A DNA stretch of 64,000 bases from Alphaproteobacteria bacterium (GCA_965227095.1 CBDDFL010000001.1:3039-67038); one strand, 5' to 3'; shown: positions 1 through 64,000, counted from the first letter of the stretch. Numbers and translations are program-made. Notes: generated by a model not told the origin, from the sequence alone.

Positions 1-3
1 CCA

Positions 4-1560
4 CTAAACTTCCATTTCCTCAAACACGTTGTCCCACTTCACGTCGTAGACCTTCTTCTGGTTCATTTCTCGCGATGCCAAGCTTGCCGCCATGGCTAAA
101 GCGACCATGCCGTCTATCCGGCCACGGCTTTTCTTTTTTGTGAGCTTTCGGTTTCCCGCTGGGTCTGTTTCAACCACTGCGTTCCGCGCGCACATTTCTA
201 AAACGAGGTGATTGCCGTGCCGCACCTTCTCGTTAAGAAGCATGGACTCCAACTCTCGTAGAGCCGGCGACATGGACACAAAGCCCTGTCCGAACTCTTC
301 GAACCTGTCATCAATGAACGACTCTGTCAGGCCAGCTTCGACAAGCCAGGACCGAAGGTGCTTCATGTTGTACCTGTCGAAGGCAACCTTCCGGATATCG
401 TATTCCTGAAAGGCCTCTGCGATCACGCCGGCCACGTACTTGTACTCAATTGACCTGCCGGGCGTGCCCTGGATAAAGCCTTTCTTCTCCCAAACGTCGT
501 AGGGAACATGATCCTTACGGGACCGCTCTACCAACCCTTCCTTTGGGAGCCAAAAAATAGGCCGGACATGCAAGAGGCCATCAACTGGGCTAGCCATCAC
601 GAACGCCGTGAGGTCATTCGTTTCAGACAAGTCAAGGCCCGCATATACCGGCCCCAGCTTAGACGGCGAACCCCCGTTTGCCTTCCAAACTGATTTCGTA
701 ACGAACGGGCTGGATGCCTCTACCCGTTGGTTCAAAGTGTAGTTTCGATAAAGCGGCTCTTGAGCCGGTAGGCGCCTGGCGTTATCTGCCTGCTTCCTCA
801 ACTCTTTCATGTTGAGAAAATCGCCCGCTGCAGGATTGGCCTGTTTGATGGCTTCGTCCGAGAACGGATCTAAGTCTTCATCCGCCACATACAGAATGAC
901 AACTGTGTGCGGGTCGTCGCCTTCAAGGCCCTTATCAATTAGCTGACTCAGCAAATCGAAGTCTGTCGGCGCCTGTGTCGAAATAATGATCGACATGGGG
1001 TCTTCGTGAGCACCCATGGCGTTCTCAATCGCGTTGTATAATTCCGAAATCGGCCCCTGTACCTGGCCAAGTTCATCGTGAATGGCAAAAATCGGCGACT
1101 GGCCGTGCGCCGTATGTGCGTCGGCAGAGAGCGCCTTGTAAACCGTCCCTAGAGCCGGGCATACAAGCTGCTTCGCCGTATCGCGAACGTTAATGTATGC
1201 GTCCAGCTCCGGATTAAGCCGAACAATCTTCGCCGCGAGCTGGAAAACGACCGCAGCCTGCTCTTTGGATTGTGCCGTACTCGGAATTTGCGAATTGCGT
1301 TTCGCTTCCGGCCCCGCCACATGCAGGAGAATAAGAAACCCGCAGAGGCTGCTCTTCGCGTTCTTCTTCGCAAAGGAAATAATAGCCAGTCGCGTCCCGT
1401 ACGGGTTGTCGTAGATTTTTAAAAGAGCGTCTCTTTGAAAATCTCGAAGCTTGACGCGTTTTCCGACGTCTTTGCCTTCAGGGACCCTACAATAGTACTC
1501 GATCCAGCGAATATTGCGCTCACCGCGCGTTTCGCCGGGGACATGGGCTATCCAGCCCAA
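4..1560 (-). CDS. terL: Phage terminase large subunit
   Basis: 518-aa ORF with Terminase_1-like sequence (FQRDALLKIY, AIISFAKKNAKS, HDELGQ) and a nuclease-type C-terminal half. Overlaps the stop of the upstream small-terminase ORF. Confidence 0.9.
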   Translation of the reverse strand: MGWIAHVPGETRGERNIRWIEYYCRVPEGKDVGKRVKLRDFQRDALLKIYDNPYGTRLAIISFAKKNAKSSLCGFLILLHVAGPEAKRNSQIPSTAQSKEQAAVVFQLAAKIVRLNPELDAYINVRDTAKQLVCPALGTVYKALSADAHTAHGQSPIFAIHDELGQVQGPISELYNAIENAMGAHEDPMSIIISTQAPTDFDLLSQLIDKGLEGDDPHTVVILYVADEDLDPFSDEAIKQANPAAGDFLNMKELRKQADNARRLPAQEPLYRNYTLNQRVEASSPFVTKSVWKANGGSPSKLGPVYAGLDLSETNDLTAFVMASPVDGLLHVRPIFWLPKEGLVERSRKDHVPYDVWEKKGFIQGTPGRSIEYKYVAGVIAEAFQEYDIRKVAFDRYNMKHLRSWLVEAGLTESFIDDRFEEFGQGFVSMSPALRELESMLLNEKVRHGNHLVLEMCARNAVVETDPAGNRKLTKKKSRGRIDGMVALAMAASLASREMNQKKVYDVKWDNVFEEMEV

Positions 1561-1958
1561 GGCGGCTCGAATTGAGGAGGTTTAGAAGTCCGCTTATCGA
1601 CCGTCGCCTGTTGTGTAATGCGCAGTTTCGTCGATAAAGACGCAATGGCACGCGATTGCTCTTCCTCAGAACGAGATAAGTCGCGGAAAAGCTTCAAATC
1701 AAGCTCTTCAGCGGCCTTCACTGTCTCAATCAACTGGGCGAACTCACGTGCACGGACGATATGACGGCATAATTGAGCCAAAACAGGCCAAGTTTCACGC
1801 GGAAACCAGTCTGCACCCAGACTTTCGATAATTTTCCGCCATTCTTTGGCCTGCTCCGCCGTCAAATCCTCAGGAGGCTCTGGCGAAGGCATAGAAATCA
1901 CCTTCCCGGACTCGATAACCTCCAAGTCCGCCGACGATTTAGGCCCGCGTGCGCCCAT
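1548..1958 (-). CDS. terS: Phage terminase small subunit (P27-family-like)
   Basis: 136-aa ORF immediately upstream of and overlapping terL. Helical, acidic sequence resembling P27-family small terminases. Confidence 0.7.
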   Translation of the reverse strand: MGARGPKSSADLEVIESGKVISMPSPEPPEDLTAEQAKEWRKIIESLGADWFPRETWPVLAQLCRHIVRAREFAQLIETVKAAEELDLKLFRDLSRSEEEQSRAIASLSTKLRITQQATVDKRTSKPPQFEPPWAG

Positions 1959-2072
1959 TTTACAAAAATTCTCCGTTAAAACCGTTTTTAGGACGGTTAC
2001 TCACAAGGACCGCCCCACGCCGCTCGCCCCTTCGCTTGTGAGAGCTTTGAGGCCCCTCCCCCTACCCTTGTA

Positions 2073-2273
2073 CTAGGGAGAAAGAAGGGACTCTGTTGAG
2101 TCTCTGTGGGCTTTCCAGGCCTTGTCTATTGCCTCTTCAGACATACCCGGGAAAAAGACGTCAGCTATCGTTCTCGCTTGCATCTTCCATGACTGCTCTT
2201 CAGTAAGTGGTACAGGCTGAATGTTGTAGATGGCCTGAGCCAACTCATCGCCACTCATGCGCTCTTCACTCAT
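2073..2273 (-). CDS. Hypothetical phage protein
   Basis: 66-aa ORF co-oriented with the packaging genes. Overlaps the upstream ORF stop by 4 nt. Confidence 0.45.
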   Translation of the reverse strand: MSEERMSGDELAQAIYNIQPVPLTEEQSWKMQARTIADVFFPGMSEEAIDKAWKAHRDSTESLLSP

Positions 2274-2461
2274 CTACAAAACCCCACTGGCCTTGGTGTT
2301 GCTGTCTTTGTGATTGGGTTGCCGTGCTTGTCTATCAGCCCTGTGTCCATATGCTCGCTGTCGCCTGCGTCTACTTGGATAGTCTGCATTGCTTGTACCC
2401 ATGCTGGGACTGACCAGTCGTCGTAGTCTTCTGTGTCGGCAATATCAGACGTAATCTTCAC
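2270..2461 (-). CDS. Hypothetical phage protein
   Basis: 63-aa ORF packed between neighbouring minus-strand ORFs. Confidence 0.4.
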   Translation of the reverse strand: MKITSDIADTEDYDDWSVPAWVQAMQTIQVDAGDSEHMDTGLIDKHGNPITKTATPRPVGFCR

Positions 2462-2744
2462 ACCAATGATCCACTCTGCTTGAGGCTATATCAAACAAAT
2501 ACGCTGCCTGCTCATCTGTCATGTGCTCAGCCATTTCGGTGAACGGTATCGTTACTATTGGGCCGCCGTCCGGCTGCCGCCTCAACATAATCAACAGCGA
2601 CAGTCCATGCTCTGAATAGCCAATCTTCAGGCCTACCTTGTCATTCGTACCAAGGGTGGCTTGGATCAAGGGGGTTTCCATGTTCGTCACACCCTTTGAG
2701 GAAGCCTGCGCCACCGCGCTCTTGGCTTTGCTTGAACGAGTCAT
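2445..2744 (-). CDS. Hypothetical phage protein (start uncertain)
   Basis: 99-aa ORF. An internal Met at 2681 would shorten the overlap with the HNH gene. Confidence 0.4.
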   Translation of the reverse strand: MTRSSKAKSAVAQASSKGVTNMETPLIQATLGTNDKVGLKIGYSEHGLSLLIMLRRQPDGGPIVTIPFTEMAEHMTDEQAAYLFDIASSRVDHWCEDYV

Positions 2745-2964
2745 GACATGTCTTTGTCATCGATTGGAGGTTGTCCCAGTCCCAGAACAACGCTGGATCA
2801 CCCTTGTGCGGAATGATGTGATCCACAGTGTTGGCCTCAACAAACTTCCCTTTGTGATGAGGACATTCGCAATAAGGATCGACCGCGAGCTTCTTAGCTC
2901 TAAGCTTTTGCCACCGCTTTGTTTTGAATAGCTTGTGATAGGCTGGACGCTTGTTCGTAGCCAT
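2641..2964 (-). CDS. HNH endonuclease (terminase-associated type)
   Basis: 107 aa with CECPHHKG, VDHIIPHKGD and NLQSMTKTCHDSFK, an HNH/zinc motif pattern. Sits just upstream of terS as in HK97-like cos phages. Confidence 0.85.
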   Translation of the reverse strand: MATNKRPAYHKLFKTKRWQKLRAKKLAVDPYCECPHHKGKFVEANTVDHIIPHKGDPALFWDWDNLQSMTKTCHDSFKQSQERGGAGFLKGCDEHGNPLDPSHPWYE

Positions 2965-3078
2965 GAATCAAAAAGCCCGGCAGGGCTTCCCCAACCAGGC
3001 TATTCAGAATTTGCAGGATCGCACTATTTCGGACGCAGTTATCTATTTGCCTGAAGAGTACCATTTAACCGCCCCAAG

Positions 3079-3390
3079 TCAAGCGCTCCATGCTCTCTTT
3101 TGTGCGTTCACGAACCTTTTTCCGAATGGGCGAGGCTCAAGGACTGTCACTAAGTGTCCATTCTCAAATACATAGCCTGCTTTCTTCGTATAGAACTTGC
3201 AGCCTGTTGTTACTATTCGTAACCAACAGTGCTCAGGCGCCTGCCAACGCTTCAAATCATGTGTAATCAAGGGGCGCACGCGACGCGGCTTCACCTTCTC
3301 AATGCGTTGTATGTACCGATCAATCGCATGCTGAGTGAGCTTGAAGTTTCGAATGGCGTAGTCTTTAGTCTTCACACCCACCTCGCCCAC
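3079..3390 (-). CDS. Hypothetical phage protein
   Basis: 103-aa ORF in the minus-strand operon, overlapping the upstream ORF end. Confidence 0.45.
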   Translation of the reverse strand: MGEVGVKTKDYAIRNFKLTQHAIDRYIQRIEKVKPRRVRPLITHDLKRWQAPEHCWLRIVTTGCKFYTKKAGYVFENGHLVTVLEPRPFGKRFVNAQKRAWSA

Positions 3391-3965
3391 CGTGCATACA
3401 AATCCAGCCCGGATATAAGCCAGTCCTGCACCTTGTCTCTGCGGCAGTGATAGGTGTGGCGAAGCTCATCTGAGTTCTGACCGTCCACAATGACACCAAT
3501 GCACACGTCAATAATCGGCGGGCCGCCTAGTTTGTAGCGGTTAGACAGCTCATCCGTCCACGGCCTGTATCGGTTCACCACTGCGTCTGTTAGGCTTGCC
3601 GGCCAGTTCGGAGACGCGTGTGAGTGTCCAGTTCTCTCGTACTGCTGCGCTCGCGGAAGCAGCTCACCCGTGATGGCAATGTAGCACCGGCCTATTTCGT
3701 CAGCGGCGCGTATCTCTTCAGCGCCTATGCGGCCCTTTTCTTCTAGGTGTTCAATGAGGGACTTGCGAAACTTGCGCTTTGTCCCCTCTGTGTGTGCCTG
3801 CCGAACGGCGCGGCCTAGCTCTTTCTCCTTAGCCTCGTCGTTCAAATCACCGGCGTACTTCCTCGAGAGCGTTCTTTGTCTCAACCACTCACGGTGTTGA
3901 CGGTGCTTTGTTTCGGCCACCTTGTCTGTGGGGTGATAGTTTTCTTGGGGTGTCATATCACTCAC
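3372..3965 (-). CDS. Hypothetical phage protein
   Basis: 197-aa ORF with a GTG start at 3965 or ATG at 3956. No family recognised. Confidence 0.5.
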   Translation of the reverse strand: MSDMTPQENYHPTDKVAETKHRQHREWLRQRTLSRKYAGDLNDEAKEKELGRAVRQAHTEGTKRKFRKSLIEHLEEKGRIGAEEIRAADEIGRCYIAITGELLPRAQQYERTGHSHASPNWPASLTDAVVNRYRPWTDELSNRYKLGGPPIIDVCIGVIVDGQNSDELRHTYHCRRDKVQDWLISGLDLYARWARWV

Positions 3966-4319
3966 CTTGTTTCACGTGAAATCCGTTACCGTCGTTAACT
4001 TCGTAGGCCAACCAGCCGCCGCCAAACAAAGTCCGAATCCGCACATGGCCCGGAAGCTTCTGGCGTATCTTGTGCAACATGACGTCTATGTTCTTCATGG
4101 AGCAGCCTCCGTTTGGGTCTTGTCCGTATAGTGCCGCTCGAACGTATTCGCGTGTTGTGCGGCCTCTGCGCTTTATCAGTTGGAAGATCTGATTTTCCTT
4201 GTTCGTCAGTCCGTAGGGGTGCGGCTCCGTGGAAAAGTTGAGCAGCTCTTTCAGCTGTCTGTTTTCTTCTGTCAGCTCTTCGCAGCGCGCCCGTAGGCGT
4301 TGAAGTTCGTCTACCCCAT
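3958..4319 (-). pseudogene. Winged-helix (OmpR/PhoB C-terminal-like) DNA-binding protein with a coiled-coil N-terminus; start decoupled from the body by an apparent 1-nt indel
   Basis: A 127-codon open frame (4341 down to 3961) translates to VDELQRLRARCEELTEENRQLKELL...LTNKENQIFQLIKRRGRTTREYV...NIDVMLHKIRQKLPGHVRIRTLFGGGWLAYEV. It has no ATG, GTG or TTG near its 5-prime end. A strong GGAGGA-N7-ATG lies at 4319 but is one G out of frame (ATGGGGTAG). Confidence 0.5.
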
Positions 4320-5828
4320 ATCCAGTTCCTCCGGGATAACCTCAAATCGTCCGAGTTCTTTGTTAAATTGGAATTCTGCTTTACCGGGCACGCCGGCGAA
4401 ATCTTGAAAGCGCGATTTCTTTACATCCACCTCAGAGCGGGCGGACTGAATGTTTTCCCGCCACACCACAATGCCATGATCGCATTTGTTGTACCAATTG
4501 GCACTGCCCGAAATGTCGTAGAGGCTAGGCTTTGCAACGCCTTCCTTACCTCCCCCCATTTTGACGGGGTGGGCAACAACAATCGTTAGTACCTCATAGG
4601 ACATGGCGAAACGTTTCAGCTCACGTATTGCCCTGCTTACATATTCGGTTTCTGTTTCGTTTCGCCCGCGTCGGTGCTCAACCTCGTTCCATGGATCAAT
4701 GAGAAGAATATTCGTGCCGTGACGAATAACGGCGTCCGACGCTTTCTCAATCAACCACCCCAGATCGCCGTCCTCATCCAAATCTCGTGGATCCTGGTAG
4801 AGAAACGAGAATTTCTCGTCTATCCACGCGTCAGCGTCCGCCATTTTCTTCGGCGTGCCTTTAAGCTCATGTGCATTCAGGAAATACTTACGAAGCACCT
4901 TCCGCAAATCCCGAGATGGATTCATTTCAAACGACGCTATTGTCGCGTTCAACCCTTCGTTCATGACGAGGTTGCATATCAGCGCCATTGCCCAAGTTGA
5001 CTTCCCATGGTTTGGAATTCCCGTAACAACGGCGAACTCTCCGAGAAAGGGCCTGAAGTGCTCGTCTAAATCCGGCCAGCCGGTTGAGAATGTTTTTGCC
5101 TCTGGCACGTCTGGGAAGTCCGACATGCGATATAGGCCTTTGACTGGATAAGGTTTTGCAGCATTGAGCAGTCGAACTACTTCTTCCGGGCCGGCCTTCA
5201 TAAGGACGTCGTTCAAATCCTTCGCCCCTTCCGGATACTCAACAAACAAACACCGAACCGCCCCGAGGCGGCGCACCAACTCCGACGCTAACGCTCTGCC
5301 GGGGCCGTCATTGTCAACCGCCAGAATAATTCTCTTGATCCGGCTAAGCCTGTCCCAATTGTTCCAGACGAATTTGAACTTGTCGTCATGTTCCGGATCG
5401 ATCGGTTCATTTGAAGCCTGTGGAGGGGCGCCGTCCGGAACGGACACGGACAACGGAAAACCACATTCAATCGCCGAAAGCGCGTCCAATTCCCCCTCGG
5501 TTATCACCAGCCGCATGTCCCCCTCAAGCAAGGGATCTTGCAATGCGTCGACGTTCCAGAAAGTTTTCTTGGCGTCTTTGTCCTGCCAAAACTTCTTTCC
5601 GCTTCCGCGGTATTTGTTGTTCACCACCTCGCCGTCTTCGAAGAACGGGAACACAATCACCTCACCAATGTTGCTTTGCGGATTGCTGTAGATTCCGAAC
5701 CGAATGGCTGTTTCGGGATCGATTCCTCTGGTTTCGAAAAACCGCTGGGCTTTGGCGCTTAGGCTCATAGAACTGCCCTCCCCTGTGTCCGCAGTGGTGA
5801 CAAAACCAACGGACACCCTCGTCCCCAA
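4311..5828 (-). CDS. Phage DNA primase/helicase (Toprim plus DnaB/gp4-like helicase)
   Basis: Toprim motifs (ITEGELDALS, AVDNDGPG). Walker A VTGIPNHGKST and Walker B LLIDPWNE. The likely true N-terminus is in another frame (see 5662..5961). Confidence 0.85.
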   Translation of the reverse strand: MGTRVSVGFVTTADTGEGSSMSLSAKAQRFFETRGIDPETAIRFGIYSNPQSNIGEVIVFPFFEDGEVVNNKYRGSGKKFWQDKDAKKTFWNVDALQDPLLEGDMRLVITEGELDALSAIECGFPLSVSVPDGAPPQASNEPIDPEHDDKFKFVWNNWDRLSRIKRIILAVDNDGPGRALASELVRRLGAVRCLFVEYPEGAKDLNDVLMKAGPEEVVRLLNAAKPYPVKGLYRMSDFPDVPEAKTFSTGWPDLDEHFRPFLGEFAVVTGIPNHGKSTWAMALICNLVMNEGLNATIASFEMNPSRDLRKVLRKYFLNAHELKGTPKKMADADAWIDEKFSFLYQDPRDLDEDGDLGWLIEKASDAVIRHGTNILLIDPWNEVEHRRGRNETETEYVSRAIRELKRFAMSYEVLTIVVAHPVKMGGGKEGVAKPSLYDISGSANWYNKCDHGIVVWRENIQSARSEVDVKKSRFQDFAGVPGKAEFQFNKELGRFEVIPEELDMG

Positions 5829-5961
5829 TCGTCACCGACAGGCACCTTTCGCGCTTCTTTTTTCTGGTGTGTGAACATTGGGGGCATTGAGTTTTTCGTG
5901 TTCCTGGTGATGAGTTTACGGTTATGTGAGCTTCGGAAAGTATTTCTGCGGCTGTTTTCAT
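5662..5961 (-). CDS. Primase zinc-ribbon segment in a separate frame from the Toprim-helicase ORF
   Basis: CPQCSHTRKKKRERCLSVTIGDEGVRWFCHHCGH is a CxxC...CxxC primase-type zinc ribbon. After the zinc ribbon the ORF becomes low-complexity while overlapping the well-formed 5-prime end of 4311..5828. Confidence 0.6.
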   Translation of the reverse strand: MKTAAEILSEAHITVNSSPGTRKTQCPQCSHTRKKKRERCLSVTIGDEGVRWFCHHCGHRGGQFYEPKRQSPAVFRNQRNRSRNSHSVRNLQQSAKQHW

Positions 5962-6732
5962 TTAGCCCGGCCCGTACCAGGGAACTTCTTCCCCGCCTTG
6001 AATGACGAATTCTCGCCCGTTCGCGCGCCGGTAAATTTTCTTGCCAAATTCCATGCGGTACGGCCTATCGGCCTCGCGTTTCTCAGCCGCATATCTGTCG
6101 TTTCGTTTCTTAAGCATGGCCAGCGCCGGCCAAAAGGCGTTGCCGGTGTATTTCTCTGGGTTTTGCGAAATGTGATAGTCAATTCGCCCAAGCTCCAGCT
6201 CCAAATCTGGAATGTCTGGACACTGAGCTTGCCACTTGTCGAAGTCTTTCTGGTTGAGGCGCAGCCTATCCCCTTGGAACCGGTACTTTGGCAATTCCAA
6301 AATTTCTGCAGGTGGGGGCGCAGCCCCTCCTTCTATTTCTTCTTCTTTCCTTCTTCCCTTCTTATGTATTGTCTCGCTGCTGTCTCGCTCGCGTCTCGGT
6401 TTTGATTCATCAGGTGTTGCGCCCTCTTTGTCTCGAGACTGATATTTGTCGTAATTACAAATGGTTATGACGGTCTGGCCTGTCTCGCTAGCTGTCTCGA
6501 TCATGTCTTGGTTTTTGAGCACAAAAATGAAGCGAGACACCTTACTTTTGTCCCATTTCCACACCCCTGCCATGTGCCGAATGGAGTGCGAAAGCTGCCC
6601 TCTTTTCAGCCGAGAACCGTCTTTCCAGTTGGCCTCCTCGATCAACCACAGCCATGCTTCGTTCTTAGAAAACGGCTCTCGATTCCAGGGAGTCTTATCG
6701 CGCCAACCGCGTGTGACTTTGACGTACCCCAT
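5962..6732 (-). CDS. Putative replication/origin-binding protein (N-terminal winged-helix, DnaD/phage-replication-like)
   Basis: 256 aa directly upstream of the primase-helicase. The N-terminal segment NEAWLWLIEEANWKDG...GQLSHSIRHMAGVWKWDKSKVSRFI resembles phage replication-organiser N-domains. Confidence 0.4.
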   Translation of the reverse strand: MGYVKVTRGWRDKTPWNREPFSKNEAWLWLIEEANWKDGSRLKRGQLSHSIRHMAGVWKWDKSKVSRFIFVLKNQDMIETASETGQTVITICNYDKYQSRDKEGATPDESKPRRERDSSETIHKKGRRKEEEIEGGAAPPPAEILELPKYRFQGDRLRLNQKDFDKWQAQCPDIPDLELELGRIDYHISQNPEKYTGNAFWPALAMLKKRNDRYAAEKREADRPYRMEFGKKIYRRANGREFVIQGGEEVPWYGPG

Positions 6733-7052
6733 CAGTCGGCCTCCCTGTGGGCTTGTAGGCGAGCGTAGGCAACATCGAACTCACTGGCTTGTATGTCCTC
6801 GCCTTCCCCACGAGAACGGGCGTGAGCGAAAGCTGTGGCGGCGTCTAGGAACTGGTTTGATAAACGGCGTATCTCACGGCGACGCGCACTCAGCTCTCGA
6901 TTGAACGTTGCGCCAATGCGATAAGAGCGTCCGGAAACCGCCGAGCGTGTCTTCCCCAGCTCTTGGGCAACGTCCGCCATAGAGTAACCCTGCCGAGCGC
7001 GCCGGCGGATTATCTCGTCCTGTTCTTCGGTCCATGTATCTTGTCTGGCCAT
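6732..7052 (-). CDS. GcrA-like / Myb-like HTH protein
   Basis: N-terminus WTEEQDEIIRRRARQGYSMADVAQELGKTRSAVSGRSYRIG follows the W-T-x-E...G-x-S...IA..LG..SRNAV.GK.HRLG pattern of GcrA N-domains. Confidence 0.5.
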   Translation of the reverse strand: MARQDTWTEEQDEIIRRRARQGYSMADVAQELGKTRSAVSGRSYRIGATFNRELSARRREIRRLSNQFLDAATAFAHARSRGEGEDIQASEFDVAYARLQAHREAD

Positions 7053-7167
7053 GTGGGGGCTCCGTATAAGTGTGCCGCTGTTTTGACCTCATCAGGAGAT
7101 GCGGGAGGCGAGGTCTGGGCTGAAACGCTTAGGGCAGCGTGTCGCGGCGCTCCCGGGGTTAGTTTGT

Positions 7168-7587
7168 CTACGAATTTACCGCCTTCAGTTGTTTGTTTTT
7201 GGCCCAAACGGCCCACGACTTCATTCGGTCTTTCACATCATCAATTGAGCCGTCTATCCATTTTGTTTGCCTTCCGTTTGAGAAAAGGCTGTATCGAGTT
7301 GCCGTCATGTGTTCTGGATCGCCCTCAACTACCATCACAATGCAGTCTGGATTTTGGGTTAGGCGCTGGTAAAGAATTTTTTGGCCCGTCGGAAGCCCAC
7401 CTCCTGATTTCCATTCAAGAAAAAGAAAGCTCGAATTGATTTCCACCAGCCCGTCTACGTCGCCAAAGTTGATGAGCCCCGGAAAACACTGCGCGAATTG
7501 CTCTATCTTCGGGCGCCGCTTGATATTGAAGCAGCCGTTTTTCTCACACTTCCAACGAAGGGGGTTAAAGCCAGCTACATTCGACAC
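7168..7587 (-). CDS. Hypothetical protein, possible PD-(D/E)xK (VRR-NUC-like) nuclease
   Basis: 139 aa. The motif GDVDGLVEINSSFLFLEWKSGGGLPTGQ fits a D...ExK nuclease core. Confidence 0.35.
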   Translation of the reverse strand: MSNVAGFNPLRWKCEKNGCFNIKRRPKIEQFAQCFPGLINFGDVDGLVEINSSFLFLEWKSGGGLPTGQKILYQRLTQNPDCIVMVVEGDPEHMTATRYSLFSNGRQTKWIDGSIDDVKDRMKSWAVWAKNKQLKAVNS

Positions 7588-8498
7588 AACACCGCCCCGT
7601 GTTTTGAGAAGTGTTGCGCAAAGCGAAGTGCATCACTACCGAAGTAACAAAACACCTGCCCTTGTGTTGGCGAGGCAAGCTCACCATTCTGGTTTATGAA
7701 TCGAATCCGGCCTCGCTTGAAACAAAACGCATTCGCGTGCCCCGCAAGAATGTGAAACCAATTAGTGTCTGTGTAATTGTGCGTTAGCGTGATGGCAGCG
7801 CTCACGGCGCCGTTAGTAAGCTCGTTGGTAAGTTTTTCGCAGAACTGGGAGATTAACGGCTGTGAATACGGAGGGTTCAACCAAAGGCGCCCCGACCAAA
7901 CCTTTTCCAACCCATTGTCGTCTTCCGTGAAAAACGTTTGTGCCCGCACGGTTTCTTGCGCCAACGCGTTGCTGGCAGGGTCTAAGTCGATATCGCCAAG
8001 TACTTCGCGCGCTGACTCGATGTATTCAGGCGGCGTGTACCACTCGTTAAGGCCCGTACCATTGGTGCGGTGGTGAAAAACCGCGACGTTGATTTCGTTC
8101 TTGGAAGGCGCGCGGCCTTCATCTAGTGCGCGCTGAATGGTGCTTTCGACAACGTCTTCGCCTGCGTCGCGAATTTGGCGCCACTCCGATAGGCGGCGTT
8201 TGTCAACACCAACCTCTTCCAAATTTGCGCGGTCCGAACTTTGGACCCCAGCATGCGCACCTTGAATGTGACCTTCTTCCTGCCCCCTATCAATCTCATC
8301 CGCCATCCGCATTTCGGCGCGAACAATCATGCGGAGGCAATCAGCTTGGGTTTCATTTGCAGCCTTGGTGATTTTTGCGTAGTGCAAAGCAGACTGTGCA
8401 ACAGCACGCGCCTCCAACACCTCGGCGCTATTGCGCGCTTCAGAGAGACGGGTTGACGCTCTATCGATAAGGGCTGGAAGTTGCACTGCCTCGTTCAT
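7575..8498 (-). CDS. Phage DNA N6-adenine methyltransferase (Dam-type)
   Basis: EWYTPPEYIESAREVLGDIDLDPAS followed by LWLNPPYS (NPPY catalytic motif), typical of the phage Dam family. Confidence 0.8.
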   Translation of the reverse strand: MNEAVQLPALIDRASTRLSEARNSAEVLEARAVAQSALHYAKITKAANETQADCLRMIVRAEMRMADEIDRGQEEGHIQGAHAGVQSSDRANLEEVGVDKRRLSEWRQIRDAGEDVVESTIQRALDEGRAPSKNEINVAVFHHRTNGTGLNEWYTPPEYIESAREVLGDIDLDPASNALAQETVRAQTFFTEDDNGLEKVWSGRLWLNPPYSQPLISQFCEKLTNELTNGAVSAAITLTHNYTDTNWFHILAGHANAFCFKRGRIRFINQNGELASPTQGQVFCYFGSDALRFAQHFSKHGAVLCRM

Positions 8499-8510
8499 TC
8501 GTCTTCAGCC

Positions 8511-8972
8511 TTACGCAGCATCCATTTGCTCAGTGAGCGGAAAAACTTTGCAATTTTTGCAAACGTCTCCCCCAGCGAGAGGTAAATCCAGCTGATAATG
8601 TGTCGGAGTGTTGACATCGGGGGCCCGTCTTTCGAGTTCGGCAAGCTCGCGATCTAGGTCAGCGAGTTCGCCGCGTAGCATTTGAATTCGGTGTCGCAAT
8701 GACTGTTGGGAGAACTTCTGAAGCGCTGGACGAAACACTCTGAGCAAAAAAGGCGCGCCCCATGTGGCCACCATTTCGGTAAAGACGCGCCATTCGGGTA
8801 GATTGTGGGCCGTAGTCCATTTTCTGGTGGTTTCCACCTTCGAACCGAACTGCCTTGCGATTTTTTTCGCAGTGCTTCGCTCGCCCAGATAGTCAGGCAA
8901 AGCCTGGCTGAACTGCTCAACACATTCTTGTAGCGGGGCTTCGTTACGCATCAGTTCCCCTCCGATACCCAT
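8511..8972 (-). CDS. Hypothetical phage early protein
   Basis: 153-aa ORF downstream of the cro-like gene in the minus-strand early operon. Confidence 0.45.
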   Translation of the reverse strand: MGIGGELMRNEAPLQECVEQFSQALPDYLGERSTAKKIARQFGSKVETTRKWTTAHNLPEWRVFTEMVATWGAPFLLRVFRPALQKFSQQSLRHRIQMLRGELADLDRELAELERRAPDVNTPTHYQLDLPLAGGDVCKNCKVFPLTEQMDAA

Positions 8973-9144
8973 CTTGGGTAGTGATTGGCTGTGGAAAACC
9001 TGTTTTCATCAACTCGCGCTGACCGGTTCCAGCCGTGGGGGCTCCCGGAAGGTGCGCATACATCTGAACTGGGGGCCGGCTGCTTGGCATCTCCGCTTTT
9101 TGCGGTCGGTCCCGCATTTTGAAACTTTAAGGAGGCGAGCATCA

Positions 9145-9351
9145 TCAGGCCGCCTCTCCCGATTCCATCTGCCGGATAAAGGCTGCAACCTTCTCCGCAG
9201 TTTCGGGCCAAACCCGTCCGCCGCCTCGCAAACGGCGCACCAACTTGCCGTCATTGACTGCAAGGCGACCAAAAGTGCTTTCAGCCATACTGCCGTGGCT
9301 GAGAAAGCTTTCTATCTGTTCCAGAAGTTCTTGCTGGGCTGTCATAACCAC
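9145..9351 (-). CDS. Cro-like small regulator (positional call)
   Basis: 68-aa ORF transcribed divergently from the S24 repressor gene, with operator-like palindromes in the short intergenic region. Confidence 0.5.
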   Translation of the reverse strand: MVMTAQQELLEQIESFLSHGSMAESTFGRLAVNDGKLVRRLRGGGRVWPETAEKVAAFIRQMESGEAA

Positions 9352-9359
9352 TGAAGGTT

Positions 9360-9432
9360 AATGGGCAAAAACCCATTCGTCAATGGGCAATTGCCTTCGT
9401 GCAATATTCAGGGTTAGTGGGCAAACTCCCAT
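9360..9432. promoter_or_regulatory. Operator cluster between the cro-like and cI-like genes
   Basis: AATGGGCAAAAACCCATT (9360-9377), AATGGGCAATTGCC (9382-9395, containing the palindrome GGCAATTGCC) and GTGGGCAAACTCCCAT (9417-9432). Confidence 0.6.
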
Positions 9433-10136
9433 CTATGGAACAGAGAGAAGTTATTTGGCGCCTTTTGCTGGAGAACGCGCTGCATAAAAAAGGCATGTCG
9501 ATGAAAGCAGCATCAATTGCGGCTGGACTTGGCGAAACAACGTTGCGGGATGCGCTGAAGCGAAACCGCTCAATGACGATAGACAACTTCATCGCTGTAG
9601 CTGAGACGCTGGAGGTCTCTCCTGGAGATTTGCTCGTCGAGGCGTCGCGGAGCATTGAGTATCAGGCAAAAAGACAGCTATCGGTTATTGGTAGCAGCCA
9701 AGCAGGTGCATGGCTCGAGTTTGAGGAAGAAGAGTTCGTCGGTCAGTACATCCCTGTTGAAGAAACATCGGAATTCTTTAGCTGTCGCCAATACGCATTG
9801 TTGGTGAAAGGCACGAGCATAAACAAAATAATTCCGGAAAATGATTACGCGCTTTGCGTTGATTTTGCTGACTTAGGCCGTGAGGCAAAACACAACGATG
9901 TGGTGGTCGTCCAGCGAACCCGAGGCCAAGACGGCATACGGGAAACCACTATTAAGCAGGTTGTTTTTGACTTGGAGCCGGAAAATGGAAGCCATATTTC
10001 TTTGTGGCCGCGCTCCACAGACCCAAAACATCAAACACCAATTGAGTTGGGCGCGCTTGAAGATGATACCTCCGTTTCCATTGTCTCCCTCGTTTGGGGA
10101 CGATTCGGGAAGATTGATGCGCCAGTAGTTTTTTGA
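9399..10136 (+). CDS. CI-like repressor (HTH plus S24/LexA-type peptidase domain)
   Basis: N-terminal HTH (MKAASIAAGLGETTLRDALKRNRSMTIDNFIAVAETLEVSPGDLL). The C-terminal S24-like fold includes LLVKGTSINKIIPENDYALCV and DVVVVQR. An alternative ATG start is at 9435. Confidence 0.8.
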   Translation: MQYSGLVGKLPSMEQREVIWRLLLENALHKKGMSMKAASIAAGLGETTLRDALKRNRSMTIDNFIAVAETLEVSPGDLLVEASRSIEYQAKRQLSVIGSSQAGAWLEFEEEEFVGQYIPVEETSEFFSCRQYALLVKGTSINKIIPENDYALCVDFADLGREAKHNDVVVVQRTRGQDGIRETTIKQVVFDLEPENGSHISLWPRSTDPKHQTPIELGALEDDTSVSIVSLVWGRFGKIDAPVVF

Positions 10137-10180
10137 TGGGTTTTTGCCCATTTGTATTTGACTGATGGGTTTTTGCCCAT
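10136..10180. promoter_or_regulatory. Second operator pair just downstream of the cI-like gene
   Basis: ATGGGTTTTTGCCCAT occurs at 10136-10151 and again at 10165-10180. It is the exact reverse complement of the 9361-9376 site. Confidence 0.55.
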
Positions 10181-10210
10181 TACCCTGGGTTCTCATAAGG
10201 AGATGCCCAG

Positions 10211-10522
10211 ATGGCACTTACACACCAAATTCCCCCACAAGACGACGCCAGAGATTGGTTCAAGTCCCGGGTTCTTCGGTTTGCGGACGAATACACGATT
10301 TACCAGCGGGCAGAGCTGTATCCGCATACTTTCATCAACCGCCTGCCCGGCAACACCCTTCGGGAAAACCTGGACGCCATTCGCGTAAACAAAGCGAACG
10401 TCAAGCGTCAGCTCAAATTCCTGAACTCCGATTCTAATGAATATGACCTAGACCGCCATATGCAGTTGCTCGGTGCACTGATTGGCGAGCTACGCCTTTA
10501 CCGTGAAAGGACAAAGCCATGA
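10211..10522 (+). CDS. Hypothetical phage early protein
   Basis: 103-aa ORF, the first gene after the downstream operator pair. Its stop overlaps the next start (ATGA). Confidence 0.5.
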   Translation: MALTHQIPPQDDARDWFKSRVLRFADEYTIYQRAELYPHTFINRLPGNTLRENLDAIRVNKANVKRQLKFLNSDSNEYDLDRHMQLLGALIGELRLYRERTKP

Positions 10523-10812
10523 ATGCGAAGCTGATAGACGCCTTACTTCAAATTCGTCAGTTGAACGGGGAGCAGGCGGTGCGGTTGTTTGAAACCTGCG
10601 CCACCCGGATTGATGAGAACCGCAAGGAATTTGCGGAAAGCGGCCTCAAGCTCAATCGTCAGATAACCGACATTATCGACAACATACTAACACTGGAAGA
10701 CGCAATCCCCCAACCTGTTATCGACGTGCCGGCGCCCAGCATGGTGAACGTGAAAGACGCCCCAAGCGACGACAAGGCAGACGTGATTGAGCTGTTTTCG
10801 AACACCAACTGA
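10519..10812 (+). CDS. Hypothetical phage early protein
   Basis: 97-aa ORF translationally coupled to the upstream ORF. Confidence 0.5.
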   Translation: MNAKLIDALLQIRQLNGEQAVRLFETCATRIDENRKEFAESGLKLNRQITDIIDNILTLEDAIPQPVIDVPAPSMVNVKDAPSDDKADVIELFSNTN

Positions 10813-11140
10813 GAACCCCTATGAGAGCGAATGGTGGCGCAATGCCGTTAACGGACGAATTGGATCCGTTCACCTGGATGATCCTCAACCCGGATTTTAC
10901 GCGGCCCGTCCTTACTACGGGGCGAAGTTTCTCTACCCTGCGCGAATCTGGATTGAACAAACCATCGACTGGCGAACGACCGAACTTCTCGACGACGAGC
11001 GCCCCCAATGCGTTGTTAATGGCCGCCATCGAGACGCCTTCGAGCAATGGCCCTTTCTCGCTAAACGCCCAATCACGAAGGATGAATACGAATGGCTGAG
11101 AGCGCGCTTGCCCCTGTTGAAGAAGAAGTCCCGGGATTAG
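10787..11140 (+). CDS. Hypothetical phage early protein
   Basis: 117-aa ORF in the same operon, overlapping both neighbours. Confidence 0.4.
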   Translation: MSCFRTPTENPYESEWWRNAVNGRIGSVHLDDPQPGFYAARPYYGAKFLYPARIWIEQTIDWRTTELLDDERPQCVVNGRHRDAFEQWPFLAKRPITKDEYEWLRARLPLLKKKSRD

Positions 11141-11826
11141 TGGGTGACGCATGGGACATGAATCTACCGCTACACACGCGCCTTTTCCTTGCTGTAGGTG
11201 AAATCGGCAGGTTGGAGAAGCGGGACACGGCCAAGGTCGAAACAAAGTCCGGCGGACAATACACTTACGACTTTATTTCACACGACGACGTCACATTGGC
11301 TGTAAAGCAGGCCTGCCAAAAGCACGGCATTCTTGTCTGGCCCACTGTCACCAGCCATTCAAAAGACGGGAACAGAACGGAACTCAATGTGCGCGTTGTC
11401 TTCATTAACGTAGACAACCCGGACGAGGCTATCTCTACCGAGGCCGTTGGATATGGGGTGGACAATACCGACAAGGGCCCGGGAAAGGCATATTCCTACG
11501 CTGTCAAAAATGCGCTGTTGAAGGCCTTCCAGTTGAATTCAGCCGACGATATTGAGCTGGACAACATTCCCCACGAATCCGAACACGTGCGCGGTAGGGA
11601 CTTAGCCGAAGCCAAGGCCCGTTCCAACAACACGCTGGAAGCATGGGCTTACAACTACCGAAAGGGCATCAACGACGCCACCACGTTGAAGGAGCTGAAG
11701 GATCTTCAGAAGGCAAACAAAGACGTCTTGCTAGACGACGACACGCCCAAAATCACCCGTGACTATTTCATTGAATTGTTCGAAAGCAAAAAAGCAAAGC
11801 TTGAAGACAAGGTGGAGGCTGAATAA
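11092..11826 (+). CDS. ERF-family single-strand annealing recombinase
   Basis: KSGGQYTYDFISHDDVTLAVKQACQKHGILVWP and GPGKAYSYAVKNALLKAFQL match the ERF superfamily core. Confidence 0.75.
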   Translation: MAESALAPVEEEVPGLVGDAWDMNLPLHTRLFLAVGEIGRLEKRDTAKVETKSGGQYTYDFISHDDVTLAVKQACQKHGILVWPTVTSHSKDGNRTELNVRVVFINVDNPDEAISTEAVGYGVDNTDKGPGKAYSYAVKNALLKAFQLNSADDIELDNIPHESEHVRGRDLAEAKARSNNTLEAWAYNYRKGINDATTLKELKDLQKANKDVLLDDDTPKITRDYFIELFESKKAKLEDKVEAE

Positions 11827-12224
11827 TGTTCCGTCTGCCAATCAAACACCGTGTGCGCCAACGCCTGCCCCGCATCATCGACAAGAAATACAAGGGGTAT
11901 ATCGCGGCCCTGCCCTGCGTGATTCTAAACTCGCGCCCTGTCGAAGTCGCGCACCTGCGCTCTGGCTCTCCGTTATACAAAAAACGGCCGACCGGCATGG
12001 CGGAGAAACCATCAGACAAATGGACGCTACCCCTCTCTGCGGAAATGCACCGACTCTCAAATGACGCCCAACACAATCACAACGAATTGGAATGGTGGGC
12101 AAGCCACCATATAAACCCGTTCGAGCTGTGTATTGACTTGCAAAAAGTATATCCGGATCTCACGCGCGCTCGTGACATCATTCAGTTCCACCGCGCTAAG
12201 GCCATGGTTGAATACGATGGCTGA
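11826..12224 (+). CDS. HNH-type nuclease (DUF968/Ref-like pattern)
   Basis: LPCVILNSRPVEVAHLRSG...KPSDKWTLPLSAEMHRLSNDAQHNHNELEWW fits a C..C/H...K.SD...PL...H..H HNH pattern. Lies next to ERF. Confidence 0.45.
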   Translation: MFRLPIKHRVRQRLPRIIDKKYKGYIAALPCVILNSRPVEVAHLRSGSPLYKKRPTGMAEKPSDKWTLPLSAEMHRLSNDAQHNHNELEWWASHHINPFELCIDLQKVYPDLTRARDIIQFHRAKAMVEYDG

Positions 12225-12594
12225 AATGTTGATGCGCAAAATGCCCGGACGGCTTGTCCCCACTCGTCTTCCTGACGAGGAAGTTATAAACGGCCTAAAA
12301 AATGGCGAACTGCTGAAGGTGCGGTTCAGCAGGCCTCGCAACCTGCGCCACCATAACAAATTTTGGAAGTTGCTGGACGTCGTTGCAAGCAATTCAGATC
12401 ACTACGAAACAGCGGAAGAGCTATGCGACGTTCTCAAGATAAAACTTGGGATTGCTGAAAAGAGAATTCAACAAGACGGAAACGTCTATTACAAGCTCGG
12501 CTCTATCGCGTTCAACAAAATGGACCAGGACGAGTTTCCCAGTTTTACGAACGTTGCATCCGGATCATTTGCAAACACTTCCTACCAGGCGTAA
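12217..12594 (+). CDS. DUF1367-like phage protein with an apparent frame disruption near 12535-12540
   Basis: RPRNLRHHNKFWKLLDVV is as I recall for DUF1367. The C-terminus appears to continue in another frame (QFYERCIRIICKHFLPGVTDAELRAEVEELVS, stop at 12636-12638). Confidence 0.5.
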   Translation: MAEMLMRKMPGRLVPTRLPDEEVINGLKNGELLKVRFSRPRNLRHHNKFWKLLDVVASNSDHYETAEELCDVLKIKLGIAEKRIQQDGNVYYKLGSIAFNKMDQDEFPSFTNVASGSFANTSYQA

Positions 12595-12742
12595 CCGACG
12601 CCGAACTCCGTGCCGAAGTTGAGGAGCTGGTTTCATGACCCAACTATTCACCGAAGTTCTTATGGGGATGGCTCCGAAGTTGCGTCTAGCTTCGACTTCT
12701 GAACACCCAGCCATCCCCTACCCCAATAGATGAGGTCCGCAA

Positions 12743-13699
12743 ATGAAATTCGAAATCAAAAACCGCTTTAGCGGGGATGTTCAGTTTACGGCTGAATTAG
12801 AGGCGTCGTTTAAAGGCGAGCCGTACTCGATTCAGTTGGGGGCGGCGGTAAAGCTAGCAGTTAAAAAGGACGCCAATCTCGGGGGCGCCTATCTCGGGGA
12901 CGCTAATCTCAGGGGCGCCGATCTCAGGGGCGCCAATCTCGGGGGCGCCGATCTCAGGGGCGCCAATCTCAGGGGCGCCGATCTCAGGGGCGCCAATCTC
13001 GGGGGCGCCAATCTCGGGGGCGCCTATCTCGGGGGCGCCGATCTCAGGGGCGCCAATCTCGGGGGCGCCAATCTCGGGGGCGCCTATCTCGGGGGCGCCA
13101 ATCTCGGGGACGCTAATCTCAGGGGCGCCGATCTCAGGGGCGCCAATCTCGGGGGCGCCAATCTCGGGGACGCCAATCTCGGGGACGCCGATCTCGGGGG
13201 CGCCTATCTCGGGGGCGCCAATCTCGGGGACGCCAATCTCGGGGGCGCCAATCTCGGGGACGCTAATCTCAGGGACGCCTATCTCAGGGGCGCCAATCTC
13301 GGGGGCGCCTATCTCGGGGGCGCCAATCTCAGGGGCGCCGATCTCAGGGGCGCCAATCTCGGGGGCGCTAAAGATGTTCCCGCACACGTTTTGGCTGAAA
13401 CCTCTATTGTCCCAGAAGTTGGCGCGTTTGACGCGTTCAAAAAAGCCGATGGTGCAATCGTGAGCCTTCGCATCCCCGCAAGCGCCAAGCGATCAAATGC
13501 AACCGGACGCAAGTGCCGGGCTTCTAAGGCAAAGGTTCTCTCCATTTCTGATGGCCGCAAAGAAGTCACTTCGACTCGCGGCGGTGTCTACCGCGTTGGC
13601 GAAGTAATTGAGTGCCATGAGTGGTGCGAGGACCGCTGGGAAGAGTGCGCGGGCGGCATTCACTTTTTTATTACGCGTGCAGAAGCGGAGGCTTGGTAA
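12743..13699 (+). CDS. Pentapeptide-repeat protein with a Cys/His-containing C-terminal domain
   Basis: 33 consecutive A(N/D/Y)L(G/R)(G/D) pentapeptides, followed by a distinct C-terminal domain (CHEWCEDRWEECAGGIHFF). Confidence 0.9.
   Translation: MKFEIKNRFSGDVQFTAELEASFKGEPYSIQLGAAVKLAVKKDANLGGAYLGDANLRGADLRGANLGGADLRGANLRGADLRGANLGGANLGGAYLGGADLRGANLGGANLGGAYLGGANLGDANLRGADLRGANLGGANLGDANLGDADLGGAYLGGANLGDANLGGANLGDANLRDAYLRGANLGGAYLGGANLRGADLRGANLGGAKDVPAHVLAETSIVPEVGAFDAFKKADGAIVSLRIPASAKRSNATGRKCRASKAKVLSISDGRKEVTSTRGGVYRVGEVIECHEWCEDRWEECAGGIHFFITRAEAEAW
12869..13366 (+). repeat. 15-nt tandem repeat array (about 33 units) encoding the pentapeptide repeats
   Basis: Units are GGGGGCGCCAATCTC and close variants. 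A 60-nt higher-order unit (GADLR-GANLG-GANLG-GAYLG) is duplicated in tandem. Confidence 0.95.
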
Positions 13700-13775
13700 T
13701 GGAACTCATCCTAACCGGCAACGCCTTCAAGGCCGCAGAGCGTAGGCGTCGAGGTCTGATCTTTAGACTTAAGCA

Positions 13776-13979
13776 GTGGTGGAGCCGATGATTAGTCGAG
13801 ACGGACCATTTTTCTGGAACGTGACCTGCGATCATTGTGGCGCAGAGTTGGACCCGCAGCCCACCACGGACGATTGCCCGGACTTTGACGACGTTATCGC
13901 CGAGATGAAATGTGAGGGCTGGGCGAACGTTAAAGAGAAGTTTGGTTGGGAAAATCTATGCCCGGATTGCGGGGAGTGA
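13776..13979 (+). CDS. Small zinc-ribbon protein
   Basis: 67 aa with CDHCG...CPDCG. An alternative ATG start is at 13788. Confidence 0.5.
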   Translation: MVEPMISRDGPFFWNVTCDHCGAELDPQPTTDDCPDFDDVIAEMKCEGWANVKEKFGWENLCPDCGE

Positions 13980-13982
13980 AGG

Positions 13983-14159
13983 ATGACAACCCGCGTGCAG
14001 CGTCTTCTCTCAAAGCTCAACCGCACGATTGAAGACCTCGAAAACCAGCCCCTTGACGAAATTGCAGCCCACACGGACGGAATTCGCGGGTCCAAGGTAC
14101 GCCTAAACATTTTGCAGGCGAACGCCCGCCACAAGCTAGACGAACTGGAGCAGTCATGA
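13983..14159 (+). CDS. Hypothetical small protein (58 aa, below the ORF-track cutoff)
   Basis: My own translation is MTTRVQRLLSKLNRTIEDLENQPLDEIAAHTDGIRGSKVRLNILQANARHKLDELEQS. It starts 3 nt after the previous stop, and its stop overlaps the next ATG. Confidence 0.4.
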   Translation: MTTRVQRLLSKLNRTIEDLENQPLDEIAAHTDGIRGSKVRLNILQANARHKLDELEQS

Positions 14160-14245
14160 ACGCCAACGCAATCGTGTGCGCGATAATCGCAGCATATTTT
14201 ATTTTCTATTTAGGCCTGGATGCACTGGCGGAGATTGTTCGATGA
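14156..14245 (+). CDS. Possible 29-aa hydrophobic peptide
   Basis: MNANAIVCAIIAAYFIFYLGLDALAEIVR has ATGA overlaps at both ends with flanking ORFs. Confidence 0.3.
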   Translation: MNANAIVCAIIAAYFIFYLGLDALAEIVR

Positions 14246-14586
14246 GCCAAGCTGAAGAAGAATATCGAAATGTTGCAATGAGCGAACTTGGGCTACGTCT
14301 TAGGCGCGACGAGGAAATCCAGCGTCTTAAGGAAGAAAACAAGTGGTATAGCGCAGTGGTTAATTACTGCGTTGGTCGCTTACCTCGAAAGGCCTTCGAG
14401 ACGCTTCTAGACACTCCCCGCAAAGAACTTCTCGCACGCCACAAGGCAGAGCAGGCCGTGATTGAAGCTGCGCGACAATGCTCATCTAAGGGATGGACGG
14501 TCGAGACTGCCTCTATTCTTAAATCAAAGCTTCAGGCCCTCGACGCTGCGGCGCCACGCGCGGGTGAAGGGGGAGAGAATGGATAA
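14242..14586 (+). CDS. Hypothetical phage protein
   Basis: Start chosen at MSQAEEEY (ATGA overlap with the upstream peptide). Coiled-coil-like sequence. Confidence 0.5.
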   Translation: MSQAEEEYRNVAMSELGLRLRRDEEIQRLKEENKWYSAVVNYCVGRLPRKAFETLLDTPRKELLARHKAEQAVIEAARQCSSKGWTVETASILKSKLQALDAAAPRAGEGGENG

Positions 14587-14953
14587 TCAGCTTATCAGCG
14601 ACCTTGCCGCTGATCGCTACGGCAACGAGCTTGAGTGCGAAGTCTATTGCGCGATCACTGGCGAGCACGAATTCAAATTCAACAAGAATGGTTGGCGCGT
14701 TCGCCCGAAGTCTGGTGGGCATTGGGTTTCGGCCCCCGACATTTTGCGCAACCCAAGTTGCGCCATTGCCCTCTTACAAGAGACCTTCGCCGACTGTGTT
14801 TGGCGGGCTGAGTCTATTGGCCGAGAAACAGTTTTTACGTTTCGAAAAACCTTGGAAGCAAATCAAGATTTTGAAGGCGTGCACCGGAAACTCTCTTACG
14901 CGGTGCTGATCGCCATTCTTTTTGCCTTAGAGGACACACCCAATGACCAATAG
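14579..14953 (+). CDS. Hypothetical phage protein
   Basis: Start chosen at MDNQLISD, overlapping the previous stop. Confidence 0.5.
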   Translation: MDNQLISDLAADRYGNELECEVYCAITGEHEFKFNKNGWRVRPKSGGHWVSAPDILRNPSCAIALLQETFADCVWRAESIGRETVFTFRKTLEANQDFEGVHRKLSYAVLIAILFALEDTPNDQ

Positions 14954-15173
14954 CTTAAAGCCCGCCGGTGCAGTCATCATTAAGGCCGTGGACGAGTTCA
15001 TCGACAACTATGAAAAGGACGGCGCCGCACTGTTCGACGGTGACAAAGTCGCAGCCGCCGCTATCACCGCTTGGGTTAAGTCCGTAACAGACGGCCTGCA
15101 TGAGGACGACGCCCCAGGCTACCTAATGGACGCGGCCCAACAACTTCTCAAGGATCAGCACAATGACCAATAG
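14943..15173 (+). CDS. Hypothetical phage protein (paralogue 1, MTNSLKPAG)
   Basis: 76 aa. Shares an N-terminus and the AAA(I/V)(T/V)AW motif with the next ORF. Confidence 0.5.
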   Translation: MTNSLKPAGAVIIKAVDEFIDNYEKDGAALFDGDKVAAAAITAWVKSVTDGLHEDDAPGYLMDAAQQLLKDQHNDQ

Positions 15174-15402
15174 CCTAACACCTGCTGGGCAAGTTGTTTA
15201 CGACATTCTGGACGCTGATGGCTGGGAATGGGCCGGGCCAGAAGAAGCGAAGAAGGACTGCAACAAAATCGCAGCCGCCGTCATTGTCGCGTGGCTGGAG
15301 GCTGAGGATGTGCGTCTCGGAACCCAACCTGGGGGCATGGGTATGGCTGTGTGGGATTTTATTGAGCGTTCCACAAAAGAACTCAAGGAGCAGCGGTCGT
15401 GA
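15163..15402 (+). CDS. Hypothetical phage protein (paralogue 2, MTNSLTPAG)
   Basis: 79 aa, tandem paralogue of 14943..15173. Confidence 0.5.
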   Translation: MTNSLTPAGQVVYDILDADGWEWAGPEEAKKDCNKIAAAVIVAWLEAEDVRLGTQPGGMGMAVWDFIERSTKELKEQRS

Positions 15403-15641
15403 ACTGGAATTCTGACATGAGCGCAGCGCCGAAGTGTAAACCTCTTGTCGTCGGCATCCCCGATGGTTGGGACGGCCCACCGTATTATTCAAAGGGCGAA
15501 CAATGGATTGCTGAGTTTGATGACGGCCAATGGGTAATGGTCGCGACCGGCGAACCGCACCCGGAGTGGCCGGAAGGTCCGCTGATTTGGAGAGAAGTTC
15601 ACCCACTCCCATTTATACCCCCGGAGGCTACCAATGACTGA
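15399..15641 (+). CDS. Hypothetical phage protein
   Basis: 80-aa ORF with a 4-nt overlap with the upstream stop. Confidence 0.5.
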   Translation: MNWNSDMSAAPKCKPLVVGIPDGWDGPPYYSKGEQWIAEFDDGQWVMVATGEPHPEWPEGPLIWREVHPLPFIPPEATND

Positions 15642-15945
15642 AGCGGTGAAAATGTGGACGCTATTCGCTCCTGACGGCTCAATAGTTGACTGGGGGCCGG
15701 ACAAGGCTGGTCTTCTCCACGTTGCCCACCAAGGGTATGCGACCGAAGCCGAAGCCGAGGCGGCAGTAAAAGCCGTCTGGGGCGTTCCAGAAGAGTTGGT
15801 GGAGGAACGTTGGTTTGTTTGTGACGGTGGTATCGAATATGAGGTCCACCAAAGCGAAGACGCTGCCCAGAAAGATGTTAAGCACATTTATAAGGGTGGC
15901 GAAGTGAAACACGTCCTTGTCTTCAAGAAACCGGAGGCGAGCTGA
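15634..15945 (+). CDS. Hypothetical phage protein
   Basis: 103-aa ORF overlapping the upstream stop. Confidence 0.5.
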   Translation: MTEAVKMWTLFAPDGSIVDWGPDKAGLLHVAHQGYATEAEAEAAVKAVWGVPEELVEERWFVCDGGIEYEVHQSEDAAQKDVKHIYKGGEVKHVLVFKKPEAS

Positions 15946-15946
15946 C

Positions 15947-16492
15947 ATGGATAGGTTGAGTGTAGATCGCGATGTGTTTCAGCGGGTTGTGGACATGGCC
16001 GCAAGTTATTTGTGCACATATCCAGACCGGTATGGCGATGATGTGGCGGCAGTGAGAGAAGCCAAAGCCGCCCTCGCAGAAGAACCGACCCAAAACCAAA
16101 TACTGGACGAGGTCTATGACAAATGCGTCCAGAAACAGAATAAAGAACCGGACACGGAAGAACAGCCGCCCCATCCTGTCGTTAAGCTCTGTGAAAACTT
16201 CCGGGACAAACACGAGATTCGTTGCGGCGAAACCATTTGGCAATTTGACCCGGTCTTAGAAGGTGCCCCCAACCTAATTAATGAAATTATGGAGTTGATC
16301 GGTTGGTATGACCACGAACAATTCAGTGATCGGATTGTTGAGGCGATTGATTTCGAGAAAGGCGCGACCTACCGCACTCACTTCAAGGGGCCTGATAGCG
16401 AAGAAAGGGCGCGTGAGTACGTCAAGTTTAAGTACGGCATTGATTTGCCGGGGAGTCAGAATAAAACGCCTGGCCTCCCCCGCCAATTTTAA
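15947..16492 (+). CDS. Hypothetical phage protein
   Basis: Start chosen at MDRLSVDRD, right after the previous stop. Confidence 0.5.
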   Translation: MDRLSVDRDVFQRVVDMAASYLCTYPDRYGDDVAAVREAKAALAEEPTQNQILDEVYDKCVQKQNKEPDTEEQPPHPVVKLCENFRDKHEIRCGETIWQFDPVLEGAPNLINEIMELIGWYDHEQFSDRIVEAIDFEKGATYRTHFKGPDSEERAREYVKFKYGIDLPGSQNKTPGLPRQF

Positions 16493-16571
16493 CAACTGCC
16501 GAATTGTATGGCTCTAAGCCATCAAAACAGCGGGAACTTGAAAGGGCCACCGCGCCCGGAAGGAGAGAAGA

Positions 16572-16772
16572 ATGCGAACTGACTTTGAAAACTTAACTGA
16601 TGGCGTCGTTATTACGCTGGTGCCGAACGAAAACAATCCGCTGCATAAGAAACCTATCGAGGCGACTTATTCCAGTGGATATTTCTATTGCAAAGGGACA
16701 CCACCGGAAGAAGGCCCCGATTACTACATGGGCGATGTTCTTGCGTACAATGACGGATTTTTGTTGGGCTAG
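16572..16772 (+). CDS. Hypothetical phage protein
   Basis: 66-aa ORF preceded by GGAGAGAAG. Confidence 0.45.
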   Translation: MRTDFENLTDGVVITLVPNENNPLHKKPIEATYSSGYFYCKGTPPEEGPDYYMGDVLAYNDGFLLG

Positions 16773-16835
16773 CCGCGTAGACGCGCCATGTAAACGAGTG
16801 GTGACAAAAGCTCAAATGTATTCAAGTGGTGACAT

Positions 16836-17183
16836 ATGACTGAGACAAGAAGTGCAGATATCAAAGAGTGGGCTAAAGGTTGGTGGGCATGGAGCCGTAA
16901 TGGAAACGGCAACTGCGAAGGTTGTTTCGTCAGTCACTGGCCAGATGAGAATAACTGCATCGTCATAATGACAGTCCATGACATGTACGGCCAGAAAGAA
17001 TGCGAAGAAGTTGCCGCCCTAGCCGCAGCGGCTCCAAAGATGAAAGCGGCGTTGGAAGAGACACACATCATGATTTCTGAACTCATCCACGATGTTGGCG
17101 AAGAGGAAGAGGTCACACTGCAACAACTGGCAGACCTTCAGGCGGTTGCACGCGAAGCACTCAAGGACATATCAGATGACTGA
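16836..17183 (+). CDS. Hypothetical phage protein
   Basis: 115-aa ORF in the plus-strand operon. Confidence 0.5.
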   Translation: MTETRSADIKEWAKGWWAWSRNGNGNCEGCFVSHWPDENNCIVIMTVHDMYGQKECEEVAALAAAAPKMKAALEETHIMISELIHDVGEEEEVTLQQLADLQAVAREALKDISDD

Positions 17184-17415
17184 GCATTTTGTGGTGACGA
17201 AAAGCGACAAGTTTGTAAGCGATATCACGAACGGTCGTGTAAAATTTACCGGCAAGCTCGAACACGCATGGATCATGGATGAGGCTTTTGCCACTGCCGT
17301 GATCGAAGCTGCGGGGCCTGATTACGTAAAGCGCGACTTAAAAGAACTATCTAGTGAGGTGTGGAGACCCTTTCGTCGCCTCGTAAATCGCGAGTTTAGC
17401 GGACATATCAGATGA
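17176..17415 (+). CDS. Hypothetical phage protein
   Basis: Start chosen at MTEHFVV, overlapping the previous stop. Confidence 0.5.
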   Translation: MTEHFVVTKSDKFVSDITNGRVKFTGKLEHAWIMDEAFATAVIEAAGPDYVKRDLKELSSEVWRPFRRLVNREFSGHIR

Positions 17416-17624
17416 CTGAAGAAGTGAAGCCGGGGTATTGGTGGGCAAAGTGGAATGGTTTTCAAAGCCTGCCAACAATCGTGTTTTTGGAAGAGTCTGA
17501 CGATAGTCAAGTGCAGGTTTGGGGCTGGCCAGAGAATATGTACTTTCATGTCTCCCAAGGGCCAGACGATGATGAGGCGGGTTACGAATTCATCTCACCA
17601 ATCGAACTGCCGGAGGAAGAGTAG
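17412..17624 (+). CDS. Hypothetical phage protein
   Basis: 70-aa ORF with an ATGA overlap with the upstream ORF. Confidence 0.5.
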   Translation: MTEEVKPGYWWAKWNGFQSLPTIVFLEESDDSQVQVWGWPENMYFHVSQGPDDDEAGYEFISPIELPEEE

Positions 17625-17718
17625 ATGGCCTTTATGAGCTTCCATTTTCAACAGCGCAAATATTTCGAGGCCCTTGGTAGGTCAATTTCCCAATGGCGCC
17701 AACAGAGAAGGTTACTCA

Positions 17719-17916
17719 ATGCGTATACACGAGGGCACAACAGTAAGTGAGCACGATCTCTGTCATGTCTGTGGCTACGCGGTCTGGGCGTGTTACTACG
17801 GCCCGCCGCACGAGAACAAGTGCGTTCACGAAATGACGGACCCAATGACGTGCCCCCTCGCCATAGCGATGCGTAATAATGAGCTGACATTGTTGGAGAA
17901 GGTGAGTGATGAGTAA
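17719..17916 (+). CDS. Hypothetical Cys-rich small protein
   Basis: Start chosen at MRIHEG, after an AGAGAAGG-like RBS. Contains CHVCG and further Cys/His residues. Confidence 0.4.
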   Translation: MRIHEGTTVSEHDLCHVCGYAVWACYYGPPHENKCVHEMTDPMTCPLAIAMRNNELTLLEKVSDE

Positions 17917-18184
17917 GCTTGTAAAACGGCGCCAAATCGAAGGCGCTATCAGCAACTTCGAATACATTGAGATGCGTACAAAGCAAATTGCTAAATTAAA
18001 TGAGCTGGATAGCCATTATGCGCCATCTATTTTCAACAGCAGCGAACTTCTCGACTTGTTAAAAAATTGTCGCTATTGGCCAGCAGTGCGTGCCGCACTT
18101 GTGTCGGAAATGGAAAAACAGCTTAAGGTGCACAAGGAACATTTGCGCGAAAGCGGCTTTGATCCGGAGTCTTGGCGGCTATGA
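17906..18184 (+). CDS. Hypothetical phage protein
   Basis: 92-aa ORF overlapping its neighbours. Confidence 0.5.
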   Translation: MMSKLVKRRQIEGAISNFEYIEMRTKQIAKLNELDSHYAPSIFNSSELLDLLKNCRYWPAVRAALVSEMEKQLKVHKEHLRESGFDPESWRL

Positions 18185-18363
18185 GTGACACCCCAAAGCC
18201 AGATCCGCAAATGTTGCGAATGATTGCGTCCGCGAAAGCGGCTGGCTTGGAGAATTTCAAAGTGTCGAAGCTTGGTAAGAAGTACGAAATTGAAGTGTTT
18301 TCAGAGAAACACGCGAACGACGATATCCAAGATCGTATCGAAAGGATGAAAGCCGGTGGCTAG
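18172..18363 (+). CDS. Hypothetical small protein immediately upstream of the integrase (excisionase only by position)
   Basis: 63-aa ORF overlapping the integrase start. No recognisable Xis motif. Confidence 0.4.
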   Translation: MAAMSDTPKPDPQMLRMIASAKAAGLENFKVSKLGKKYEIEVFSEKHANDDIQDRIERMKAGG

Positions 18364-19492
18364 TGATAAGGCGCCCTATTACAAAGTCAGAAAAGGACGT
18401 GGCTTTTTTCAGCTTGGTAAGAAGCGCGCCCGCAAGGCTGGCATGAATTCTAGTATCCCCTTGGGCGTGGACAGCAAAAAGACACGCGCCACGGCTTGGG
18501 TCTACTATCACGAATGGCTCGAAAAGTCTGGCCTTGGTGATGTTATGTCCGACGACAAAGAATACCCCAAGGGGTCTTTGGGAGCGTTCTGGGACGCCTA
18601 CCGCTATACGAAAGCCTGGGAGAAAAAGAAGCTCACCACACAGACAGAGTGGTCCAATTGTTGGAAGTACATCCGCCCATTTTTTGGTGATCGGGGCATA
18701 AAGGATATCTCCCCCGCTGAGTTCGCGGAGTTTCAAGAACATCTTCAAGAGACAAAGGGCGACAATATCCGCTGGCGTGTGGTGAAGGTGTCCCGGGCGC
18801 TCTTTAACGCGGCGGTCAACAACTTCGTTATCGAGGCCTCCCCGGCAAAGTCTCTTCCGAATCCGCGCCCGGCCCCGCGCTACCAAATTTGGCGTGCGGC
18901 GGAAATCGGCAATCTTGTTAAAGCGGCCAATGAATTAAACAAGCCCGCAATGTCACTCGCCATTCGCATTGGCTGGGAAACGGCAATGCAGCCCATTGAC
19001 GTGCGGACTCTAACGCTGTCAGAACGCCTGTCAGACGCGAAGGGCGCCTGGTTCGATACATCGCGCTCCAAAACCAAGAGACCTATTGTAGCGGTGGTCT
19101 CAGACGAATTGAGCCGGGATATAGACGCTTATGTTTCATCTTTGGGTGTGGTGGTATTGCCGGACCAACCGTTTCTAAGAACGTCACGTGACGCCCATGA
19201 ATATAAAAAGGCGCGTTTTTTAACAGACTTCCGAATTGTGCGAGAAAAGGCCTTCGGCAAGCAAGAGAAGCGCCGCTTCCAGGATATTAGGCGCTCGGCA
19301 AACGTTGAAGCAGACCTTGGCGCCGCCACACCAGAAGAGCGTGCCGACTTGCTGGCCAACGCGCTGGATAAAGATCCGTCATTGGATGCCACCTACACAC
19401 CTAAGACAGTAGAGAAGTCTCGTCAGATAGCTGAGAAGCGTTTGGTGGGGCGGAGACATTTAGCGATCAACGTAGCGGAGAATACAGAATGA
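18356..19492 (+). CDS. int: Tyrosine-type site-specific integrase
   Basis: 378 aa. Core-binding-like segment (FGDRGIKDISPAEFAEFQEHL). Catalytic-domain-like segments are AIRIGWETAMQPIDVRTL, SRSKTKRP, FQDIRRSA and ATYTP. Confidence 0.75.
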   Translation: MASDKAPYYKVRKGRGFFQLGKKRARKAGMNSSIPLGVDSKKTRATAWVYYHEWLEKSGLGDVMSDDKEYPKGSLGAFWDAYRYTKAWEKKKLTTQTEWSNCWKYIRPFFGDRGIKDISPAEFAEFQEHLQETKGDNIRWRVVKVSRALFNAAVNNFVIEASPAKSLPNPRPAPRYQIWRAAEIGNLVKAANELNKPAMSLAIRIGWETAMQPIDVRTLTLSERLSDAKGAWFDTSRSKTKRPIVAVVSDELSRDIDAYVSSLGVVVLPDQPFLRTSRDAHEYKKARFLTDFRIVREKAFGKQEKRRFQDIRRSANVEADLGAATPEERADLLANALDKDPSLDATYTPKTVEKSRQIAEKRLVGRRHLAINVAENTE

Positions 19493-19701
19493 AAGTTAAG
19501 GTCTGGATAGACACCGGATTTGTCGGCGCGACTCACGAAGATGAGTTGGAATTTGACGATAACACGCCGATGCTGGTGGTTGAGCGCGAGGTCCAACAAT
19601 GGGTGTTCGATAGGATTGACTATGGCTTCGACATTGTCGAAGAGCAACCCTCAGACGGAGGGGAAAGTGGGAACGCACCCCTCAAAGATAGGACTCAATA
19701 G
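19489..19701 (+). CDS. Hypothetical phage protein
   Basis: 70-aa ORF. Its 3-prime end contains copy 1 of the AAGTGGGAAC repeat. Confidence 0.45.
   Translation: MKVKVWIDTGFVGATHEDELEFDDNTPMLVVEREVQQWVFDRIDYGFDIVEEQPSDGGESGNAPLKDRTQ
19657..19687 (+). repeat. Direct repeat copy 1 (GGAGGGGAAAGTGGGAACGCACCCCTCA)
   Basis: 26 of 28 nt are identical to 20508-20535. Confidence 0.9.
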
Positions 19702-19703
19702 CT

Positions 19704-19970
19704 ATGGACGAAGTAATGTCAGAGAAGTCAGCTGCGACGGCGCGGACCTTTGGCGGCATGGTTTTTCTGCCCACTAACGAAATTACGCGCACCTATGAGT
19801 TTGGGCACGGCAAGCGAACCGTCGTCAGTTGCCCAGCCTGGGTACATGTGAAGATCAGCCACAATGGAGAAACGCACCACATCATCGACAGTCAAGGACG
19901 TGGGCATACGATATCTCCTGGTTGGCTGCGCATCGAATGGGACGTCGCTAAGGGCGTTTCGCCGTTTTGA
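19704..19970 (+). CDS. Hypothetical phage protein
   Basis: 88-aa ORF starting 2 nt after the previous stop. Confidence 0.45.
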   Translation: MDEVMSEKSAATARTFGGMVFLPTNEITRTYEFGHGKRTVVSCPAWVHVKISHNGETHHIIDSQGRGHTISPGWLRIEWDVAKGVSPF

Positions 19971-19982
19971 GGAGGAAAGCGA

Positions 19983-20279
19983 ATGACGACTTGGGACAAC
20001 CTAGACAGCCTTCCGAAAGAACAAAGGCACGCTTGGTACCAAGACATGATGCGCGAAAGCGAACTTCGAAAATATGCCGAATACGTCGTTACACAGGCCC
20101 GCGAGCTTGAGCAGTATCTCTTCAAGACACTCGGGGGCGACGACGCCCCTCTTAGGCTGACAGGTGAAGATGTTTATGCCGAGGGCGCCAAGGAGCGCCT
20201 GCAGGACTTGAGGCAAATGATCCACCTGTTTGACGAGAAAGCCAAATTGTACCGGGGGAAGCAAGGAGGCCGCCAATGA
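19983..20279 (+). CDS. Hypothetical phage protein
   Basis: 98-aa ORF preceded by GAGGAGGAAAG. Confidence 0.5.
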   Translation: MTTWDNLDSLPKEQRHAWYQDMMRESELRKYAEYVVTQARELEQYLFKTLGGDDAPLRLTGEDVYAEGAKERLQDLRQMIHLFDEKAKLYRGKQGGRQ

Positions 20280-20506
20280 CTAAGATCGGCGAGCGGTTTA
20301 ACGAGTACGGCACCCTGGTATCGGTTCACAAATGCCCTGACTGTGGAAGCGAGTTCACCGTCTGCCCGCCTAGCAATTCTGACTGGGGCGGATGCCAGGC
20401 AAAGACGTGTATCTCCTATGACCCAAAACGGGACGCAGACAAACTGTTTGATGAGTCGCCAGAGCTAATTGAAAGACGTTTATCTGAGACTGAAACGAGT
20501 CACTAA
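20276..20506 (+). CDS. Small zinc-ribbon protein
   Basis: 76 aa with CPDCGSEFTVCP...CQAKTC. It is the last phage-side ORF before the junction. Confidence 0.5.
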   Translation: MTKIGERFNEYGTLVSVHKCPDCGSEFTVCPPSNSDWGGCQAKTCISYDPKRDADKLFDESPELIERRLSETETSH

Positions 20507-20507
20507 T

Positions 20508-20557
20508 GGAGGGAAAAGTGGGAACACACCCCTCACAAGTGGGACGAAAGTGGGAAC
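20508..20557 (+). repeat. Direct repeat copy 2 plus additional AAGTGGGA(AC) half-copies next to the prophage end
   Basis: GGAGGGAAAAGTGGGAACACACCCCTCA at 20508-20535. AAGTGGGA recurs at 20537 and GAAAGTGGGAAC at 20546-20557. Confidence 0.9.
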
Positions 20558-20612
20558 CACATGAATGATATCAAGGACTTAGATACCGGGTTAACTGGCG
20601 GAGACGGCCAGC

Positions 20613-23600
20613 GTGGAATTGCGCCTGCCCGCCAGGCTGATCGAGGAGGGGCATCTCTCCGAAGCGCAGCTCGAGACCATCATCATGGCGCATGATGCCC
20701 ATGGGCGCGACCTGCCGGGGAGGTTCACCATCGATGACGACCAGACCAAGCTGACGCGCGCCGATGATGACCTGGACGCCAATGCCTATCGTCTCGGCTA
20801 TTTCCTCGGTGACGGCACCGGCTGTGGCAAGGGACGGGAATGCGCGGGGCTCATCCTCGTGAACTGGCTTGCCGGGCGCAGGAAGGCGATCTGGGTCTCC
20901 AAATCCGCCACGCTCATCGAGGACGCGATCCGCGACTGGACTGATCTCGGCGGCTCGCCCGCCGACATCCAGCCGCTGTCGAAATGGAAACCGGATCAGC
21001 CCATCCCCATGGGCGACGGCATCCTCTTCGTCACCTACGCCACGCTGCGTTCGGCGGGCAAATGCGGCACCTCGCGGCTGAGCCAGGTCCTCGACTGGAT
21101 GGGCGCGGGGTTCGATGGTGTTCTGGCTTTCGACGAAGCCCATGCCATGCAGAACGCGGCCGGGTCCGGGCAGGGCAGGGGGGTCAAACCCTCCCAGCAG
21201 GGCCTTGCAGGCCTCCGGCTGCAACTGGCCGCGCCACGCGCTCGCGTCTTTTACATCTCGGCCACGGGCGCCACCAGCGTGCACAACCTGGCCTATGCCG
21301 CGCGGCTGGGGCTCTGGGGGCAAGGCCCCGAATACCCCTTCCCGAGCAGCGAGAGTTTCGTCTCGGCGATGGAGGCAGGCGGTGTCGCTGCCATGGAAGT
21401 GGTCGCGCGCGATCTCAAGACGCTCGGGCTCTACACGGCGCGCGCCCTCAGCTTTGATGGCGTGGAATATGACGTGCTCGAGCACGCGCTCACCGCGGCC
21501 CAGATCGAGATCTACGACGCCTATGCGGGTGCGTTTCGCACGATCCACCACAATCTCGAGGCTGCACTGACCGCGACTGGCGTCAACGATGCCTCGGGAG
21601 AGACCAATGCCTCGGCCGCACGCGCCTCGGCCAAATCTCGCTTCGAGAGCACGAAGCAGCGCTTCTTCAACCATCTCCTGATGGGCATGAAAGCCCCGAG
21701 CATTATCCGTGCCATCGAGCAGGATCTGGCGGCGGGCAAGGCTTGCGTCATCCAGGTGGTTTCGACGGGGGAAAGCCTGCTGAAACGCCGACTTGAGACC
21801 ATGGACCCGGAGGACGAGCTGGTCGTGGGCGCGCTGACGCCTCGCGACTACGTGCTGGGTTATCTTGAGCAGGCCTTCCCGATTCATGCGCAAAAGTTGG
21901 TCGAGATCGACGGCAACATGGTGGCGGAACCTTTGCGCGACGAGACCGGTGCGTTGGTCGTCTCGCGCGAGGCGCTCGCCCTGCGCGATGCGGCCATGAT
22001 GGAGTTGATGACGCTGGCGCCGATCCCCTCGGCGCTCGATCAGATCCTCTGGGCCTTCGGCGACGAGGCCGTGGCGGAGGTGACCGGGCGCTCGATCCGG
22101 CCACTGAAGGCCGACGATGGCCATCTCTTCATCGAGAAGCGGTCGGCCAGCAGCAATTCCTCCGAGACCCAAGCCTTCATGGACGGCGAGAAGGACATCC
22201 TGATCTTCTCCGATGCGGGCGGCACGGGCCGCTCCTATCATGCCGCAAAGACGGCAAAGAACCAGAAACGGCGGCGGCACTATCTTCTGGAGCCCGGCTG
22301 GCGCGCCGACGCGGCCATCCAGGGGCTGGGCCGCACGCATCGCTCAGCCCAGGTCAGCGCGCCCTTCTTTCGGGTCTGCACCTCGGATGTGCATGGCGAG
22401 AAACGTTTCACCTCGACTATAGCCAAGCGCCTCGACCAGCTGGGGGCCTTGACCAAGGGCCAACGCGAGACCGGCTCGCAAGGCATGTTCCGCGAGGAGG
22501 ACAATCTCGAAAGCCCGATCGCGCGGGCGGCTCTGCGCGGCTACTACGCCGATCTTGCCGCCGGGCGGGCCGAGGCGATGAGCTATGAGAGCTTCACCGA
22601 CTGGACAGCCCTCCGCCTGATCGACAAGGACGGGGTGCTGCTCGAAGAGCTTCCGCCGATCCAGCGGTTTCTGAACCGGGTGCTGGCGCTGCCCATCCAC
22701 ATGCAGAACGCACTCTTTGCCGAGTTCATGCGCCGGATCGCCGATCAGACCGAACGGGCGCGCGCGGCGGGTACGCTCGATCTCGGCGTCGAAACCCTGC
22801 GTGGCGAAAAGATCGAACAGGTCTCCACGGAGGACCTCTGGACCTGCCCGAAATCCGGCGCGGTGACGCGGATCATTGGGCTTCAGGTCAAGGACCCGGT
22901 GTATGTGTTGTCCGCGGATGAGGCGCTCTCGCGCAATCCGGATAAGACCACGATGGTAAACCGCGCTTCGGGACGCGCGGCGCTCATCTCGGCGCGCCCC
23001 ATGCAGATGTATGACGAGGATATCGTCACCCTCATGCGCAAGGCGGTGCGGCCAAACGGGTCCAGCTATCTGGAGGAGGCGCGGTTCGAGTCCTCGGCCT
23101 GGGAAGACATCGGGAGGCACGAGTTTGCAGGGCTTTGGGATGCCGAGGCTGCGCCCCTGCCAAAAACCACCACGACCAAGCTCTACCTGCTGACCGGGCT
23201 GCTGCTGCCGATCTGGAAAGACATCCCGACCACCAATGAGCGCATCTACCGGGTCACGCCGGATGGGGCGACCGCCATGATCGGGCGCACACTGAGCGAG
23301 GAAGGGGCGGCCGCGCTGCGCGCCCGCTTCCTCGTCTCCAACCCGCAAACACCGCAAGAGATGCTGACCGCCGCCCTTGACACCACGGCGCCGGTCGATC
23401 TCGGCCGGGGTCTCACCCTGACCCGTCGCCGTGTCGCAGGCGAGATGCGCCTCGAGCTTGGCGGCGCCGACAAGGGCATGATTGATGGCCTCAAGGCCGC
23501 CGGCTGTTTCACTGAGATCATCGCCTTCCAGCTGCGGGTGTTCCTGCCGCATGGGGACGGGGTCGACACGGGCCGCATTCTGGCCCGGATCGTGGGGCAG

Positions 23601-23633
23601 GGAGCCGCCATGACGGCAGAACAAGCCGCCTGA
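20613..23633 (+). CDS. Strawberry-notch-like SF2 helicase, apparently truncated at the 5-prime end
   Basis: YFLGDGTGCGKGRECAGLILVNWLAGRRKAIWVSKS (Walker A region), LAFDEAHAMQN (DEAH) and a C-terminal strawberry-notch-type region. GTG start at 20613, with an in-frame TAA only 7 codons upstream at the composition break. Confidence 0.8.
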   Translation: MELRLPARLIEEGHLSEAQLETIIMAHDAHGRDLPGRFTIDDDQTKLTRADDDLDANAYRLGYFLGDGTGCGKGRECAGLILVNWLAGRRKAIWVSKSATLIEDAIRDWTDLGGSPADIQPLSKWKPDQPIPMGDGILFVTYATLRSAGKCGTSRLSQVLDWMGAGFDGVLAFDEAHAMQNAAGSGQGRGVKPSQQGLAGLRLQLAAPRARVFYISATGATSVHNLAYAARLGLWGQGPEYPFPSSESFVSAMEAGGVAAMEVVARDLKTLGLYTARALSFDGVEYDVLEHALTAAQIEIYDAYAGAFRTIHHNLEAALTATGVNDASGETNASAARASAKSRFESTKQRFFNHLLMGMKAPSIIRAIEQDLAAGKACVIQVVSTGESLLKRRLETMDPEDELVVGALTPRDYVLGYLEQAFPIHAQKLVEIDGNMVAEPLRDETGALVVSREALALRDAAMMELMTLAPIPSALDQILWAFGDEAVAEVTGRSIRPLKADDGHLFIEKRSASSNSSETQAFMDGEKDILIFSDAGGTGRSYHAAKTAKNQKRRRHYLLEPGWRADAAIQGLGRTHRSAQVSAPFFRVCTSDVHGEKRFTSTIAKRLDQLGALTKGQRETGSQGMFREEDNLESPIARAALRGYYADLAAGRAEAMSYESFTDWTALRLIDKDGVLLEELPPIQRFLNRVLALPIHMQNALFAEFMRRIADQTERARAAGTLDLGVETLRGEKIEQVSTEDLWTCPKSGAVTRIIGLQVKDPVYVLSADEALSRNPDKTTMVNRASGRAALISARPMQMYDEDIVTLMRKAVRPNGSSYLEEARFESSAWEDIGRHEFAGLWDAEAAPLPKTTTTKLYLLTGLLLPIWKDIPTTNERIYRVTPDGATAMIGRTLSEEGAAALRARFLVSNPQTPQEMLTAALDTTAPVDLGRGLTLTRRRVAGEMRLELGGADKGMIDGLKAAGCFTEIIAFQLRVFLPHGDGVDTGRILARIVGQGAAMTAEQAA

Positions 23634-23753
23634 AAAGTCAAAGCGGGCTTCCGGTCGGGCGTCGCGGATCTGGATTTGACCGGTCTGCGCTTTTCGGGCG
23701 CGCGCTGACCAATGCCACGCCCGGCCCCCAAATTCAGACAAGAGGACAGACCT

Positions 23754-24140
23754 ATGACCAATCCCCAAATGGACTATGCCGCGCTTTCGGCTCAGTGGCG
23801 CGCGGAGCGTGAAACCACCCTAAAGGCGACCCGAGCGGAGCTGCTCGCGCAACTACGTGCGCTTGGCATCAGCGAGGTCACTGCCGAATACGAAGGCTAT
23901 GGCGACTCCGGCAATGTCGAGGATGTGACGGTGCAGCCTGCAGACGTCAAACTACCGGAGCCGCTTGCCACAGAGGTTGGCGACTTCGCCTGGTCGCTCG
24001 CCTATCACCATCACCCGGGGTTCGAAAACAACGAGGGCGGCTACGGCACGCTGACCTGGGAGATCACCGGCGACAGTATCACTCTCGATCACGCGGACCG
24101 CTATGTCGAATGCTCGCACAGCTATGACGAGGGGCTTTGA
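23754..24140 (+). CDS. Conserved hypothetical conjugative-element backbone protein
   Basis: Start chosen at MTNPQMDY after AGAGGA. 128 aa, family not confidently recognised. Confidence 0.55.
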   Translation: MTNPQMDYAALSAQWRAERETTLKATRAELLAQLRALGISEVTAEYEGYGDSGNVEDVTVQPADVKLPEPLATEVGDFAWSLAYHHHPGFENNEGGYGTLTWEITGDSITLDHADRYVECSHSYDEGL

Positions 24141-24141
24141 T

Positions 24142-24603
24142 ATGGCTCACCCGCTTCATCATGCCGAAAGCTCTGCCCGGAAATTCGGCGGGGTGCCGTC
24201 TGACTATCAGGCTGTGCACGACTGGTTTGACGCCTCGAAAGAGCACCTCGCGCTCTTCACGCACAGAGCCTTGCGTCACCATGCCCAAGGCCTGTTCGAG
24301 GCCGAACGTGTCTTCGGCCTGACCCTGACCAATAGCGCTGGTCGCGACATCCCCGTGCGCTGGATCGGCGAGCAACATGTTCGCGAAGACTGCCAGGGCC
24401 GTATCCCGAGCATGGCGGACTGGCTGCGACGGATACAGCCTGAGCCATGGATGGCCAATGGCCACATCGACCGGCATTCCGGCGATGAGCCCTGCGGCGA
24501 CCCAAGGGTTGCCTGGGCCTCCGAGGTCGCCGCCGGAAGAACGGTTCTTGGCCTGAAGGATTGGATGGCGGCGCGCGCGACGCAAGCCACGCAAGGTGCC
24601 TGA
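24142..24603 (+). CDS. Conserved hypothetical backbone protein
   Basis: Start chosen at MAHPLHHAESSARKFGG, 1 nt after the previous stop. Confidence 0.55.
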   Translation: MAHPLHHAESSARKFGGVPSDYQAVHDWFDASKEHLALFTHRALRHHAQGLFEAERVFGLTLTNSAGRDIPVRWIGEQHVREDCQGRIPSMADWLRRIQPEPWMANGHIDRHSGDEPCGDPRVAWASEVAAGRTVLGLKDWMAARATQATQGA

Positions 24604-24703
24604 CAGCTCTCGGCCGTTGGCCAAACAAATGCTGCATGGAAGCCCGGTTGGACGACCGGGCTTCTTGCGTCGTTTCCCCACTATTCTTCTTGAGGAGGTT
24701 CGC

Positions 24704-25006
24704 ATGACACTCGATGAAATCAAGGCGGCCGTCGATGCCGGCCAGACCGTGCACTGGGCCAATACCGGCTACGTTGTCCACAAGGACCGGCTCGGTCAGT
24801 ACCTCATCACCTATTTGCCGAATGGTAGCTGCATCGGTCTGACCGACCGGGGCGGGCACCGGCTGAACGGAAAAGAGGCGGAGTTCTTCATCGCGCGATT
24901 GGAGGACGGCGCGGAAAATCCGGGCAGCCAATCAAGACCAGACCGGCAGGGGAGGGGCGTAGCACCCGGAGGCGCGGGGGCATTCCCACTCGGACGGCAG
25001 CTCTGA
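24704..25006 (+). CDS. Hypothetical small protein
   Basis: Start at MTLDEIKAAV, preceded by GAGGAGG. Confidence 0.5.
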   Translation: MTLDEIKAAVDAGQTVHWANTGYVVHKDRLGQYLITYLPNGSCIGLTDRGGHRLNGKEAEFFIARLEDGAENPGSQSRPDRQGRGVAPGGAGAFPLGRQL

Positions 25007-25130
25007 CCCGTGGGCGGGGCTGAAAGGAAAGCAGGCTTTCTGATTTGTGATCCCACGAGGGGTCGAGAAAGCAATCCCGGATGCGCTGGCAAGGACGTCA
25101 GACACCGGCCAATCCAAAAGGAACCATCCC

Positions 25131-25859
25131 ATGTTCGCAGGAACCCTCACCCGCAATGTCGAGACCGCAGCCGCTCAGTACACCGGCATGATCCACTCGA
25201 CGCGCTTTGACATCGCCATCCAGTTGGAGGCGCGGGCCAAGATGTCCGAACGCAGCCCGGATTTTGACGTGACGGCAGTCAACAAATCAGGCCGCAAGGT
25301 GCGCATCGGCACGGCCTGGAACGAGACCGGCAATACCAGCGGCAACCCCTACATCTCGATGCAGATCGATGTCGGCTTCGGCCCGTTCCGGGTCAACGCG
25401 GTGCAGACGAAAGAGGCGCGTGCGGCCCAGAGCGGCGAATTCGAGATCATCCCGCTGGCCTCGAACGGCCTGATGAAATCCGGCTCGATCTCGGGCGAGC
25501 TCACCGCCATGGACGCCGACAATGCCTTCACCGGCTATATCGCCAACATGATGTTCGATCTGGAGTTCATGCTGATCGAGAACAGCTACAAATCCGAGGA
25601 GACCCACCCCGATTACCGCATCGAGGTCAGCTCCCCCAGGGGCACACCGGTCCGCGTCGGCTCGGCCTGGATGGCGAAAAGCGGCCGCACGGGCAATGAC
25701 TACCTGTCGCTGCTGATCAACACGCCCGATGGCGACCTGCGCGTCAACGCCGTGCAGAACGAAGAACAGCGTGGCGGCCAGACCTTCTCGATCATCCCGT
25801 TCATCGACAACGGTGAGCAGCCGCAGGACGCAGGCGCGGGGTTGTCGCTGGTCGCATGA
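25131..25859 (+). CDS. Tandem DUF736-like domain protein
   Basis: Two internal repeats (KVRIGTAWNETGNTSGNPYISMQIDVGFGPFRVNAVQ and PVRVGSAWMAKSGRTGNDYLSLLINTPDGDLRVNAVQ) resemble the DUF736 core common in conjugative elements. Confidence 0.65.
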   Translation: MFAGTLTRNVETAAAQYTGMIHSTRFDIAIQLEARAKMSERSPDFDVTAVNKSGRKVRIGTAWNETGNTSGNPYISMQIDVGFGPFRVNAVQTKEARAAQSGEFEIIPLASNGLMKSGSISGELTAMDADNAFTGYIANMMFDLEFMLIENSYKSEETHPDYRIEVSSPRGTPVRVGSAWMAKSGRTGNDYLSLLINTPDGDLRVNAVQNEEQRGGQTFSIIPFIDNGEQPQDAGAGLSLVA

Positions 25860-25892
25860 TCAACGCGCGAGATTAGACGATCTGCACCGAAA

Positions 25893-25926
25893 GGGGAGCC
25901 GTGGGATCACGGTTCCCCTTTTTCTT
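25893..25926 (+). terminator. Rho-independent terminator after the DUF736-like gene
   Basis: GGGGAGCCGTG-GGAT-CACGGTTCCCC stem-loop followed by TTTTTCTT. Confidence 0.7.
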
Positions 25927-26231
25927 ATCTCGATGTCGCAGCGAGACATATCTTACGATCCTTGGGACGATACCATCCATATCCTACCAGAGGTTGAGAT
26001 TTACATCAATTTCAGGATGCGACGCTGCAGCTTGGCAAATGAATCACTCGCTGTGGTTGTTGGGCGCCGGGTCAATTGAACTCGCACATCGCTGCGCAGA
26101 GCGTGATCTCAGGGGGCTCCTTTCGCGCGGCACTATGGTCTTCTCTCACTTGCTGTTCCTAATGTGACGTGGTCAGTCCCACATTAAGGTGCGCCGAGAG
26201 AGTTGTTGCGGAAAAGGCCCGAAGACGCGTT

Positions 26232-27653
26232 TTACGTCTCATAGAAACGCTTTAGATCGCGTCGCTTGCTCAGTTGTTGCGGTCGGTATGGTTTGACCTC
26301 TCCGAATTGAGCGACCGCGGTCGCCTGCATGCGTTCTTGTACGGATGGGTGGAGAGGGAAATCGTCGCCGACTTCTCGGATTCCTTTTTTCCATGGAATG
26401 CTGACTGGTCCGAACGCCAAGATCGCGTCCTCGCGGTGCTGCAGGCCCAAAGGGTCAGGAGCGCGGTTAAGGTAATTTTCGTTGATTTTGATTGAAGGCA
26501 CACACTCCTTCAACTCATCGACCATCCAGTCTAGGGCGATATCACTGAGACGGGATTCGGCCTCGGGGTAGCTGCCACCGATGTCGCTGTGACAACCGGG
26601 GAACCAGACCTGCTTGAGCCAAGCCGGCTCTCGGTTCTTGGTCTCAATCGCGGCTTTTTTGGACGCCCAACCAACTCGCGGGAAGTCTGCGCGGTCTTCA
26701 TCGATCGCCATGGCGTGGCGGGCGTGGTTTACGTCGGGGTCCAGCCACATGTCGTAGTTGCGCTTGTTCCAAGCGGCGAAATGCCCTGTCTTCAGAATCT
26801 TTGGCCAGTCTGTAGGGCGCAATATCTTCAATTTGCGATCAGGATCATCCGAGAAATACTTGAAATTATCCAGCAGTAGAGAGCCAAGCTGCCACATGAG
26901 CGCGCCGAGTAAGAAGCCGAGAGGGACGACCAGAAGCAATGACCACCCTAGCACAAGCCCGGCGACGAAGGCGGCACCGGTTGCAAACGTAATGCCCCAG
27001 ACCAGAGTGCGCACGACTGCCGTCCGCAATGATGCCACCGTATCGAAAACCCCGATGAAGGTCGGCTGGACGTTGCCTTGGTTGTCATCACCCTCCTGCG
27101 GGGTACTCGAATACTTCTGGCGAAACCTGCGACCAAGCTCTTCGCGGTGCTTGAAGTACGGGTTCTGCCCGCGAGGCTTTCCGGCACCGTGGTTATAGAC
27201 GAACTTCACTGCATCCTTAGCGATCTTGCGCAAACCGGGCCCGTGGCGCGGGACGGGTTCGCCATCGGGCATTTGTGTCGGGATACCGCAAAGGTTCATG
27301 ACATTCGCCAGTGCCCTGACCGTGTACGCCCCGCGCGAGAAGCCGAACAGCAGCACACGGTCACCGGGCTCATAATGGGCGATGATCTGTTCATAGCAAT
27401 CGATGATATTGTGATCGATGCCGGTGCCGACTGCGCTTTCAAGGATAGGTTTGACGCGGCCAAAGAGTCCCCCGCTTTCGCCCGTGCCCAGCCCAGGATC
27501 GTAAAAGGTGACTTGATCCTTTGGGCTAATTGGTGAGTCTGGGCCGGGACGCATGGCGCGATACATCTTGTAGACGTTCGAAAGGCGTTGGTCCGGCCTA
27601 GACCCGCCCATTTGCCCGGTTCCATCGGAAAAAATACAGATATTCTTTGTCAT
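26232..27653 (-). CDS. DUF2235 (T6SS Tle1-like alpha/beta hydrolase) with two inserted transmembrane helices; third gene of the SMODS operon
   Basis: ICIFSDGTGQ N-terminus, GFSRG nucleophile elbow, GVFDTVAS and PGCHSDIGGSY, as in DUF2235/Tle1. A hydrophobic stretch (VVRTLVWGITFATGAAFVAGLVLGWSLLLVVPLGFLLGALMWQLGSLLL) lies between the catalytic Asp and His regions. Starts 3 nt after the SLATT stop. Confidence 0.8.
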   Translation of the reverse strand: MTKNICIFSDGTGQMGGSRPDQRLSNVYKMYRAMRPGPDSPISPKDQVTFYDPGLGTGESGGLFGRVKPILESAVGTGIDHNIIDCYEQIIAHYEPGDRVLLFGFSRGAYTVRALANVMNLCGIPTQMPDGEPVPRHGPGLRKIAKDAVKFVYNHGAGKPRGQNPYFKHREELGRRFRQKYSSTPQEGDDNQGNVQPTFIGVFDTVASLRTAVVRTLVWGITFATGAAFVAGLVLGWSLLLVVPLGFLLGALMWQLGSLLLDNFKYFSDDPDRKLKILRPTDWPKILKTGHFAAWNKRNYDMWLDPDVNHARHAMAIDEDRADFPRVGWASKKAAIETKNREPAWLKQVWFPGCHSDIGGSYPEAESRLSDIALDWMVDELKECVPSIKINENYLNRAPDPLGLQHREDAILAFGPVSIPWKKGIREVGDDFPLHPSVQERMQATAVAQFGEVKPYRPQQLSKRRDLKRFYET

Positions 27654-27656
27654 TAT

Positions 27657-28256
27657 TTACCTTTTGCCTTCAGCTTGATTGACTTCTGTCTGTTTAGGCC
27701 GTCCGCCGGATCGCTTTAGCGAGAGCGGAAGAAAACAGTCTATCTCGTCAGCTGTGAAGGTCATGTCTTCCATCTCCTTCAGCCGTCTTTGGGCCTCCTC
27801 GTAGGCTTTTCCGTCAGTCTGAGGTGCGCCTTCATAGAGGGCTGCAAGTATGGCCTGTAACTCGTCCCGACGCTCAACTGCGGCTTCACGTGACAGTCTC
27901 GGCAGATCGGTTAGCAGTGAGAGGTAGCATTCTCGGACGTTCCAGAGCTTCGCGGCTGCGTCACGATGTTTTTGGGCGATAGCACCGGGGTCGAAGTTCT
28001 TCAGATAGGCCGCCACAAATAGCGTCATAAATGAAATGCCGACAGTCGCGATCTCGACCCATAATTCTTCTCCCACCACGACTCCGATCGCCCCTGCGCT
28101 CGTCAGTGCTGAAAGGGTGATTTGCACAATCTTGTACCAGCGAAGTGTATCGGCAGAGCGATCGGCCATACGTTCGTGGGTTTTGTGGGTATAGACCACC
28201 CGTCCGAAGCATTCACGGACCTGATCCTCGAACGCGATATCGTAATCAGGCGGCAT
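27657..28256 (-). CDS. SLATT-domain 2TM protein
   Basis: RVVYTHKTHERMADR followed by two hydrophobic helices (YKIVQITLSALTSAGAIGVVV, VEIATVGISFMTLFVAAYL) and a helical tail, as in SLATT families. Start chosen at the ATG at 28256, preceded by GAGGA-N8; it overlaps the SMODS stop by 11 nt. Confidence 0.75.
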   Translation of the reverse strand: MPPDYDIAFEDQVRECFGRVVYTHKTHERMADRSADTLRWYKIVQITLSALTSAGAIGVVVGEELWVEIATVGISFMTLFVAAYLKNFDPGAIAQKHRDAAAKLWNVRECYLSLLTDLPRLSREAAVERRDELQAILAALYEGAPQTDGKAYEEAQRRLKEMEDMTFTADEIDCFLPLSLKRSGGRPKQTEVNQAEGKR

Positions 28257-29571
28257 AGTGTTCATCCTCGGCATCCCGGACACGAATCGGAACCCGGACG
28301 GTGTCGCGCGCAACGACCACGCCCCGACTGACCGCGTAGCATTCTACGAGGTGATCACCACGGAAATTAGTGGTCTCTCGGCGCTCACCGCGACCTTCAT
28401 CGCGCAGGATCTGTCCCCGTATCATGTCTCGACGCTCGGCTTCTTCGCCACGGTTCAAGACCTTCCAGAACACCTCGGCATCGTCGGGAAGATCGGTTGC
28501 ATCTGCGATGAAGAATCGAAGGCTCTTCTTCGGCAGCAGGACGCCATGCCGCTCCAAGAGGTCACGGAGCATTCCCGGCCGGAATCCATCCTGCGTCACT
28601 TCGCAGTTGATGCGAAGGTGGTATCGAATATCGACCGGAAATCTGTCTTCGACAAACTGTTCAGTATTTTTGAAGACATGTGCGAATGCCGTGGCCTCTC
28701 CCGCAGCACTTCTTGCGGGCGCTGGGTAGGCGTTTCCGAACACATCCCGCCATTTCTGGCGCTCATTCTTCTGTCCGCTCGCGTCGATGGCTTTCAGACA
28801 TAAATCGTATGCCTTCTTCGCCTTCCGCTCGAACCGCTTCTTGACACGGACGCGTTGGCGACTGCCAAGAGCTGCATACTCGGATTGCTTGGGCTGATCA
28901 GCCAGGAATTCGAAGAAATCTCGGCACATGTAGTCGTAGTAGTGGAAGCTCTTGGTATCGTATTTGTCGGTCGACTCGAGGAAGTTGTAGGCGAGAGTGT
29001 CGATCAGAAGGCCACCCATGGCCACGCCGTGCTTGTTCTTCCAGGCGCGCGCCATCTTGCACAAGCGGCGAAGGTTCCGGTTCTTGCGCTCATTGGCTTC
29101 ACTCATTTCATTGAGTTCAGCCTGTGGCTTGGTAATCTTCCACGACCCACCTTTTGCGGTGTCAGGGTACTTGTAGCTGCCATCAGCCAGCTTGAAGGCC
29201 GGCATCACTTCGATGTGGAAATCGTTGTAAAGCACTCGGACAACCAAACGATCCACCTTGACGGTCGTCGAAGGGTATCGCCGCTTGATCGCAGCCTTGG
29301 CATCGTGAAGAAGCCTATACTGGCCCCCATCCTTGTAGCTATCCCACTTCCCGGCAGGCATGATGTAGATCATGTCCAAGTCGGAAATGCCCTTGATCGC
29401 CGTCCAACGGCCATAGGAGCCAACTTGAAGGCTGTTAGCCGTTTTTGACTCTGTGTCGCGAAACTCCTTGTTAAGGGAAGCAGTGACTTCGCCGTATCGC
29501 AAGGCAATCGTCGCGGCATTGTCGATCTTGATGTTATCGAGAAAGGTCTTGAAGTCTTCCGAGATGCCCAT
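28246..29571 (-). CDS. SMODS-type nucleotidyltransferase (CD-NTase-like) with a C-terminal extension (possible AGS-C-type sensor)
   Basis: FKTFLDNIKI...LQVGSYGRWTAIKGISDLDMIYIM (GS...DxD pol-beta NTase motifs) and DFHIEVMPAF. About 150 extra C-terminal residues (FWKVLNRGEEAERRDMIRGQI). Confidence 0.8.
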   Translation of the reverse strand: MGISEDFKTFLDNIKIDNAATIALRYGEVTASLNKEFRDTESKTANSLQVGSYGRWTAIKGISDLDMIYIMPAGKWDSYKDGGQYRLLHDAKAAIKRRYPSTTVKVDRLVVRVLYNDFHIEVMPAFKLADGSYKYPDTAKGGSWKITKPQAELNEMSEANERKNRNLRRLCKMARAWKNKHGVAMGGLLIDTLAYNFLESTDKYDTKSFHYYDYMCRDFFEFLADQPKQSEYAALGSRQRVRVKKRFERKAKKAYDLCLKAIDASGQKNERQKWRDVFGNAYPAPARSAAGEATAFAHVFKNTEQFVEDRFPVDIRYHLRINCEVTQDGFRPGMLRDLLERHGVLLPKKSLRFFIADATDLPDDAEVFWKVLNRGEEAERRDMIRGQILRDEGRGERRETTNFRGDHLVECYAVSRGVVVARDTVRVPIRVRDAEDEHYAA

Positions 29572-29620
29572 TGAAGCCTCGCGTTTTTACCGGTTCAGCG
29601 CCTCTTAGGCCGATGCGGCG

Positions 29621-29730
29621 GTTTACAAATTTGCCTTCCTTTTGGCGTCATGTTACAATCTAGGGACAATCTGCCGCGCTTTCAAGCGTTGTAGTTTACA
29701 AAATATCAATCATATGGGTGAAATGTAAAC
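29621..29730. promoter_or_regulatory. Divergent promoter/operator region between the SMODS operon and the XRE-ImmA gene
   Basis: GTTTACAAA at 29621 and 29694, TGTAAAC (inverted) at 29724 and GTTACAA at 29652. Plus-strand sigma70-like promoter: TTGCCT, 17 bp, TGtTACAAT (29631-29659). Confidence 0.5.
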
Positions 29731-29749
29731 CACCCACTGGGAGGACGTT

Positions 29750-30811
29750 ATGATTGGCAAGAGACTCAAAGGAGCCCGGGCGGCATCTGGCCTCTCGCTA
29801 CGTGCACTTTCCGATGCCATGGAGAACAAGGTGTCCGCTCAAGCCATAGGCAAGTACGAGCGCAATGAAGACATGCCCGGATCGGGCGTGCTGCTAAGTC
29901 TTGCCCGAGCACTCGGCGTCTCTGTGGATTTCCTGCTCAGCGATGATGAGCTTGAGTTGGAGGGCGTTGAGTTTCGCAAGTCAGCCAGCTCTTCAGCCAA
30001 AGAGATCGCGACGATCGAAGCCAAGACGCTCAATATGGTTGAAAAGTACCTAGCTATCGAAAGCTTGCTGAATCTTTCGAGCCAGGAATGGGATGCCCCG
30101 CACGAAGCACCCTATTGGGTGGCCGATGTTCGTGATGCCGAGGACGCGGCTCGCAACATGCGTGCTTCTTGGCAGTTGGGTCATGACCCGATTCCAATGC
30201 TTGCCGAACTCCTCGAGGAGCACGGGATCAAAGTGCTGTCTTTGGATGTTGATCGGATTGACGGGCTTGCGGCGAAAGTGCGTCGAAAAGAGCATCACTC
30301 CGCCCGTGTTATCATGATCAAGAAGAAGACCTGGTCTGAGCGGAAGCGCTTCAGTTTAGCTCACGAATTGGGCCACATGGTTCTTAAAGTCGCCGAAGGG
30401 TGCGATTCAGAACGCGCCGCAAATCGATTTGCTGGTGCATTCCTCGTTCCGGCAGAAGTGCTACGGCAGGAGATTGGTGCCCGCAGAACGGACATAAGCA
30501 TTGGTGAGCTCATTAGTCTGAAGGATCGGTTTGGCGTCAGCATTCAAGCGCTGACGTATCGATGCAAGGATTTGGAGATTATCAACCAACCAACCTTTGC
30601 GCGCCTGTTCAAGGTCTATAAGCAACGAGGTTGGCGGGATGAGCCGTTCGAGGAGCCAAATTCCATTCCTTGGGAGCGAGAAGAACCGGACCGCTTTCAG
30701 AGGTTGTGTTTTCGTGCCCTCTCCGAGGGGTTGATTGGGTTGTCTCGCGCAGCTGAGCTTCTCGAAATACGAGTAAAAGAACTGGAAGAACGTTTGGACC
30801 ACATGGCATAG
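29750..30811 (+). CDS. XRE-family HTH fused to an ImmA/IrrE (COG2856) zinc metallopeptidase domain
   Basis: N-terminal HTH (LSLRALSDAMENKVSAQAIGKYERNEDMP). HEXXH motif AHELGHMVL. Strong RBS GGGAGGA. Confidence 0.85.
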   Translation: MIGKRLKGARAASGLSLRALSDAMENKVSAQAIGKYERNEDMPGSGVLLSLARALGVSVDFLLSDDELELEGVEFRKSASSSAKEIATIEAKTLNMVEKYLAIESLLNLSSQEWDAPHEAPYWVADVRDAEDAARNMRASWQLGHDPIPMLAELLEEHGIKVLSLDVDRIDGLAAKVRRKEHHSARVIMIKKKTWSERKRFSLAHELGHMVLKVAEGCDSERAANRFAGAFLVPAEVLRQEIGARRTDISIGELISLKDRFGVSIQALTYRCKDLEIINQPTFARLFKVYKQRGWRDEPFEEPNSIPWEREEPDRFQRLCFRALSEGLIGLSRAAELLEIRVKELEERLDHMA

Positions 30812-30818
30812 TGCCCAT

Positions 30819-31304
30819 GTGCAAGTTCTTGTTTCCGATACCTCCGTCCTGATCGACATCGAGAGAGCCTCGCTGACTGCGAGGCTCTTTGACCTCCCCT
30901 ATGATTTTGTTGTTCCAGATATTCTTTATGAAGCGGAACTCCTCGACTGGATGGGCCCTGATCTGATCGATCTGGGACTGAGAGTGGAAGAGCTTACGCC
31001 AGAAGAAACCACACGCGCGACAGAGCTGAAGCGGGCGAAAGCTATGTTATCGACGCCAGATGTCTTTGCATTTTGCCTCGCGGCTGAAAGGGGTTGGGTT
31101 CTCCTTACCGGAGACGGTGCGCTCAGGGTTGAGGCAGAGCGCCAAGAAATCGCGATGCATGGCGTCTTGTGGGTCTTCGATGAGATGGAGCATCACGAGG
31201 TTTGTTCGACCGCCCTCCTCAAGTCGGGTCTCGAAGCGGTTCGTGATCATCCGAGATGCAGACTTCCCATAAGGGAAATCAATCGGCGCCTCGCGCGATA
31301 CTAA
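30819..31304 (+). CDS. PIN-like domain protein (COG2405/DUF3368-like)
   Basis: VLVSDTSVLIDIER...FVVPDILYEAEL and LLTGDGALR follow the PIN-like pattern. GTG start 8 nt after the ImmA-fusion stop. Confidence 0.55.
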   Translation: MQVLVSDTSVLIDIERASLTARLFDLPYDFVVPDILYEAELLDWMGPDLIDLGLRVEELTPEETTRATELKRAKAMLSTPDVFAFCLAAERGWVLLTGDGALRVEAERQEIAMHGVLWVFDEMEHHEVCSTALLKSGLEAVRDHPRCRLPIREINRRLARY

Positions 31305-31896
31305 TATGTTCCCACACTCTGGTGAAAGACAAATGTTGCCAAGTTTTTCTTTGATCTAGCCTCACGGCCTCCCCTGCTCGGCTTCGCGTGTCGCAGGCGA
31401 GAACGGCCCTTCGGTCCGTCGCGCATTCGGCCATTCGGCCTCACCGCGGCGTTGCGCCAGCATCCCGGTTTGCCCGCCTCGCGAGCACTGCGCTCCCCGG
31501 CCGCTCCGCCGGATTGCGCTCTGGTCTGTTTTGCGGGGCAAAACGATCCCGCCGCTCCATCCGTCTGTCCCGCGTCCGGTCACGCCGTTTGCCTGCTCGG
31601 GTCGGGCAAACCTACCGTCAAAACACACACACATGAGCGTGGAAGCATATCCTCCGGATGGCCCCCAAATCAGCCCGCGTCAAGGATCACAAAACTTTTC
31701 GGCGAGGGCGGGGCCTATGGCGCGGGGCGGTCCCGTATGTGAGCGCGCGCATGTATCGGGTGCTGCGCGTGGAAAACTTTTGCGCCCGGCAGGCCGGCGG
31801 CTGCGCCGTCCCTGACCCGGGCAGATTCGGAAACCAGATATTCGGCCATGCCACCACACTCACGTGGTGGTCAGTCAAACATCTGGAGATACCAAA

Positions 31897-32826
31897 ATGG
31901 CTTACGACCAAGCGAACACCTACGAGACCATCGAGCTTTTCGGGCTGACCGAGAAGGACGCCCATCTGCCGATCCCGGAAGATCACATCCTGAAGGACAG
32001 CATCATCCGCGAAACCTTCGAGACCCTGCTCGGGCAATTGCGCGGGACCGGCCTCGAGGCAGAAATCGAACCGCTGGCCCACGGGTTCGCGACGATCCTG
32101 CAACGGCGCAAGGTGACGCTCGGCAAGGAGGTCGATCGCACAGCCGACAAGATCGGCGCGCTGGCAAAATCTCACGACGGATCGGAGATCGCCGAGACGG
32201 CGCTCGAAGAGGCGCAGGCGCGCTTTCTGCAGCTGCGCGAGATCGTAGGCGCCATCGAGGTGATGAGCGAAGCAGCAGCGGAATGCTACGAGATCGAGAC
32301 GGGACATGCCTTCATCCCGGCGGCAGGGTCACGCGCCAGTGGTCGGGCGCAGGAGACCGGGGCCGTCTTCGAGGCCCGGCAGCTTCTGGAGCAGCATGAT
32401 CGCGAGACGGCCGCGAAGTCCAAGGTCGAAGGCGTGCCGCTGATTGTCTCCGGCGCAACCGACTGGACCGATATCGATGTGATCTTCAATACGCTCGACA
32501 AGGTTCGGGAGCGGATCAAACAAAACCGCAATCAGGAGATCTTCCTCTGCCACAAGGGTGGCAAGCACGGGGCCGAGATGATCGCGGCCCGGTGGGCCCG
32601 GGCGCGCGGGGTCGCGCAGGCGCGGTTCGATCCGCGCTGGTCCGCGCATGGGCGGGCGGCACCGTTCAAGTGCAATGACGAGATGCTGGACGACAAGTTT
32701 GCGGCGACGGGGGTTGTTCTCTTCGGCGGCAATGGCGTGGCGCTGAACCTCGGCCAGAAGGCAGAGGCGAAAGGGCTGACGGTCATGCGGGTCGCCGATC
32801 CGGCGAAGAAGACCGCGGAGATTTGA
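31897..32826 (+). CDS. DUF2493 (SLOG-superfamily) domain protein, conjugative-element backbone
   Basis: C-terminal PLIVSGATDWTDIDVIFNTLDKV...IFLCHKGGKHGAEMIAARWARARGV matches DUF2493. Start chosen at MAYDQANTYE after GGAGA. Confidence 0.7.
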   Translation: MAYDQANTYETIELFGLTEKDAHLPIPEDHILKDSIIRETFETLLGQLRGTGLEAEIEPLAHGFATILQRRKVTLGKEVDRTADKIGALAKSHDGSEIAETALEEAQARFLQLREIVGAIEVMSEAAAECYEIETGHAFIPAAGSRASGRAQETGAVFEARQLLEQHDRETAAKSKVEGVPLIVSGATDWTDIDVIFNTLDKVRERIKQNRNQEIFLCHKGGKHGAEMIAARWARARGVAQARFDPRWSAHGRAAPFKCNDEMLDDKFAATGVVLFGGNGVALNLGQKAEAKGLTVMRVADPAKKTAEI

Positions 32827-32833
32827 ATTGAGA

Positions 32834-32865
32834 GGGTCGCGCGTGGCGCGGCCCTTTCATCTTTT
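32834..32865 (+). terminator. Rho-independent terminator after the DUF2493 gene
   Basis: GGGTCGCGC-GTG-GCGCGGCCC stem followed by TTTCATCTTTT. Confidence 0.6.
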
Positions 32866-33062
32866 CTCAGGGGTGGTGTCGCTTTTTTATCGCTCAACGC
32901 TGATCAAGAGACGAGTCAGTGGGGGCCTGGCCTTTGCGTTTCCTGGTGCCCGGTTCTGGCGTGATCTTGAGGTGCGGAGCGCACATCGCTGAAGTCTATT
33001 TTTCGCCTTGCCTAGCAATTTCCTGTTTTGATAGGTATATGTGTGCCAAGCAAAATTAGGAA

Positions 33063-34088
33063 ATGATAGGCATGACCCCTCTTAGCAGTATCGCGATGAG
33101 CGCCTACACCGATCTGGTGCGGCTCCTGAAGGATGACGCGCTATCCGGTGTGGAGGGCAAACCAACGCTCAAAGAGCGCGGCGACAAGGCCTATTGGTAC
33201 GCGGCCCGCCGTGTCGGAACCGAGATGCGCTTCATCTATATCGGCGAAAACAGTGATGAGACGCGCGCGCGCATCGAGCGTATCGAGGAGCTGCGCGCGA
33301 CCGCCAAGGACCGACAGGCTGAGCGGTCCCGGCTGGTCCGACTCTTGCGCGCCGAAGGCATGACGCCGACCGACCGGGCGACCGGCTCGATCCTCTCCGC
33401 AATGGCGGGTGCCGGGACCTTCCGGCTGGGTGGTACGATTGTCGGGACGAATGCGTTCCGGCTCTATGAAGGCGAGCTTGGCATCCGCTTGCCTCTCGGC
33501 GGCATGGCCAACACCGGCGATATCGACATCGCGCAATTCGAGAAGCTCAGCGTCGCCTTGCAGGATCAGGTCGATCCGGGTTTGGCCGAGACCTTTTCGG
33601 CACTGAAGTTCGCGCCCGTGCCCGGGCTCGACAACGGCCGGACATGGCGATGGGCGCAGGGGGGCAGCGGCCAGTTGGTCGAGTTCCTGACGCCTGCCTT
33701 CGGGAATGAGACCATCCGAGATTTGCCCGCTCTCGGCGTGGGCGCGCAGGCGCTCAACTACCTCAACTTCCTGATCGCTGAACCGATCTTTGCCGCAGCC
33801 CTCTATCGATCAGGAGTTCTCGTTCAGGTGCCGCGCCCGGAGCGCTATGCGATCCACAAGCTGATCATCGCCGATCGGCGACGCGACGGGGCCGGCAGCC
33901 TCAAGTCGGCCAAGGACCGGGAACAGGCGGCCTTTCTGATCGAAGCGATGGGCGAGGACCGCCCTGATGATCTGGCCCAGGCTTATGCCACCGCGCTGGA
34001 GGTTGGCCCGCGCTGGCGAGAGCACATCGACAATTCGCTGAAGCGCATGCCGGAGACGAAGTCCATCCTCGAAAGCTTGGGCGCGTGA
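33063..34088 (+). CDS. Nucleotidyltransferase-fold protein (GSU2403-family-like)
   Basis: 341 aa. The N-terminal region (YTDLVRLLKDDAL...KAYWYAARRVG) and central GTNAFRLYEG...GDIDIAQF resemble the family as I recall it. An alternative start is at 33072. Confidence 0.45.
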   Translation: MIGMTPLSSIAMSAYTDLVRLLKDDALSGVEGKPTLKERGDKAYWYAARRVGTEMRFIYIGENSDETRARIERIEELRATAKDRQAERSRLVRLLRAEGMTPTDRATGSILSAMAGAGTFRLGGTIVGTNAFRLYEGELGIRLPLGGMANTGDIDIAQFEKLSVALQDQVDPGLAETFSALKFAPVPGLDNGRTWRWAQGGSGQLVEFLTPAFGNETIRDLPALGVGAQALNYLNFLIAEPIFAAALYRSGVLVQVPRPERYAIHKLIIADRRRDGAGSLKSAKDREQAAFLIEAMGEDRPDDLAQAYATALEVGPRWREHIDNSLKRMPETKSILESLGA

Positions 34089-34426
34089 TCGTCAGGGCGA
34101 CGACTGCTGCAGTCCTTGGTGTCCCAAGCAGACCTCTCATGGAACGCTCGATCTGACCGCCGCCTAACACCGTCCCTTGTTCCCGAGCCCTTGGTCTCGG
34201 ATTGCCGGCCAGCGACCAATCCTTGTTGGATTGATTTGGGGCTCGTGCCAGGCGGTCAGCCCGACGCATTCATGCCGGAAGCTGGAAGTCAAACTTGAGG
34301 CAGATGAACGGCACTTCCTGATCGGCGGCCATCCGGAACATGGCCCCCCTATGTGGCGGTTCGAGGCAACCGGGCACGTCATCTCGACATGCACAAGGCC
34401 AGTAGCGACTGCGTGATGGCAGAGGT

Positions 34427-34448
34427 CATTTGGGTATCTCCTTTTTGC
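34427..34448. repeat. Inverted copy of the RBS/start region of the 34618 gene
   Basis: CATTTGGGTATCTCCTTTTTGC matches the reverse complement of 34599-34620 (GCAAAAAGGAGTAACCCAAATG) at 20 of 22 positions. The minus-strand ATG here opens only a 16-codon ORF. Confidence 0.85.
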
Positions 34449-34617
34449 TCACTGATGTGGATCGCACGGGGTCGGTCCGGCCGTGCCCTCCGCTTGCGCT
34501 TCGGCAAGCACAAATACGGCTTCCACGCCTTTGGCGCGGACCCTCCGCATTTGCGCTTGCGACCGGGCCTCTTGCCCCCGTGCTGTGAGATCCCCATCGC
34601 AAAAAGGAGTAACCCAA

Positions 34618-34824
34618 ATGACCAACCACTACGTCGCCACCGTCCCCGTCAAGTTCACCGACAATGACGGCCAGGAACGCACTCGCTTCCAGCGCGTGGG
34701 TGCCATGTTCCGCAACACTCGCAACGGGGATGGCTCGGAGTTCTTCAGCCTCAAGCTCGACTTCCCGGTCGCGGTTTCGGAGCTGGTGATGTTCCCGCCG
34801 AGTTCGAAGGAACCGCAGGAGTAA
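34618..34824 (+). CDS. Small conserved-looking protein (possibly DUF736-related)
   Basis: MTNHYVATVPVKFTDNDGQERTRFQRVGAMFRNTRNGDGSEFFSLKLDFP. Strong RBS AAAGGAG and a terminator directly downstream. Confidence 0.55.
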   Translation: MTNHYVATVPVKFTDNDGQERTRFQRVGAMFRNTRNGDGSEFFSLKLDFPVAVSELVMFPPSSKEPQE

Positions 34825-34840
34825 ATCCTCTGACGAGGAT

Positions 34841-34868
34841 GGGCCGCCATCAGGCGGCCCTTTCCCTG
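34841..34868 (+). terminator. Rho-independent terminator
   Basis: GGGCCGCC-ATCA-GGCGGCCC followed by TTTCCCTGTT. Confidence 0.6.
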
Positions 34869-35130
34869 TTCCAGGGACGCCGTCACCGGCGGGGTTGATC
34901 GCCGGTGGCGACCCCCAAGTATCGGTCGCTGCGCGCTCAAAGGTCGAACGCCGCCAAGATCAAAGGGATCGCGACAGAGCAGCCAACCAGCCTCAAGGGG
35001 GCCATCCCCAAAAACAGCCAGGCCGGGCCTGACGGTTTTTGCGGCAGAGATTTGGCCAAGCCAAATCTGGCCTCCCTTGACCCTGTCTGTCAGCCCTGTC
35101 GATGGGGTTTGCGCCTGCCCGCGTTTCCGT

Positions 35131-36831
35131 CCGAACACATGCCAGACCGTGTGAAAACGGCGGCCTTCTGGCCGCGAATACGGAGAACGATCGGTCTTTG
35201 GATATATCGTGTGGAAATGGGCTTTGAGTGGCCTAACGTCGGCCAGCAGAGGCTATTGAGGGCGTGACAGGGCCAGCCGCGCATTTTCTGGCGCCGAAAC
35301 AGTCGCAGGTTGGTTGCCTACACCCGTGCTGCTTGGATTAGGGTCGGCACTCCGACCAATGTGATCGCCCGGCGGATGTTGTAGGCGAGCGCCGTTAGGC
35401 TGAACTCGCCACGGACGTTATCCAGACGGCGTGTCAAAAACGCGCCTTGACCCATCCATTGCTTGATGGATCCGAAGGGGTGCTCGACGGTCTCGCGGCG
35501 CTGATCGAGCGCTTCGGGGCGGGCGGCAAGGCGCTCAGCCATACGTTCTAAAACCTCTTCGTTTTCATATCGCGAAACAGTTCGAGCCTCACTTCCGGTA
35601 CATCGCGGCTTGAGCTGGCACTGCTTGCAGGCGCGGTAGTTGCGATATTTCTGCTCGAAAACACCATCTCGGACGTAAAGCTTTTTCCCATTCGGGGGGA
35701 GGGTCTGACCGCCGGGGCAGGTGTAGCGGTCTGCCGTCGCGTCGTATTGAAATCGCTCTTTGACAAACAAATTTCTACTCGCGGCAGCCCCACGCCGCGG
35801 CCTTGGGACGATTGGAAAGGCGCTCCCTGCTTCGCTGGCCTCGATATCCTCGATCGCGAAATACCCCTTGTCCGCGACCACATTGATGCGCTCAACATCC
35901 AGCGCCTCGCGTGCCGCAACCGCGGTCGTTGCGAGCAGCCCAAGGTCGCTTACCTTGGAATGAACTTGTTGCTCAGCGATCAACTTGTGCTTCACATCCA
36001 CGGCGATCTGGATGTTATAGCCAACGCCAACGCGCGTGTTGCGATCCATGGCGCGGGCGTCAGGGTCGGTCAGAGACAGTTGGTCCGCGCCGGTCTCCTC
36101 CAGTTCTTTTTGATGGCCGATCAGCCGTTCGCGCCGCGCCTTCATAGCTTCGATTTTCTTGGAAATATCCTCCTTCGACGCGATATCAGCGTTACCGTCA
36201 TCCTCTGCATCTGCATTGTTGAGGGAGGTGAGATAATGTTCCAATCGCTTGTCGATCAGAGCCAAATCGCGCTTGAGCGAAGCTTTGGTGAAATTCTTGC
36301 CACCGTTGTTCACCGCCTTGATCCGTGTCCCGTCCACAGCCAGCAGCTCGCGCCCGAAAAGATCAAGGTCTCGGCACAGCCGAACAAACTGCCGGAAGAC
36401 GTTCCGAAATGCTGATCGATTATCCTTCCGGAAATCGGCTATTGTTTTGAAATCCGGCTTTAGATGCCGCATCAGCCAGATCACCTCAAGATTGCGGTGC
36501 GCTTCGGCCTGCAGACGGCGGCTTGAACGCACCCGGTTTAAGTAACCGTAGATGTAGAGTTTGAGCAGGTCAGCCGGATCGTAACCTGGTCGGCCGGTCG
36601 ACTTGGGCATCGCCCGCGCGAACCCAGCTGCAGCGAGGTCAAGCCCGTCAACAAAGGCATCGATAAACCGCACTGGATTGTTTGGGCCAACGTAGTCTTC
36701 AACGCGCTCCGGCAAAAGCAACGCTTGCGAACGTGGTGTTCCGGTCATGTATCTCATGCCTCAGCATACTCCACAAACGCCGCAACAGGAATCCCAAGCC
36801 GCCGTTTTCACACGGTCTGATGCGTGTTCGG
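35131..36831 (-). mobile_element. IS1182-family insertion sequence
   Basis: Imperfect 33-bp terminal inverted repeats: CCGAACACATGCCAGACCGTGTGAAAACGGCGG at 35131-35163 and its inverted partner at 36799-36831 (29 of 33 match). They flank a single DDE transposase gene. Confidence 0.8.
35318..36757 (-). CDS. IS1182-family transposase
   Basis: 479 aa. The N-terminus QALLLPERVEDYVGPNNPVRFIDAFVDGLDL...GRPGYDPADLLKLYIYGYLNRVRSSRRLQAE is typical of IS1182/IS5-like transposases. Confidence 0.9.
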   Translation of the reverse strand: MRYMTGTPRSQALLLPERVEDYVGPNNPVRFIDAFVDGLDLAAAGFARAMPKSTGRPGYDPADLLKLYIYGYLNRVRSSRRLQAEAHRNLEVIWLMRHLKPDFKTIADFRKDNRSAFRNVFRQFVRLCRDLDLFGRELLAVDGTRIKAVNNGGKNFTKASLKRDLALIDKRLEHYLTSLNNADAEDDGNADIASKEDISKKIEAMKARRERLIGHQKELEETGADQLSLTDPDARAMDRNTRVGVGYNIQIAVDVKHKLIAEQQVHSKVSDLGLLATTAVAAREALDVERINVVADKGYFAIEDIEASEAGSAFPIVPRPRRGAAASRNLFVKERFQYDATADRYTCPGGQTLPPNGKKLYVRDGVFEQKYRNYRACKQCQLKPRCTGSEARTVSRYENEEVLERMAERLAARPEALDQRRETVEHPFGSIKQWMGQGAFLTRRLDNVRGEFSLTALAYNIRRAITLVGVPTLIQAARV

Positions 36832-37018
36832 CCAGACCCTCGGGCGGGGCTGGAGAAGGGGACCCATTGGACAGGTGGGTTCCTTGATGGTGAGGGAGGC
36901 AGGGCCTCGCACCTTTGGTGCTCGGCGTGAAGCGGAATACAAGGCTGCGGAGACCAGAAGCAACATAAGTATATTATTGACAGTCTGGTATAGTATCGTA
37001 TGGTGGGGCAGCCTTGTA

Positions 37019-37568
37019 TGAAGTTGGCAGGAAAGGTTGGGACCACTTGTGTCGTCCAGTCCGGAAGCGGGTCGCCACCAAACCCAAAGATTGCTTGCAT
37101 CGGATCACCGAACACAACCGTTGGAATTGCGTTCGCGAGGCCAGAAGTGATCAGGTGTTGGCTCACCGAACAGTCTTGGTACTCATCGACCAAGACCCGC
37201 GAATACGTTGCGGCAATCTCTGAATTGATGGCCCCAGATGCACATAACCCACCAACCGCGTTTTGCACTGCGGTGTAGTTGGGCGCATTTTCCGGATCAT
37301 GCAGGTATCCTGCTCGCTCCGGAAACATGGAGATAATTGTCAGTGCCCAGCCCGCAATCGTATTGAGCCTGTAGTTGGACGCTGGCACGCCATCTCGATG
37401 CAACCTCTGCCTTAGCGCGGCAACGCCAGCGGTGGTGTGGGTAAGGACCAGGACCGGCTTACCTTCTGCCTGAACAATGGTCTTTGCGATCAACTCGGTC
37501 TTGCCGCATCCTGCGGGAGCTATGACATGCCCGCGTTGCGCCTGAAGTATGTCGGGTACGCCAACCAC
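37019..37568 (-). pseudogene. gajB: UvrD-like helicase (GajB-like), 3-prime truncated
   Basis: Walker A APAGCGKT, Walker B VLVDEYQD and motif III VVFGDPMQAIFGF are present. Helicase-like sequence stops after about 183 codons and the ORF then reads through unrelated DNA into the IS1182 end. Confidence 0.7.
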
Positions 37569-37574
37569 CTGAGT

Positions 37575-39359
37575 TTACACACCGACAGGGGAATTCGCTG
37601 GTTGCGCTGTCGGCGATGTGCTGATCCATTGCCAAAGCGAATTCAGGGGTGCCGCGAAAATTGCATCTGTATTTTGCCAAGCCGGGGCAATGACTTCCCT
37701 CAACGCCCGTTCAGCAGGCTCAATGTCTTTGAACCATTTGCCATCGCCAGCGCATTGCCCCAACACAGGTCGCATTACATCGACAAAGTGATCTCGGCAT
37801 TGCTGTAGATTGTATTGACCGTTGCTCGCGTGACGGATTTTTCCATCAATGGAGTCTTCAGATCGCCATGCGCAGGCAATTGAAAGAAGCCCTGGTATCT
37901 GCGCCGCGGGTACTGATGCGAAGATTGCAGCTTCGGTGGAATACCCATCTTGCCACCGGAACACAGAAATGCCGTAGGCTGCCAATTCCGCATATCTCGC
38001 GGCATCGTAGGCGACATCGGAGTCCATGAACAAAGCGGTTCGATAACCCATACGCGCAAAGATTTTAGCACGTTCCATCATAGTTGAGCCGCCACCATCG
38101 GCCCAGTGGCAACCGTTTGCTAGCAAACTCCTCTGATCAAGGCTTTGCCGCCACAAATCCAACCCTCGGATTACGCCAATCTCTGTCTTCCCCTCACAAA
38201 CAATGACACTCGGTGCGAGAAAGGCGTCTGCGCACGCCCTCAGCGTCTTCTGAGCGTCTTCAGATTCCCCAAGTGGGAACACAGCATTGGAAGTCGTCTT
38301 TGTTGCAGGCTGAATGAGTTCACCGTTATTAACCACGGCGGGTGTAGTGGTGCGCGTCGCCCGCACTGCATGTAACTGAATTGACGATAGCTCACGCAAT
38401 ACAACTGGCGAGTGTGTTGTCAAAAAGACTTGCTGCGAAGCATCGTTTGATTTTGCACCGAGCGAATCAAGCAAGCGTATAATCCGGTAGGGTTCCAAGC
38501 CAAACTCTGCTTCGTCAATGATCGAGATACTTGATTGACCTGCGACCTTTTGAAGTCCTGCGACGAGCAAGCGCATGGAACCGGAACCAAGATTCTTGAG
38601 CGGAACCTGATCTTCGTCGTGAAGGGCAATTGCACCCCCTGAAAACGTTACCCCTTTTACGTCCAATAGGGCATTCACCTGCTCAACGGGGATTCCCATG
38701 TTGTTGGCGATGGTTCTGGAGGTCGCCAGCACTTCATCGACGCCATCACATCCCTGCTCTGCAAAAGCCTGCCGGGCTTGTCTGGATGCAGCCGCCAAAG
38801 CGGCTGACGCCTGTGTCTTGTCGGAAGAGAGCTTCCCGAGCACGGATCGCGGGCCCAGAGCCATATGGTGTGATGCCACGGTGCCGAGCCGTGTTGGCGC
38901 AACTAGCTGCCGATGCTTCCATTGAAGGTTCCGCTCACGGCCCTCGGCTGATGGGCCTTCAGAAAACAGCAACCATTGCGGCTCCAAATCGTTCCTTACA
39001 ATCAACCGAACAGTCAACACCGTTTCCAGCGCTGCGGATGTCTCGTTGTGAATAGCCCCGGTCTGCGGGTCCCAACCTCGCAGAAAGTGGCCGTATGCCT
39101 CTAGGTTTAGCAACTCATCGGGAAGAGCTCCCAGTGTCACATCGATCACAATTGGCTCACCAACCAGGCATCTGTGGAAGTCAGCATCGGTAAAGACAAT
39201 GCTCTGTCTAGTCCCCAAGGTGAGTTCTATTGCATCGAGAATGGTCGATTTTCCGCCGTCTCCCGGCCCAATCAAGCAATTGATGCCTGGGTTCGGCCAC
39301 CACTTTAGTGCCTTGATGCCTCGAAAATTGGAGATCGAAATTTCTCGGATGACAGTCAT
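37575..39359 (-). CDS. gajA: OLD-family ATPase/Toprim nuclease (GajA-like, class 2 OLD)
   Basis: ISISNFRGIK...GPGDGGKSTILDAIE (Walker A), IIDEAEFGLEP, LTTHSP, a C-terminal Toprim (VIVCEGKTEIG) and MDSDV. Immediately upstream of a UvrD-like gene. Confidence 0.8.
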   Translation of the reverse strand: MTVIREISISNFRGIKALKWWPNPGINCLIGPGDGGKSTILDAIELTLGTRQSIVFTDADFHRCLVGEPIVIDVTLGALPDELLNLEAYGHFLRGWDPQTGAIHNETSAALETVLTVRLIVRNDLEPQWLLFSEGPSAEGRERNLQWKHRQLVAPTRLGTVASHHMALGPRSVLGKLSSDKTQASAALAAASRQARQAFAEQGCDGVDEVLATSRTIANNMGIPVEQVNALLDVKGVTFSGGAIALHDEDQVPLKNLGSGSMRLLVAGLQKVAGQSSISIIDEAEFGLEPYRIIRLLDSLGAKSNDASQQVFLTTHSPVVLRELSSIQLHAVRATRTTTPAVVNNGELIQPATKTTSNAVFPLGESEDAQKTLRACADAFLAPSVIVCEGKTEIGVIRGLDLWRQSLDQRSLLANGCHWADGGGSTMMERAKIFARMGYRTALFMDSDVAYDAARYAELAAYGISVFRWQDGYSTEAAIFASVPAAQIPGLLSIACAWRSEDSIDGKIRHASNGQYNLQQCRDHFVDVMRPVLGQCAGDGKWFKDIEPAERALREVIAPAWQNTDAIFAAPLNSLWQWISTSPTAQPANSPVGV

Positions 39360-39669
39360 AATTCACCTCTAACATACTGGGACAGTAGCATGTTTACCTC
39401 TTGCCCTAAAGTTGTGTTTGGATGCCCTTTTGCAAGCGATTCAGTCCATAGGAATGAAGCGGTTGTTGGATAGTCGGGGTCGAAGGGCCGCTTCGTACCG
39501 CCGAGCAGAAGTTTGGCAGTTTTTTGGGAATGCAGCCGCAGCGAAAGTCCGGAATGACGAGCCGCAGTGCAGCGGCGAGAGATTTCTCCCGAGGTCCGGT
39601 AATGGGATGTACCGGCTGCTTCACCCAGCAGGTTAGGCTTTGCCTATTTCTGCACACAGGAGAAGTAGC

Positions 39670-40728
39670 ATGGCGAAGGACTCAATTGATGAGCTGATGT
39701 CGATTGGCATCGATATTGGCAAAGACACATTCCACATCGTGGCATTCGACCCCGACGGGCAATTGGTGATGCGCAAGCAGATCAAACGATTGGCGCTTGT
39801 TGCGACGTTTGAGAAACTGCCCCGTTGCGTGGTCGGCATGGAGGCGTGCCTCAGCGCTCATTTTGTCAGCCGAACGCTCCGCAAGATGGGCTTCGAACCG
39901 CGGATCATTCCCGCGATCTACGTGAAGCAGTTCACCAAAGGACAGAAGAATGACTACAACGACGCGGAGGCGATAGCTGAAGCAGCATTGCGACCCAATC
40001 TGCCGGTTGTCCCCGAGAAGAGCCAAGAACAGCTCGACTTGCAGGCGCTACATCGCGTTCGGTCACGGCTCGTGTCGCGACGCACGGCGACGATCAACCA
40101 GATCCGCGCATTCCTGATCGAACAGGGCATTACGGTTCGCAAAGGTTTGCGGGCTCTGAAGAACTCATTCGAGACGATCCTGGAAGAGCGAAAGGATGAG
40201 ATATCGCCGCGCATGCGGACCATCCTGATTGGGCTTTACGGTGATTGGCTCTGGCTTGATGATCGGATCGAAACCGTCTCCAAAGAGATTGAGTTGATCA
40301 GTCGAACCGAAGAGAACTGCGTAAATGTCATGACTATTCCCGGCATTGGCCCGATGATTTCGACGGCGATGGTTGCTGCCATTGGCACGGGGGAGGCGTT
40401 TGGCCGAGGCCGCGACTTCGCCGCTTGGGTTGGGCTTGTGCCTCGACAGTTCAGCACAGGCGGGCGAACGGTCCTTGGGCGCATCACCAAACGGGGCAGT
40501 CGATACTTGCGGATGCTCTTCGTTCAGGCCGCAAAAGTCATTCTGATGCGCACAAATAGATGGCCAGACTTCAGCTTTGGGGATTGGCTCGCCAAAGCGG
40601 CGGAACGGATGAATCGCAACAAACTGGCGGTCGCTCTGGCCAACAAGCTGGCGCGCATGGCTTGGAGTATCTTGCGGAATAAGACGGCGTTCGACGCCAA
40701 CAGAGACGAGATTGCCATCGGCGTCTAA
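39670..40728 (+). CDS. IS110-family transposase (DEDD RuvC-like plus Ser C-terminal domain)
   Basis: IGIDIGKDTFHIVAFD, VGMEACLSAHF, KNDYNDAEAIAEAA, IPGIGPMISTAMVAAIG and ITKRGSRYLRMLF. Start chosen at MAKDS after AGGAGAA. Confidence 0.9.
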   Translation: MAKDSIDELMSIGIDIGKDTFHIVAFDPDGQLVMRKQIKRLALVATFEKLPRCVVGMEACLSAHFVSRTLRKMGFEPRIIPAIYVKQFTKGQKNDYNDAEAIAEAALRPNLPVVPEKSQEQLDLQALHRVRSRLVSRRTATINQIRAFLIEQGITVRKGLRALKNSFETILEERKDEISPRMRTILIGLYGDWLWLDDRIETVSKEIELISRTEENCVNVMTIPGIGPMISTAMVAAIGTGEAFGRGRDFAAWVGLVPRQFSTGGRTVLGRITKRGSRYLRMLFVQAAKVILMRTNRWPDFSFGDWLAKAAERMNRNKLAVALANKLARMAWSILRNKTAFDANRDEIAIGV

Positions 40729-40970
40729 TACACCGAGGCAATCCAAAGGAGTTCGCGACTGAAAGAAAGCATGGAACGGAACGATTACGCCCCCAGAGTC
40801 TGACGGCCCAAACGGTCATCATGGACCTTGCCGGTAATGAGATCACGGCGCGTGCGTAACCCCAACAAGGCCACGACCCGCGTGTCGATCAGTAGGCCGG
40901 ATACATATGAGCGACTTCCGAGAACATGCGAGAAATCATTTGCGAACAGCAGCCGGTACATACATTTGGG

Positions 40971-41070
40971 CCGTCACCGTCACCGTCACCGTCACCGTCA
41001 CCGTCACCGTCACCGTCACCGTCACCGTCACCGTCACCGTCACCGTCACCGTCACCGTCACCGTCACCGT
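40971..41070. repeat. Perfect hexanucleotide microsatellite (CCGTCA)n, about 16.7 copies
   Basis: Uninterrupted CCGTCA units from 40971 to 41070. The virB6-like stop codon (41064-41066) is supplied by the first repeat unit on the minus strand. Confidence 0.98.
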
Positions 41071-42140
41071 CGGCCAAGTCGACCCAGTCTCGCCAGCTGC
41101 GCCAGCATTTTTGACCCCGAGTCTGCGGATCCTGTGCCTCCTGCGGAACCCGTCTGCCCCATGCCTTGCCTCACGGGCATCTGCTGCACGCCGAAGAACT
41201 GCCGCGCCCTGAGGGCTGCGTATTCTGCGCCACTTGCGCCTCCGATCAGGTAGCGATTGTAGGCCTGCTGGCTGCCCACGGCGGCGCGGGCAAAGCTGTA
41301 GCCGCCGCCGAGACCACCGGAGAGGGCGGGCATCATAATATTTCCGGAGATCGCGCGGACGATGAAGGGCGTGGCAATGATGAAGCCCTTGGCCATGAGC
41401 ACCATCATGAAGAAGGGAATGAGCGCGCCGATGTTTGAGGCTCCCTCCGGGTCGCCGAGTTCGCCGATGAGGGCAGAGGAGACGCCCGTGATTGTCGCGA
41501 ACACACCGGCCACGACTATGGGGTAGAGCGCGAAGGAGACCAGCGCCGACAGCCAGCGCGCGAAGTAGTCCTTGGTGACCTCGAAGAGGGTCAGGAAAAT
41601 CATCACCGGTGCGATCCCGATCAGAAGTGCGATCATCAGGCGGGATGCCACGAGGATAAAGGCGGCCAAACCGCCCAGGATCGAGAGCAAGAGGACCCCG
41701 ACAATGTCGAGCATGGCGCCGGCCATCCAGTTCAGCTCAGACCCGGCGGCGTTGAGATAGTCCCCTAGTTCCGCGATCAGCCGGTCAAACTCTTCGGCGA
41801 AAGTTCCAGAAGGGCCAGGAGTTCCACCACCGACCGAAGCCACGAGCGCCCCCGCAATGCTGTCGATCCCGGCCAGGATAGCGGAAGAGAGGGCGTTGAA
41901 CTGCACCCAGTTGGTCGCGAATATTCCGATCAACCCGATCTTGACCGCGAGCCAGAAGGCCGTGCGCCCGTCCATCGCTTTGTACTGGTAGATCATGTTC
42001 AGGAAGACGAGGATCACCACGAGCGTTGTTCCCAGGACGAGAAGCGTGCCGACCGTTGCCGCGACCGACCCGAACTGGGTTTCTGCGGCGGTGTCGAGAT
42101 AGCCCTGGGAGGTTTCAACGAAGTAGGTGACGACGCTCAT
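41064..42140 (-). CDS. virB6: T4SS VirB6/TrbL-like polytopic membrane protein
   Basis: 358 aa with multiple hydrophobic helices and a Gly/Ser-rich C-terminal tail. Located in the virB cluster. Confidence 0.75.
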   Translation of the reverse strand: MSVVTYFVETSQGYLDTAAETQFGSVAATVGTLLVLGTTLVVILVFLNMIYQYKAMDGRTAFWLAVKIGLIGIFATNWVQFNALSSAILAGIDSIAGALVASVGGGTPGPSGTFAEEFDRLIAELGDYLNAAGSELNWMAGAMLDIVGVLLLSILGGLAAFILVASRLMIALLIGIAPVMIFLTLFEVTKDYFARWLSALVSFALYPIVVAGVFATITGVSSALIGELGDPEGASNIGALIPFFMMVLMAKGFIIATPFIVRAISGNIMMPALSGGLGGGYSFARAAVGSQQAYNRYLIGGASGAEYAALRARQFFGVQQMPVRQGMGQTGSAGGTGSADSGSKMLAQLARLGRLGRR

Positions 42141-42146
42141 CGTGGA

Positions 42147-42563
42147 TCAGCCTTGCCAATTGCCTGCGGCTTCGCAGATGGCCTTGGCGGCAGGGCGGGC
42201 AGCGTTGGCGCGCCGATTGTTGGCGTCCGAAGCTTCCAGCATTTCCCAGCGTTCATCACTGGCGTGGCGCTCACGAAACACCGCTTCGGCCTCGTCCCAG
42301 GTTGGGAACCGGGTTTCACAGTCACAGCTTTCGATCTCGACGATCCGCTCGAGATTCTGGGCGCGATAGATGTCCTGAACCAGAACCCGCTGATAGGCTT
42401 GGCGCAGGGGGATCTCCTGCATCCAGACGGGCTCGGCGGGCCGGTCCGGACAGACGTCAAAGCTGCGATCGAGGGTTGGCACTAGGTTGCGCTCGGCAAC
42501 GGCGAAGGTAGGCGTCAGGCTTAGGGCCAGCGCGGCCAAGGCGAGGTGCTGCGCCTGCCTCAT
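42147..42563 (-). CDS. Secreted hypothetical protein in the T4SS operon
   Basis: Signal-peptide-like N-terminus MRQAQHLALAALALSLTPTFAVA. Contains four Cys. Confidence 0.5.
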   Translation of the reverse strand: MRQAQHLALAALALSLTPTFAVAERNLVPTLDRSFDVCPDRPAEPVWMQEIPLRQAYQRVLVQDIYRAQNLERIVEIESCDCETRFPTWDEAEAVFRERHASDERWEMLEASDANNRRANAARPAAKAICEAAGNWQG

Positions 42564-42754
42564 GCCGTGGCTCCGGCTGGTGTGGTCTCACGCTTCAGGA
42601 AGACCGTGTGTCCCACATTGGCGAATTCCGAGGGGCTGATCGAGACGACCTCCCAGCCTTCTGCACCTTTCGCATTCAGGGTGCTCTTCATATCGGCAAG
42701 GCTGGTTTTGCGGGTCATGGGGAAGCTGAGAATGTCATATTCAAAGGTCTTCAT
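42560..42754 (-). CDS. DUF4177-like small protein
   Basis: FEYDILSF...LNAKGAEGWEVVSISP...VFLKRE fits the DUF4177 pattern. Overlaps both neighbours by 4 nt. Confidence 0.55.
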   Translation of the reverse strand: MKTFEYDILSFPMTRKTSLADMKSTLNAKGAEGWEVVSISPSEFANVGHTVFLKRETTPAGATA

Positions 42755-43737
42755 TGGGAAGCTCCGAACTCGGTTGCGCCGGGGAGGTAGAACTCGGTGA
42801 TGCCGCGCCTGCCATCGTGGCGACCGGCCTGAATAATCACATCGATGGAGTTCTCAATGTATTGGATCATGTCGGCATAGGTCATCGGGATTTCGGTCTT
42901 GAGCGCGGCGATTGCGAGGCGCTGCACAGCTAATTGCGGGGTTTCTGCGTGCAGCGTGGTCATGGAGCCGCCATGGCCGGTGTTGATGGCCTCGAGGAAT
43001 GTCATGGCTTCCTTTCCACGCACCTCGCCCAGGATGATCCGGTCGGGACGCATGCGCAGCGTGGCGGTGAGCAGCACATCGGCGGTCTGGAATTCTGCGT
43101 CGCGATTGGCGATGAGGGTCACGGCATTGGGCTGGGTCGGCAGAAGCTCGGCGGCTTCCTCGATGGTGATGATCCGTTCCTCGGACGGCACGTGGGAGAG
43201 GATCTTGCGCGCGGCGACGGTTTTGCCGGTGGAGGTGCCGCCAGAGACAATCATGTTGAGCTTGTTTTCGACGCAGAAGGCCAAGGCATCGTCGATCACG
43301 CCAGACGCCACGACCTCGCGCAGTTCCCGGGTTTTCTCGAGGCGGAGTTCTTCAAGCTTGCGTTCTTTGCCGTAGAGGAAATCAAGCGCGATCCCGTCGA
43401 GCGGCAGGCTTGAGAAGAACCGTAGGCTGATCGACATGGCAGAGAGCACAGCGGGTGGTGTGATGACCTGGGCCCGGATCGGGCGGCCCTTGTAGGTGAT
43501 CGAGACCGAGACGATGGGGCGGTCCTTGCTCATCGTGGTGTTTGCGGAAGAGGCGATCTGGTTGCCGAGGTCTTTCACCTCTGTCGTGGTCAACGCCTGC
43601 TCCAGCTTTCGCATGAAGTGATCGCCCTGGAGTTCTCCCCAGCAGGTGCCATCGGGATTGATGCAGATCTCGATGACATCGTCGCGTGCGGCGGCGTCGA
43701 TCCGATCAAGCGAGGTCTGGAGATAGCTCAGCGACAT
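42751..43737 (-). CDS. virB11: T4SS ATPase VirB11
   Basis: 328 aa. Walker A SGGTSTGKT, the RPDRIILGEVRG motif and GHGGSMTTLHA. Confidence 0.9.
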   Translation of the reverse strand: MSLSYLQTSLDRIDAAARDDVIEICINPDGTCWGELQGDHFMRKLEQALTTTEVKDLGNQIASSANTTMSKDRPIVSVSITYKGRPIRAQVITPPAVLSAMSISLRFFSSLPLDGIALDFLYGKERKLEELRLEKTRELREVVASGVIDDALAFCVENKLNMIVSGGTSTGKTVAARKILSHVPSEERIITIEEAAELLPTQPNAVTLIANRDAEFQTADVLLTATLRMRPDRIILGEVRGKEAMTFLEAINTGHGGSMTTLHAETPQLAVQRLAIAALKTEIPMTYADMIQYIENSIDVIIQAGRHDGRRGITEFYLPGATEFGASQ

Positions 43738-43741
43738 GGAC

Positions 43742-45121
43742 TCAGAAGATCTCCAGATCGCGGTCGACCATCACCGTCACGCGGGCGCCCTGGTCGACAT
43801 AGATGACGGGGCCGATGGAGAGATAGTCGCCAATCACGCTGTCCGTGGCATCGGCCAGATCATCGCCCACGTCTTCGAGCACGTCCGCGGCGGTCTCGTC
43901 CTGCACGTTTGCAGCGGCGGCACTTGGCGCGGCGGAGATCAGCGAAATCAGCGCCGCCGAGCCGAAGCGCTCATCGAACCGGGTGTCGACAAACCCAGTC
44001 ACGCCGGAACGACCCAGTTCATCGCCCCCAAAGGAACTGATCTGGATGGTTTGATTGTCGGGCAGGATGATACGATCCCAAGCGATCGTCACCCGGCGCT
44101 GCGCGATATCGACGCCCGAGCGATAGCGCCCGATGAGGCGGGAGCCGCGCGGGATCAGAAGGCGCGAGCCATCGAAACTGAACACGTCTTCGGAAACGAC
44201 GGCGCGGGTCTGGCCCGGCAAGGAGCTGTCGAGAGCGGTTTCCATGACGGCCTGGATCATCGTGCCCTGTAGAATCGTGTTGGACGGGTTTGCGATGACC
44301 TCGGCTTGTGTCACCGACGTCGGCAGCGCGCCGTTCAGCACGAAATCCGTCACTTCGCCAAAAGTCCGCTCGGCTAACGCCGTCTCGTTCGCGCCGGTGG
44401 TGCCGCCAAAAGCGATCGTTGGCGAGGCGATGCGGCGCTCCTGGAATGCGCGTTCCTCAGCCGCGCGGCGTTCAAGTTCCGCGAGCTGTCTGGCCTCCTC
44501 TTCCCGGCGCAGGCGTTCCTCTTCTCGTGCGCGCAGCTCGTCCTCAGATGGGCCCAACGGCGCGGGGGCAGGGCGATTGGCTTCGAGTAGCGCGAGTTCG
44601 AGGTCCATGCGGAGCTGCTCCAACTCGCGATCCCGCGCCGTCAGTTCGTCCTGGAATCGTTGCTGTGCGGCTTCCGAGGCGGCTTGGAGCGCAGCGATCT
44701 GAGCGGTCAGCGCGCCGATCGCCTCTGCGGCGGCGGTGTCTTCCTCGACGACCGGTTCAGGGGCGTTGCGCAATTCCTCGATCTGGGCCTGAAGGGCTGC
44801 GAGCTGTGCCAGAAGCTCAGCATTGGGCTCGACCGGATCGGGTGCGACGAACACAACCTCGGGCTCGGGCGGGGGCAAGGTCTCGATGGCGCCGAACCCG
44901 TCGCCTTCGTTCTGGAACACGTCCGGCGTGGCCGTGGGAAGGGCTTCCTCTTCCTCGGGTTGGGACATGAGATAGAGCAACGCACCGCCGGCGCCGATCA
45001 CGAGGACGACGACCAAAGCGAGCAGCGGTGAGCGCCGTGGGGCAGGGGGCGAACCAGCGCCCTTGCCTTGTTCTAGAGCAGCGAGGCGTTTCTCGAGGTC
45101 TGCGTTTCCAGTATCGCTCAT
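43742..45121 (-). CDS. virB10: T4SS VirB10/TrbI
   Basis: Start chosen at MSDTGNAD (ATGA overlap with the virB9 stop). Has a TM helix, a Pro/Glu-rich linker and a conserved C-terminal TrbI domain (RVTIAWDRIILPDNQTIQI). Confidence 0.9.
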   Translation of the reverse strand: MSDTGNADLEKRLAALEQGKGAGSPPAPRRSPLLALVVVLVIGAGGALLYLMSQPEEEEALPTATPDVFQNEGDGFGAIETLPPPEPEVVFVAPDPVEPNAELLAQLAALQAQIEELRNAPEPVVEEDTAAAEAIGALTAQIAALQAASEAAQQRFQDELTARDRELEQLRMDLELALLEANRPAPAPLGPSEDELRAREEERLRREEEARQLAELERRAAEERAFQERRIASPTIAFGGTTGANETALAERTFGEVTDFVLNGALPTSVTQAEVIANPSNTILQGTMIQAVMETALDSSLPGQTRAVVSEDVFSFDGSRLLIPRGSRLIGRYRSGVDIAQRRVTIAWDRIILPDNQTIQISSFGGDELGRSGVTGFVDTRFDERFGSAALISLISAAPSAAAANVQDETAADVLEDVGDDLADATDSVIGDYLSIGPVIYVDQGARVTVMVDRDLEIF

Positions 45122-45918
45122 GAGCCTACCCCCGCAGGTGGTGTGGCCTCGATGCAGACCACCTCCTCCCCGATCCGCAGCACCCATTGTCGGTTCACGC
45201 CTGAAACCCGGATCACGCCGTCCTCGGTGGCTTGCGTGTTGACCGTGCGCTCACGGCCATTGGCGTAGCGGAAGATCGCAGGCACCGGCGCGTTCCGCGG
45301 AAATTCGAAATACGTAAACGTCCCGTCATCCCAGACACGGGTGGGGGTGAACTCGGTCCGCGCGCTGGCACCGTAATTATAGTTCGGCGCTTGGGCCGCG
45401 ATGGCACGTGTGGGCCGCGTATTGTCTTCAGGGTAGCGGAACTGGACCACGTAAAAGGTCGGACTGCGGGTCTCCTGGACGTTAAAGTAATAACTGCGCC
45501 TGTTCGTGTAGACGGTCACATTGGTATGCACCCCGCGCGCCACCGGCTTGATCGCGAAGGCCTGACCGCCGGGTACGCCGTCGATCTCGAAGCCTTCCGT
45601 GTCGCCCGCAATGATCGAGCGGATGCTCTCGCCTTCCCCGAACTCGACCGTGGTCACATGGGTGAGCGACACGCTGAGGCGGTAGACCTGACCTTCTTGA
45701 TATGTTGCCAGCCGCACCCGATTGTCATTGGGCCCGCCACGCGGGATGGCTTCGGCGAAGGCAACGACTGGCAGCAAAACGAAAAGGACAACAACTGCAG
45801 TTCGTACGAGCAACAAACATGCGTTTCCGGAATAAGTAGTGTCACCGATACCCTGCCGCGCTGCGCGCTCTCGGCACATTGACGACAAGATAATTTGAAG
45901 TGAATTCCAGAAGCGCAT
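45118..45918 (-). CDS. virB9: T4SS VirB9
   Basis: Signal peptide (VVVLFVLLPVVAFAEA). VirB9/CagX-like core YRLSVSLTHVTTVEF...YTNRRSYYFNV. Confidence 0.85.
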   Translation of the reverse strand: MRFWNSLQIILSSMCRERAARQGIGDTTYSGNACLLLVRTAVVVLFVLLPVVAFAEAIPRGGPNDNRVRLATYQEGQVYRLSVSLTHVTTVEFGEGESIRSIIAGDTEGFEIDGVPGGQAFAIKPVARGVHTNVTVYTNRRSYYFNVQETRSPTFYVVQFRYPEDNTRPTRAIAAQAPNYNYGASARTEFTPTRVWDDGTFTYFEFPRNAPVPAIFRYANGRERTVNTQATEDGVIRVSGVNRQWVLRIGEEVVCIEATPPAGVGS

Positions 45919-46574
45919 TAATTCTCCAATCTGTCGGAGCGGATGGAATACTCGAGCACGGTGAAGCCGAATGGATTGGTCCAGACCTCGTCGATGGAGC
46001 GGCGGGTCTCCGGGCGGAACTCGAAGAGAAGCGTGGCAGTGAAGAGGCCTGTCTGAACGCCATTGATAGACGTCAGGCGCTTGCGCAGGCGGACCGTGGC
46101 GCGGTTGGTTCCGATCCGGTTGATGCTGAGGATTTCCACGTCGAGCCGGGCATTGGGGCCATAGACGGTCGGCGGGTAATTTTCGTTGGCGCTGTTCCAG
46201 ATCTGGCGCAGCCCGCTCTCGGCGGCCCCATCCGAGCGGCGCAGGACGCTGCGGATGCGCAGATCGTTGTCCAGCTGGTTATAGACCTCCCGGTCGGTCA
46301 CATAGCGGAAGACCTCCGCCTCGATGATCGCCTGATTGGCGGTCACCGAGGAGGCGCCCACCGAGGCTTCGGGGAGAGCAAAACCGGTGGCGGGATCGTA
46401 GGGGACAACAACCGGGGGCGGGTCGACATCGAGGATCGAGACAGCCGCGGCACTCAGACAGCCGATGATACCGAAGACAAGGCCCATCAGGCCAAGGCGT
46501 TGCCAGAGCCGTTCGCGGCGTAAGGCACCATAGACCAGTTCTTCCTCGATGATTTCTTGTTCAGTCGCCACCAT
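45918..46574 (-). CDS. virB8: T4SS VirB8
   Basis: 218 aa with an N-terminal TM helix and an NTF2-like VirB8 periplasmic domain. Lies between the virB5-like gene and virB9. Confidence 0.8.
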   Translation of the reverse strand: MVATEQEIIEEELVYGALRRERLWQRLGLMGLVFGIIGCLSAAAVSILDVDPPPVVVPYDPATGFALPEASVGASSVTANQAIIEAEVFRYVTDREVYNQLDNDLRIRSVLRRSDGAAESGLRQIWNSANENYPPTVYGPNARLDVEILSINRIGTNRATVRLRKRLTSINGVQTGLFTATLLFEFRPETRRSIDEVWTNPFGFTVLEYSIRSDRLEN

Positions 46575-46588
46575 TCATGCCCCCACGA

Positions 46589-47401
46589 TCAGTCTGCCCG
46601 GAGGTCCGGTAGCGTGAAATCCATGAAGCGCTGCTCTTCGGCGATGGTGGCGGCATCGATCACGCCGCCGGTGCCATCGCCCACCGTTTGAATCGCTTCC
46701 AGCTGCCACATCGCCACGAGAGCGATGGCCAATTCAGCTGTCACGCGCGTGTTGAGATCGACGCTTTGCTTGAGCTCTTCCATGTCGTCAATGAGCCCGA
46801 CAAGGCGGTCTACCCGCTCGAGCGATTGGCCGGCATCCTCATAGCTGTTCTGGGCCGCCGCCGAGACAAGGGCACCGGTGGTGGCCTGCGTCGCCACGCG
46901 GTTGGCCCCGGGATTGCCGCTCGTGGCCATTTCCGAGAGGGTGTCATCGTCAAATCCGAGATCGGCCAGCACCCGATCCATCTGGGTTTCGATCTCGCCT
47001 GCGCCAGAACCGGACAGGCCGGAGAAATCCCCAGTCTTGATCGCCTCAATCGTGGCGAGGATGTCCCCGAACTCCTGGTCGAGTAGACCGTTCAACTCGT
47101 CTTCCATCTCGGTGCGGATGATTTCTGGAAGCTCGGCAAGTCGGGTGAGCGCTTCATAGGTTCTTTGCAGCTCCGCGAGTTGATCCGTGAGTGTGGCAAG
47201 CTGTTCGCGGAGCTGCGTCAGCTGCTCGTTCTGCAAAATCTCGTCTTCGATCATCTGCCGCAGCTGTTGGATGTTTTGCGCGATGTTCTGGGTGTCGACG
47301 ACCGGTACACCTTGTGCTGCGGCAGGGGGTAGGACGCTGAACTGCAAGCCAACGCCAAATGTCGTGGCCAAAGCTGTCCTCAAGAGCAGATGTCCCATCA
47401 T
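46589..47401 (-). CDS. virB5: VirB5/TrbJ-like minor pilus protein
   Basis: Signal peptide, then VVDTQNIAQNIQQLRQMIEDEILQNEQLTQLREQL coiled coil typical of VirB5/TrbJ. Confidence 0.65.
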   Translation of the reverse strand: MMGHLLLRTALATTFGVGLQFSVLPPAAAQGVPVVDTQNIAQNIQQLRQMIEDEILQNEQLTQLREQLATLTDQLAELQRTYEALTRLAELPEIIRTEMEDELNGLLDQEFGDILATIEAIKTGDFSGLSGSGAGEIETQMDRVLADLGFDDDTLSEMATSGNPGANRVATQATTGALVSAAAQNSYEDAGQSLERVDRLVGLIDDMEELKQSVDLNTRVTAELAIALVAMWQLEAIQTVGDGTGGVIDAATIAEEQRFMDFTLPDLRAD

Positions 47402-48573
47402 TCAATCTCCCTGATCGTGAAATCCATGAATGCGCCCTCGGCCATGCGGGCGGTGGCCTGCGCCAATTCTTCTGCGCTCAGGACATGGGTCCGCGCCGAC
47501 TGAAGCCGGATGCGCGCGGCGACGAGGCGCACGAGTTCGGCGCGGGCATAGGTGTTGAGCGCGATGCTTTCCTGCACATCCTCGGTTTCGGAAATCCGCG
47601 TGACGATGTCTTGGATACGCAGGGCAGCTTGCCTGATCGCGGCGGGCGAGTTGTTGCCATAGAAAGCCGCGCCATGCCCAGTGAGCGAGAGGTTCGCATT
47701 GGCGAGAAGCGCCGGATCGATCGTGCCGAGCGCTTCGATCCCACCGATGCGGCTCAGATAGAGATTGTAGCGTTCGGGGATCACCTGGACGTAGTGCTGG
47801 GTCTCGGCAAAGGGCGGGACACCGCCATATTCAAAGACCCGGCCGGGTCCGGCATTATAGGCCGCGAGCGCGTTGATGATGTTGCCATCGAAGGTGTTGA
47901 GTTGGGTGGCGAGATAGCGCGCGCCGCCATGCACCTGCAGGTAGGGGCTGTCGTAGTATTCCGGGTTGATGCCGAGATCGCTGGCGGTGCCCGGCATGAT
48001 CTGGGTGAGGCCGAAGGCGCCGACCGGCGAGCGCGCGCCGATGGTGAAGCGGCTTTCCTGCCAGATGAGTGCCTGGAGGAGCGCGCGCCACTGCACCGGT
48101 GAGAGACCGGCGCGGCCAACACCCGCAAAACCGCTGGTCTCTTGCGCGACGCGGATGATGAGCTGCTCTATGTTTTCTGCCGCATCCCCGAACATCTGTG
48201 CGCCGCCGGGATTGGGGTCGATGTCGGCATTGCCGTAGACCGCTTCGACGGAACGGGCTGGATCGCCGCTTCCGTTTTCCAGTCCCGAGACCATCGCCGA
48301 CAGTCCCTGACCGCCGAAGCTGGTTTGGGCATCCAGGATGCGCTGCAGGGTCTCGAGTTGCTCCCGTTCGATCTCGGCAATCAGTTCGCGCACGGCAAGC
48401 TTGTCCGCCTGAACGGCCAAGTCCGCTTCGCGGTCGCCGGTCTCGACGATATCGCGCGCGGTCAGCCCGCTGTCATTGGTCGGCACACCTTGGGACAGGG
48501 CGATGCCGGGCAGCAGGCAAAGCGCCAGGATATGGGGCAGCTTAGACCTCAACGTCACCCTCCGGGGTGCCAA
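47398..48573 (-). CDS. Second lytic transglycosylase (SLT domain) with VirB5-like coiled-coil flanks
   Basis: LIWQESRF (catalytic Glu), GLTQIMPGTA and AAYNAGPGRV. Its C-terminus FMDFTIREIE resembles the C-terminus of the virB5-like protein (FMDFTLPDL). Confidence 0.8.
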   Translation of the reverse strand: MAPRRVTLRSKLPHILALCLLPGIALSQGVPTNDSGLTARDIVETGDREADLAVQADKLAVRELIAEIEREQLETLQRILDAQTSFGGQGLSAMVSGLENGSGDPARSVEAVYGNADIDPNPGGAQMFGDAAENIEQLIIRVAQETSGFAGVGRAGLSPVQWRALLQALIWQESRFTIGARSPVGAFGLTQIMPGTASDLGINPEYYDSPYLQVHGGARYLATQLNTFDGNIINALAAYNAGPGRVFEYGGVPPFAETQHYVQVIPERYNLYLSRIGGIEALGTIDPALLANANLSLTGHGAAFYGNNSPAAIRQAALRIQDIVTRISETEDVQESIALNTYARAELVRLVAARIRLQSARTHVLSAEELAQATARMAEGAFMDFTIREIE

Positions 48574-48709
48574 GGGGCGTGAAGGTACAATCGGGTGCGA
48601 CGGGTGCCGTCGAGGCGAGGAAGGTAAAGCAATTGGCCTGCGGTTCCTGGTACTGGGCGCAGGAGGCCAAGGCGCCGAGCGCGGCGAGAAACAACAAAAT
48701 GCGTGTCAT
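48542..48709 (-). CDS. virB7: VirB7-like small lipoprotein (55 aa, below the ORF-track cutoff)
   Basis: My own translation is MTRILLFLAALGALASCAQYQEPQANCFTFLASTAPVAPDCTFTPLGTPEGDVEV. It has a lipobox (LASC), and its ATG overlaps the virB4 stop (ATGA). Confidence 0.55.
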   Translation of the reverse strand: MTRILLFLAALGALASCAQYQEPQANCFTFLASTAPVAPDCTFTPLGTPEGDVEV

Positions 48710-51096
48710 GAAATCCTCCAGAAGTCCGAGCGGTCGCGGTAATCGGCGCCGACCAGCGCCTCACCTTTCTCCATGCCGCCGAGGATGGTGAGATTGGCTC
48801 CGAGGGCGCTGAGATCGGCATCGACGACGATGGATCCCTGGTCGTCGCGGATGAGCGCAAGGCGGCTGTCGCTGCCGGTGTTGAGAAGCACGTCGAGCTC
48901 CTTCTCGTAGAGATTGAGCATGGCGTAATCCGAGGCGTTGGCGCGGATGTTCGGGAGCAGGATCTGCGTCGGCACTGCTTCGACGATGGTCTTGCCGGTG
49001 CGGGTGCGTTCGAGCTGGCTTGCGTATTGCGTCATCATCACGGCAACCGTGTTTTGCTTGCGCGCGGTCACCAGCCAGTTCGAGAGCCGCTCGGCGAAAT
49101 ACGCGTTGTCGAGGGCCTTCCAGGCCTCGTCGATCACGATGATGGTGGGGCGGCGGTCCTCGATTTCGCGCTCGACCCGGCGGAAGAGATAGGACAGGAC
49201 CGCCATCCGTTCCTTGTCGGCCTCGCTGTCGAGAATGCCGGTCAGATCGAAGCCCACCACATCGCCCTTGAGCGAGAACGTGTCCTCGAGGCTCTGCCCG
49301 AAGATCCAGCCATAGCGGCCGTCCTCGGTCCATTCGAGCAGGCGCTGGTGCAGATCGCCGCCATCGTCGGTGGACACAAAAAGCGATGCGAAATCCCGCC
49401 AGTTCCGCAGGGCCGGGTTTGTGGCCTGCGCGTTCTGGCGCACGACTTCCTGGATGCGATTGGTCTGGGCAGGAGTGAGCGGCTTGTCGGCGCGGTAGAG
49501 CAGGGTGACAAGCCAGTCCGAGAGCCAGGCGGTGCCGCGCGCATCGGTCTCGGTCCAGAGCGGGTTGAGGCCCGTGGGCTGACCGGCGTTCAGGGACGCG
49601 TAGCGCCCGCCATTGGCGCGGACCGCCATCTCCATACCAAGACGGTAATCGAAGACGAAGATCCGCGCGCCTGCGCGACGGGCTTGCGTCATCAGAAAGG
49701 CGGACAGCACCGATTTGCCCGACCCGGGCCGCCCCATGATCAGGGTATGCCCGCTGGTCGGTTCTTTGTCGGGCGAGCCTTGCTCGTGATAAGAAAACCG
49801 GTAGGCGCTCTGCTCCGGCGTGGGCAAATATGTGACGACCCGGCCCCAGGGGGTAAGTGCTGCAGGTTTGCCGAGCTGCGTTCGGTGGAAGGCCGCGAAA
49901 TCTGCAAAGTTGCGATTGGTGACGGCGCTGGCACGCACGCGCTTGGGCTGGTTGCCGGGATGCTGGCTGAGGTAATGGGCCTTTGCGGCGACCCGCTCAC
50001 CGATCATCTTCACGCCTTCGGTCGCGGCGGCGTTCACGATTTCGGCGCTGAGGGTTTGCAGTTCTTCGAGCGTGTCGCAGAAGAGCGTCACGATCATGTG
50101 ATGCTCGCCGAAGCTTTGGCGCTTGGCCTCGAGATCATCGGCGGCGATATCGAGGGCTTCCAGGAGGGAGAGGGCCGCATCCTGGCTGGCCTGCATCTGG
50201 CGCTTTTGTCGTTTGATGCGGCCCGCCATGAGGTTCGAATTGATCGGTGTGAAGGAATGGGTGACGATCATGTCGACCGGCAGGTTCAGCATGTCGAACA
50301 TGGTGCAGGAGGTGCCTTCCGAGTATTCTCCGATGGTGAAGCTCTTGCCGTAGCGGTGGCCCACGACGCCCTCGGAAAGCTCGAAATGGTCGCCGTGAAA
50401 CGTCACGCGGGTATTGGCGACGTTGAAGGACAAAAAGCCGTAGGTATTGGCGGGATAGAGCGGCAGCTCGGTTCCTGTGTTGAGCGCGCCCAGAAACCCC
50501 ACCAACTCTCCCGATCCGGCTGACAGCAGGCGCGGCTTGAGCTCGGTAAGCCCCGAGAGGAAGACGTTCACGGCCTCACCGAGGCGCTGCAGGCGTTTGC
50601 GGGTCTCCTCTCTCAGCCGGTCCGGCGCGCTGCGGCTGAGGAACGGCAGGAGGCTTTTCGGGGGTGGGCGGTGAATGACGGTGAGCGTCAGCGTCTTGTC
50701 GCGCAGCCCGCTGGTCTCGAGTTTCGCGCGCCAGCGCCGGTCGACCTCGCCTGCGAAGCTGTCCTCACGGATCGGGTCGAGATCAGGTTTGATGGCCTTG
50801 GAGACCTTGTGGACGTAATAGCTGAATTCCGGCCCCAGCTGCGCAACGATGCGGGCAAAGAGCGCCGTCACCTTGTCGAGATAGGCATCATCTGTCGTGT
50901 AGCTGTTGATCCCCTCGAGCCGGATGCAGCGGAAGAGTTCGTTCACCCGGGTCCGCACGGTCTGGTCGTCGACGAGGCTCACATAGGGCAGCATATGCGC
51001 GAGGCGGGTCTCGCGCGCATACCAGTCTGGCGTCATTGTGCGGGCATCGAGCGCAGCATCACGGGCGTCATCACGGGGCATAGCTGTCCCCGCCAT
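48706..51096 (-). CDS. virB4: T4SS ATPase VirB4
   Basis: 796 aa. Walker A GRPGSGKS, Walker B IIVIDEAW and overall CagE/TrbE/VirB4 layout. Confidence 0.95.
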   Translation of the reverse strand: MAGTAMPRDDARDAALDARTMTPDWYARETRLAHMLPYVSLVDDQTVRTRVNELFRCIRLEGINSYTTDDAYLDKVTALFARIVAQLGPEFSYYVHKVSKAIKPDLDPIREDSFAGEVDRRWRAKLETSGLRDKTLTLTVIHRPPPKSLLPFLSRSAPDRLREETRKRLQRLGEAVNVFLSGLTELKPRLLSAGSGELVGFLGALNTGTELPLYPANTYGFLSFNVANTRVTFHGDHFELSEGVVGHRYGKSFTIGEYSEGTSCTMFDMLNLPVDMIVTHSFTPINSNLMAGRIKRQKRQMQASQDAALSLLEALDIAADDLEAKRQSFGEHHMIVTLFCDTLEELQTLSAEIVNAAATEGVKMIGERVAAKAHYLSQHPGNQPKRVRASAVTNRNFADFAAFHRTQLGKPAALTPWGRVVTYLPTPEQSAYRFSYHEQGSPDKEPTSGHTLIMGRPGSGKSVLSAFLMTQARRAGARIFVFDYRLGMEMAVRANGGRYASLNAGQPTGLNPLWTETDARGTAWLSDWLVTLLYRADKPLTPAQTNRIQEVVRQNAQATNPALRNWRDFASLFVSTDDGGDLHQRLLEWTEDGRYGWIFGQSLEDTFSLKGDVVGFDLTGILDSEADKERMAVLSYLFRRVEREIEDRRPTIIVIDEAWKALDNAYFAERLSNWLVTARKQNTVAVMMTQYASQLERTRTGKTIVEAVPTQILLPNIRANASDYAMLNLYEKELDVLLNTGSDSRLALIRDDQGSIVVDADLSALGANLTILGGMEKGEALVGADYRDRSDFWRIS

Positions 51097-51391
51097 GGAT
51101 GGACCTGTTGCGCGTGGGCGGTGTCTCCTGCAGGGCCGTCATCATCACGTCGATGAAACGCGGGTCCCAATCTGCGGCCTTCCACAGTACCGGATAAAGA
51201 AGGGCGGCCACGCCCAGCACCCCGATGTGCTGGACCCAGACGAACAAGAGCACCGAGCCGAAAAGCCAGACCATCGCGTACATGATGGGCAGGCCCAGAA
51301 GCTTTGGCGGACGCACGAGGCCGAGAAAGAGAGGCGAGCGCTCAGCCACCGGCAAAGACCGCGGCAACAATGGTGGGGGCGGCCGCAACAC
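51071..51391 (-). CDS. virB3: T4SS VirB3
   Basis: SPLFLGLVRPPKLLGLPIMYAMVWLFGSVLLF is VirB3-like. A GTG at 51349 (8-nt overlap with the virB2 stop) is the more likely start. Confidence 0.75.
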   Translation of the reverse strand: MLRPPPPLLPRSLPVAERSPLFLGLVRPPKLLGLPIMYAMVWLFGSVLLFVWVQHIGVLGVAALLYPVLWKAADWDPRFIDVMMTALQETPPTRNRSIHGGDSYAP

Positions 51392-51635
51392 CGGCGATGC
51401 CCACGAGGACCCAAAGCGCTTGGCGCAGGTCGATGATGTTGAAGAACCAGCTCAAGAAAACGCCGAGGACCGCGAGTGTGGCGATGACCACACCAAGAGG
51501 GCCGGTCAGCGCATCGACAATGCCCTGCAACAAGCTTTGGATCGGGGAGAGATCAATGCTCTGTGCAAGGGCGGGCTCGGCAATGAACAGGAATAGCGCC
51601 AGCGAGGCGACAAAGAGGTTTGAAATCTGTCTCAT
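51342..51635 (-). CDS. virB2: T4SS pilin VirB2/TrbC
   Basis: 97 aa with a signal peptide ending ALAQS and two hydrophobic helices, as in VirB2 pilins. Confidence 0.8.
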   Translation of the reverse strand: MRQISNLFVASLALFLFIAEPALAQSIDLSPIQSLLQGIVDALTGPLGVVIATLAVLGVFLSWFFNIIDLRQALWVLVGIAGVAAAPTIVAAVFAGG

Positions 51636-52381
51636 GAATTTGATCCTTCCAATCGGGCTACGACGGCCATGACGCGGGCCACGTGGTTCTGGGTTTCTCG
51701 GTAGGGGGGGACGCCGCCATACTGGCGGACCGCATCGGGTCCGGCGTTGTAGGCAGCCAGCGCCAGGTGCGGATCGCCGAACGTCTCCAGCATCATCGCG
51801 AGGTAGCGGGCGGAGCCGTCAAGGTTCTGCAGCGGATCACGCGGGTCGACGCCCAGATCACGCGCCGTCGCAGGCATCAATTGACCAAGGCCAATAGCAC
51901 CTGCACTTGAAATCGCATCCTGCCGGTAGGCGCTCTCAACCTCGATATTGGCGCGGTAGAGGACCAGCCAATCCGTCACGGAAAGCCCCGCGCGACGCAG
52001 GCCGGGATGGCCGGCATAGCGCAAGGCCGTGGTCTGAATCCCGGAGAGGACATCGGCGCGGGGCAGGGGAGTCGGGCGGGCAAGGGCCGCGACTTGGACG
52101 CCCTCTTGCTCGGTCTCTACCTCGCCGAAGATCGCGATCCCATCGGAGGCCGAACCCTGACCAATCCCGTCATTGTAGTTTCGAGCAAAGCTGCTTTGGG
52201 AGCGGGACGGGGTTAGAGAGCCGTCGCTCTCCATGACCAGGACCATCTGTGCGGAGGCAGGTGCTGCGACCAGCCAGAGACAGACGAGGTTAGTTGCCAG
52301 TGCCCTTGTCTGATGGAGCTTTGTCTGGCGGGGCGAGTTTATGCGTACGGCTTGTCCCCGCTTCAAGCGGCAGGTCGACAT
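51632..52381 (-). CDS. virB1: Lytic transglycosylase VirB1 (start uncertain)
   Basis: SLT motifs IEVESAY, GLGQLMPATARDLG and AAYNAGPDAV. The long upstream extension of the ORF (to 52633) overlaps another ORF and looks non-coding. Confidence 0.8.
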   Translation of the reverse strand: MSTCRLKRGQAVRINSPRQTKLHQTRALATNLVCLWLVAAPASAQMVLVMESDGSLTPSRSQSSFARNYNDGIGQGSASDGIAIFGEVETEQEGVQVAALARPTPLPRADVLSGIQTTALRYAGHPGLRRAGLSVTDWLVLYRANIEVESAYRQDAISSAGAIGLGQLMPATARDLGVDPRDPLQNLDGSARYLAMMLETFGDPHLALAAYNAGPDAVRQYGGVPPYRETQNHVARVMAVVARLEGSNS

Positions 52382-52670
52382 GCGCAAAGCCAAGGCCAAT
52401 GAAGAAAGACACCACGCCGGAGATCGTCTTGAACTCGCGGATCTTGATATCGTTGTAAGTCGTCCGGGTGCGCGCAGTGACGAGGAGCTTTTCCACCCCG
52501 TCATCAGAGACAACGCGCATGATCCAGACCCCGTAATAGCTGGGGCCTTTCTTATGTGCCGACTCCTGGCACAGGATTTCTGCGCTATAGCCGCTTTCCA
52601 CGAGTTCGCGGAACCTGGCTTCCGTAACCACATTTGGTGCTTCGATGTCCCAGTTCATGGCCCGGCTCAC
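52290..52670 (-). CDS. Hypothetical protein, first ORF of the T4SS operon
   Basis: 126-aa ORF downstream of a 14-bp palindrome-containing intergenic region. No family recognised. Confidence 0.4.
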   Translation of the reverse strand: MSRAMNWDIEAPNVVTEARFRELVESGYSAEILCQESAHKKGPSYYGVWIMRVVSDDGVEKLLVTARTRTTYNDIKIREFKTISGVVSFFIGLGFAHVDLPLEAGTSRTHKLAPPDKAPSDKGTGN

Positions 52671-52722
52671 GCTTTCTCCAATGGCGCGACCCCAGGCATT
52701 CCTACTTGAAGCCCAGAGTTAC

Positions 52723-52736
52723 GATAGTATACTATC
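52723..52736. promoter_or_regulatory. Perfect 14-bp palindrome in the T4SS upstream region
   Basis: GATAGTATACTATC lies between the divergent ORFs at 52670 and 52800. Confidence 0.45.
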
Positions 52737-52799
52737 AACCGCAAGATGTAATATCATGCTTTGGCTGTAGTTTGGTCACGCAAACACTAGTCTCGGCCA

Positions 52800-53120
52800 G
52801 TGTCCGCGATCAAGGAGATAACAGGTTTGAAAAACCCAAGGTTGACAGGCCTGCTCCCATTGCAAGCTATGGCCCTTCTGATCTGCGTCCCCGGGCCGGG
52901 TTTCACCGACTCCTGCCTCGCACCGGCCCGTCCCTTCCTGCCAAGCGATTCGCAAGCGGCCCGTGACTACGCCGACCTCATCCGTCGCGATTTCGAAGAC
53001 TACATCCAGGATATCCAGAGCTACTTCCGTTGCCACGACGACGAGCGCGCCCGTGCATTCAAGGAAGCGAGGGAGGTCAGCGAGGACTATGGCCGGTTTC
53101 TGCAATTGGTAGGGGATTGA
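52800..53120 (+). CDS. Hypothetical protein
   Basis: 106-aa ORF divergent from the T4SS operon, with a hydrophobic N-terminal stretch. Confidence 0.35.
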   Translation: MSAIKEITGLKNPRLTGLLPLQAMALLICVPGPGFTDSCLAPARPFLPSDSQAARDYADLIRRDFEDYIQDIQSYFRCHDDERARAFKEAREVSEDYGRFLQLVGD

Positions 53121-53244
53121 TGGGTTATCCGGGGAGCATCAGACTTGCAGCCCATGGAAACCCGACGCCGATAACACCCTCAAGTATCTACTTTTTAGAT
53201 AACAGATTTCATCCGCTAGCGACGTCACAAAAGGTATGTGACGC

Positions 53245-53502
53245 GTGGCAAAAACAATCAGAACAAATGGCCAGTTGGCGCTCGTCCGTGCGTTGGTTGA
53301 CGCACGTCAAAATGCGGGTCTCAGCCAGCAGCAGTTGGCGGCGAAGCTCAAACGCCACCAGTCATTTGTGGCACGTCTCGAAAGTGGCGAGCGTCGTATC
53401 GACGTCGTGGAGTTTACAGTTCTGGCGAGGGTCATTGGTTTTGACAAAGATGAAGTCCTGTCGATTATCGAAGCCGCCACGGAGCCCGACCACAGGATTT
53501 GA
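53245..53502 (+). CDS. XRE-family HTH transcriptional regulator
   Basis: LSQQQLAAKLKRHQSFVARLESGERRIDVVEF is a classic XRE HTH. The inverted repeat CGTCAC-N9-GTGACG lies just upstream of its GTG start. Confidence 0.75.
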   Translation: MAKTIRTNGQLALVRALVDARQNAGLSQQQLAAKLKRHQSFVARLESGERRIDVVEFTVLARVIGFDKDEVLSIIEAATEPDHRI

Positions 53503-54600
53503 ACCAAATGAATTGTTGAGAACACGGGAACCCATTTTCCCGGTCTGATGATCATTCCCTCATCGAGGACCAGGTAGCCAAAATCAACGAAGTCCGGCGC
53601 GCGGTCGTAGTGAACGCTCTGCAACCCCACGCCGCGATTCGCAGCGCCGCAGTGCAGGAAGTCATTAAACAGTGAACGAAGATAAGGGTGAGGGCGTCGC
53701 GATCGCCAATCTGATCGGGACCGAAGGGTGCAGTGTTGTTGGTTGGGTGTATCGCTGGAGTATAGGCGCGCATGCGGTGATGTGGGACGTCCAAGGGCCC
53801 CAGCCGGTATCGGAAACCCGGCCGGATCTCACTGCGGAACAGAAGCGGGAAATCGACTTCGATGGTTTGAAGCGGATCGGAAGCGGCGAAGGCGGATAGG
53901 CTCCTCAGCTAGCCGCCAGTTCATATTTGATGGTTGGGGTCGGCCGGCATACCGGACATTGGGGCCGCACGCGGCAAATGCGGACTCTGAGCCCTCAGGA
54001 GACCTCTCAAATTCTCGCTGCGCGCGCATGCAGCACGAAAGTTGCTGCGAGAGCGTGACGATTGGTGCCGCTTCACGGCGTGCAAGACTGCCGTTCATGC
54101 GGCGCGCAGTAACGCCGCTGCGCATCGTGTAGTGCAGCCATTCTTGCCAAGTGCCGCGAAGTATTGATCGGCATTAACCGGGTCGCGGGCCAAAGGCGAC
54201 CTTCATCATTTGATAGCCGGTCCAAGAACTGGTGGCGAACGCGACTTTAACTCGGACTCATAGTCCTTAGTATTTCGTAGCGCGCGTATCAATTTGCCGG
54301 ACCAGTTGCGAGTGACCAACAACAGTTTCGCGCCAATGGCTGCATCTGCGGCACCATCTCGGGCGATCAGTTCTATGCGATCGGCGACACCCTTGATCGC
54401 CGTCCGCGCCCCGATCCCGAAATTGTCGAGGCATCCGGCATCTGTATCCTCCGTTTTTCTAAAGTTAGCTGAGGACCACTTCACTGCAGGAGGAGCAGGA
54501 TCATGAATCAACTTTGTATCGAGTATATTGCATAGTACCACCGCCACCAGTTTGTCTTGGGGCCAAGAGTCCGTAAGAAGGTGTGTGGTGTCTTGTATCC

Positions 54601-55875
54601 TCACTCCTCTCGCAGGAATGTTCGCCCTGGTGGAGCAGCGCCAATCACGTTTTCGCGCGGTTCCGGTTTGGCCAGATGCGGGTTCAGACGGTAGATCGCG
54701 TAGCTTATGCAGGCCACCACAGCCATGGTGGGGATCAGCACCGCGAACGCGACCAGCGTATCCGCAAAAAATGCGCCGATTGTGCCAACCAACACCCCTG
54801 CACCCATTTGCAGGAATCCCATCAGCGCTGCTGCCGCCCCGGCGATCCGGGGGAAGGGCGCCAGTGCGGCGGTGGACATTGCCGGCATCACGAAGGCGAT
54901 ACCGAAGGCGTAGATGCCCACCGGGACCATCACCCGGAAGGTTTTCGGGTCATCCGCCCAGAGAAGCAAGAAGATGAACAACGCCCCCAGGGCGATGGCA
55001 CCCAGCCCGGGCCAGACCAGCCGGTATGCGCTGGTTCGTTTCATGACAGATCGTGCCACCAGTGCGCCCGAGAAGAACAGCCCCGATTGTAACAGCATCG
55101 CCAGGCCGAAGCTGCTGGGGCTCAGGCCGATCTGCCCCATCAAGATGAAGGGCAACAGTGTCGCCTGCGCATAGATTGCCCCGACCGAGCCCGCAACCGT
55201 CAGGCTCGCCGTCATGAAATTCCGGTTGCCAAGGAGCCGAAGGTAAGACCTGCCCAGGGCCGCCAGCCGCAGCGGTTGCGGCGCAGGCAGGGTTTCGCGC
55301 ATCGCGACCTGCGCGACCAGCGCAACAGCAAGGCCGAAGAGGATCATCACCGCGAACACCGATTTCCACCCAACATGCAGCACGAGCAACCCGCCAATCG
55401 TCGGCGAAACCGCCGGGCCGACCGCAAGAATGATTCCGATCATGTTCATGATGCTGGACGATTCGTCGCCCTGGAAACAATCGCGTACGATAGCGCGCGA
55501 GATCGCCACCCCGGCAGACGCGCCAACCCCTTGGGCGAAGCGGGCAAAGGTCAGCGTCTCGATTGTCGGCGCCAGCAGCGCGCCCAGCGACGCTGCGCAG
55601 AAAATCGCCGCGAAGATCACCGTCACCGGACGGCGCCCGATCGCATCCGATAACGGCCCCGCGACCAGCTGGGAAATAGCGAAACCTGCGAAATAGAGCG
55701 TCAGGGTCAGTTTCACGATGCTATTGGTGGACTCGTACGCTGCAACCACGCCCGGCATCGCCGGCGTATAGAGCGCCATGGCAATCGGACCAATCGCGAC
55801 CATCAACCCGCCGATCAGGCTGACCCGCTGCGCGGTCATTAGCGGCACCGATACGAATTCGGTGGGTCTGTTCAT
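54601..55875 (-). CDS. MFS transporter (Bcr/CflA-type drug resistance transporter-like)
   Basis: 12-TM-like hydrophobic profile with GPLSDAIGRRPV (MFS motif A). Start chosen at MNRPTEF. Confidence 0.85.
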   Translation of the reverse strand: MNRPTEFVSVPLMTAQRVSLIGGLMVAIGPIAMALYTPAMPGVVAAYESTNSIVKLTLTLYFAGFAISQLVAGPLSDAIGRRPVTVIFAAIFCAASLGALLAPTIETLTFARFAQGVGASAGVAISRAIVRDCFQGDESSSIMNMIGIILAVGPAVSPTIGGLLVLHVGWKSVFAVMILFGLAVALVAQVAMRETLPAPQPLRLAALGRSYLRLLGNRNFMTASLTVAGSVGAIYAQATLLPFILMGQIGLSPSSFGLAMLLQSGLFFSGALVARSVMKRTSAYRLVWPGLGAIALGALFIFLLLWADDPKTFRVMVPVGIYAFGIAFVMPAMSTAALAPFPRIAGAAAALMGFLQMGAGVLVGTIGAFFADTLVAFAVLIPTMAVVACISYAIYRLNPHLAKPEPRENVIGAAPPGRTFLREE

Positions 55876-56055
55876 ATCGTCTCCAGTTCTGCGATGCCGC
55901 CCGTGCCGGCAGCTACATGCACCGGATCGGGCCAGCGGGCCACTTGGCCCGCTGGCCTCTCTCCCATTAGCAATGCCCAACCGCGTGACCGGACTTGAAA
56001 AACGTCCGGGATCCCGACCAGAGAGAACGGGGATTCCCTCACCGCCGCGCGATTG

Positions 56056-56982
56056 TCACAGTTTTTCGTTCAGTTCCGGCACGGCGTCGAAGAGGTCGGC
56101 GACCAGTCCGTAGTCGGCAACCTGGAAGATCGGCGCCTCTTCGTCCTTGTTGATCGCAACGATGATCTTCGAATCCTTCATGCCAGCAAGGTGCTGGATC
56201 GCGCCGGAGATACCAACCGCAACATAAAGGTCCGGGGCAACAACCTTGCCGGTCTGACCCACCTGCCAGTCGTTCGGTGCATAGCCGGAGTCGACCGCCG
56301 CACGCGACGCGCCAACGGCTGCACCAAGCTTGTCAGCCAGCGCTTCGATGATCTTGAAGTCCTCTTCCGAACCGACCCCACGACCACCGGAGACAACCAC
56401 ACCGGCGGAGGTGAGTTCCGGACGATCGCTTTCGGCAACCTTGTCCTCAACCCAGCTCGACAGGCCCGGATCAGCCGCGGCGGAAACGGTTTCAACCGGG
56501 GCTGCGCCAACTTCACCAGCGGCGTCGAAGGTCGAAGTCCGGAAGGTCACAACCTTTTTCGCGTCCGAGGATTTCACCGTCTGGATCGCGTTGCCAGCGT
56601 AGATCGGGCGTTCAAACGTGTCGGCATCAACCACGCCGGAGGCGTCGGAGATCACCATCACGTCGAGAAGCGCCGCAACCCGGGGCATCACGTTCTTGGC
56701 GTCGGTGGTGGCCGGGGCAACGATGTGGTCATAGTCACCCGCCAGCGAAACGATCAGCGCCGCGGTCGATTCCGCCAGGCGGTGGCCCAGCGAGGCGTCT
56801 TCGGCGACCAGCACCTTCGACACGCCGTCGATCTTGGCGGCAGCTTCGCCTGCGGCCGAAGCCGAGGCGCCTGCGCAAAGCGCGGTCACATCACCGAGTT
56901 TCGCAGCAGCCGTCACGGCCTTTGCGGTTGCGTCGAGCGCCAATTCACCACCGGTGACTTCTGCGAGAAGAAGAACAGCCAT
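56056..56982 (-). CDS. etfA: Electron transfer flavoprotein alpha subunit
   Basis: 308 aa. The C-terminal FAD-binding region VVSGGRG...[45 protein letters not shown] is typical of EtfA. Confidence 0.95.
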
Positions 56983-57746
56983 TACACAGCCCCCGCTTCT
57001 TTGAGTTTCGCGACCAGCTCATCCACGGAGCCGACGATTTCGCCGGCCTTGCGGGCCTCGGGTTCAGTGGTCGATACGATCGACAGGCGCGGCGAGACAT
57101 CGACGCCGTAATCGGCGGCGGTTTTCTCGTCCAGCGGCTTTTTCTTTGCCTTCATGATGTTCGGCAAGCTCGCGTAGCGCGGCTCGTTCAGGCGCAGGTC
57201 CACGGTCACGATGGTCGGCATCTTGACCGAGATCGTCTGCAACCCGCCATCAACCTCGCGGGTGACCTTGGCGTTGTCGCCCTCGATGTCGACCTCGGAG
57301 GCAAAGGTTGCCTGCGACCAGCCGAGCAGCGCCGACAGCATCTGGCCGGTGGCGTTCATGTCGTTGTCGATCGCCTGCTTGCCGCAGAGAACGAGGTCCG
57401 GCTGCTCTTCCTCGACAACCTTGGCGAGGATCTTGGCCACCGCCAGCGGTTCGATGTCGGTGTGCACGTCATCGGCAGCCACCACAAGGATCGCCCGATC
57501 CGCACCCATTGCAAGCGCGGTCCGCAGGGTTTCCTGGGCCTGCTTGACACCGATGGAGACCGCAACGACCTCTTCAGCCTTTCCAGCTTCCTTCAGGCGG
57601 ATCGCCTCTTCGACGGCGATTTCGTCGAAGGGGTTCATCGACATTTTGACATTGGCGAGATCGACACTGCTGCCATCCGCTTTGACACGGACTTTCACGT
57701 TATAGTCGATCACGCGTTTGACAGGTACGAGCACCTTCATTGGCAT
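56982..57746 (-). CDS. etfB: Electron transfer flavoprotein beta subunit
   Basis: [19 protein letters not shown]...[11 protein letters not shown] is the typical EtfB N-terminus. Its stop overlaps the etfA start. Confidence 0.95.
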
Positions 57747-57769
57747 GGTCTCCGAGTTGTTGTTTGGAA

Positions 57770-58984
57770 TTAATAAAACGCCTGAAGGCCGGTGATTGCG
57801 CGCCCGAGGATCAGCGCGTGGACATCGTGGGTGCCTTCATAGGTGTTCACGGTTTCAAGGTTCAGCATGTGCCGAATGACGTGAAATTCTTCGGATATAC
57901 CGTTGCCGCCATGCATGTCGCGGGCGTGGCGCGCTATATCGAGCGCCTTGCCGCAGTTGTTGCGCTTGATCAGTGAGATCATTTCGGGCGCGGCGCGGCC
58001 CTCATCCATCAATCGACCGACACGCAGCGCGGCCTGCAATCCAAACGAAATATCCGTTTGCATATCGGCAAGCTTCTTCTGGAAAAGCTGTGTCTGGGCC
58101 AGCGGTTTGTTGAACTGCTTGCGGTCAAGACCGTATTGTCGCGCGGCATGAAAACAGTATTCTGCCGCCCCCAACACGCCCCAGGCGATGCCGTATCGCG
58201 CGCGATTAAGGCAACCAAACGGGCCTTTCAGACCTTCGACACCGGGCAAAAGGGCATCCTCGCCGACGGCCACGTCCTTCATCACAATTTCGCCCGTTGT
58301 CGATGCCCGTAGGGAAAGCTTGCCACCAATTTTCGGCGCGGACAGGCCCTCCATCCCCTTCTCAAGGACGAACCCGCGGATCTTGCCGCCATGAGCGTCG
58401 GATTTGGCCCAGACAACGAATACATCCGCGAAGGGGGAGTTGGAGATCCACATTTTGGAGCCATTGAGGACATAACCTTCGGCCGTTTTTCTGGCGGTGG
58501 TTTTCATCCCGGCCGGGTCCGAACCCGCATCAGGTTCAGTCAGGCCGAAACAGCCGATATATTCGCCCGATACCAGCTTTGGCAGGTACTTCTTGCGCTG
58601 TTCTTCCGACCCGTAGGCGTAGATCGGGTACATGACCAGCGACGATTGCACTGACATCATCGAGCGATAGCCACTGTCCACCCGTTCAATTTCGCGCGCG
58701 ATCAGCCCGTAGGTGACGTAAGACGCACCCAACCCGCCGTATTCTTCGGGAATGGTGACGCCAAGCAGGCCCGCCTCGCCCATTTCGCGGAATACGCCGG
58801 GGTCGTCACTTTCCTCGCTATAGGCCTTCATTACGCGGGGTTGCAGCCGGTCCTGGGCAAAGTCGTGGGCTGCGTCGCGCAGCATGCGCTCATCCTGATC
58901 CAGCTGGTCCTCGATTCGGAACGCGTCAGCCCAATCGAAGGGGCCGAGGCCGGGGCCGTTCATGTCTTTTGCCATCTCAGTCAT
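57770..58984 (-). CDS. gcdH: Glutaryl-CoA dehydrogenase
   Basis: Start chosen at [29 protein letters not shown] and the acyl-CoA dehydrogenase core are typical of GcdH. The longer ORF extension is Arg-rich and overlaps the upstream gene. Confidence 0.85.
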
Positions 58985-60516
58985 TCCTTTGTTGCGGGTT
59001 GGGCCAGCTGTTCCGCGAAAACGGAAGCCAGCTTTTGTTTCAGTATCTTGCCAGTCGGGGCGGCCGGAAGTTCGGTTGTCAGGATGATGCGGGAAGGGCG
59101 CTTGTAGCCCGTGAGCCGCTTGGCGACAAAAGCGGCAAGCGCGTCCTGGTCCAGCGTCGCCGGATCTGCGCATTGAACGAATGCAAGGATTTCCTCGTCG
59201 CCGTCCGTGACATTGCCTATCACCGCTGACTGAATCACATCGGGATGGTCGTTCAGCGCGGCCTCGACCTCGGGCGGGTAGACGTTGAACCCACCGCGAA
59301 TGATGAGTTCCTTGCAACGCCCGACAACGTGCAGATTGCCGACCTCGTCGATCTTTCCTAGATCACCGGTTCGAAGCCATCCGTCTGCATCAATCGTGCG
59401 GGCGGTTTCCGCCGGATTTCGGAAATACCCCTTCATGACCTGCGGCCCGCGCACGAGAATTTCACCAGCATCGGGATCGCCTGCGGCACTTACCGAAGCG
59501 TCAAGCCGGATTTCGGTCTCAGGCAACGGAAAGCCCGCGCTGATATCGGGTGAACCGATGGAATTGCGAGTACCGCAGACACCTGCAGTGCTTTCCGTCA
59601 TGCCATAGCCGTTTTGCAGGGGCAGACCATAAAAGGCCTCGGCCTTGCGTTTCCATGCCGGGTCCAGCGGGGCGGCTCCGGAGGAAACATAGCGCAGATT
59701 GCTGTTTTCCAGGCGCGAAAGCCCCTGATCCCTGGCGTATTGCATAAGCAGCGCGTGCATTTGCGGCACTGCCGGAAGGATGGTCGCCTTGTCCATCAGT
59801 GCCGCATAAAGCGCATCAGGACGGAACCGGGGTTCAAGCTGGATGGTTGCGCCGATACCGCTGGCGGCCATCAGCATGGATGCAAGCCCGAAAACATGGG
59901 TCAACGGCAGCACGCCGTAAATCCTGTCGTCCTGTCTCATGCCGCGCAACTCGGTCGAGGCCCAGCCCGCATAGCGCAGGTTGGTATGGGTCAGCATCAC
60001 GCCCTTGGGATCGCCCGTCGTGCCGGTCGTGTAGAGAAGAACGGCGGTTTCGTCCGGGCCGTCTGCGACCTGTTCCGGTGCGCTGGTCCCCGTGACGGCG
60101 ATGGCGAAACTTCCAAAAGATGTTTCCTGCGTGCCCGCGTTTGCGGTCGCAGCATGTGCCGCCGCTTCCTTGGACGCTTCGGTCGTGAAAACGGTAACGC
60201 ACGGCGTTGCATGGGTCATCACGCGGGCAATTTCGGCTGCGGTCATCCGTGCATTGATTGGCAGCGCATAGGCCCCGACGGTGCTGGCGGCAAAGATGAA
60301 AGCGGCAGTGGTGATGCAGTTTTCTGCCACAATCGCGACGCGGTCGCCTGGCTGCACGCCCCGGTTTTGCAACAGGGCTGCAGCTTCGGTGATCGCGGCC
60401 TGGTATTCGGTATATGTGACCTGATGGCCGCTGCCATCTATCAGCGCAATCGCATCGGGATAGGCACGCGCGCTGTCCTCGACAAGATGATGTATCCGGA
60501 AGCTGTATTCGGTCAT
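58981..60516 (-). CDS. AMP-dependent acyl-CoA synthetase/ligase
   Basis: [21 protein letters not shown] (AMP-binding motif), GYGMTE and TGDLG. Confidence 0.9.
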
Positions 60517-61535
60517 GACACCAGCACCTCTGGGCGTTGCGTTGCAAGGGGTTGGGGACGCAGGCGCGCCAGGGCGACACCTGCCTCTTGTTCCAGCTGG
60601 GCGACAATGTCTGCCAGCGGGGCGATGCCGTTGGTTAGGCCCAGAGCCTGCCCTGCGGACAACATCCCGCGCGACACATCGCCGGTCTCATAAGCCTTGC
60701 GGCCAATTGCGCCAGACACATAAGGCATCAATTCGGCAATGCCGACATCGGGGTTATCAACCTCAAGCTGCCGTACGATCTCCGTCGTTTCGTTGGTGAG
60801 GGTGCGGATGGTGTTGCGCACGCTGCTCATCGTCAATGTCGTGTCACGTTCATTGGCCGTCACCAGGGCCTGCTTGTACTGCGGGTGCGCCGAGATTTCT
60901 TCGGACACCAGAAAACGCGTGCCGATCACGACACCCGAAGCGCCGGAGGCCAAGGCCGAGACGATCTGACTGCCGGCACCGATGCCACCGCCAATCAGGA
61001 AAGGGATGTCGAGCCGACGCTCGGCGAGCGCTTGGTTGACCATGCTGCCGATCAGATCGAGCCCGGGATGGCCGCCGCATTCCGCACCGACGATGGAGAC
61101 CATGTCGACCCCAACCTCCTGCGCCTTCACGGCGTAGCGCACGCTTGGAACCTTGTGCAGCACTTTGATGCCCGCGTCGTTGAGGATCGGCAGGAAGGCC
61201 TCGGGATTGCGGCCCGAGGTTTCGACAAAACGCACGCCCTCATCTGCGATCAGGCGGAAAGTGTCCGCGATCCTCTCACCTTCGACCAGTTTGGGCAGCA
61301 TGGACACGTTGACACCAAACGTGCGATCACCGCAAAGTTCCCGACATTTCGCGATCTCCGCGCGCAGGTCGTTTGGGTCGGGAAAGCTGGCCGCCGTGAT
61401 GAAGGACATGATGCCCGCATTGGCGCCGGCAGCGACATAGGGCGCATTTGAAAGCCACATCAGACCACCCGCGACGATGGGCAGGCGGCACCCAAATGTA
61501 CGTGTAACAGCGGTTTTGAAGGTCGGATCTGTCAT
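60513..61535 (-). CDS. Nitronate monooxygenase-family (NMO/enoyl reductase-like) flavoprotein
   Basis: LPIVAGGLMWLSNAPYVAAGANAGIMSFI and GGGIGAGSQIVSALASGASGVVIGTRF. Confidence 0.8.
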   Translation of the reverse strand: MTDPTFKTAVTRTFGCRLPIVAGGLMWLSNAPYVAAGANAGIMSFITAASFPDPNDLRAEIAKCRELCGDRTFGVNVSMLPKLVEGERIADTFRLIADEGVRFVETSGRNPEAFLPILNDAGIKVLHKVPSVRYAVKAQEVGVDMVSIVGAECGGHPGLDLIGSMVNQALAERRLDIPFLIGGGIGAGSQIVSALASGASGVVIGTRFLVSEEISAHPQYKQALVTANERDTTLTMSSVRNTIRTLTNETTEIVRQLEVDNPDVGIAELMPYVSGAIGRKAYETGDVSRGMLSAGQALGLTNGIAPLADIVAQLEQEAGVALARLRPQPLATQRPEVLVS

Positions 61536-62329
61536 TTGGAGGCTCGTGCTTTGGCAAAGTCCGGACGGCGCTTTTCGAGGAATGCGGCGATGCCTTCGGC
61601 GGCTTCGGCGGCAGCAATGGCATCAGCCATCGAATCGCGTTCAGCATTCATCTGATCCAACCGGGATGACGTATGTGCGCTGTTGACTAGCGCTTTGATG
61701 CGGCCTTGCGCGTGCGTTGGTCCAGCGCCCAACCGGCCGGCCAGCGCAAGTGCCGCCGGCAGCACGTTGCTCGCCGGTTCGATCTGCGAGATTGCGCCGA
61801 GACCGAAAAGGCGTTCCGCCGTCATCGGCTCCCCGAGCAGCGCCATGCGCATCAACAGCTCGCGCGGCAGATGGGCGGCCAATGTGCTGGTCAGGCCACC
61901 GTCGGGGACAAGTCCCGCCTTGACATAGGCGACGGTGAAAGTCGCATCCCGGTCGGCCACGATCATGTCACAGGCAAAGGCAAGCGAGACCCCGGCACCA
62001 GCCGCGCCTCCTTCGACGGCGGCGATCACCGGTTTCGGGCAGTTCATCACCGCGCGGATCACGTCATGCAGTTCTTCAATGCGGGCGACACGCTGATCTC
62101 GGGGCATGTCCCGGCGGGTCGCCAGCTGACCAAGATCGCCACCGGCGCAGAAATAGCCGCCTTCGCTGCGCAGGATGACCGAGGTGATGCGAGGCTCTCT
62201 CGTCGCAAGGTCCATTGAATCGACCAATACGCGATATAGTTCCGGCGACAAGGCGTTGCGCTTTCTAGTGTTCGAATTGACGACGATCAGGCGGTCGCCA
62301 TGATCTTCGCAACGGGCAAGCTGTTGCAT
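61532..62329 (-). CDS. Enoyl-CoA hydratase/isomerase family protein
   Basis: Start chosen at MQQLARCEDHG (ATGA overlap with the thioesterase stop). NALSPELY...GGYFCAGGDL is the crotonase signature. Confidence 0.85.
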   Translation of the reverse strand: MQQLARCEDHGDRLIVVNSNTRKRNALSPELYRVLVDSMDLATREPRITSVILRSEGGYFCAGGDLGQLATRRDMPRDQRVARIEELHDVIRAVMNCPKPVIAAVEGGAAGAGVSLAFACDMIVADRDATFTVAYVKAGLVPDGGLTSTLAAHLPRELLMRMALLGEPMTAERLFGLGAISQIEPASNVLPAALALAGRLGAGPTHAQGRIKALVNSAHTSSRLDQMNAERDSMADAIAAAEAAEGIAAFLEKRRPDFAKARASK

Positions 62330-62769
62330 CACTGACCACCCCTCTTCGGTACGGTCAACTGGTCCGGCGGCACGCGTTTGAACACACCCGTTGCCGTGGC
62401 GATGAGCCAATCCGATCCGTCGCGCAATTCCCCTTTGGCGAACACCAGTGCGCGGCCACCGCCGACAATCTGACCGGTTGCGATCAATTCCGATTGGCCG
62501 GTTGCCGGGGCGATGAACTGGGTCGAAAGCGAGATGGTGAGGAATGGTGCGCGGCCGCATGGGTCGACCGACAGGCTGGCGGTCGCTCCCATCGCGCTGT
62601 CCAGCATTGTCGCGGCGATGCCGCCGTGCAGGACACCGTGTCGGTTGAGATGCAGATCCGTCATCGACAAGGTACAACGTGCGCGCATGTCCGGTTGCCC
62701 CACGTCAAGGACATAACCCATCAGGCGCTGCGCGCCGGTTTCGTTTTCGATCAGATCGCCGGGCACCAT
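62329..62769 (-). CDS. PaaI-family hotdog-fold thioesterase
   Basis: NRHGVLHGGIAATMLDSAMG is typical of PaaI/4HBT thioesterases. Confidence 0.8.
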   Translation of the reverse strand: MVPGDLIENETGAQRLMGYVLDVGQPDMRARCTLSMTDLHLNRHGVLHGGIAATMLDSAMGATASLSVDPCGRAPFLTISLSTQFIAPATGQSELIATGQIVGGGRALVFAKGELRDGSDWLIATATGVFKRVPPDQLTVPKRGGQ

Positions 62770-62772
62770 AGT

Positions 62773-63906
62773 TCAAGCCACTGCCAGCGCGATAAAGCGT
62801 TCAAGATGATGGATCGCGTCACCAAAGCGGTGATCGACCATGATCAGCCGTTTTGCGAGATGCCCCAACTCGTACTCGTCGGTCATGCCGATGCCGCCGT
62901 GCATCTGAATGCTCTCTTCGGCAACGAGTTTCGCGACATTGCCGATCAGGTTCTTGGTTGCGCTGACATGCTTATCGCGAATGTCCGTTGGTTCGTCGAC
63001 GTGCCCTGCCAGGTTGATGACAGCGGACCGCGCCTGTTCGATTTCGATCAGAACGTCGGCCATCCGGTGCTGCAGCGCCTGGAACTTGCCGATGGGTTTG
63101 CCGAATTGCTTGCGGGTCTTCAGGTAATCTGTCGTCAGCTCCCGGATGCTCTCCATCAGGCCAAGTGCCTCGGCGCTGATGGCAAGCGTGGCGCGGGCGT
63201 GAATGCGGGTGATTTCGTCATACGCCGCACCTTCGGGGCCGATCAGGGCGTCGGCGCCAAGCTTGACGTCTTCCAGCAGGACCTCGGCTGCGCGCCCGCC
63301 GGAGACAAGCGGGTAGCTGCGCAACGACATGGCAGGGGCGTCGGCCGGAACAAGGAACAGGCTGATGCCGGATTTGGCCGCTGCATCGCCGCTGGACCGG
63401 GCGCTGACCAGGATGTGGTCCGCCGCCGGGGCATTGACCACGACGGACTTACGCCCGTTCAGCACATGGCTGTCACCGTCACGGGTCGCATTGGTTTCGA
63501 CACGCGACATGTCATAGCGGCTGGACGGCTCGCTGTGGGCAAAGGCTAGCTGGGTCGTGCCTGCGATGGTGTCTGCGATCATCTGCTTCTGATCGTCGTT
63601 ACCAAGCGCGGCGATCAGCCCACCGCCAAGGATGGCAGTGTCCAGCAGGGGATCGACCGCGCCGACGCGGCCCAGTTCCTCGAACACCAGCGCGATATCG
63701 AACCCGGCCCCGGCGAAACCGCCGTCGTCTTCGGAAAACAGCGCGCCGATGACACCCATTTCCGCAAGCCCGTTCCAGACATCGGCAGAAAATCCGCTTT
63801 CGGCCTCTGTAAGTTCGGCCCTCAAGGCAGGGGTGTAGGTGTCCCGCAGGAAACGGCGCAGGCCGTCCTGCAACATCTGGCGTTCTTCTGTCAGTTCAAA
63901 ATTCAT
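62773..63906 (-). CDS. Acyl-CoA dehydrogenase family protein
   Basis: Start chosen at MNFELTEERQMLQD. The C-terminal IQMHGGIGMTDEYELGHLAKRL is ACAD-like. Confidence 0.85.
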   Translation of the reverse strand: MNFELTEERQMLQDGLRRFLRDTYTPALRAELTEAESGFSADVWNGLAEMGVIGALFSEDDGGFAGAGFDIALVFEELGRVGAVDPLLDTAILGGGLIAALGNDDQKQMIADTIAGTTQLAFAHSEPSSRYDMSRVETNATRDGDSHVLNGRKSVVVNAPAADHILVSARSSGDAAAKSGISLFLVPADAPAMSLRSYPLVSGGRAAEVLLEDVKLGADALIGPEGAAYDEITRIHARATLAISAEALGLMESIRELTTDYLKTRKQFGKPIGKFQALQHRMADVLIEIEQARSAVINLAGHVDEPTDIRDKHVSATKNLIGNVAKLVAEESIQMHGGIGMTDEYELGHLAKRLIMVDHRFGDAIHHLERFIALAVA

Positions 63907-63916
63907 GTTCTGTCCC

Positions 63917-64000
63917 TTACAGTTCCAGAATGGCCTTGCTGATGATTGTGCGCTGGACCTCATTCGATCCGCCATAAATCGACAGCTTGCGGTTGTTCAG
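63917..64000 (-). CDS. Acyl-CoA dehydrogenase family protein, C-terminal fragment (runs off the window)
   Basis: The reverse translation ends in LNNRKLSIYGGSNEVQRTIISKAILEL-stop, a typical ACAD C-terminus. Confidence 0.7.
   Translation of the reverse strand: MNNRKLSIYGGSNEVQRTIISKAILEL

Follow-up and report, generated by a model that had tools for sequence, protein, structure and literature searches.

A type I CBASS operon with a translationally coupled DUF2235 hydrolase gene on a Roseobacter-group mobile element

Within a 64,000-nucleotide stretch of alphaproteobacterial DNA (hereinafter, the window), three minus-strand genes at positions 26232-29571 encode a CD-NTase of the SMODS+AGS-C architecture, a SLATT_4 protein and a hydrolase of the DUF2235/Tle1 fold (hereinafter, lipase, after its predicted activity). 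Taken together, the findings described below indicate that this locus is probably an ordinary type I CBASS to which an independent cargo gene, that of the lipase, has become transcriptionally fused. The lipase is more likely to be a separate cargo gene than a third part of the CBASS because it also adjoins unrelated defence systems. The initial annotation had suggested a new CBASS-like variant, which does not stand as formulated because the combination of SMODS-AGS-C and SLATT_4 is an already catalogued type I CBASS (PADLOC PDLC00796 and PDLC00696). The catalogue covers this pair only: no PADLOC entry, and no paper found in literature searches, links the lipase to CBASS, in agreement with the original impression that no such link had been described.

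The CBASS core and its regulator

The features of the locus, in window coordinates, are the following.

25889..25922, plus strand: strong GC-rich hairpin separating the lipase gene from the convergent DUF736 gene, with 15 pairs, 8 of them GC, and a T-rich tail on the plus strand (terminator scan)
26232..27653, minus strand: DUF2235/Tle1-fold serine hydrolase with a membrane hairpin, 473 aa (Pfam PF09994)
27657..28256, minus strand: SLATT_4 two-transmembrane effector, 199 aa from the ATG (Pfam SLATT_4, PADLOC Effector 2TM)
28246..29571, minus strand: CD-NTase, gene 1 of the operon, 441 aa; SMODS at residues 1-160, GS...DxD at 51-66, C-terminal AGS-C Ig-like domain at 301-430
29572..29749: divergent promoter/operator region separating the regulator from the CBASS operon, with three copies of the motif GTTTACA/TGTAAAC
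29750..30811, plus strand: CapH/CapP-like regulator, a fusion of HTH_3 and Peptidase_M78 (ImmA/IrrE), 353 aa, divergent from the CBASS operon
30819..31304, plus strand: small ORF just downstream of the regulator, with weak PIN-like similarity (Pfam PIN, 3.5e-4, below the gathering score)

The coupling of the three genes is as originally described: the ATG of the SLATT gene (28256) is located within the end of the SMODS gene, whose stop codon is at 28246-28248, giving an 11-nt overlap, and 3 nt separate the SLATT stop codon from the DUF2235 ATG at 27653. The longest SLATT ORF starts with a TTG at 28313, and in a sister plasmid PGAP places the start at an ATG 3 codons upstream; with either start, the genes overlap. 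A promoter scan found no promoter-like site upstream of the lipase ATG, in the 3' end of the SLATT gene, and the hairpin at 25889..25922 is likely to mark the end of transcription for the convergent DUF736/lipase pair. The GC content is 0.53-0.56 across 26-31 kb compared to 0.60-0.65 on either side, a Gabija system occupies 36.7-39.4 kb, with T4SS genes beyond it, which bears out the early description of the region as AT-richer cargo of a conjugative element near other defence genes.

The domain assignments made at the outset all hold up. The CD-NTase matches Pfam SMODS (1.1e-47, 162.7 bits against a cut-off of 26.5) and AGS_C (9.3e-46) as well as the PADLOC Cyclase model PDLC00796 (positions 1-430 of 432, 1.5e-192); the expected motif GSYGRWTAIKGISDLDMIYIM lies at residue 51, and G51-S52...D64-x-D66 are invariant among 11 homologues. 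Among solved sequences, the enzyme comes closest to the nucleotidyltransferase chains 6P8U/6P82/6P8J (E 3e-9), and its dN/dS value is 0.05. The match to NCBIfam 'CBASS_cyclase_b' (120 bits) is below the equivalog cut-off of 200, so the protein does not belong to that particular subfamily. The approximately 150 extra C-terminal residues, once considered as a potential novel signal receiver, turned out to be the known AGS-C domain, an Ig-like domain that is thought to modulate the phage sensing of the cyclase. The SLATT protein, in which hydropathy gives two transmembrane segments (43-62 and 65-85) that fit the predicted two-helix organization, matches Pfam SLATT_4 (1.5e-60), NCBIfam SLATT_4 (143.8 bits, the cut-off being 55) and, over its full length, PADLOC 'Effector 2TM' PDLC00696 (8e-74). 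The operon is flanked by genes for the HTH-M78 regulator and the PIN-like ORF on one side and, past DUF2235, by DUF736; none of the ancillary genes of type II (E1/E2 Cap2, JAB Cap3), type III (HORMA, TRIP13) or type IV systems was found nearby. With a CD-NTase active site, an adjacent effector gene in the same operon and none of these ancillaries, genes 1 and 2 are, judging by sequence, a catalogued type I CBASS architecture with a 2TM/SLATT effector.

Given the homology of this pair to tested SLATT-type type I operons, it would be expected to provide effector-dependent phage defence. The CD-NTase would be held off until infection and would then make a cyclic (oligo)nucleotide, to which the two-helix SLATT_4 protein would respond by compromising the inner membrane, resulting in abortive infection. 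CdnF-SLATT6 operons have been shown to defend, AGS-C is present in about 40% of type I CBASS (10.1101/2023.05.21.541620), and for lactococcal plasmids, this combination of Pfam families is catalogued as type I CBASS (PMC11381338).

The divergently encoded regulator combines an HTH domain (Pfam HTH_3, 8e-11, residues 6-62) with an HExxH metallopeptidase domain (Peptidase_M78, 2e-20, residues 156-273) in which HELGH is present, a combination and orientation that identify it as a putative CapH/CapP-type regulator. Such a protein would repress the operon, with DNA damage causing de-repression. In the 178-bp divergent region, the minus strand has three sigma-70-like matches (29729-29657) and the plus strand has one; the GTTTACA/TGTAAAC copies are candidate operator sites, and the inverted repeats I2 and I3 have an arm in common, TGTAAACCAC(C). 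A regulator of the same cluster (353 aa) heads a type III-like CBASS in locus L002, and in locus L125, nucleotide homology with the window spans both the regulator and the PIN-like ORF, which thus travels with the regulator.

The lipase and its membrane hairpin

The product of gene 3 has an alpha/beta-hydrolase fold that carries a Ser-Asp-His triad, and it belongs to PF09994 (T6SS_Tle1-like_cat, 1.7e-64), scoring 218 bits where the cut-off is 27. All the landmarks noticed initially are in place, namely GFSRG at 104, FDTVAS at 203 and CHSDIGGSY at 354; S106, D204 and H355 are invariant across 50 homologues, and the dN/dS values are 0.02-0.05. The two hydrophobic helices between the Asp and His motifs were recovered as well, as a single 46-residue block (216-261) by hydropathy and as two long helices (211-235 and 239-263) in the AlphaFold2 model (pLDDT 84.5, pTM 0.87). 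The best Foldseek matches of this model are 4O5P, 9J3F (phospholipase TleB) and 4M0M, with a probability of 1.00 for the first two and low overall similarity (TM-score about 0.32, 14-16% identity); a sequence-only search of the PDB gave no match. Because there is no signal peptide and both halves of the catalytic domain flank one transmembrane hairpin, this domain would face the cytoplasm, and because the hairpin is internal, the protein presumably is not secreted and stays in the inner membrane of the cell that makes it.

How could such a protein receive a signal? In agreement with the initial annotation, searches of Pfam, PADLOC and NCBIfam detected no cyclic-nucleotide sensor family (SAVED, STING, CARF or cNMP-binding) in the lipase; there was no PADLOC or NCBIfam match at all, and PF09994 was the sole family found. 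Outside the hydrolase core and the hairpin, the model includes only a small C-terminal beta/alpha region (about residues 385-473), to which no fold match was assigned. An unrecognised signal-binding site in the lipase is conceivable.

Conservation and separability of the three genes

By comparison of sequences, the trio is real and old. With an identical junction, it recurs in at least seven genera; about 20 metagenome contigs also have the trio, which comes from complete plasmids, genomes and metagenomes of many sources. Thus, the concern that it might not be conserved in any other genome proved unfounded, and this recurrence leaves room for a functional link. The 3-nt junction between the SLATT and lipase genes, GAAGGCAAAAG[G/C]TAAAT[A/C]ATG, is identical between two lineages whose synonymous sites have reached saturation; these lineages show 84/80/87% amino acid identity over the three genes and strong purifying selection on all three. 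The block including the lipase occurs in varied contexts, namely a plasmid, an ICE-like region and a Cohaesibacter chromosome. In a third lineage (L125), the order is permuted, lipase-3 nt-SMODS-SLATT, under a regulator that is 91% identical to the one described here, and on contig L149, SMODS-AGS-C is directly followed by the lipase, that is, in the effector position.

These observations on conserved, even permuted, coupling all speak for a three-component type I CBASS, in which the membrane-anchored Tle1-like lipase would be a second, accessory effector that reinforces or speeds up abortive infection by hydrolysing inner-membrane phospholipids once the cyclic nucleotide or, indirectly, the membrane perturbation caused by SLATT has activated it. 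The invariant triad and the low dN/dS also speak for such a role, a cytoplasm-facing membrane lipase makes a plausible suicide effector, and there are precedents for a phospholipase as effector (CapV) and for two effectors in one type I operon. We nevertheless regard this scenario as rather unlikely. Apart from the lack of a recognised sensor domain in the lipase, the two parts of the trio are separable in both directions. The trio is conserved only among relatives with 82% SMODS identity or more. Among SMODS-SLATT relatives at 74-79% identity, the lipase is missing from 6 metagenome loci and one Rhizobium-type locus recovered twice; it is also missing from a relative at 86% identity, is divergent in one at 88%, and is reduced to a truncated form of about 119 aa in four loci (L110-L112 and L173) where the SMODS-SLATT pair is intact. 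Conversely, lipase orthologues that are 96-100% identical in sister Roseobacter plasmids adjoin type I CBASS (L015), type III-like CBASS (L002) and type II CBASS (L003, L026), each of the latter types with its own effectors and a different cyclase, Hachiman (L018-L024, L088, L089, L187) or, elsewhere, unannotated cargo. Nucleotide homology among these plasmids restarts exactly at the lipase ATG. Of the 12 plasmids that carry this type II cassette, 10 lack the lipase, as does one of the two that carry the type III cassette.

The broader family conveys the same message. A survey of DUF2235 neighbourhoods, of the kind proposed initially, found a CD-NTase within 8 kb in only 9 of 80 species-representative lipase loci (in addition to L076, with partial type II genes); about 70 of the 80 species-level homologues stand alone, and homologues at 38-62% identity occur singly, next to unrelated genes. 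Hence SMODS/SLATT and DUF2235 do not consistently co-occur, each part is routinely found without the other, and the lipase cannot be considered the specific partner that it had been supposed to be. Counted by independent juxtapositions, the commonest neighbour of the family is CBASS, of types I, II and III; pAgo, ThsB/TIR, AbiE, PD-Lambda-1, QatD, Gabija and Dsr1 are often nearby as well. A more general version of the accessory-effector scenario, which we consider comparably doubtful, is that lipases with the hairpin (DUF2235-2TM) are a new class of membrane-tethered phospholipase effectors, triggered in the trio by SLATT membrane perturbation or by the nucleotide signal and acting elsewhere as stand-alone or 'plug-in' abortive-infection modules that mobile elements place beside any sensor system they carry.

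Less plausible still is the possibility that the lipase serves the mobile element itself, in membrane lipid remodelling, entry exclusion or conjugation, such that its adjacency to CBASS would follow from a shared cargo slot by the coupling-protein gene. The lipase of the plasmid clade indeed adjoins T4CP/relaxase genes, in the clade at roughly 60% identity it follows relaxase-T4CP (L034-L036) or lies near it (L044), in L179 it is about 5 kb from a MobF relaxase, and none was found on viral contigs. However, about 25 plasmids with the same T4CP (88-92% nucleotide identity) have other cargo in the slot and no lipase, which is therefore not needed for transfer; furthermore, most of the homologues have no conjugation genes within 8 kb, and the neighbours often are defence genes. 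That the adjacency is meaningless, the third gene being in decay or an accident of assembly or insertion, is highly improbable: the truncated copies in four metagenome loci notwithstanding, the lipase ORF is intact, its catalytic residues are invariant under strong purifying selection, and the recurrence of the arrangement in complete plasmids, genomes and metagenomes already contradicts this view.

The preferred scenario, a type I CBASS with a fused cargo gene, would thus cast the lipase as a membrane-tethered Ser-Asp-His hydrolase and a self-contained item of cargo of Roseobacter-group mobile elements that, in one lineage, came to occupy the last position in the CBASS operon with the loss of its own upstream sequence, so that it would be co-expressed with the CBASS and receive no signal from it. 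With this locus, the well-known type I CBASS/SLATT class gains a Roseobacter-group example. The analysis also reveals a slot for defence cargo in marine Rhodobacterales plasmids, located between virB11 and the gene of the coupling protein, in which type I, II and III CBASS, Hachiman, SIR2-ATPase and 7-deazaguanine modules are exchanged. DUF2235-2TM emerges as a large, strongly conserved, mobile family of predicted cytoplasm-facing membrane lipases that repeatedly becomes translationally coupled to CBASS; literature searches found nothing on DUF2235 outside type VI secretion. Should the lipase be an effector or an amplifier after all, it would represent new effector chemistry for CBASS and an effector module common to unrelated sensor systems.

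Relationships with known systems

The closest parallels are type I CBASS that pair a CD-NTase-AGS-C fusion protein with a SLATT/2TM effector, for example EcCdnF04-SLATT6 and the lactococcal pUCCL631 system (SLATT PF18186 plus NTase/AGS-C), which have the same two-gene core of SMODS/AGS_C and SLATT_4 with overlapping genes and likewise lack Cap2/Cap3 or HORMA/TRIP13 genes. Unlike these, the present locus is alphaproteobacterial (Roseobacter-group), resides on a mobile element, and has both a third co-transcribed gene after the effector and a fused CapH/CapP regulator. CapV, a soluble patatin-fold phospholipase that is activated directly by cGAMP, is the precedent for phospholipid hydrolysis as a killing mechanism; in contrast to CapV, gene 3 encodes a Tle1/DUF2235 alpha/beta-hydrolase with a transmembrane hairpin and no recognised ligand-binding domain, and this protein matches no PADLOC effector model. 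A type I operon with two effectors is likewise known, namely VvCdnG09-CapV-Cap5 (10.1101/2023.05.21.541620).

With the Tle1 phospholipases of T6SS, represented by the P. aeruginosa protein of 4O5P (Tle1/PA3290) and X. oryzae TleB (9J3F), gene 3 shares PF09994, the GxSxG elbow and the Asp and His motifs; it is shorter (473 aa compared to 680-740 aa for the solved Tle1-family proteins) and has the internal two-helix anchor. It does not appear to be a T6SS effector: no T6SS family (VgrG, PAAR, Hcp, Tli) is among the 25 commonest of the 142 families matched in lipase neighbourhoods, no T6SS-related product names were seen in the annotated records of these neighbourhoods, and the hairpin argues for retention.

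Finally, as in CapH/CapP (and ImmR/ImmA or DdrO/IrrE), an HTH repressor and an M78/IrrE metallopeptidase are encoded divergently upstream of the CBASS. The canonical two-gene form is found in a sister lineage (L015, L096, pSMR1-6), whereas the regulator of this locus unites both domains in a single 353-aa protein, its gene being followed by the small PIN-like ORF; such fusion is the minority form, capH-capP fusions having been reported in 15 CBASS systems (10.1101/2022.04.27.489752).

The operon, its regulator and its surroundings

The three reading frames described in the initial annotation match the minus strand exactly. So does their translational coupling, with the SLATT ATG and the gene 1 stop overlapping by 11 nt and the lipase ATG lying 3 nt past the SLATT stop; a purine-rich, Shine-Dalgarno-like stretch is found upstream of each start.

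Genes of the operon and the adjacent regulator
26232-27653, minus strand: gene 3, lipase, ORF of 473 aa
27657-28256, minus strand: gene 2, SLATT_4, ORF of 199 aa from the ATG (longest ORF from a TTG at 28313)
28246-29571, minus strand: gene 1, SMODS+AGS-C, ORF of 441 aa
29750-30811, divergent from the operon: fused CapH/CapP-type regulator (HTH_3 + Peptidase_M78)

The motifs quoted earlier are located at residue 51 of gene 1 and residues 104, 203 and 354 of gene 3; hydropathy yields the two transmembrane segments attributed to gene 2 and the hydrophobic insert attributed to gene 3, the latter as one 46-residue block (216-261), and the trio indeed lies in an AT-richer island (GC 0.53-0.56 vs 0.60-0.65 on both flanks). 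Gene 1 consists of Pfam SMODS (1.1e-47) and AGS_C (9.3e-46, residues 301-430) domains and is a full-length match to the PADLOC cyclase model PDLC00796 (1.5e-192); the solved structures closest to it by sequence are the nucleotidyltransferase chains 6P8U, 6P82 and 6P8J, which we take to be HORMA-associated CdnC/CdnD enzymes. The approximately 150 additional C-terminal residues noticed in this protein are present but match AGS_C and are therefore a known domain, not a novel signal receiver; AGS-C is considered to modulate how the cyclase senses phage, and not to be the receiver for the effector. Gene 2 is a SLATT_4 protein (1.5e-60) that matches the PADLOC '2TM effector' model PDLC00696 (8e-74).

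The 178-bp intergenic region between operon and regulator contains promoter-like sites on both strands and the GTTTACA/TGTAAAC motif three times; upstream of the lipase ATG, no promoter-like site was found. Fusions of capH and capP are known from 15 CBASS systems (10.1101/2022.04.27.489752). A 161-aa ORF directly 3' of the regulator (30819-31304, plus strand), which resembles PIN only weakly (3.5e-4, short of the gathering score), accompanies the regulator also in the metagenome contig L125 and might act as a third component, either regulatory or a toxin. Near the regulator there are, in addition, a YAcAr/SLOG-family protein (31864-32826, plus strand; DUF2493 in sister-plasmid annotation), homologues of which again occur near SMODS-SLATT pairs in two other loci (L113, L120), and an NTP_transf_8 nucleotidyltransferase (33063-34088, plus strand).

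Other defence genes had been noted nearby, and Gabija is encoded some 7 kb away from the CBASS. GajA (37575-39359, minus strand, 594 aa) is a full-length PADLOC match (2.7e-214); GajB (36699-37568, minus strand, 289 aa) matches only the first ~180 positions of the ~470-aa GajB models and appears to be disrupted by a DDE transposase gene (35318-36757) overlapping its end. Positions 39640-40728 encode an IS110 transposase. Downstream of the lipase, positions 20613-25859 encode a large strawberry-notch-like helicase (20613-23633; so annotated in the plasmid L001), DUF6878, DUF6915 and a DUF736 protein, a block typical of the leading regions of conjugative elements. Apart from the CBASS island, the left part of the window, where GC is lower (4311-13699), encodes a primase-helicase of Toprim/DnaB-like type (4311-5828), a methyltransferase of Dam type (7575-8498) and a pentapeptide-repeat/DUF5758 protein (12743-13699); such genes are typical of prophages or integrated elements.

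The lipase and its neighbours

Gene 3 matches PF09994 (T6SS_Tle1-like_cat, 1.7e-64) and has no PADLOC or NCBIfam match. The DUF2235 fold proposed for it is upheld by HMM search, structure prediction and Foldseek. The AlphaFold2 model, built from 50 homologues (pLDDT 84.5, pTM 0.87), has an alpha/beta-hydrolase core from which two 25-residue helices (211-235 and 239-263) jut out, after the Asp strand and ahead of the His region; S106, D204 and H355 are invariant in the 50 sequences. A PDB sequence search returned no match, and the fold search alone succeeded, its only matches at or near significance being 4O5P (an uncharacterised protein according to the PDB entry itself, presumably P. aeruginosa Tle1), the phospholipase TleB (9J3F) and Legionella lpg2422 (4M0M), followed by generic esterases and thioesterases. 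A literature search for DUF2235 or Tle1 combined with CBASS or anti-phage function found nothing relevant.

The family is large (3963 of the candidates scored match at E <= 1e-10), with 119 plasmid records found by tblastn and 463 relatives among GTDB species representatives. Open reading frames were called and clustered in 80 species-representative lipase loci and searched with CD-NTase and SLATT seeds; a CD-NTase lies within 8 kb of the lipase in only 9 of the 80, and one further locus (L076) has E1/JAB/SAVED genes near the lipase. Homologues with 38-62% identity are single genes whose neighbours are not conserved: TIR, HTH-PIN, RES-Xre, Gabija, Dsr1 and integrases are among them, as are oxidoreductases and other housekeeping genes. 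In the 52-63% identity clade, the 25 commonest neighbour families (PADLOC/Pfam) likewise mix defence and toxin-antitoxin genes with integrases and housekeeping functions. A role as a T6SS effector was rejected given that no T6SS families are among these 25 and that the protein has an internal transmembrane hairpin; a phage origin was rejected as well, no relative having been found on viral contigs.

Is the lipase a component of the plasmids themselves? In sister Roseobacter-group plasmids, the gene follows a slot of variable content.

What lies between virB11 and the lipase in sister plasmids
L015, pSMR1-6: type I CBASS
L002: type III-like CBASS
L003, L091: type II CBASS, opposite strand
L088, L089, L187: Hachiman + small WGR gene
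further plasmids: unannotated genes

Where the cargo beside the lipase is neither CBASS nor Hachiman (L009, L010, L014, L017, L021, L022), PADLOC was mostly negative. Across sister plasmids with differing slot cargo, the lipases are 96-100% identical; those of L026 (type II neighbour) and L020 (Hachiman neighbour) are 100% identical, and S. indolifex DSM 14862 has two copies, one after SMODS-SLATT and the other after Hachiman. Plasmid-to-plasmid nucleotide homology restarts exactly at the lipase ATG, which would suggest that the lipase belongs to the backbone of this plasmid family. That reading is rejected: some 25 plasmids that share the coupling-protein (T4CP) gene (88-92% nt) have no lipase, homology breaking right past the T4CP stop, and their slots contain SIR2+ATPase/WYL, 7-deazaguanine genes or IS elements. 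The lipase, therefore, is cargo too.

The interval from virB11 to T4CP/relaxase in this plasmid family (L002, L003, L015, L088, L089, L091, L183-L188) is a cargo hotspot for type I, II and III CBASS, Hachiman, SIR2+ATPase with WYL and SbcCD-like genes, 7-deazaguanine (QueC/glycosylase) genes and IS elements. The small WGR-domain gene (~85-130 aa; L088:8551-8805, L089:8551-8826, L187:7551-7826) is divergent to the lipase in many plasmids and solo in many others, and could encode a regulator or a DNA-nick sensor.

CBASS cassettes with and without the lipase

Adjacency to type I, II and III systems suggested a general CBASS accessory. This possibility is weakened because the lipase is mostly missing from plasmids with an identical type II or type III cassette: it is present in 2 of the 12 plasmids with the type II cassette (90-93% nt) and in one of the two with the type III cassette. 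For relatives of SMODS-AGS-C, contexts were taken from individual look-ups and 80 metagenome loci.

Lipase context by SMODS identity to the window
at least 94%: lipase 3' of SLATT (trio), 10 of 10 loci
88%: lipase upstream, divergent, abutting a T4CP gene (L092/L093)
86%: lipase absent (L094/L095)
82-84%: full trio, 5 loci
82-84%: lipase truncated (~119 aa aligned), immediately past an intact pair, 4 loci (L110-L112, L173)
74-79%: lipase absent, 6 metagenome loci and one Rhizobium-type locus (L097/L098)
68-69%: lipase upstream, same strand (L125-L127)
58-64%: lipase absent, about 50 loci, L149 excepted

From these contexts and the lipase loci together, the pair and the lipase are separable at every level of relatedness. 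The four loci with a truncated lipase (about 6922-7392 in L112), in which SMODS is 100% and SLATT 99.5% identical to the copies of the L015 lineage, resemble a 'deletion mutant' of gene 3 made by nature.

The role of the lipase and known CBASS systems

The best-supported reading, and in our judgement a probable one, is a type I CBASS with an autonomous lipase cargo gene that is merely co-expressed. Nevertheless, a functional link is still alive on the evidence of the junction, the context and a permuted operon, and the lipase could conceivably be a facultative second effector or amplifier, a minority reading to be taken seriously. The junction GAAGGCAAAAG[G/C]TAAAT[A/C]ATG is common to the window lineage and the L015/L096 lineage, between which the three proteins are 84, 80 and 87% identical, synonymous sites are saturated (dS > 2 or undefined) and dN/dS is 0.02-0.09 in all three genes. 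In L125:2196-6859, the order is an HTH-M78 regulator, then the lipase (500 aa), a 3-nt gap, SMODS and SLATT; the regulator is 91% identical to that of the window and the three structural proteins 59-68%, which suggests that a regulator/promoter module was swapped by recombination. Against a link, the L125 lipase is 92% identical to a copy beside a TIR gene in a locus (L058) with no CBASS. In L149:4386-9086, SMODS-AGS-C is followed directly by the lipase, and then by a convergent pair, a short SMODS (301 aa) and a SLATT with 54% identity to that of the window. By independent juxtapositions, CBASS is the commonest neighbour of the lipase, in a count uncorrected for phylogeny and for how common CBASS is on these plasmids.

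The arrangement recurs in other genomes, namely Roseobacter-group plasmids ~94% identical to the window (e.g. L001), the L015/L096 lineage and a Cohaesibacter chromosome, so that the block including the lipase is found beside T4CP, beside DUF736 in the ICE-like region of the window, and near an integrase on the chromosome. That the lipase serves plasmid or ICE biology is rather unlikely, and a purely accidental adjacency of lipase and CBASS is hardly credible.

Under the favoured reading of co-expressed cargo, the CapH/CapP-type repressor would silence the operon until DNA damage or infection, whereupon the AGS-C-bearing CD-NTase would make a nucleotide signal and the responding SLATT_4 would compromise the inner membrane; the lipase, a putative membrane-tethered serine hydrolase facing the cytoplasm, would be an autonomous cargo gene turned into the last cistron and sharing only expression. 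Beyond domain identity, all these steps are extrapolated from homologous systems.

How does the operon compare with known ones? Of the new CBASS-like variant proposed initially, what stands is that the three-gene operon is uncatalogued; the SMODS-SLATT core is known, and the lipase fails the co-occurrence and sensor-domain tests for a CBASS component. The uncharacterised DUF2235-2TM family, repeatedly coupled to CBASS, is nonetheless a reasonable lead for experiments. Type I CBASS consists, by definition, of a CD-NTase and one effector (10.1101/2022.04.27.489752); among type I operons, ~40% have the CD-NTase-AGS-C fusion; E. coli gains protection from many phages through EcCdnF04/05-SLATT6 operons, and a type I operon with two effectors, CapV and Cap5, is on record (10.1101/2023.05.21.541620). 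A survey of lactococcal plasmids describes type I CBASS as the SLATT effector PF18186 with an NTase/AGS-C (PMC11381338). The SMODS-SLATT architecture is thus already catalogued, and the pair in the window is a further member of it.
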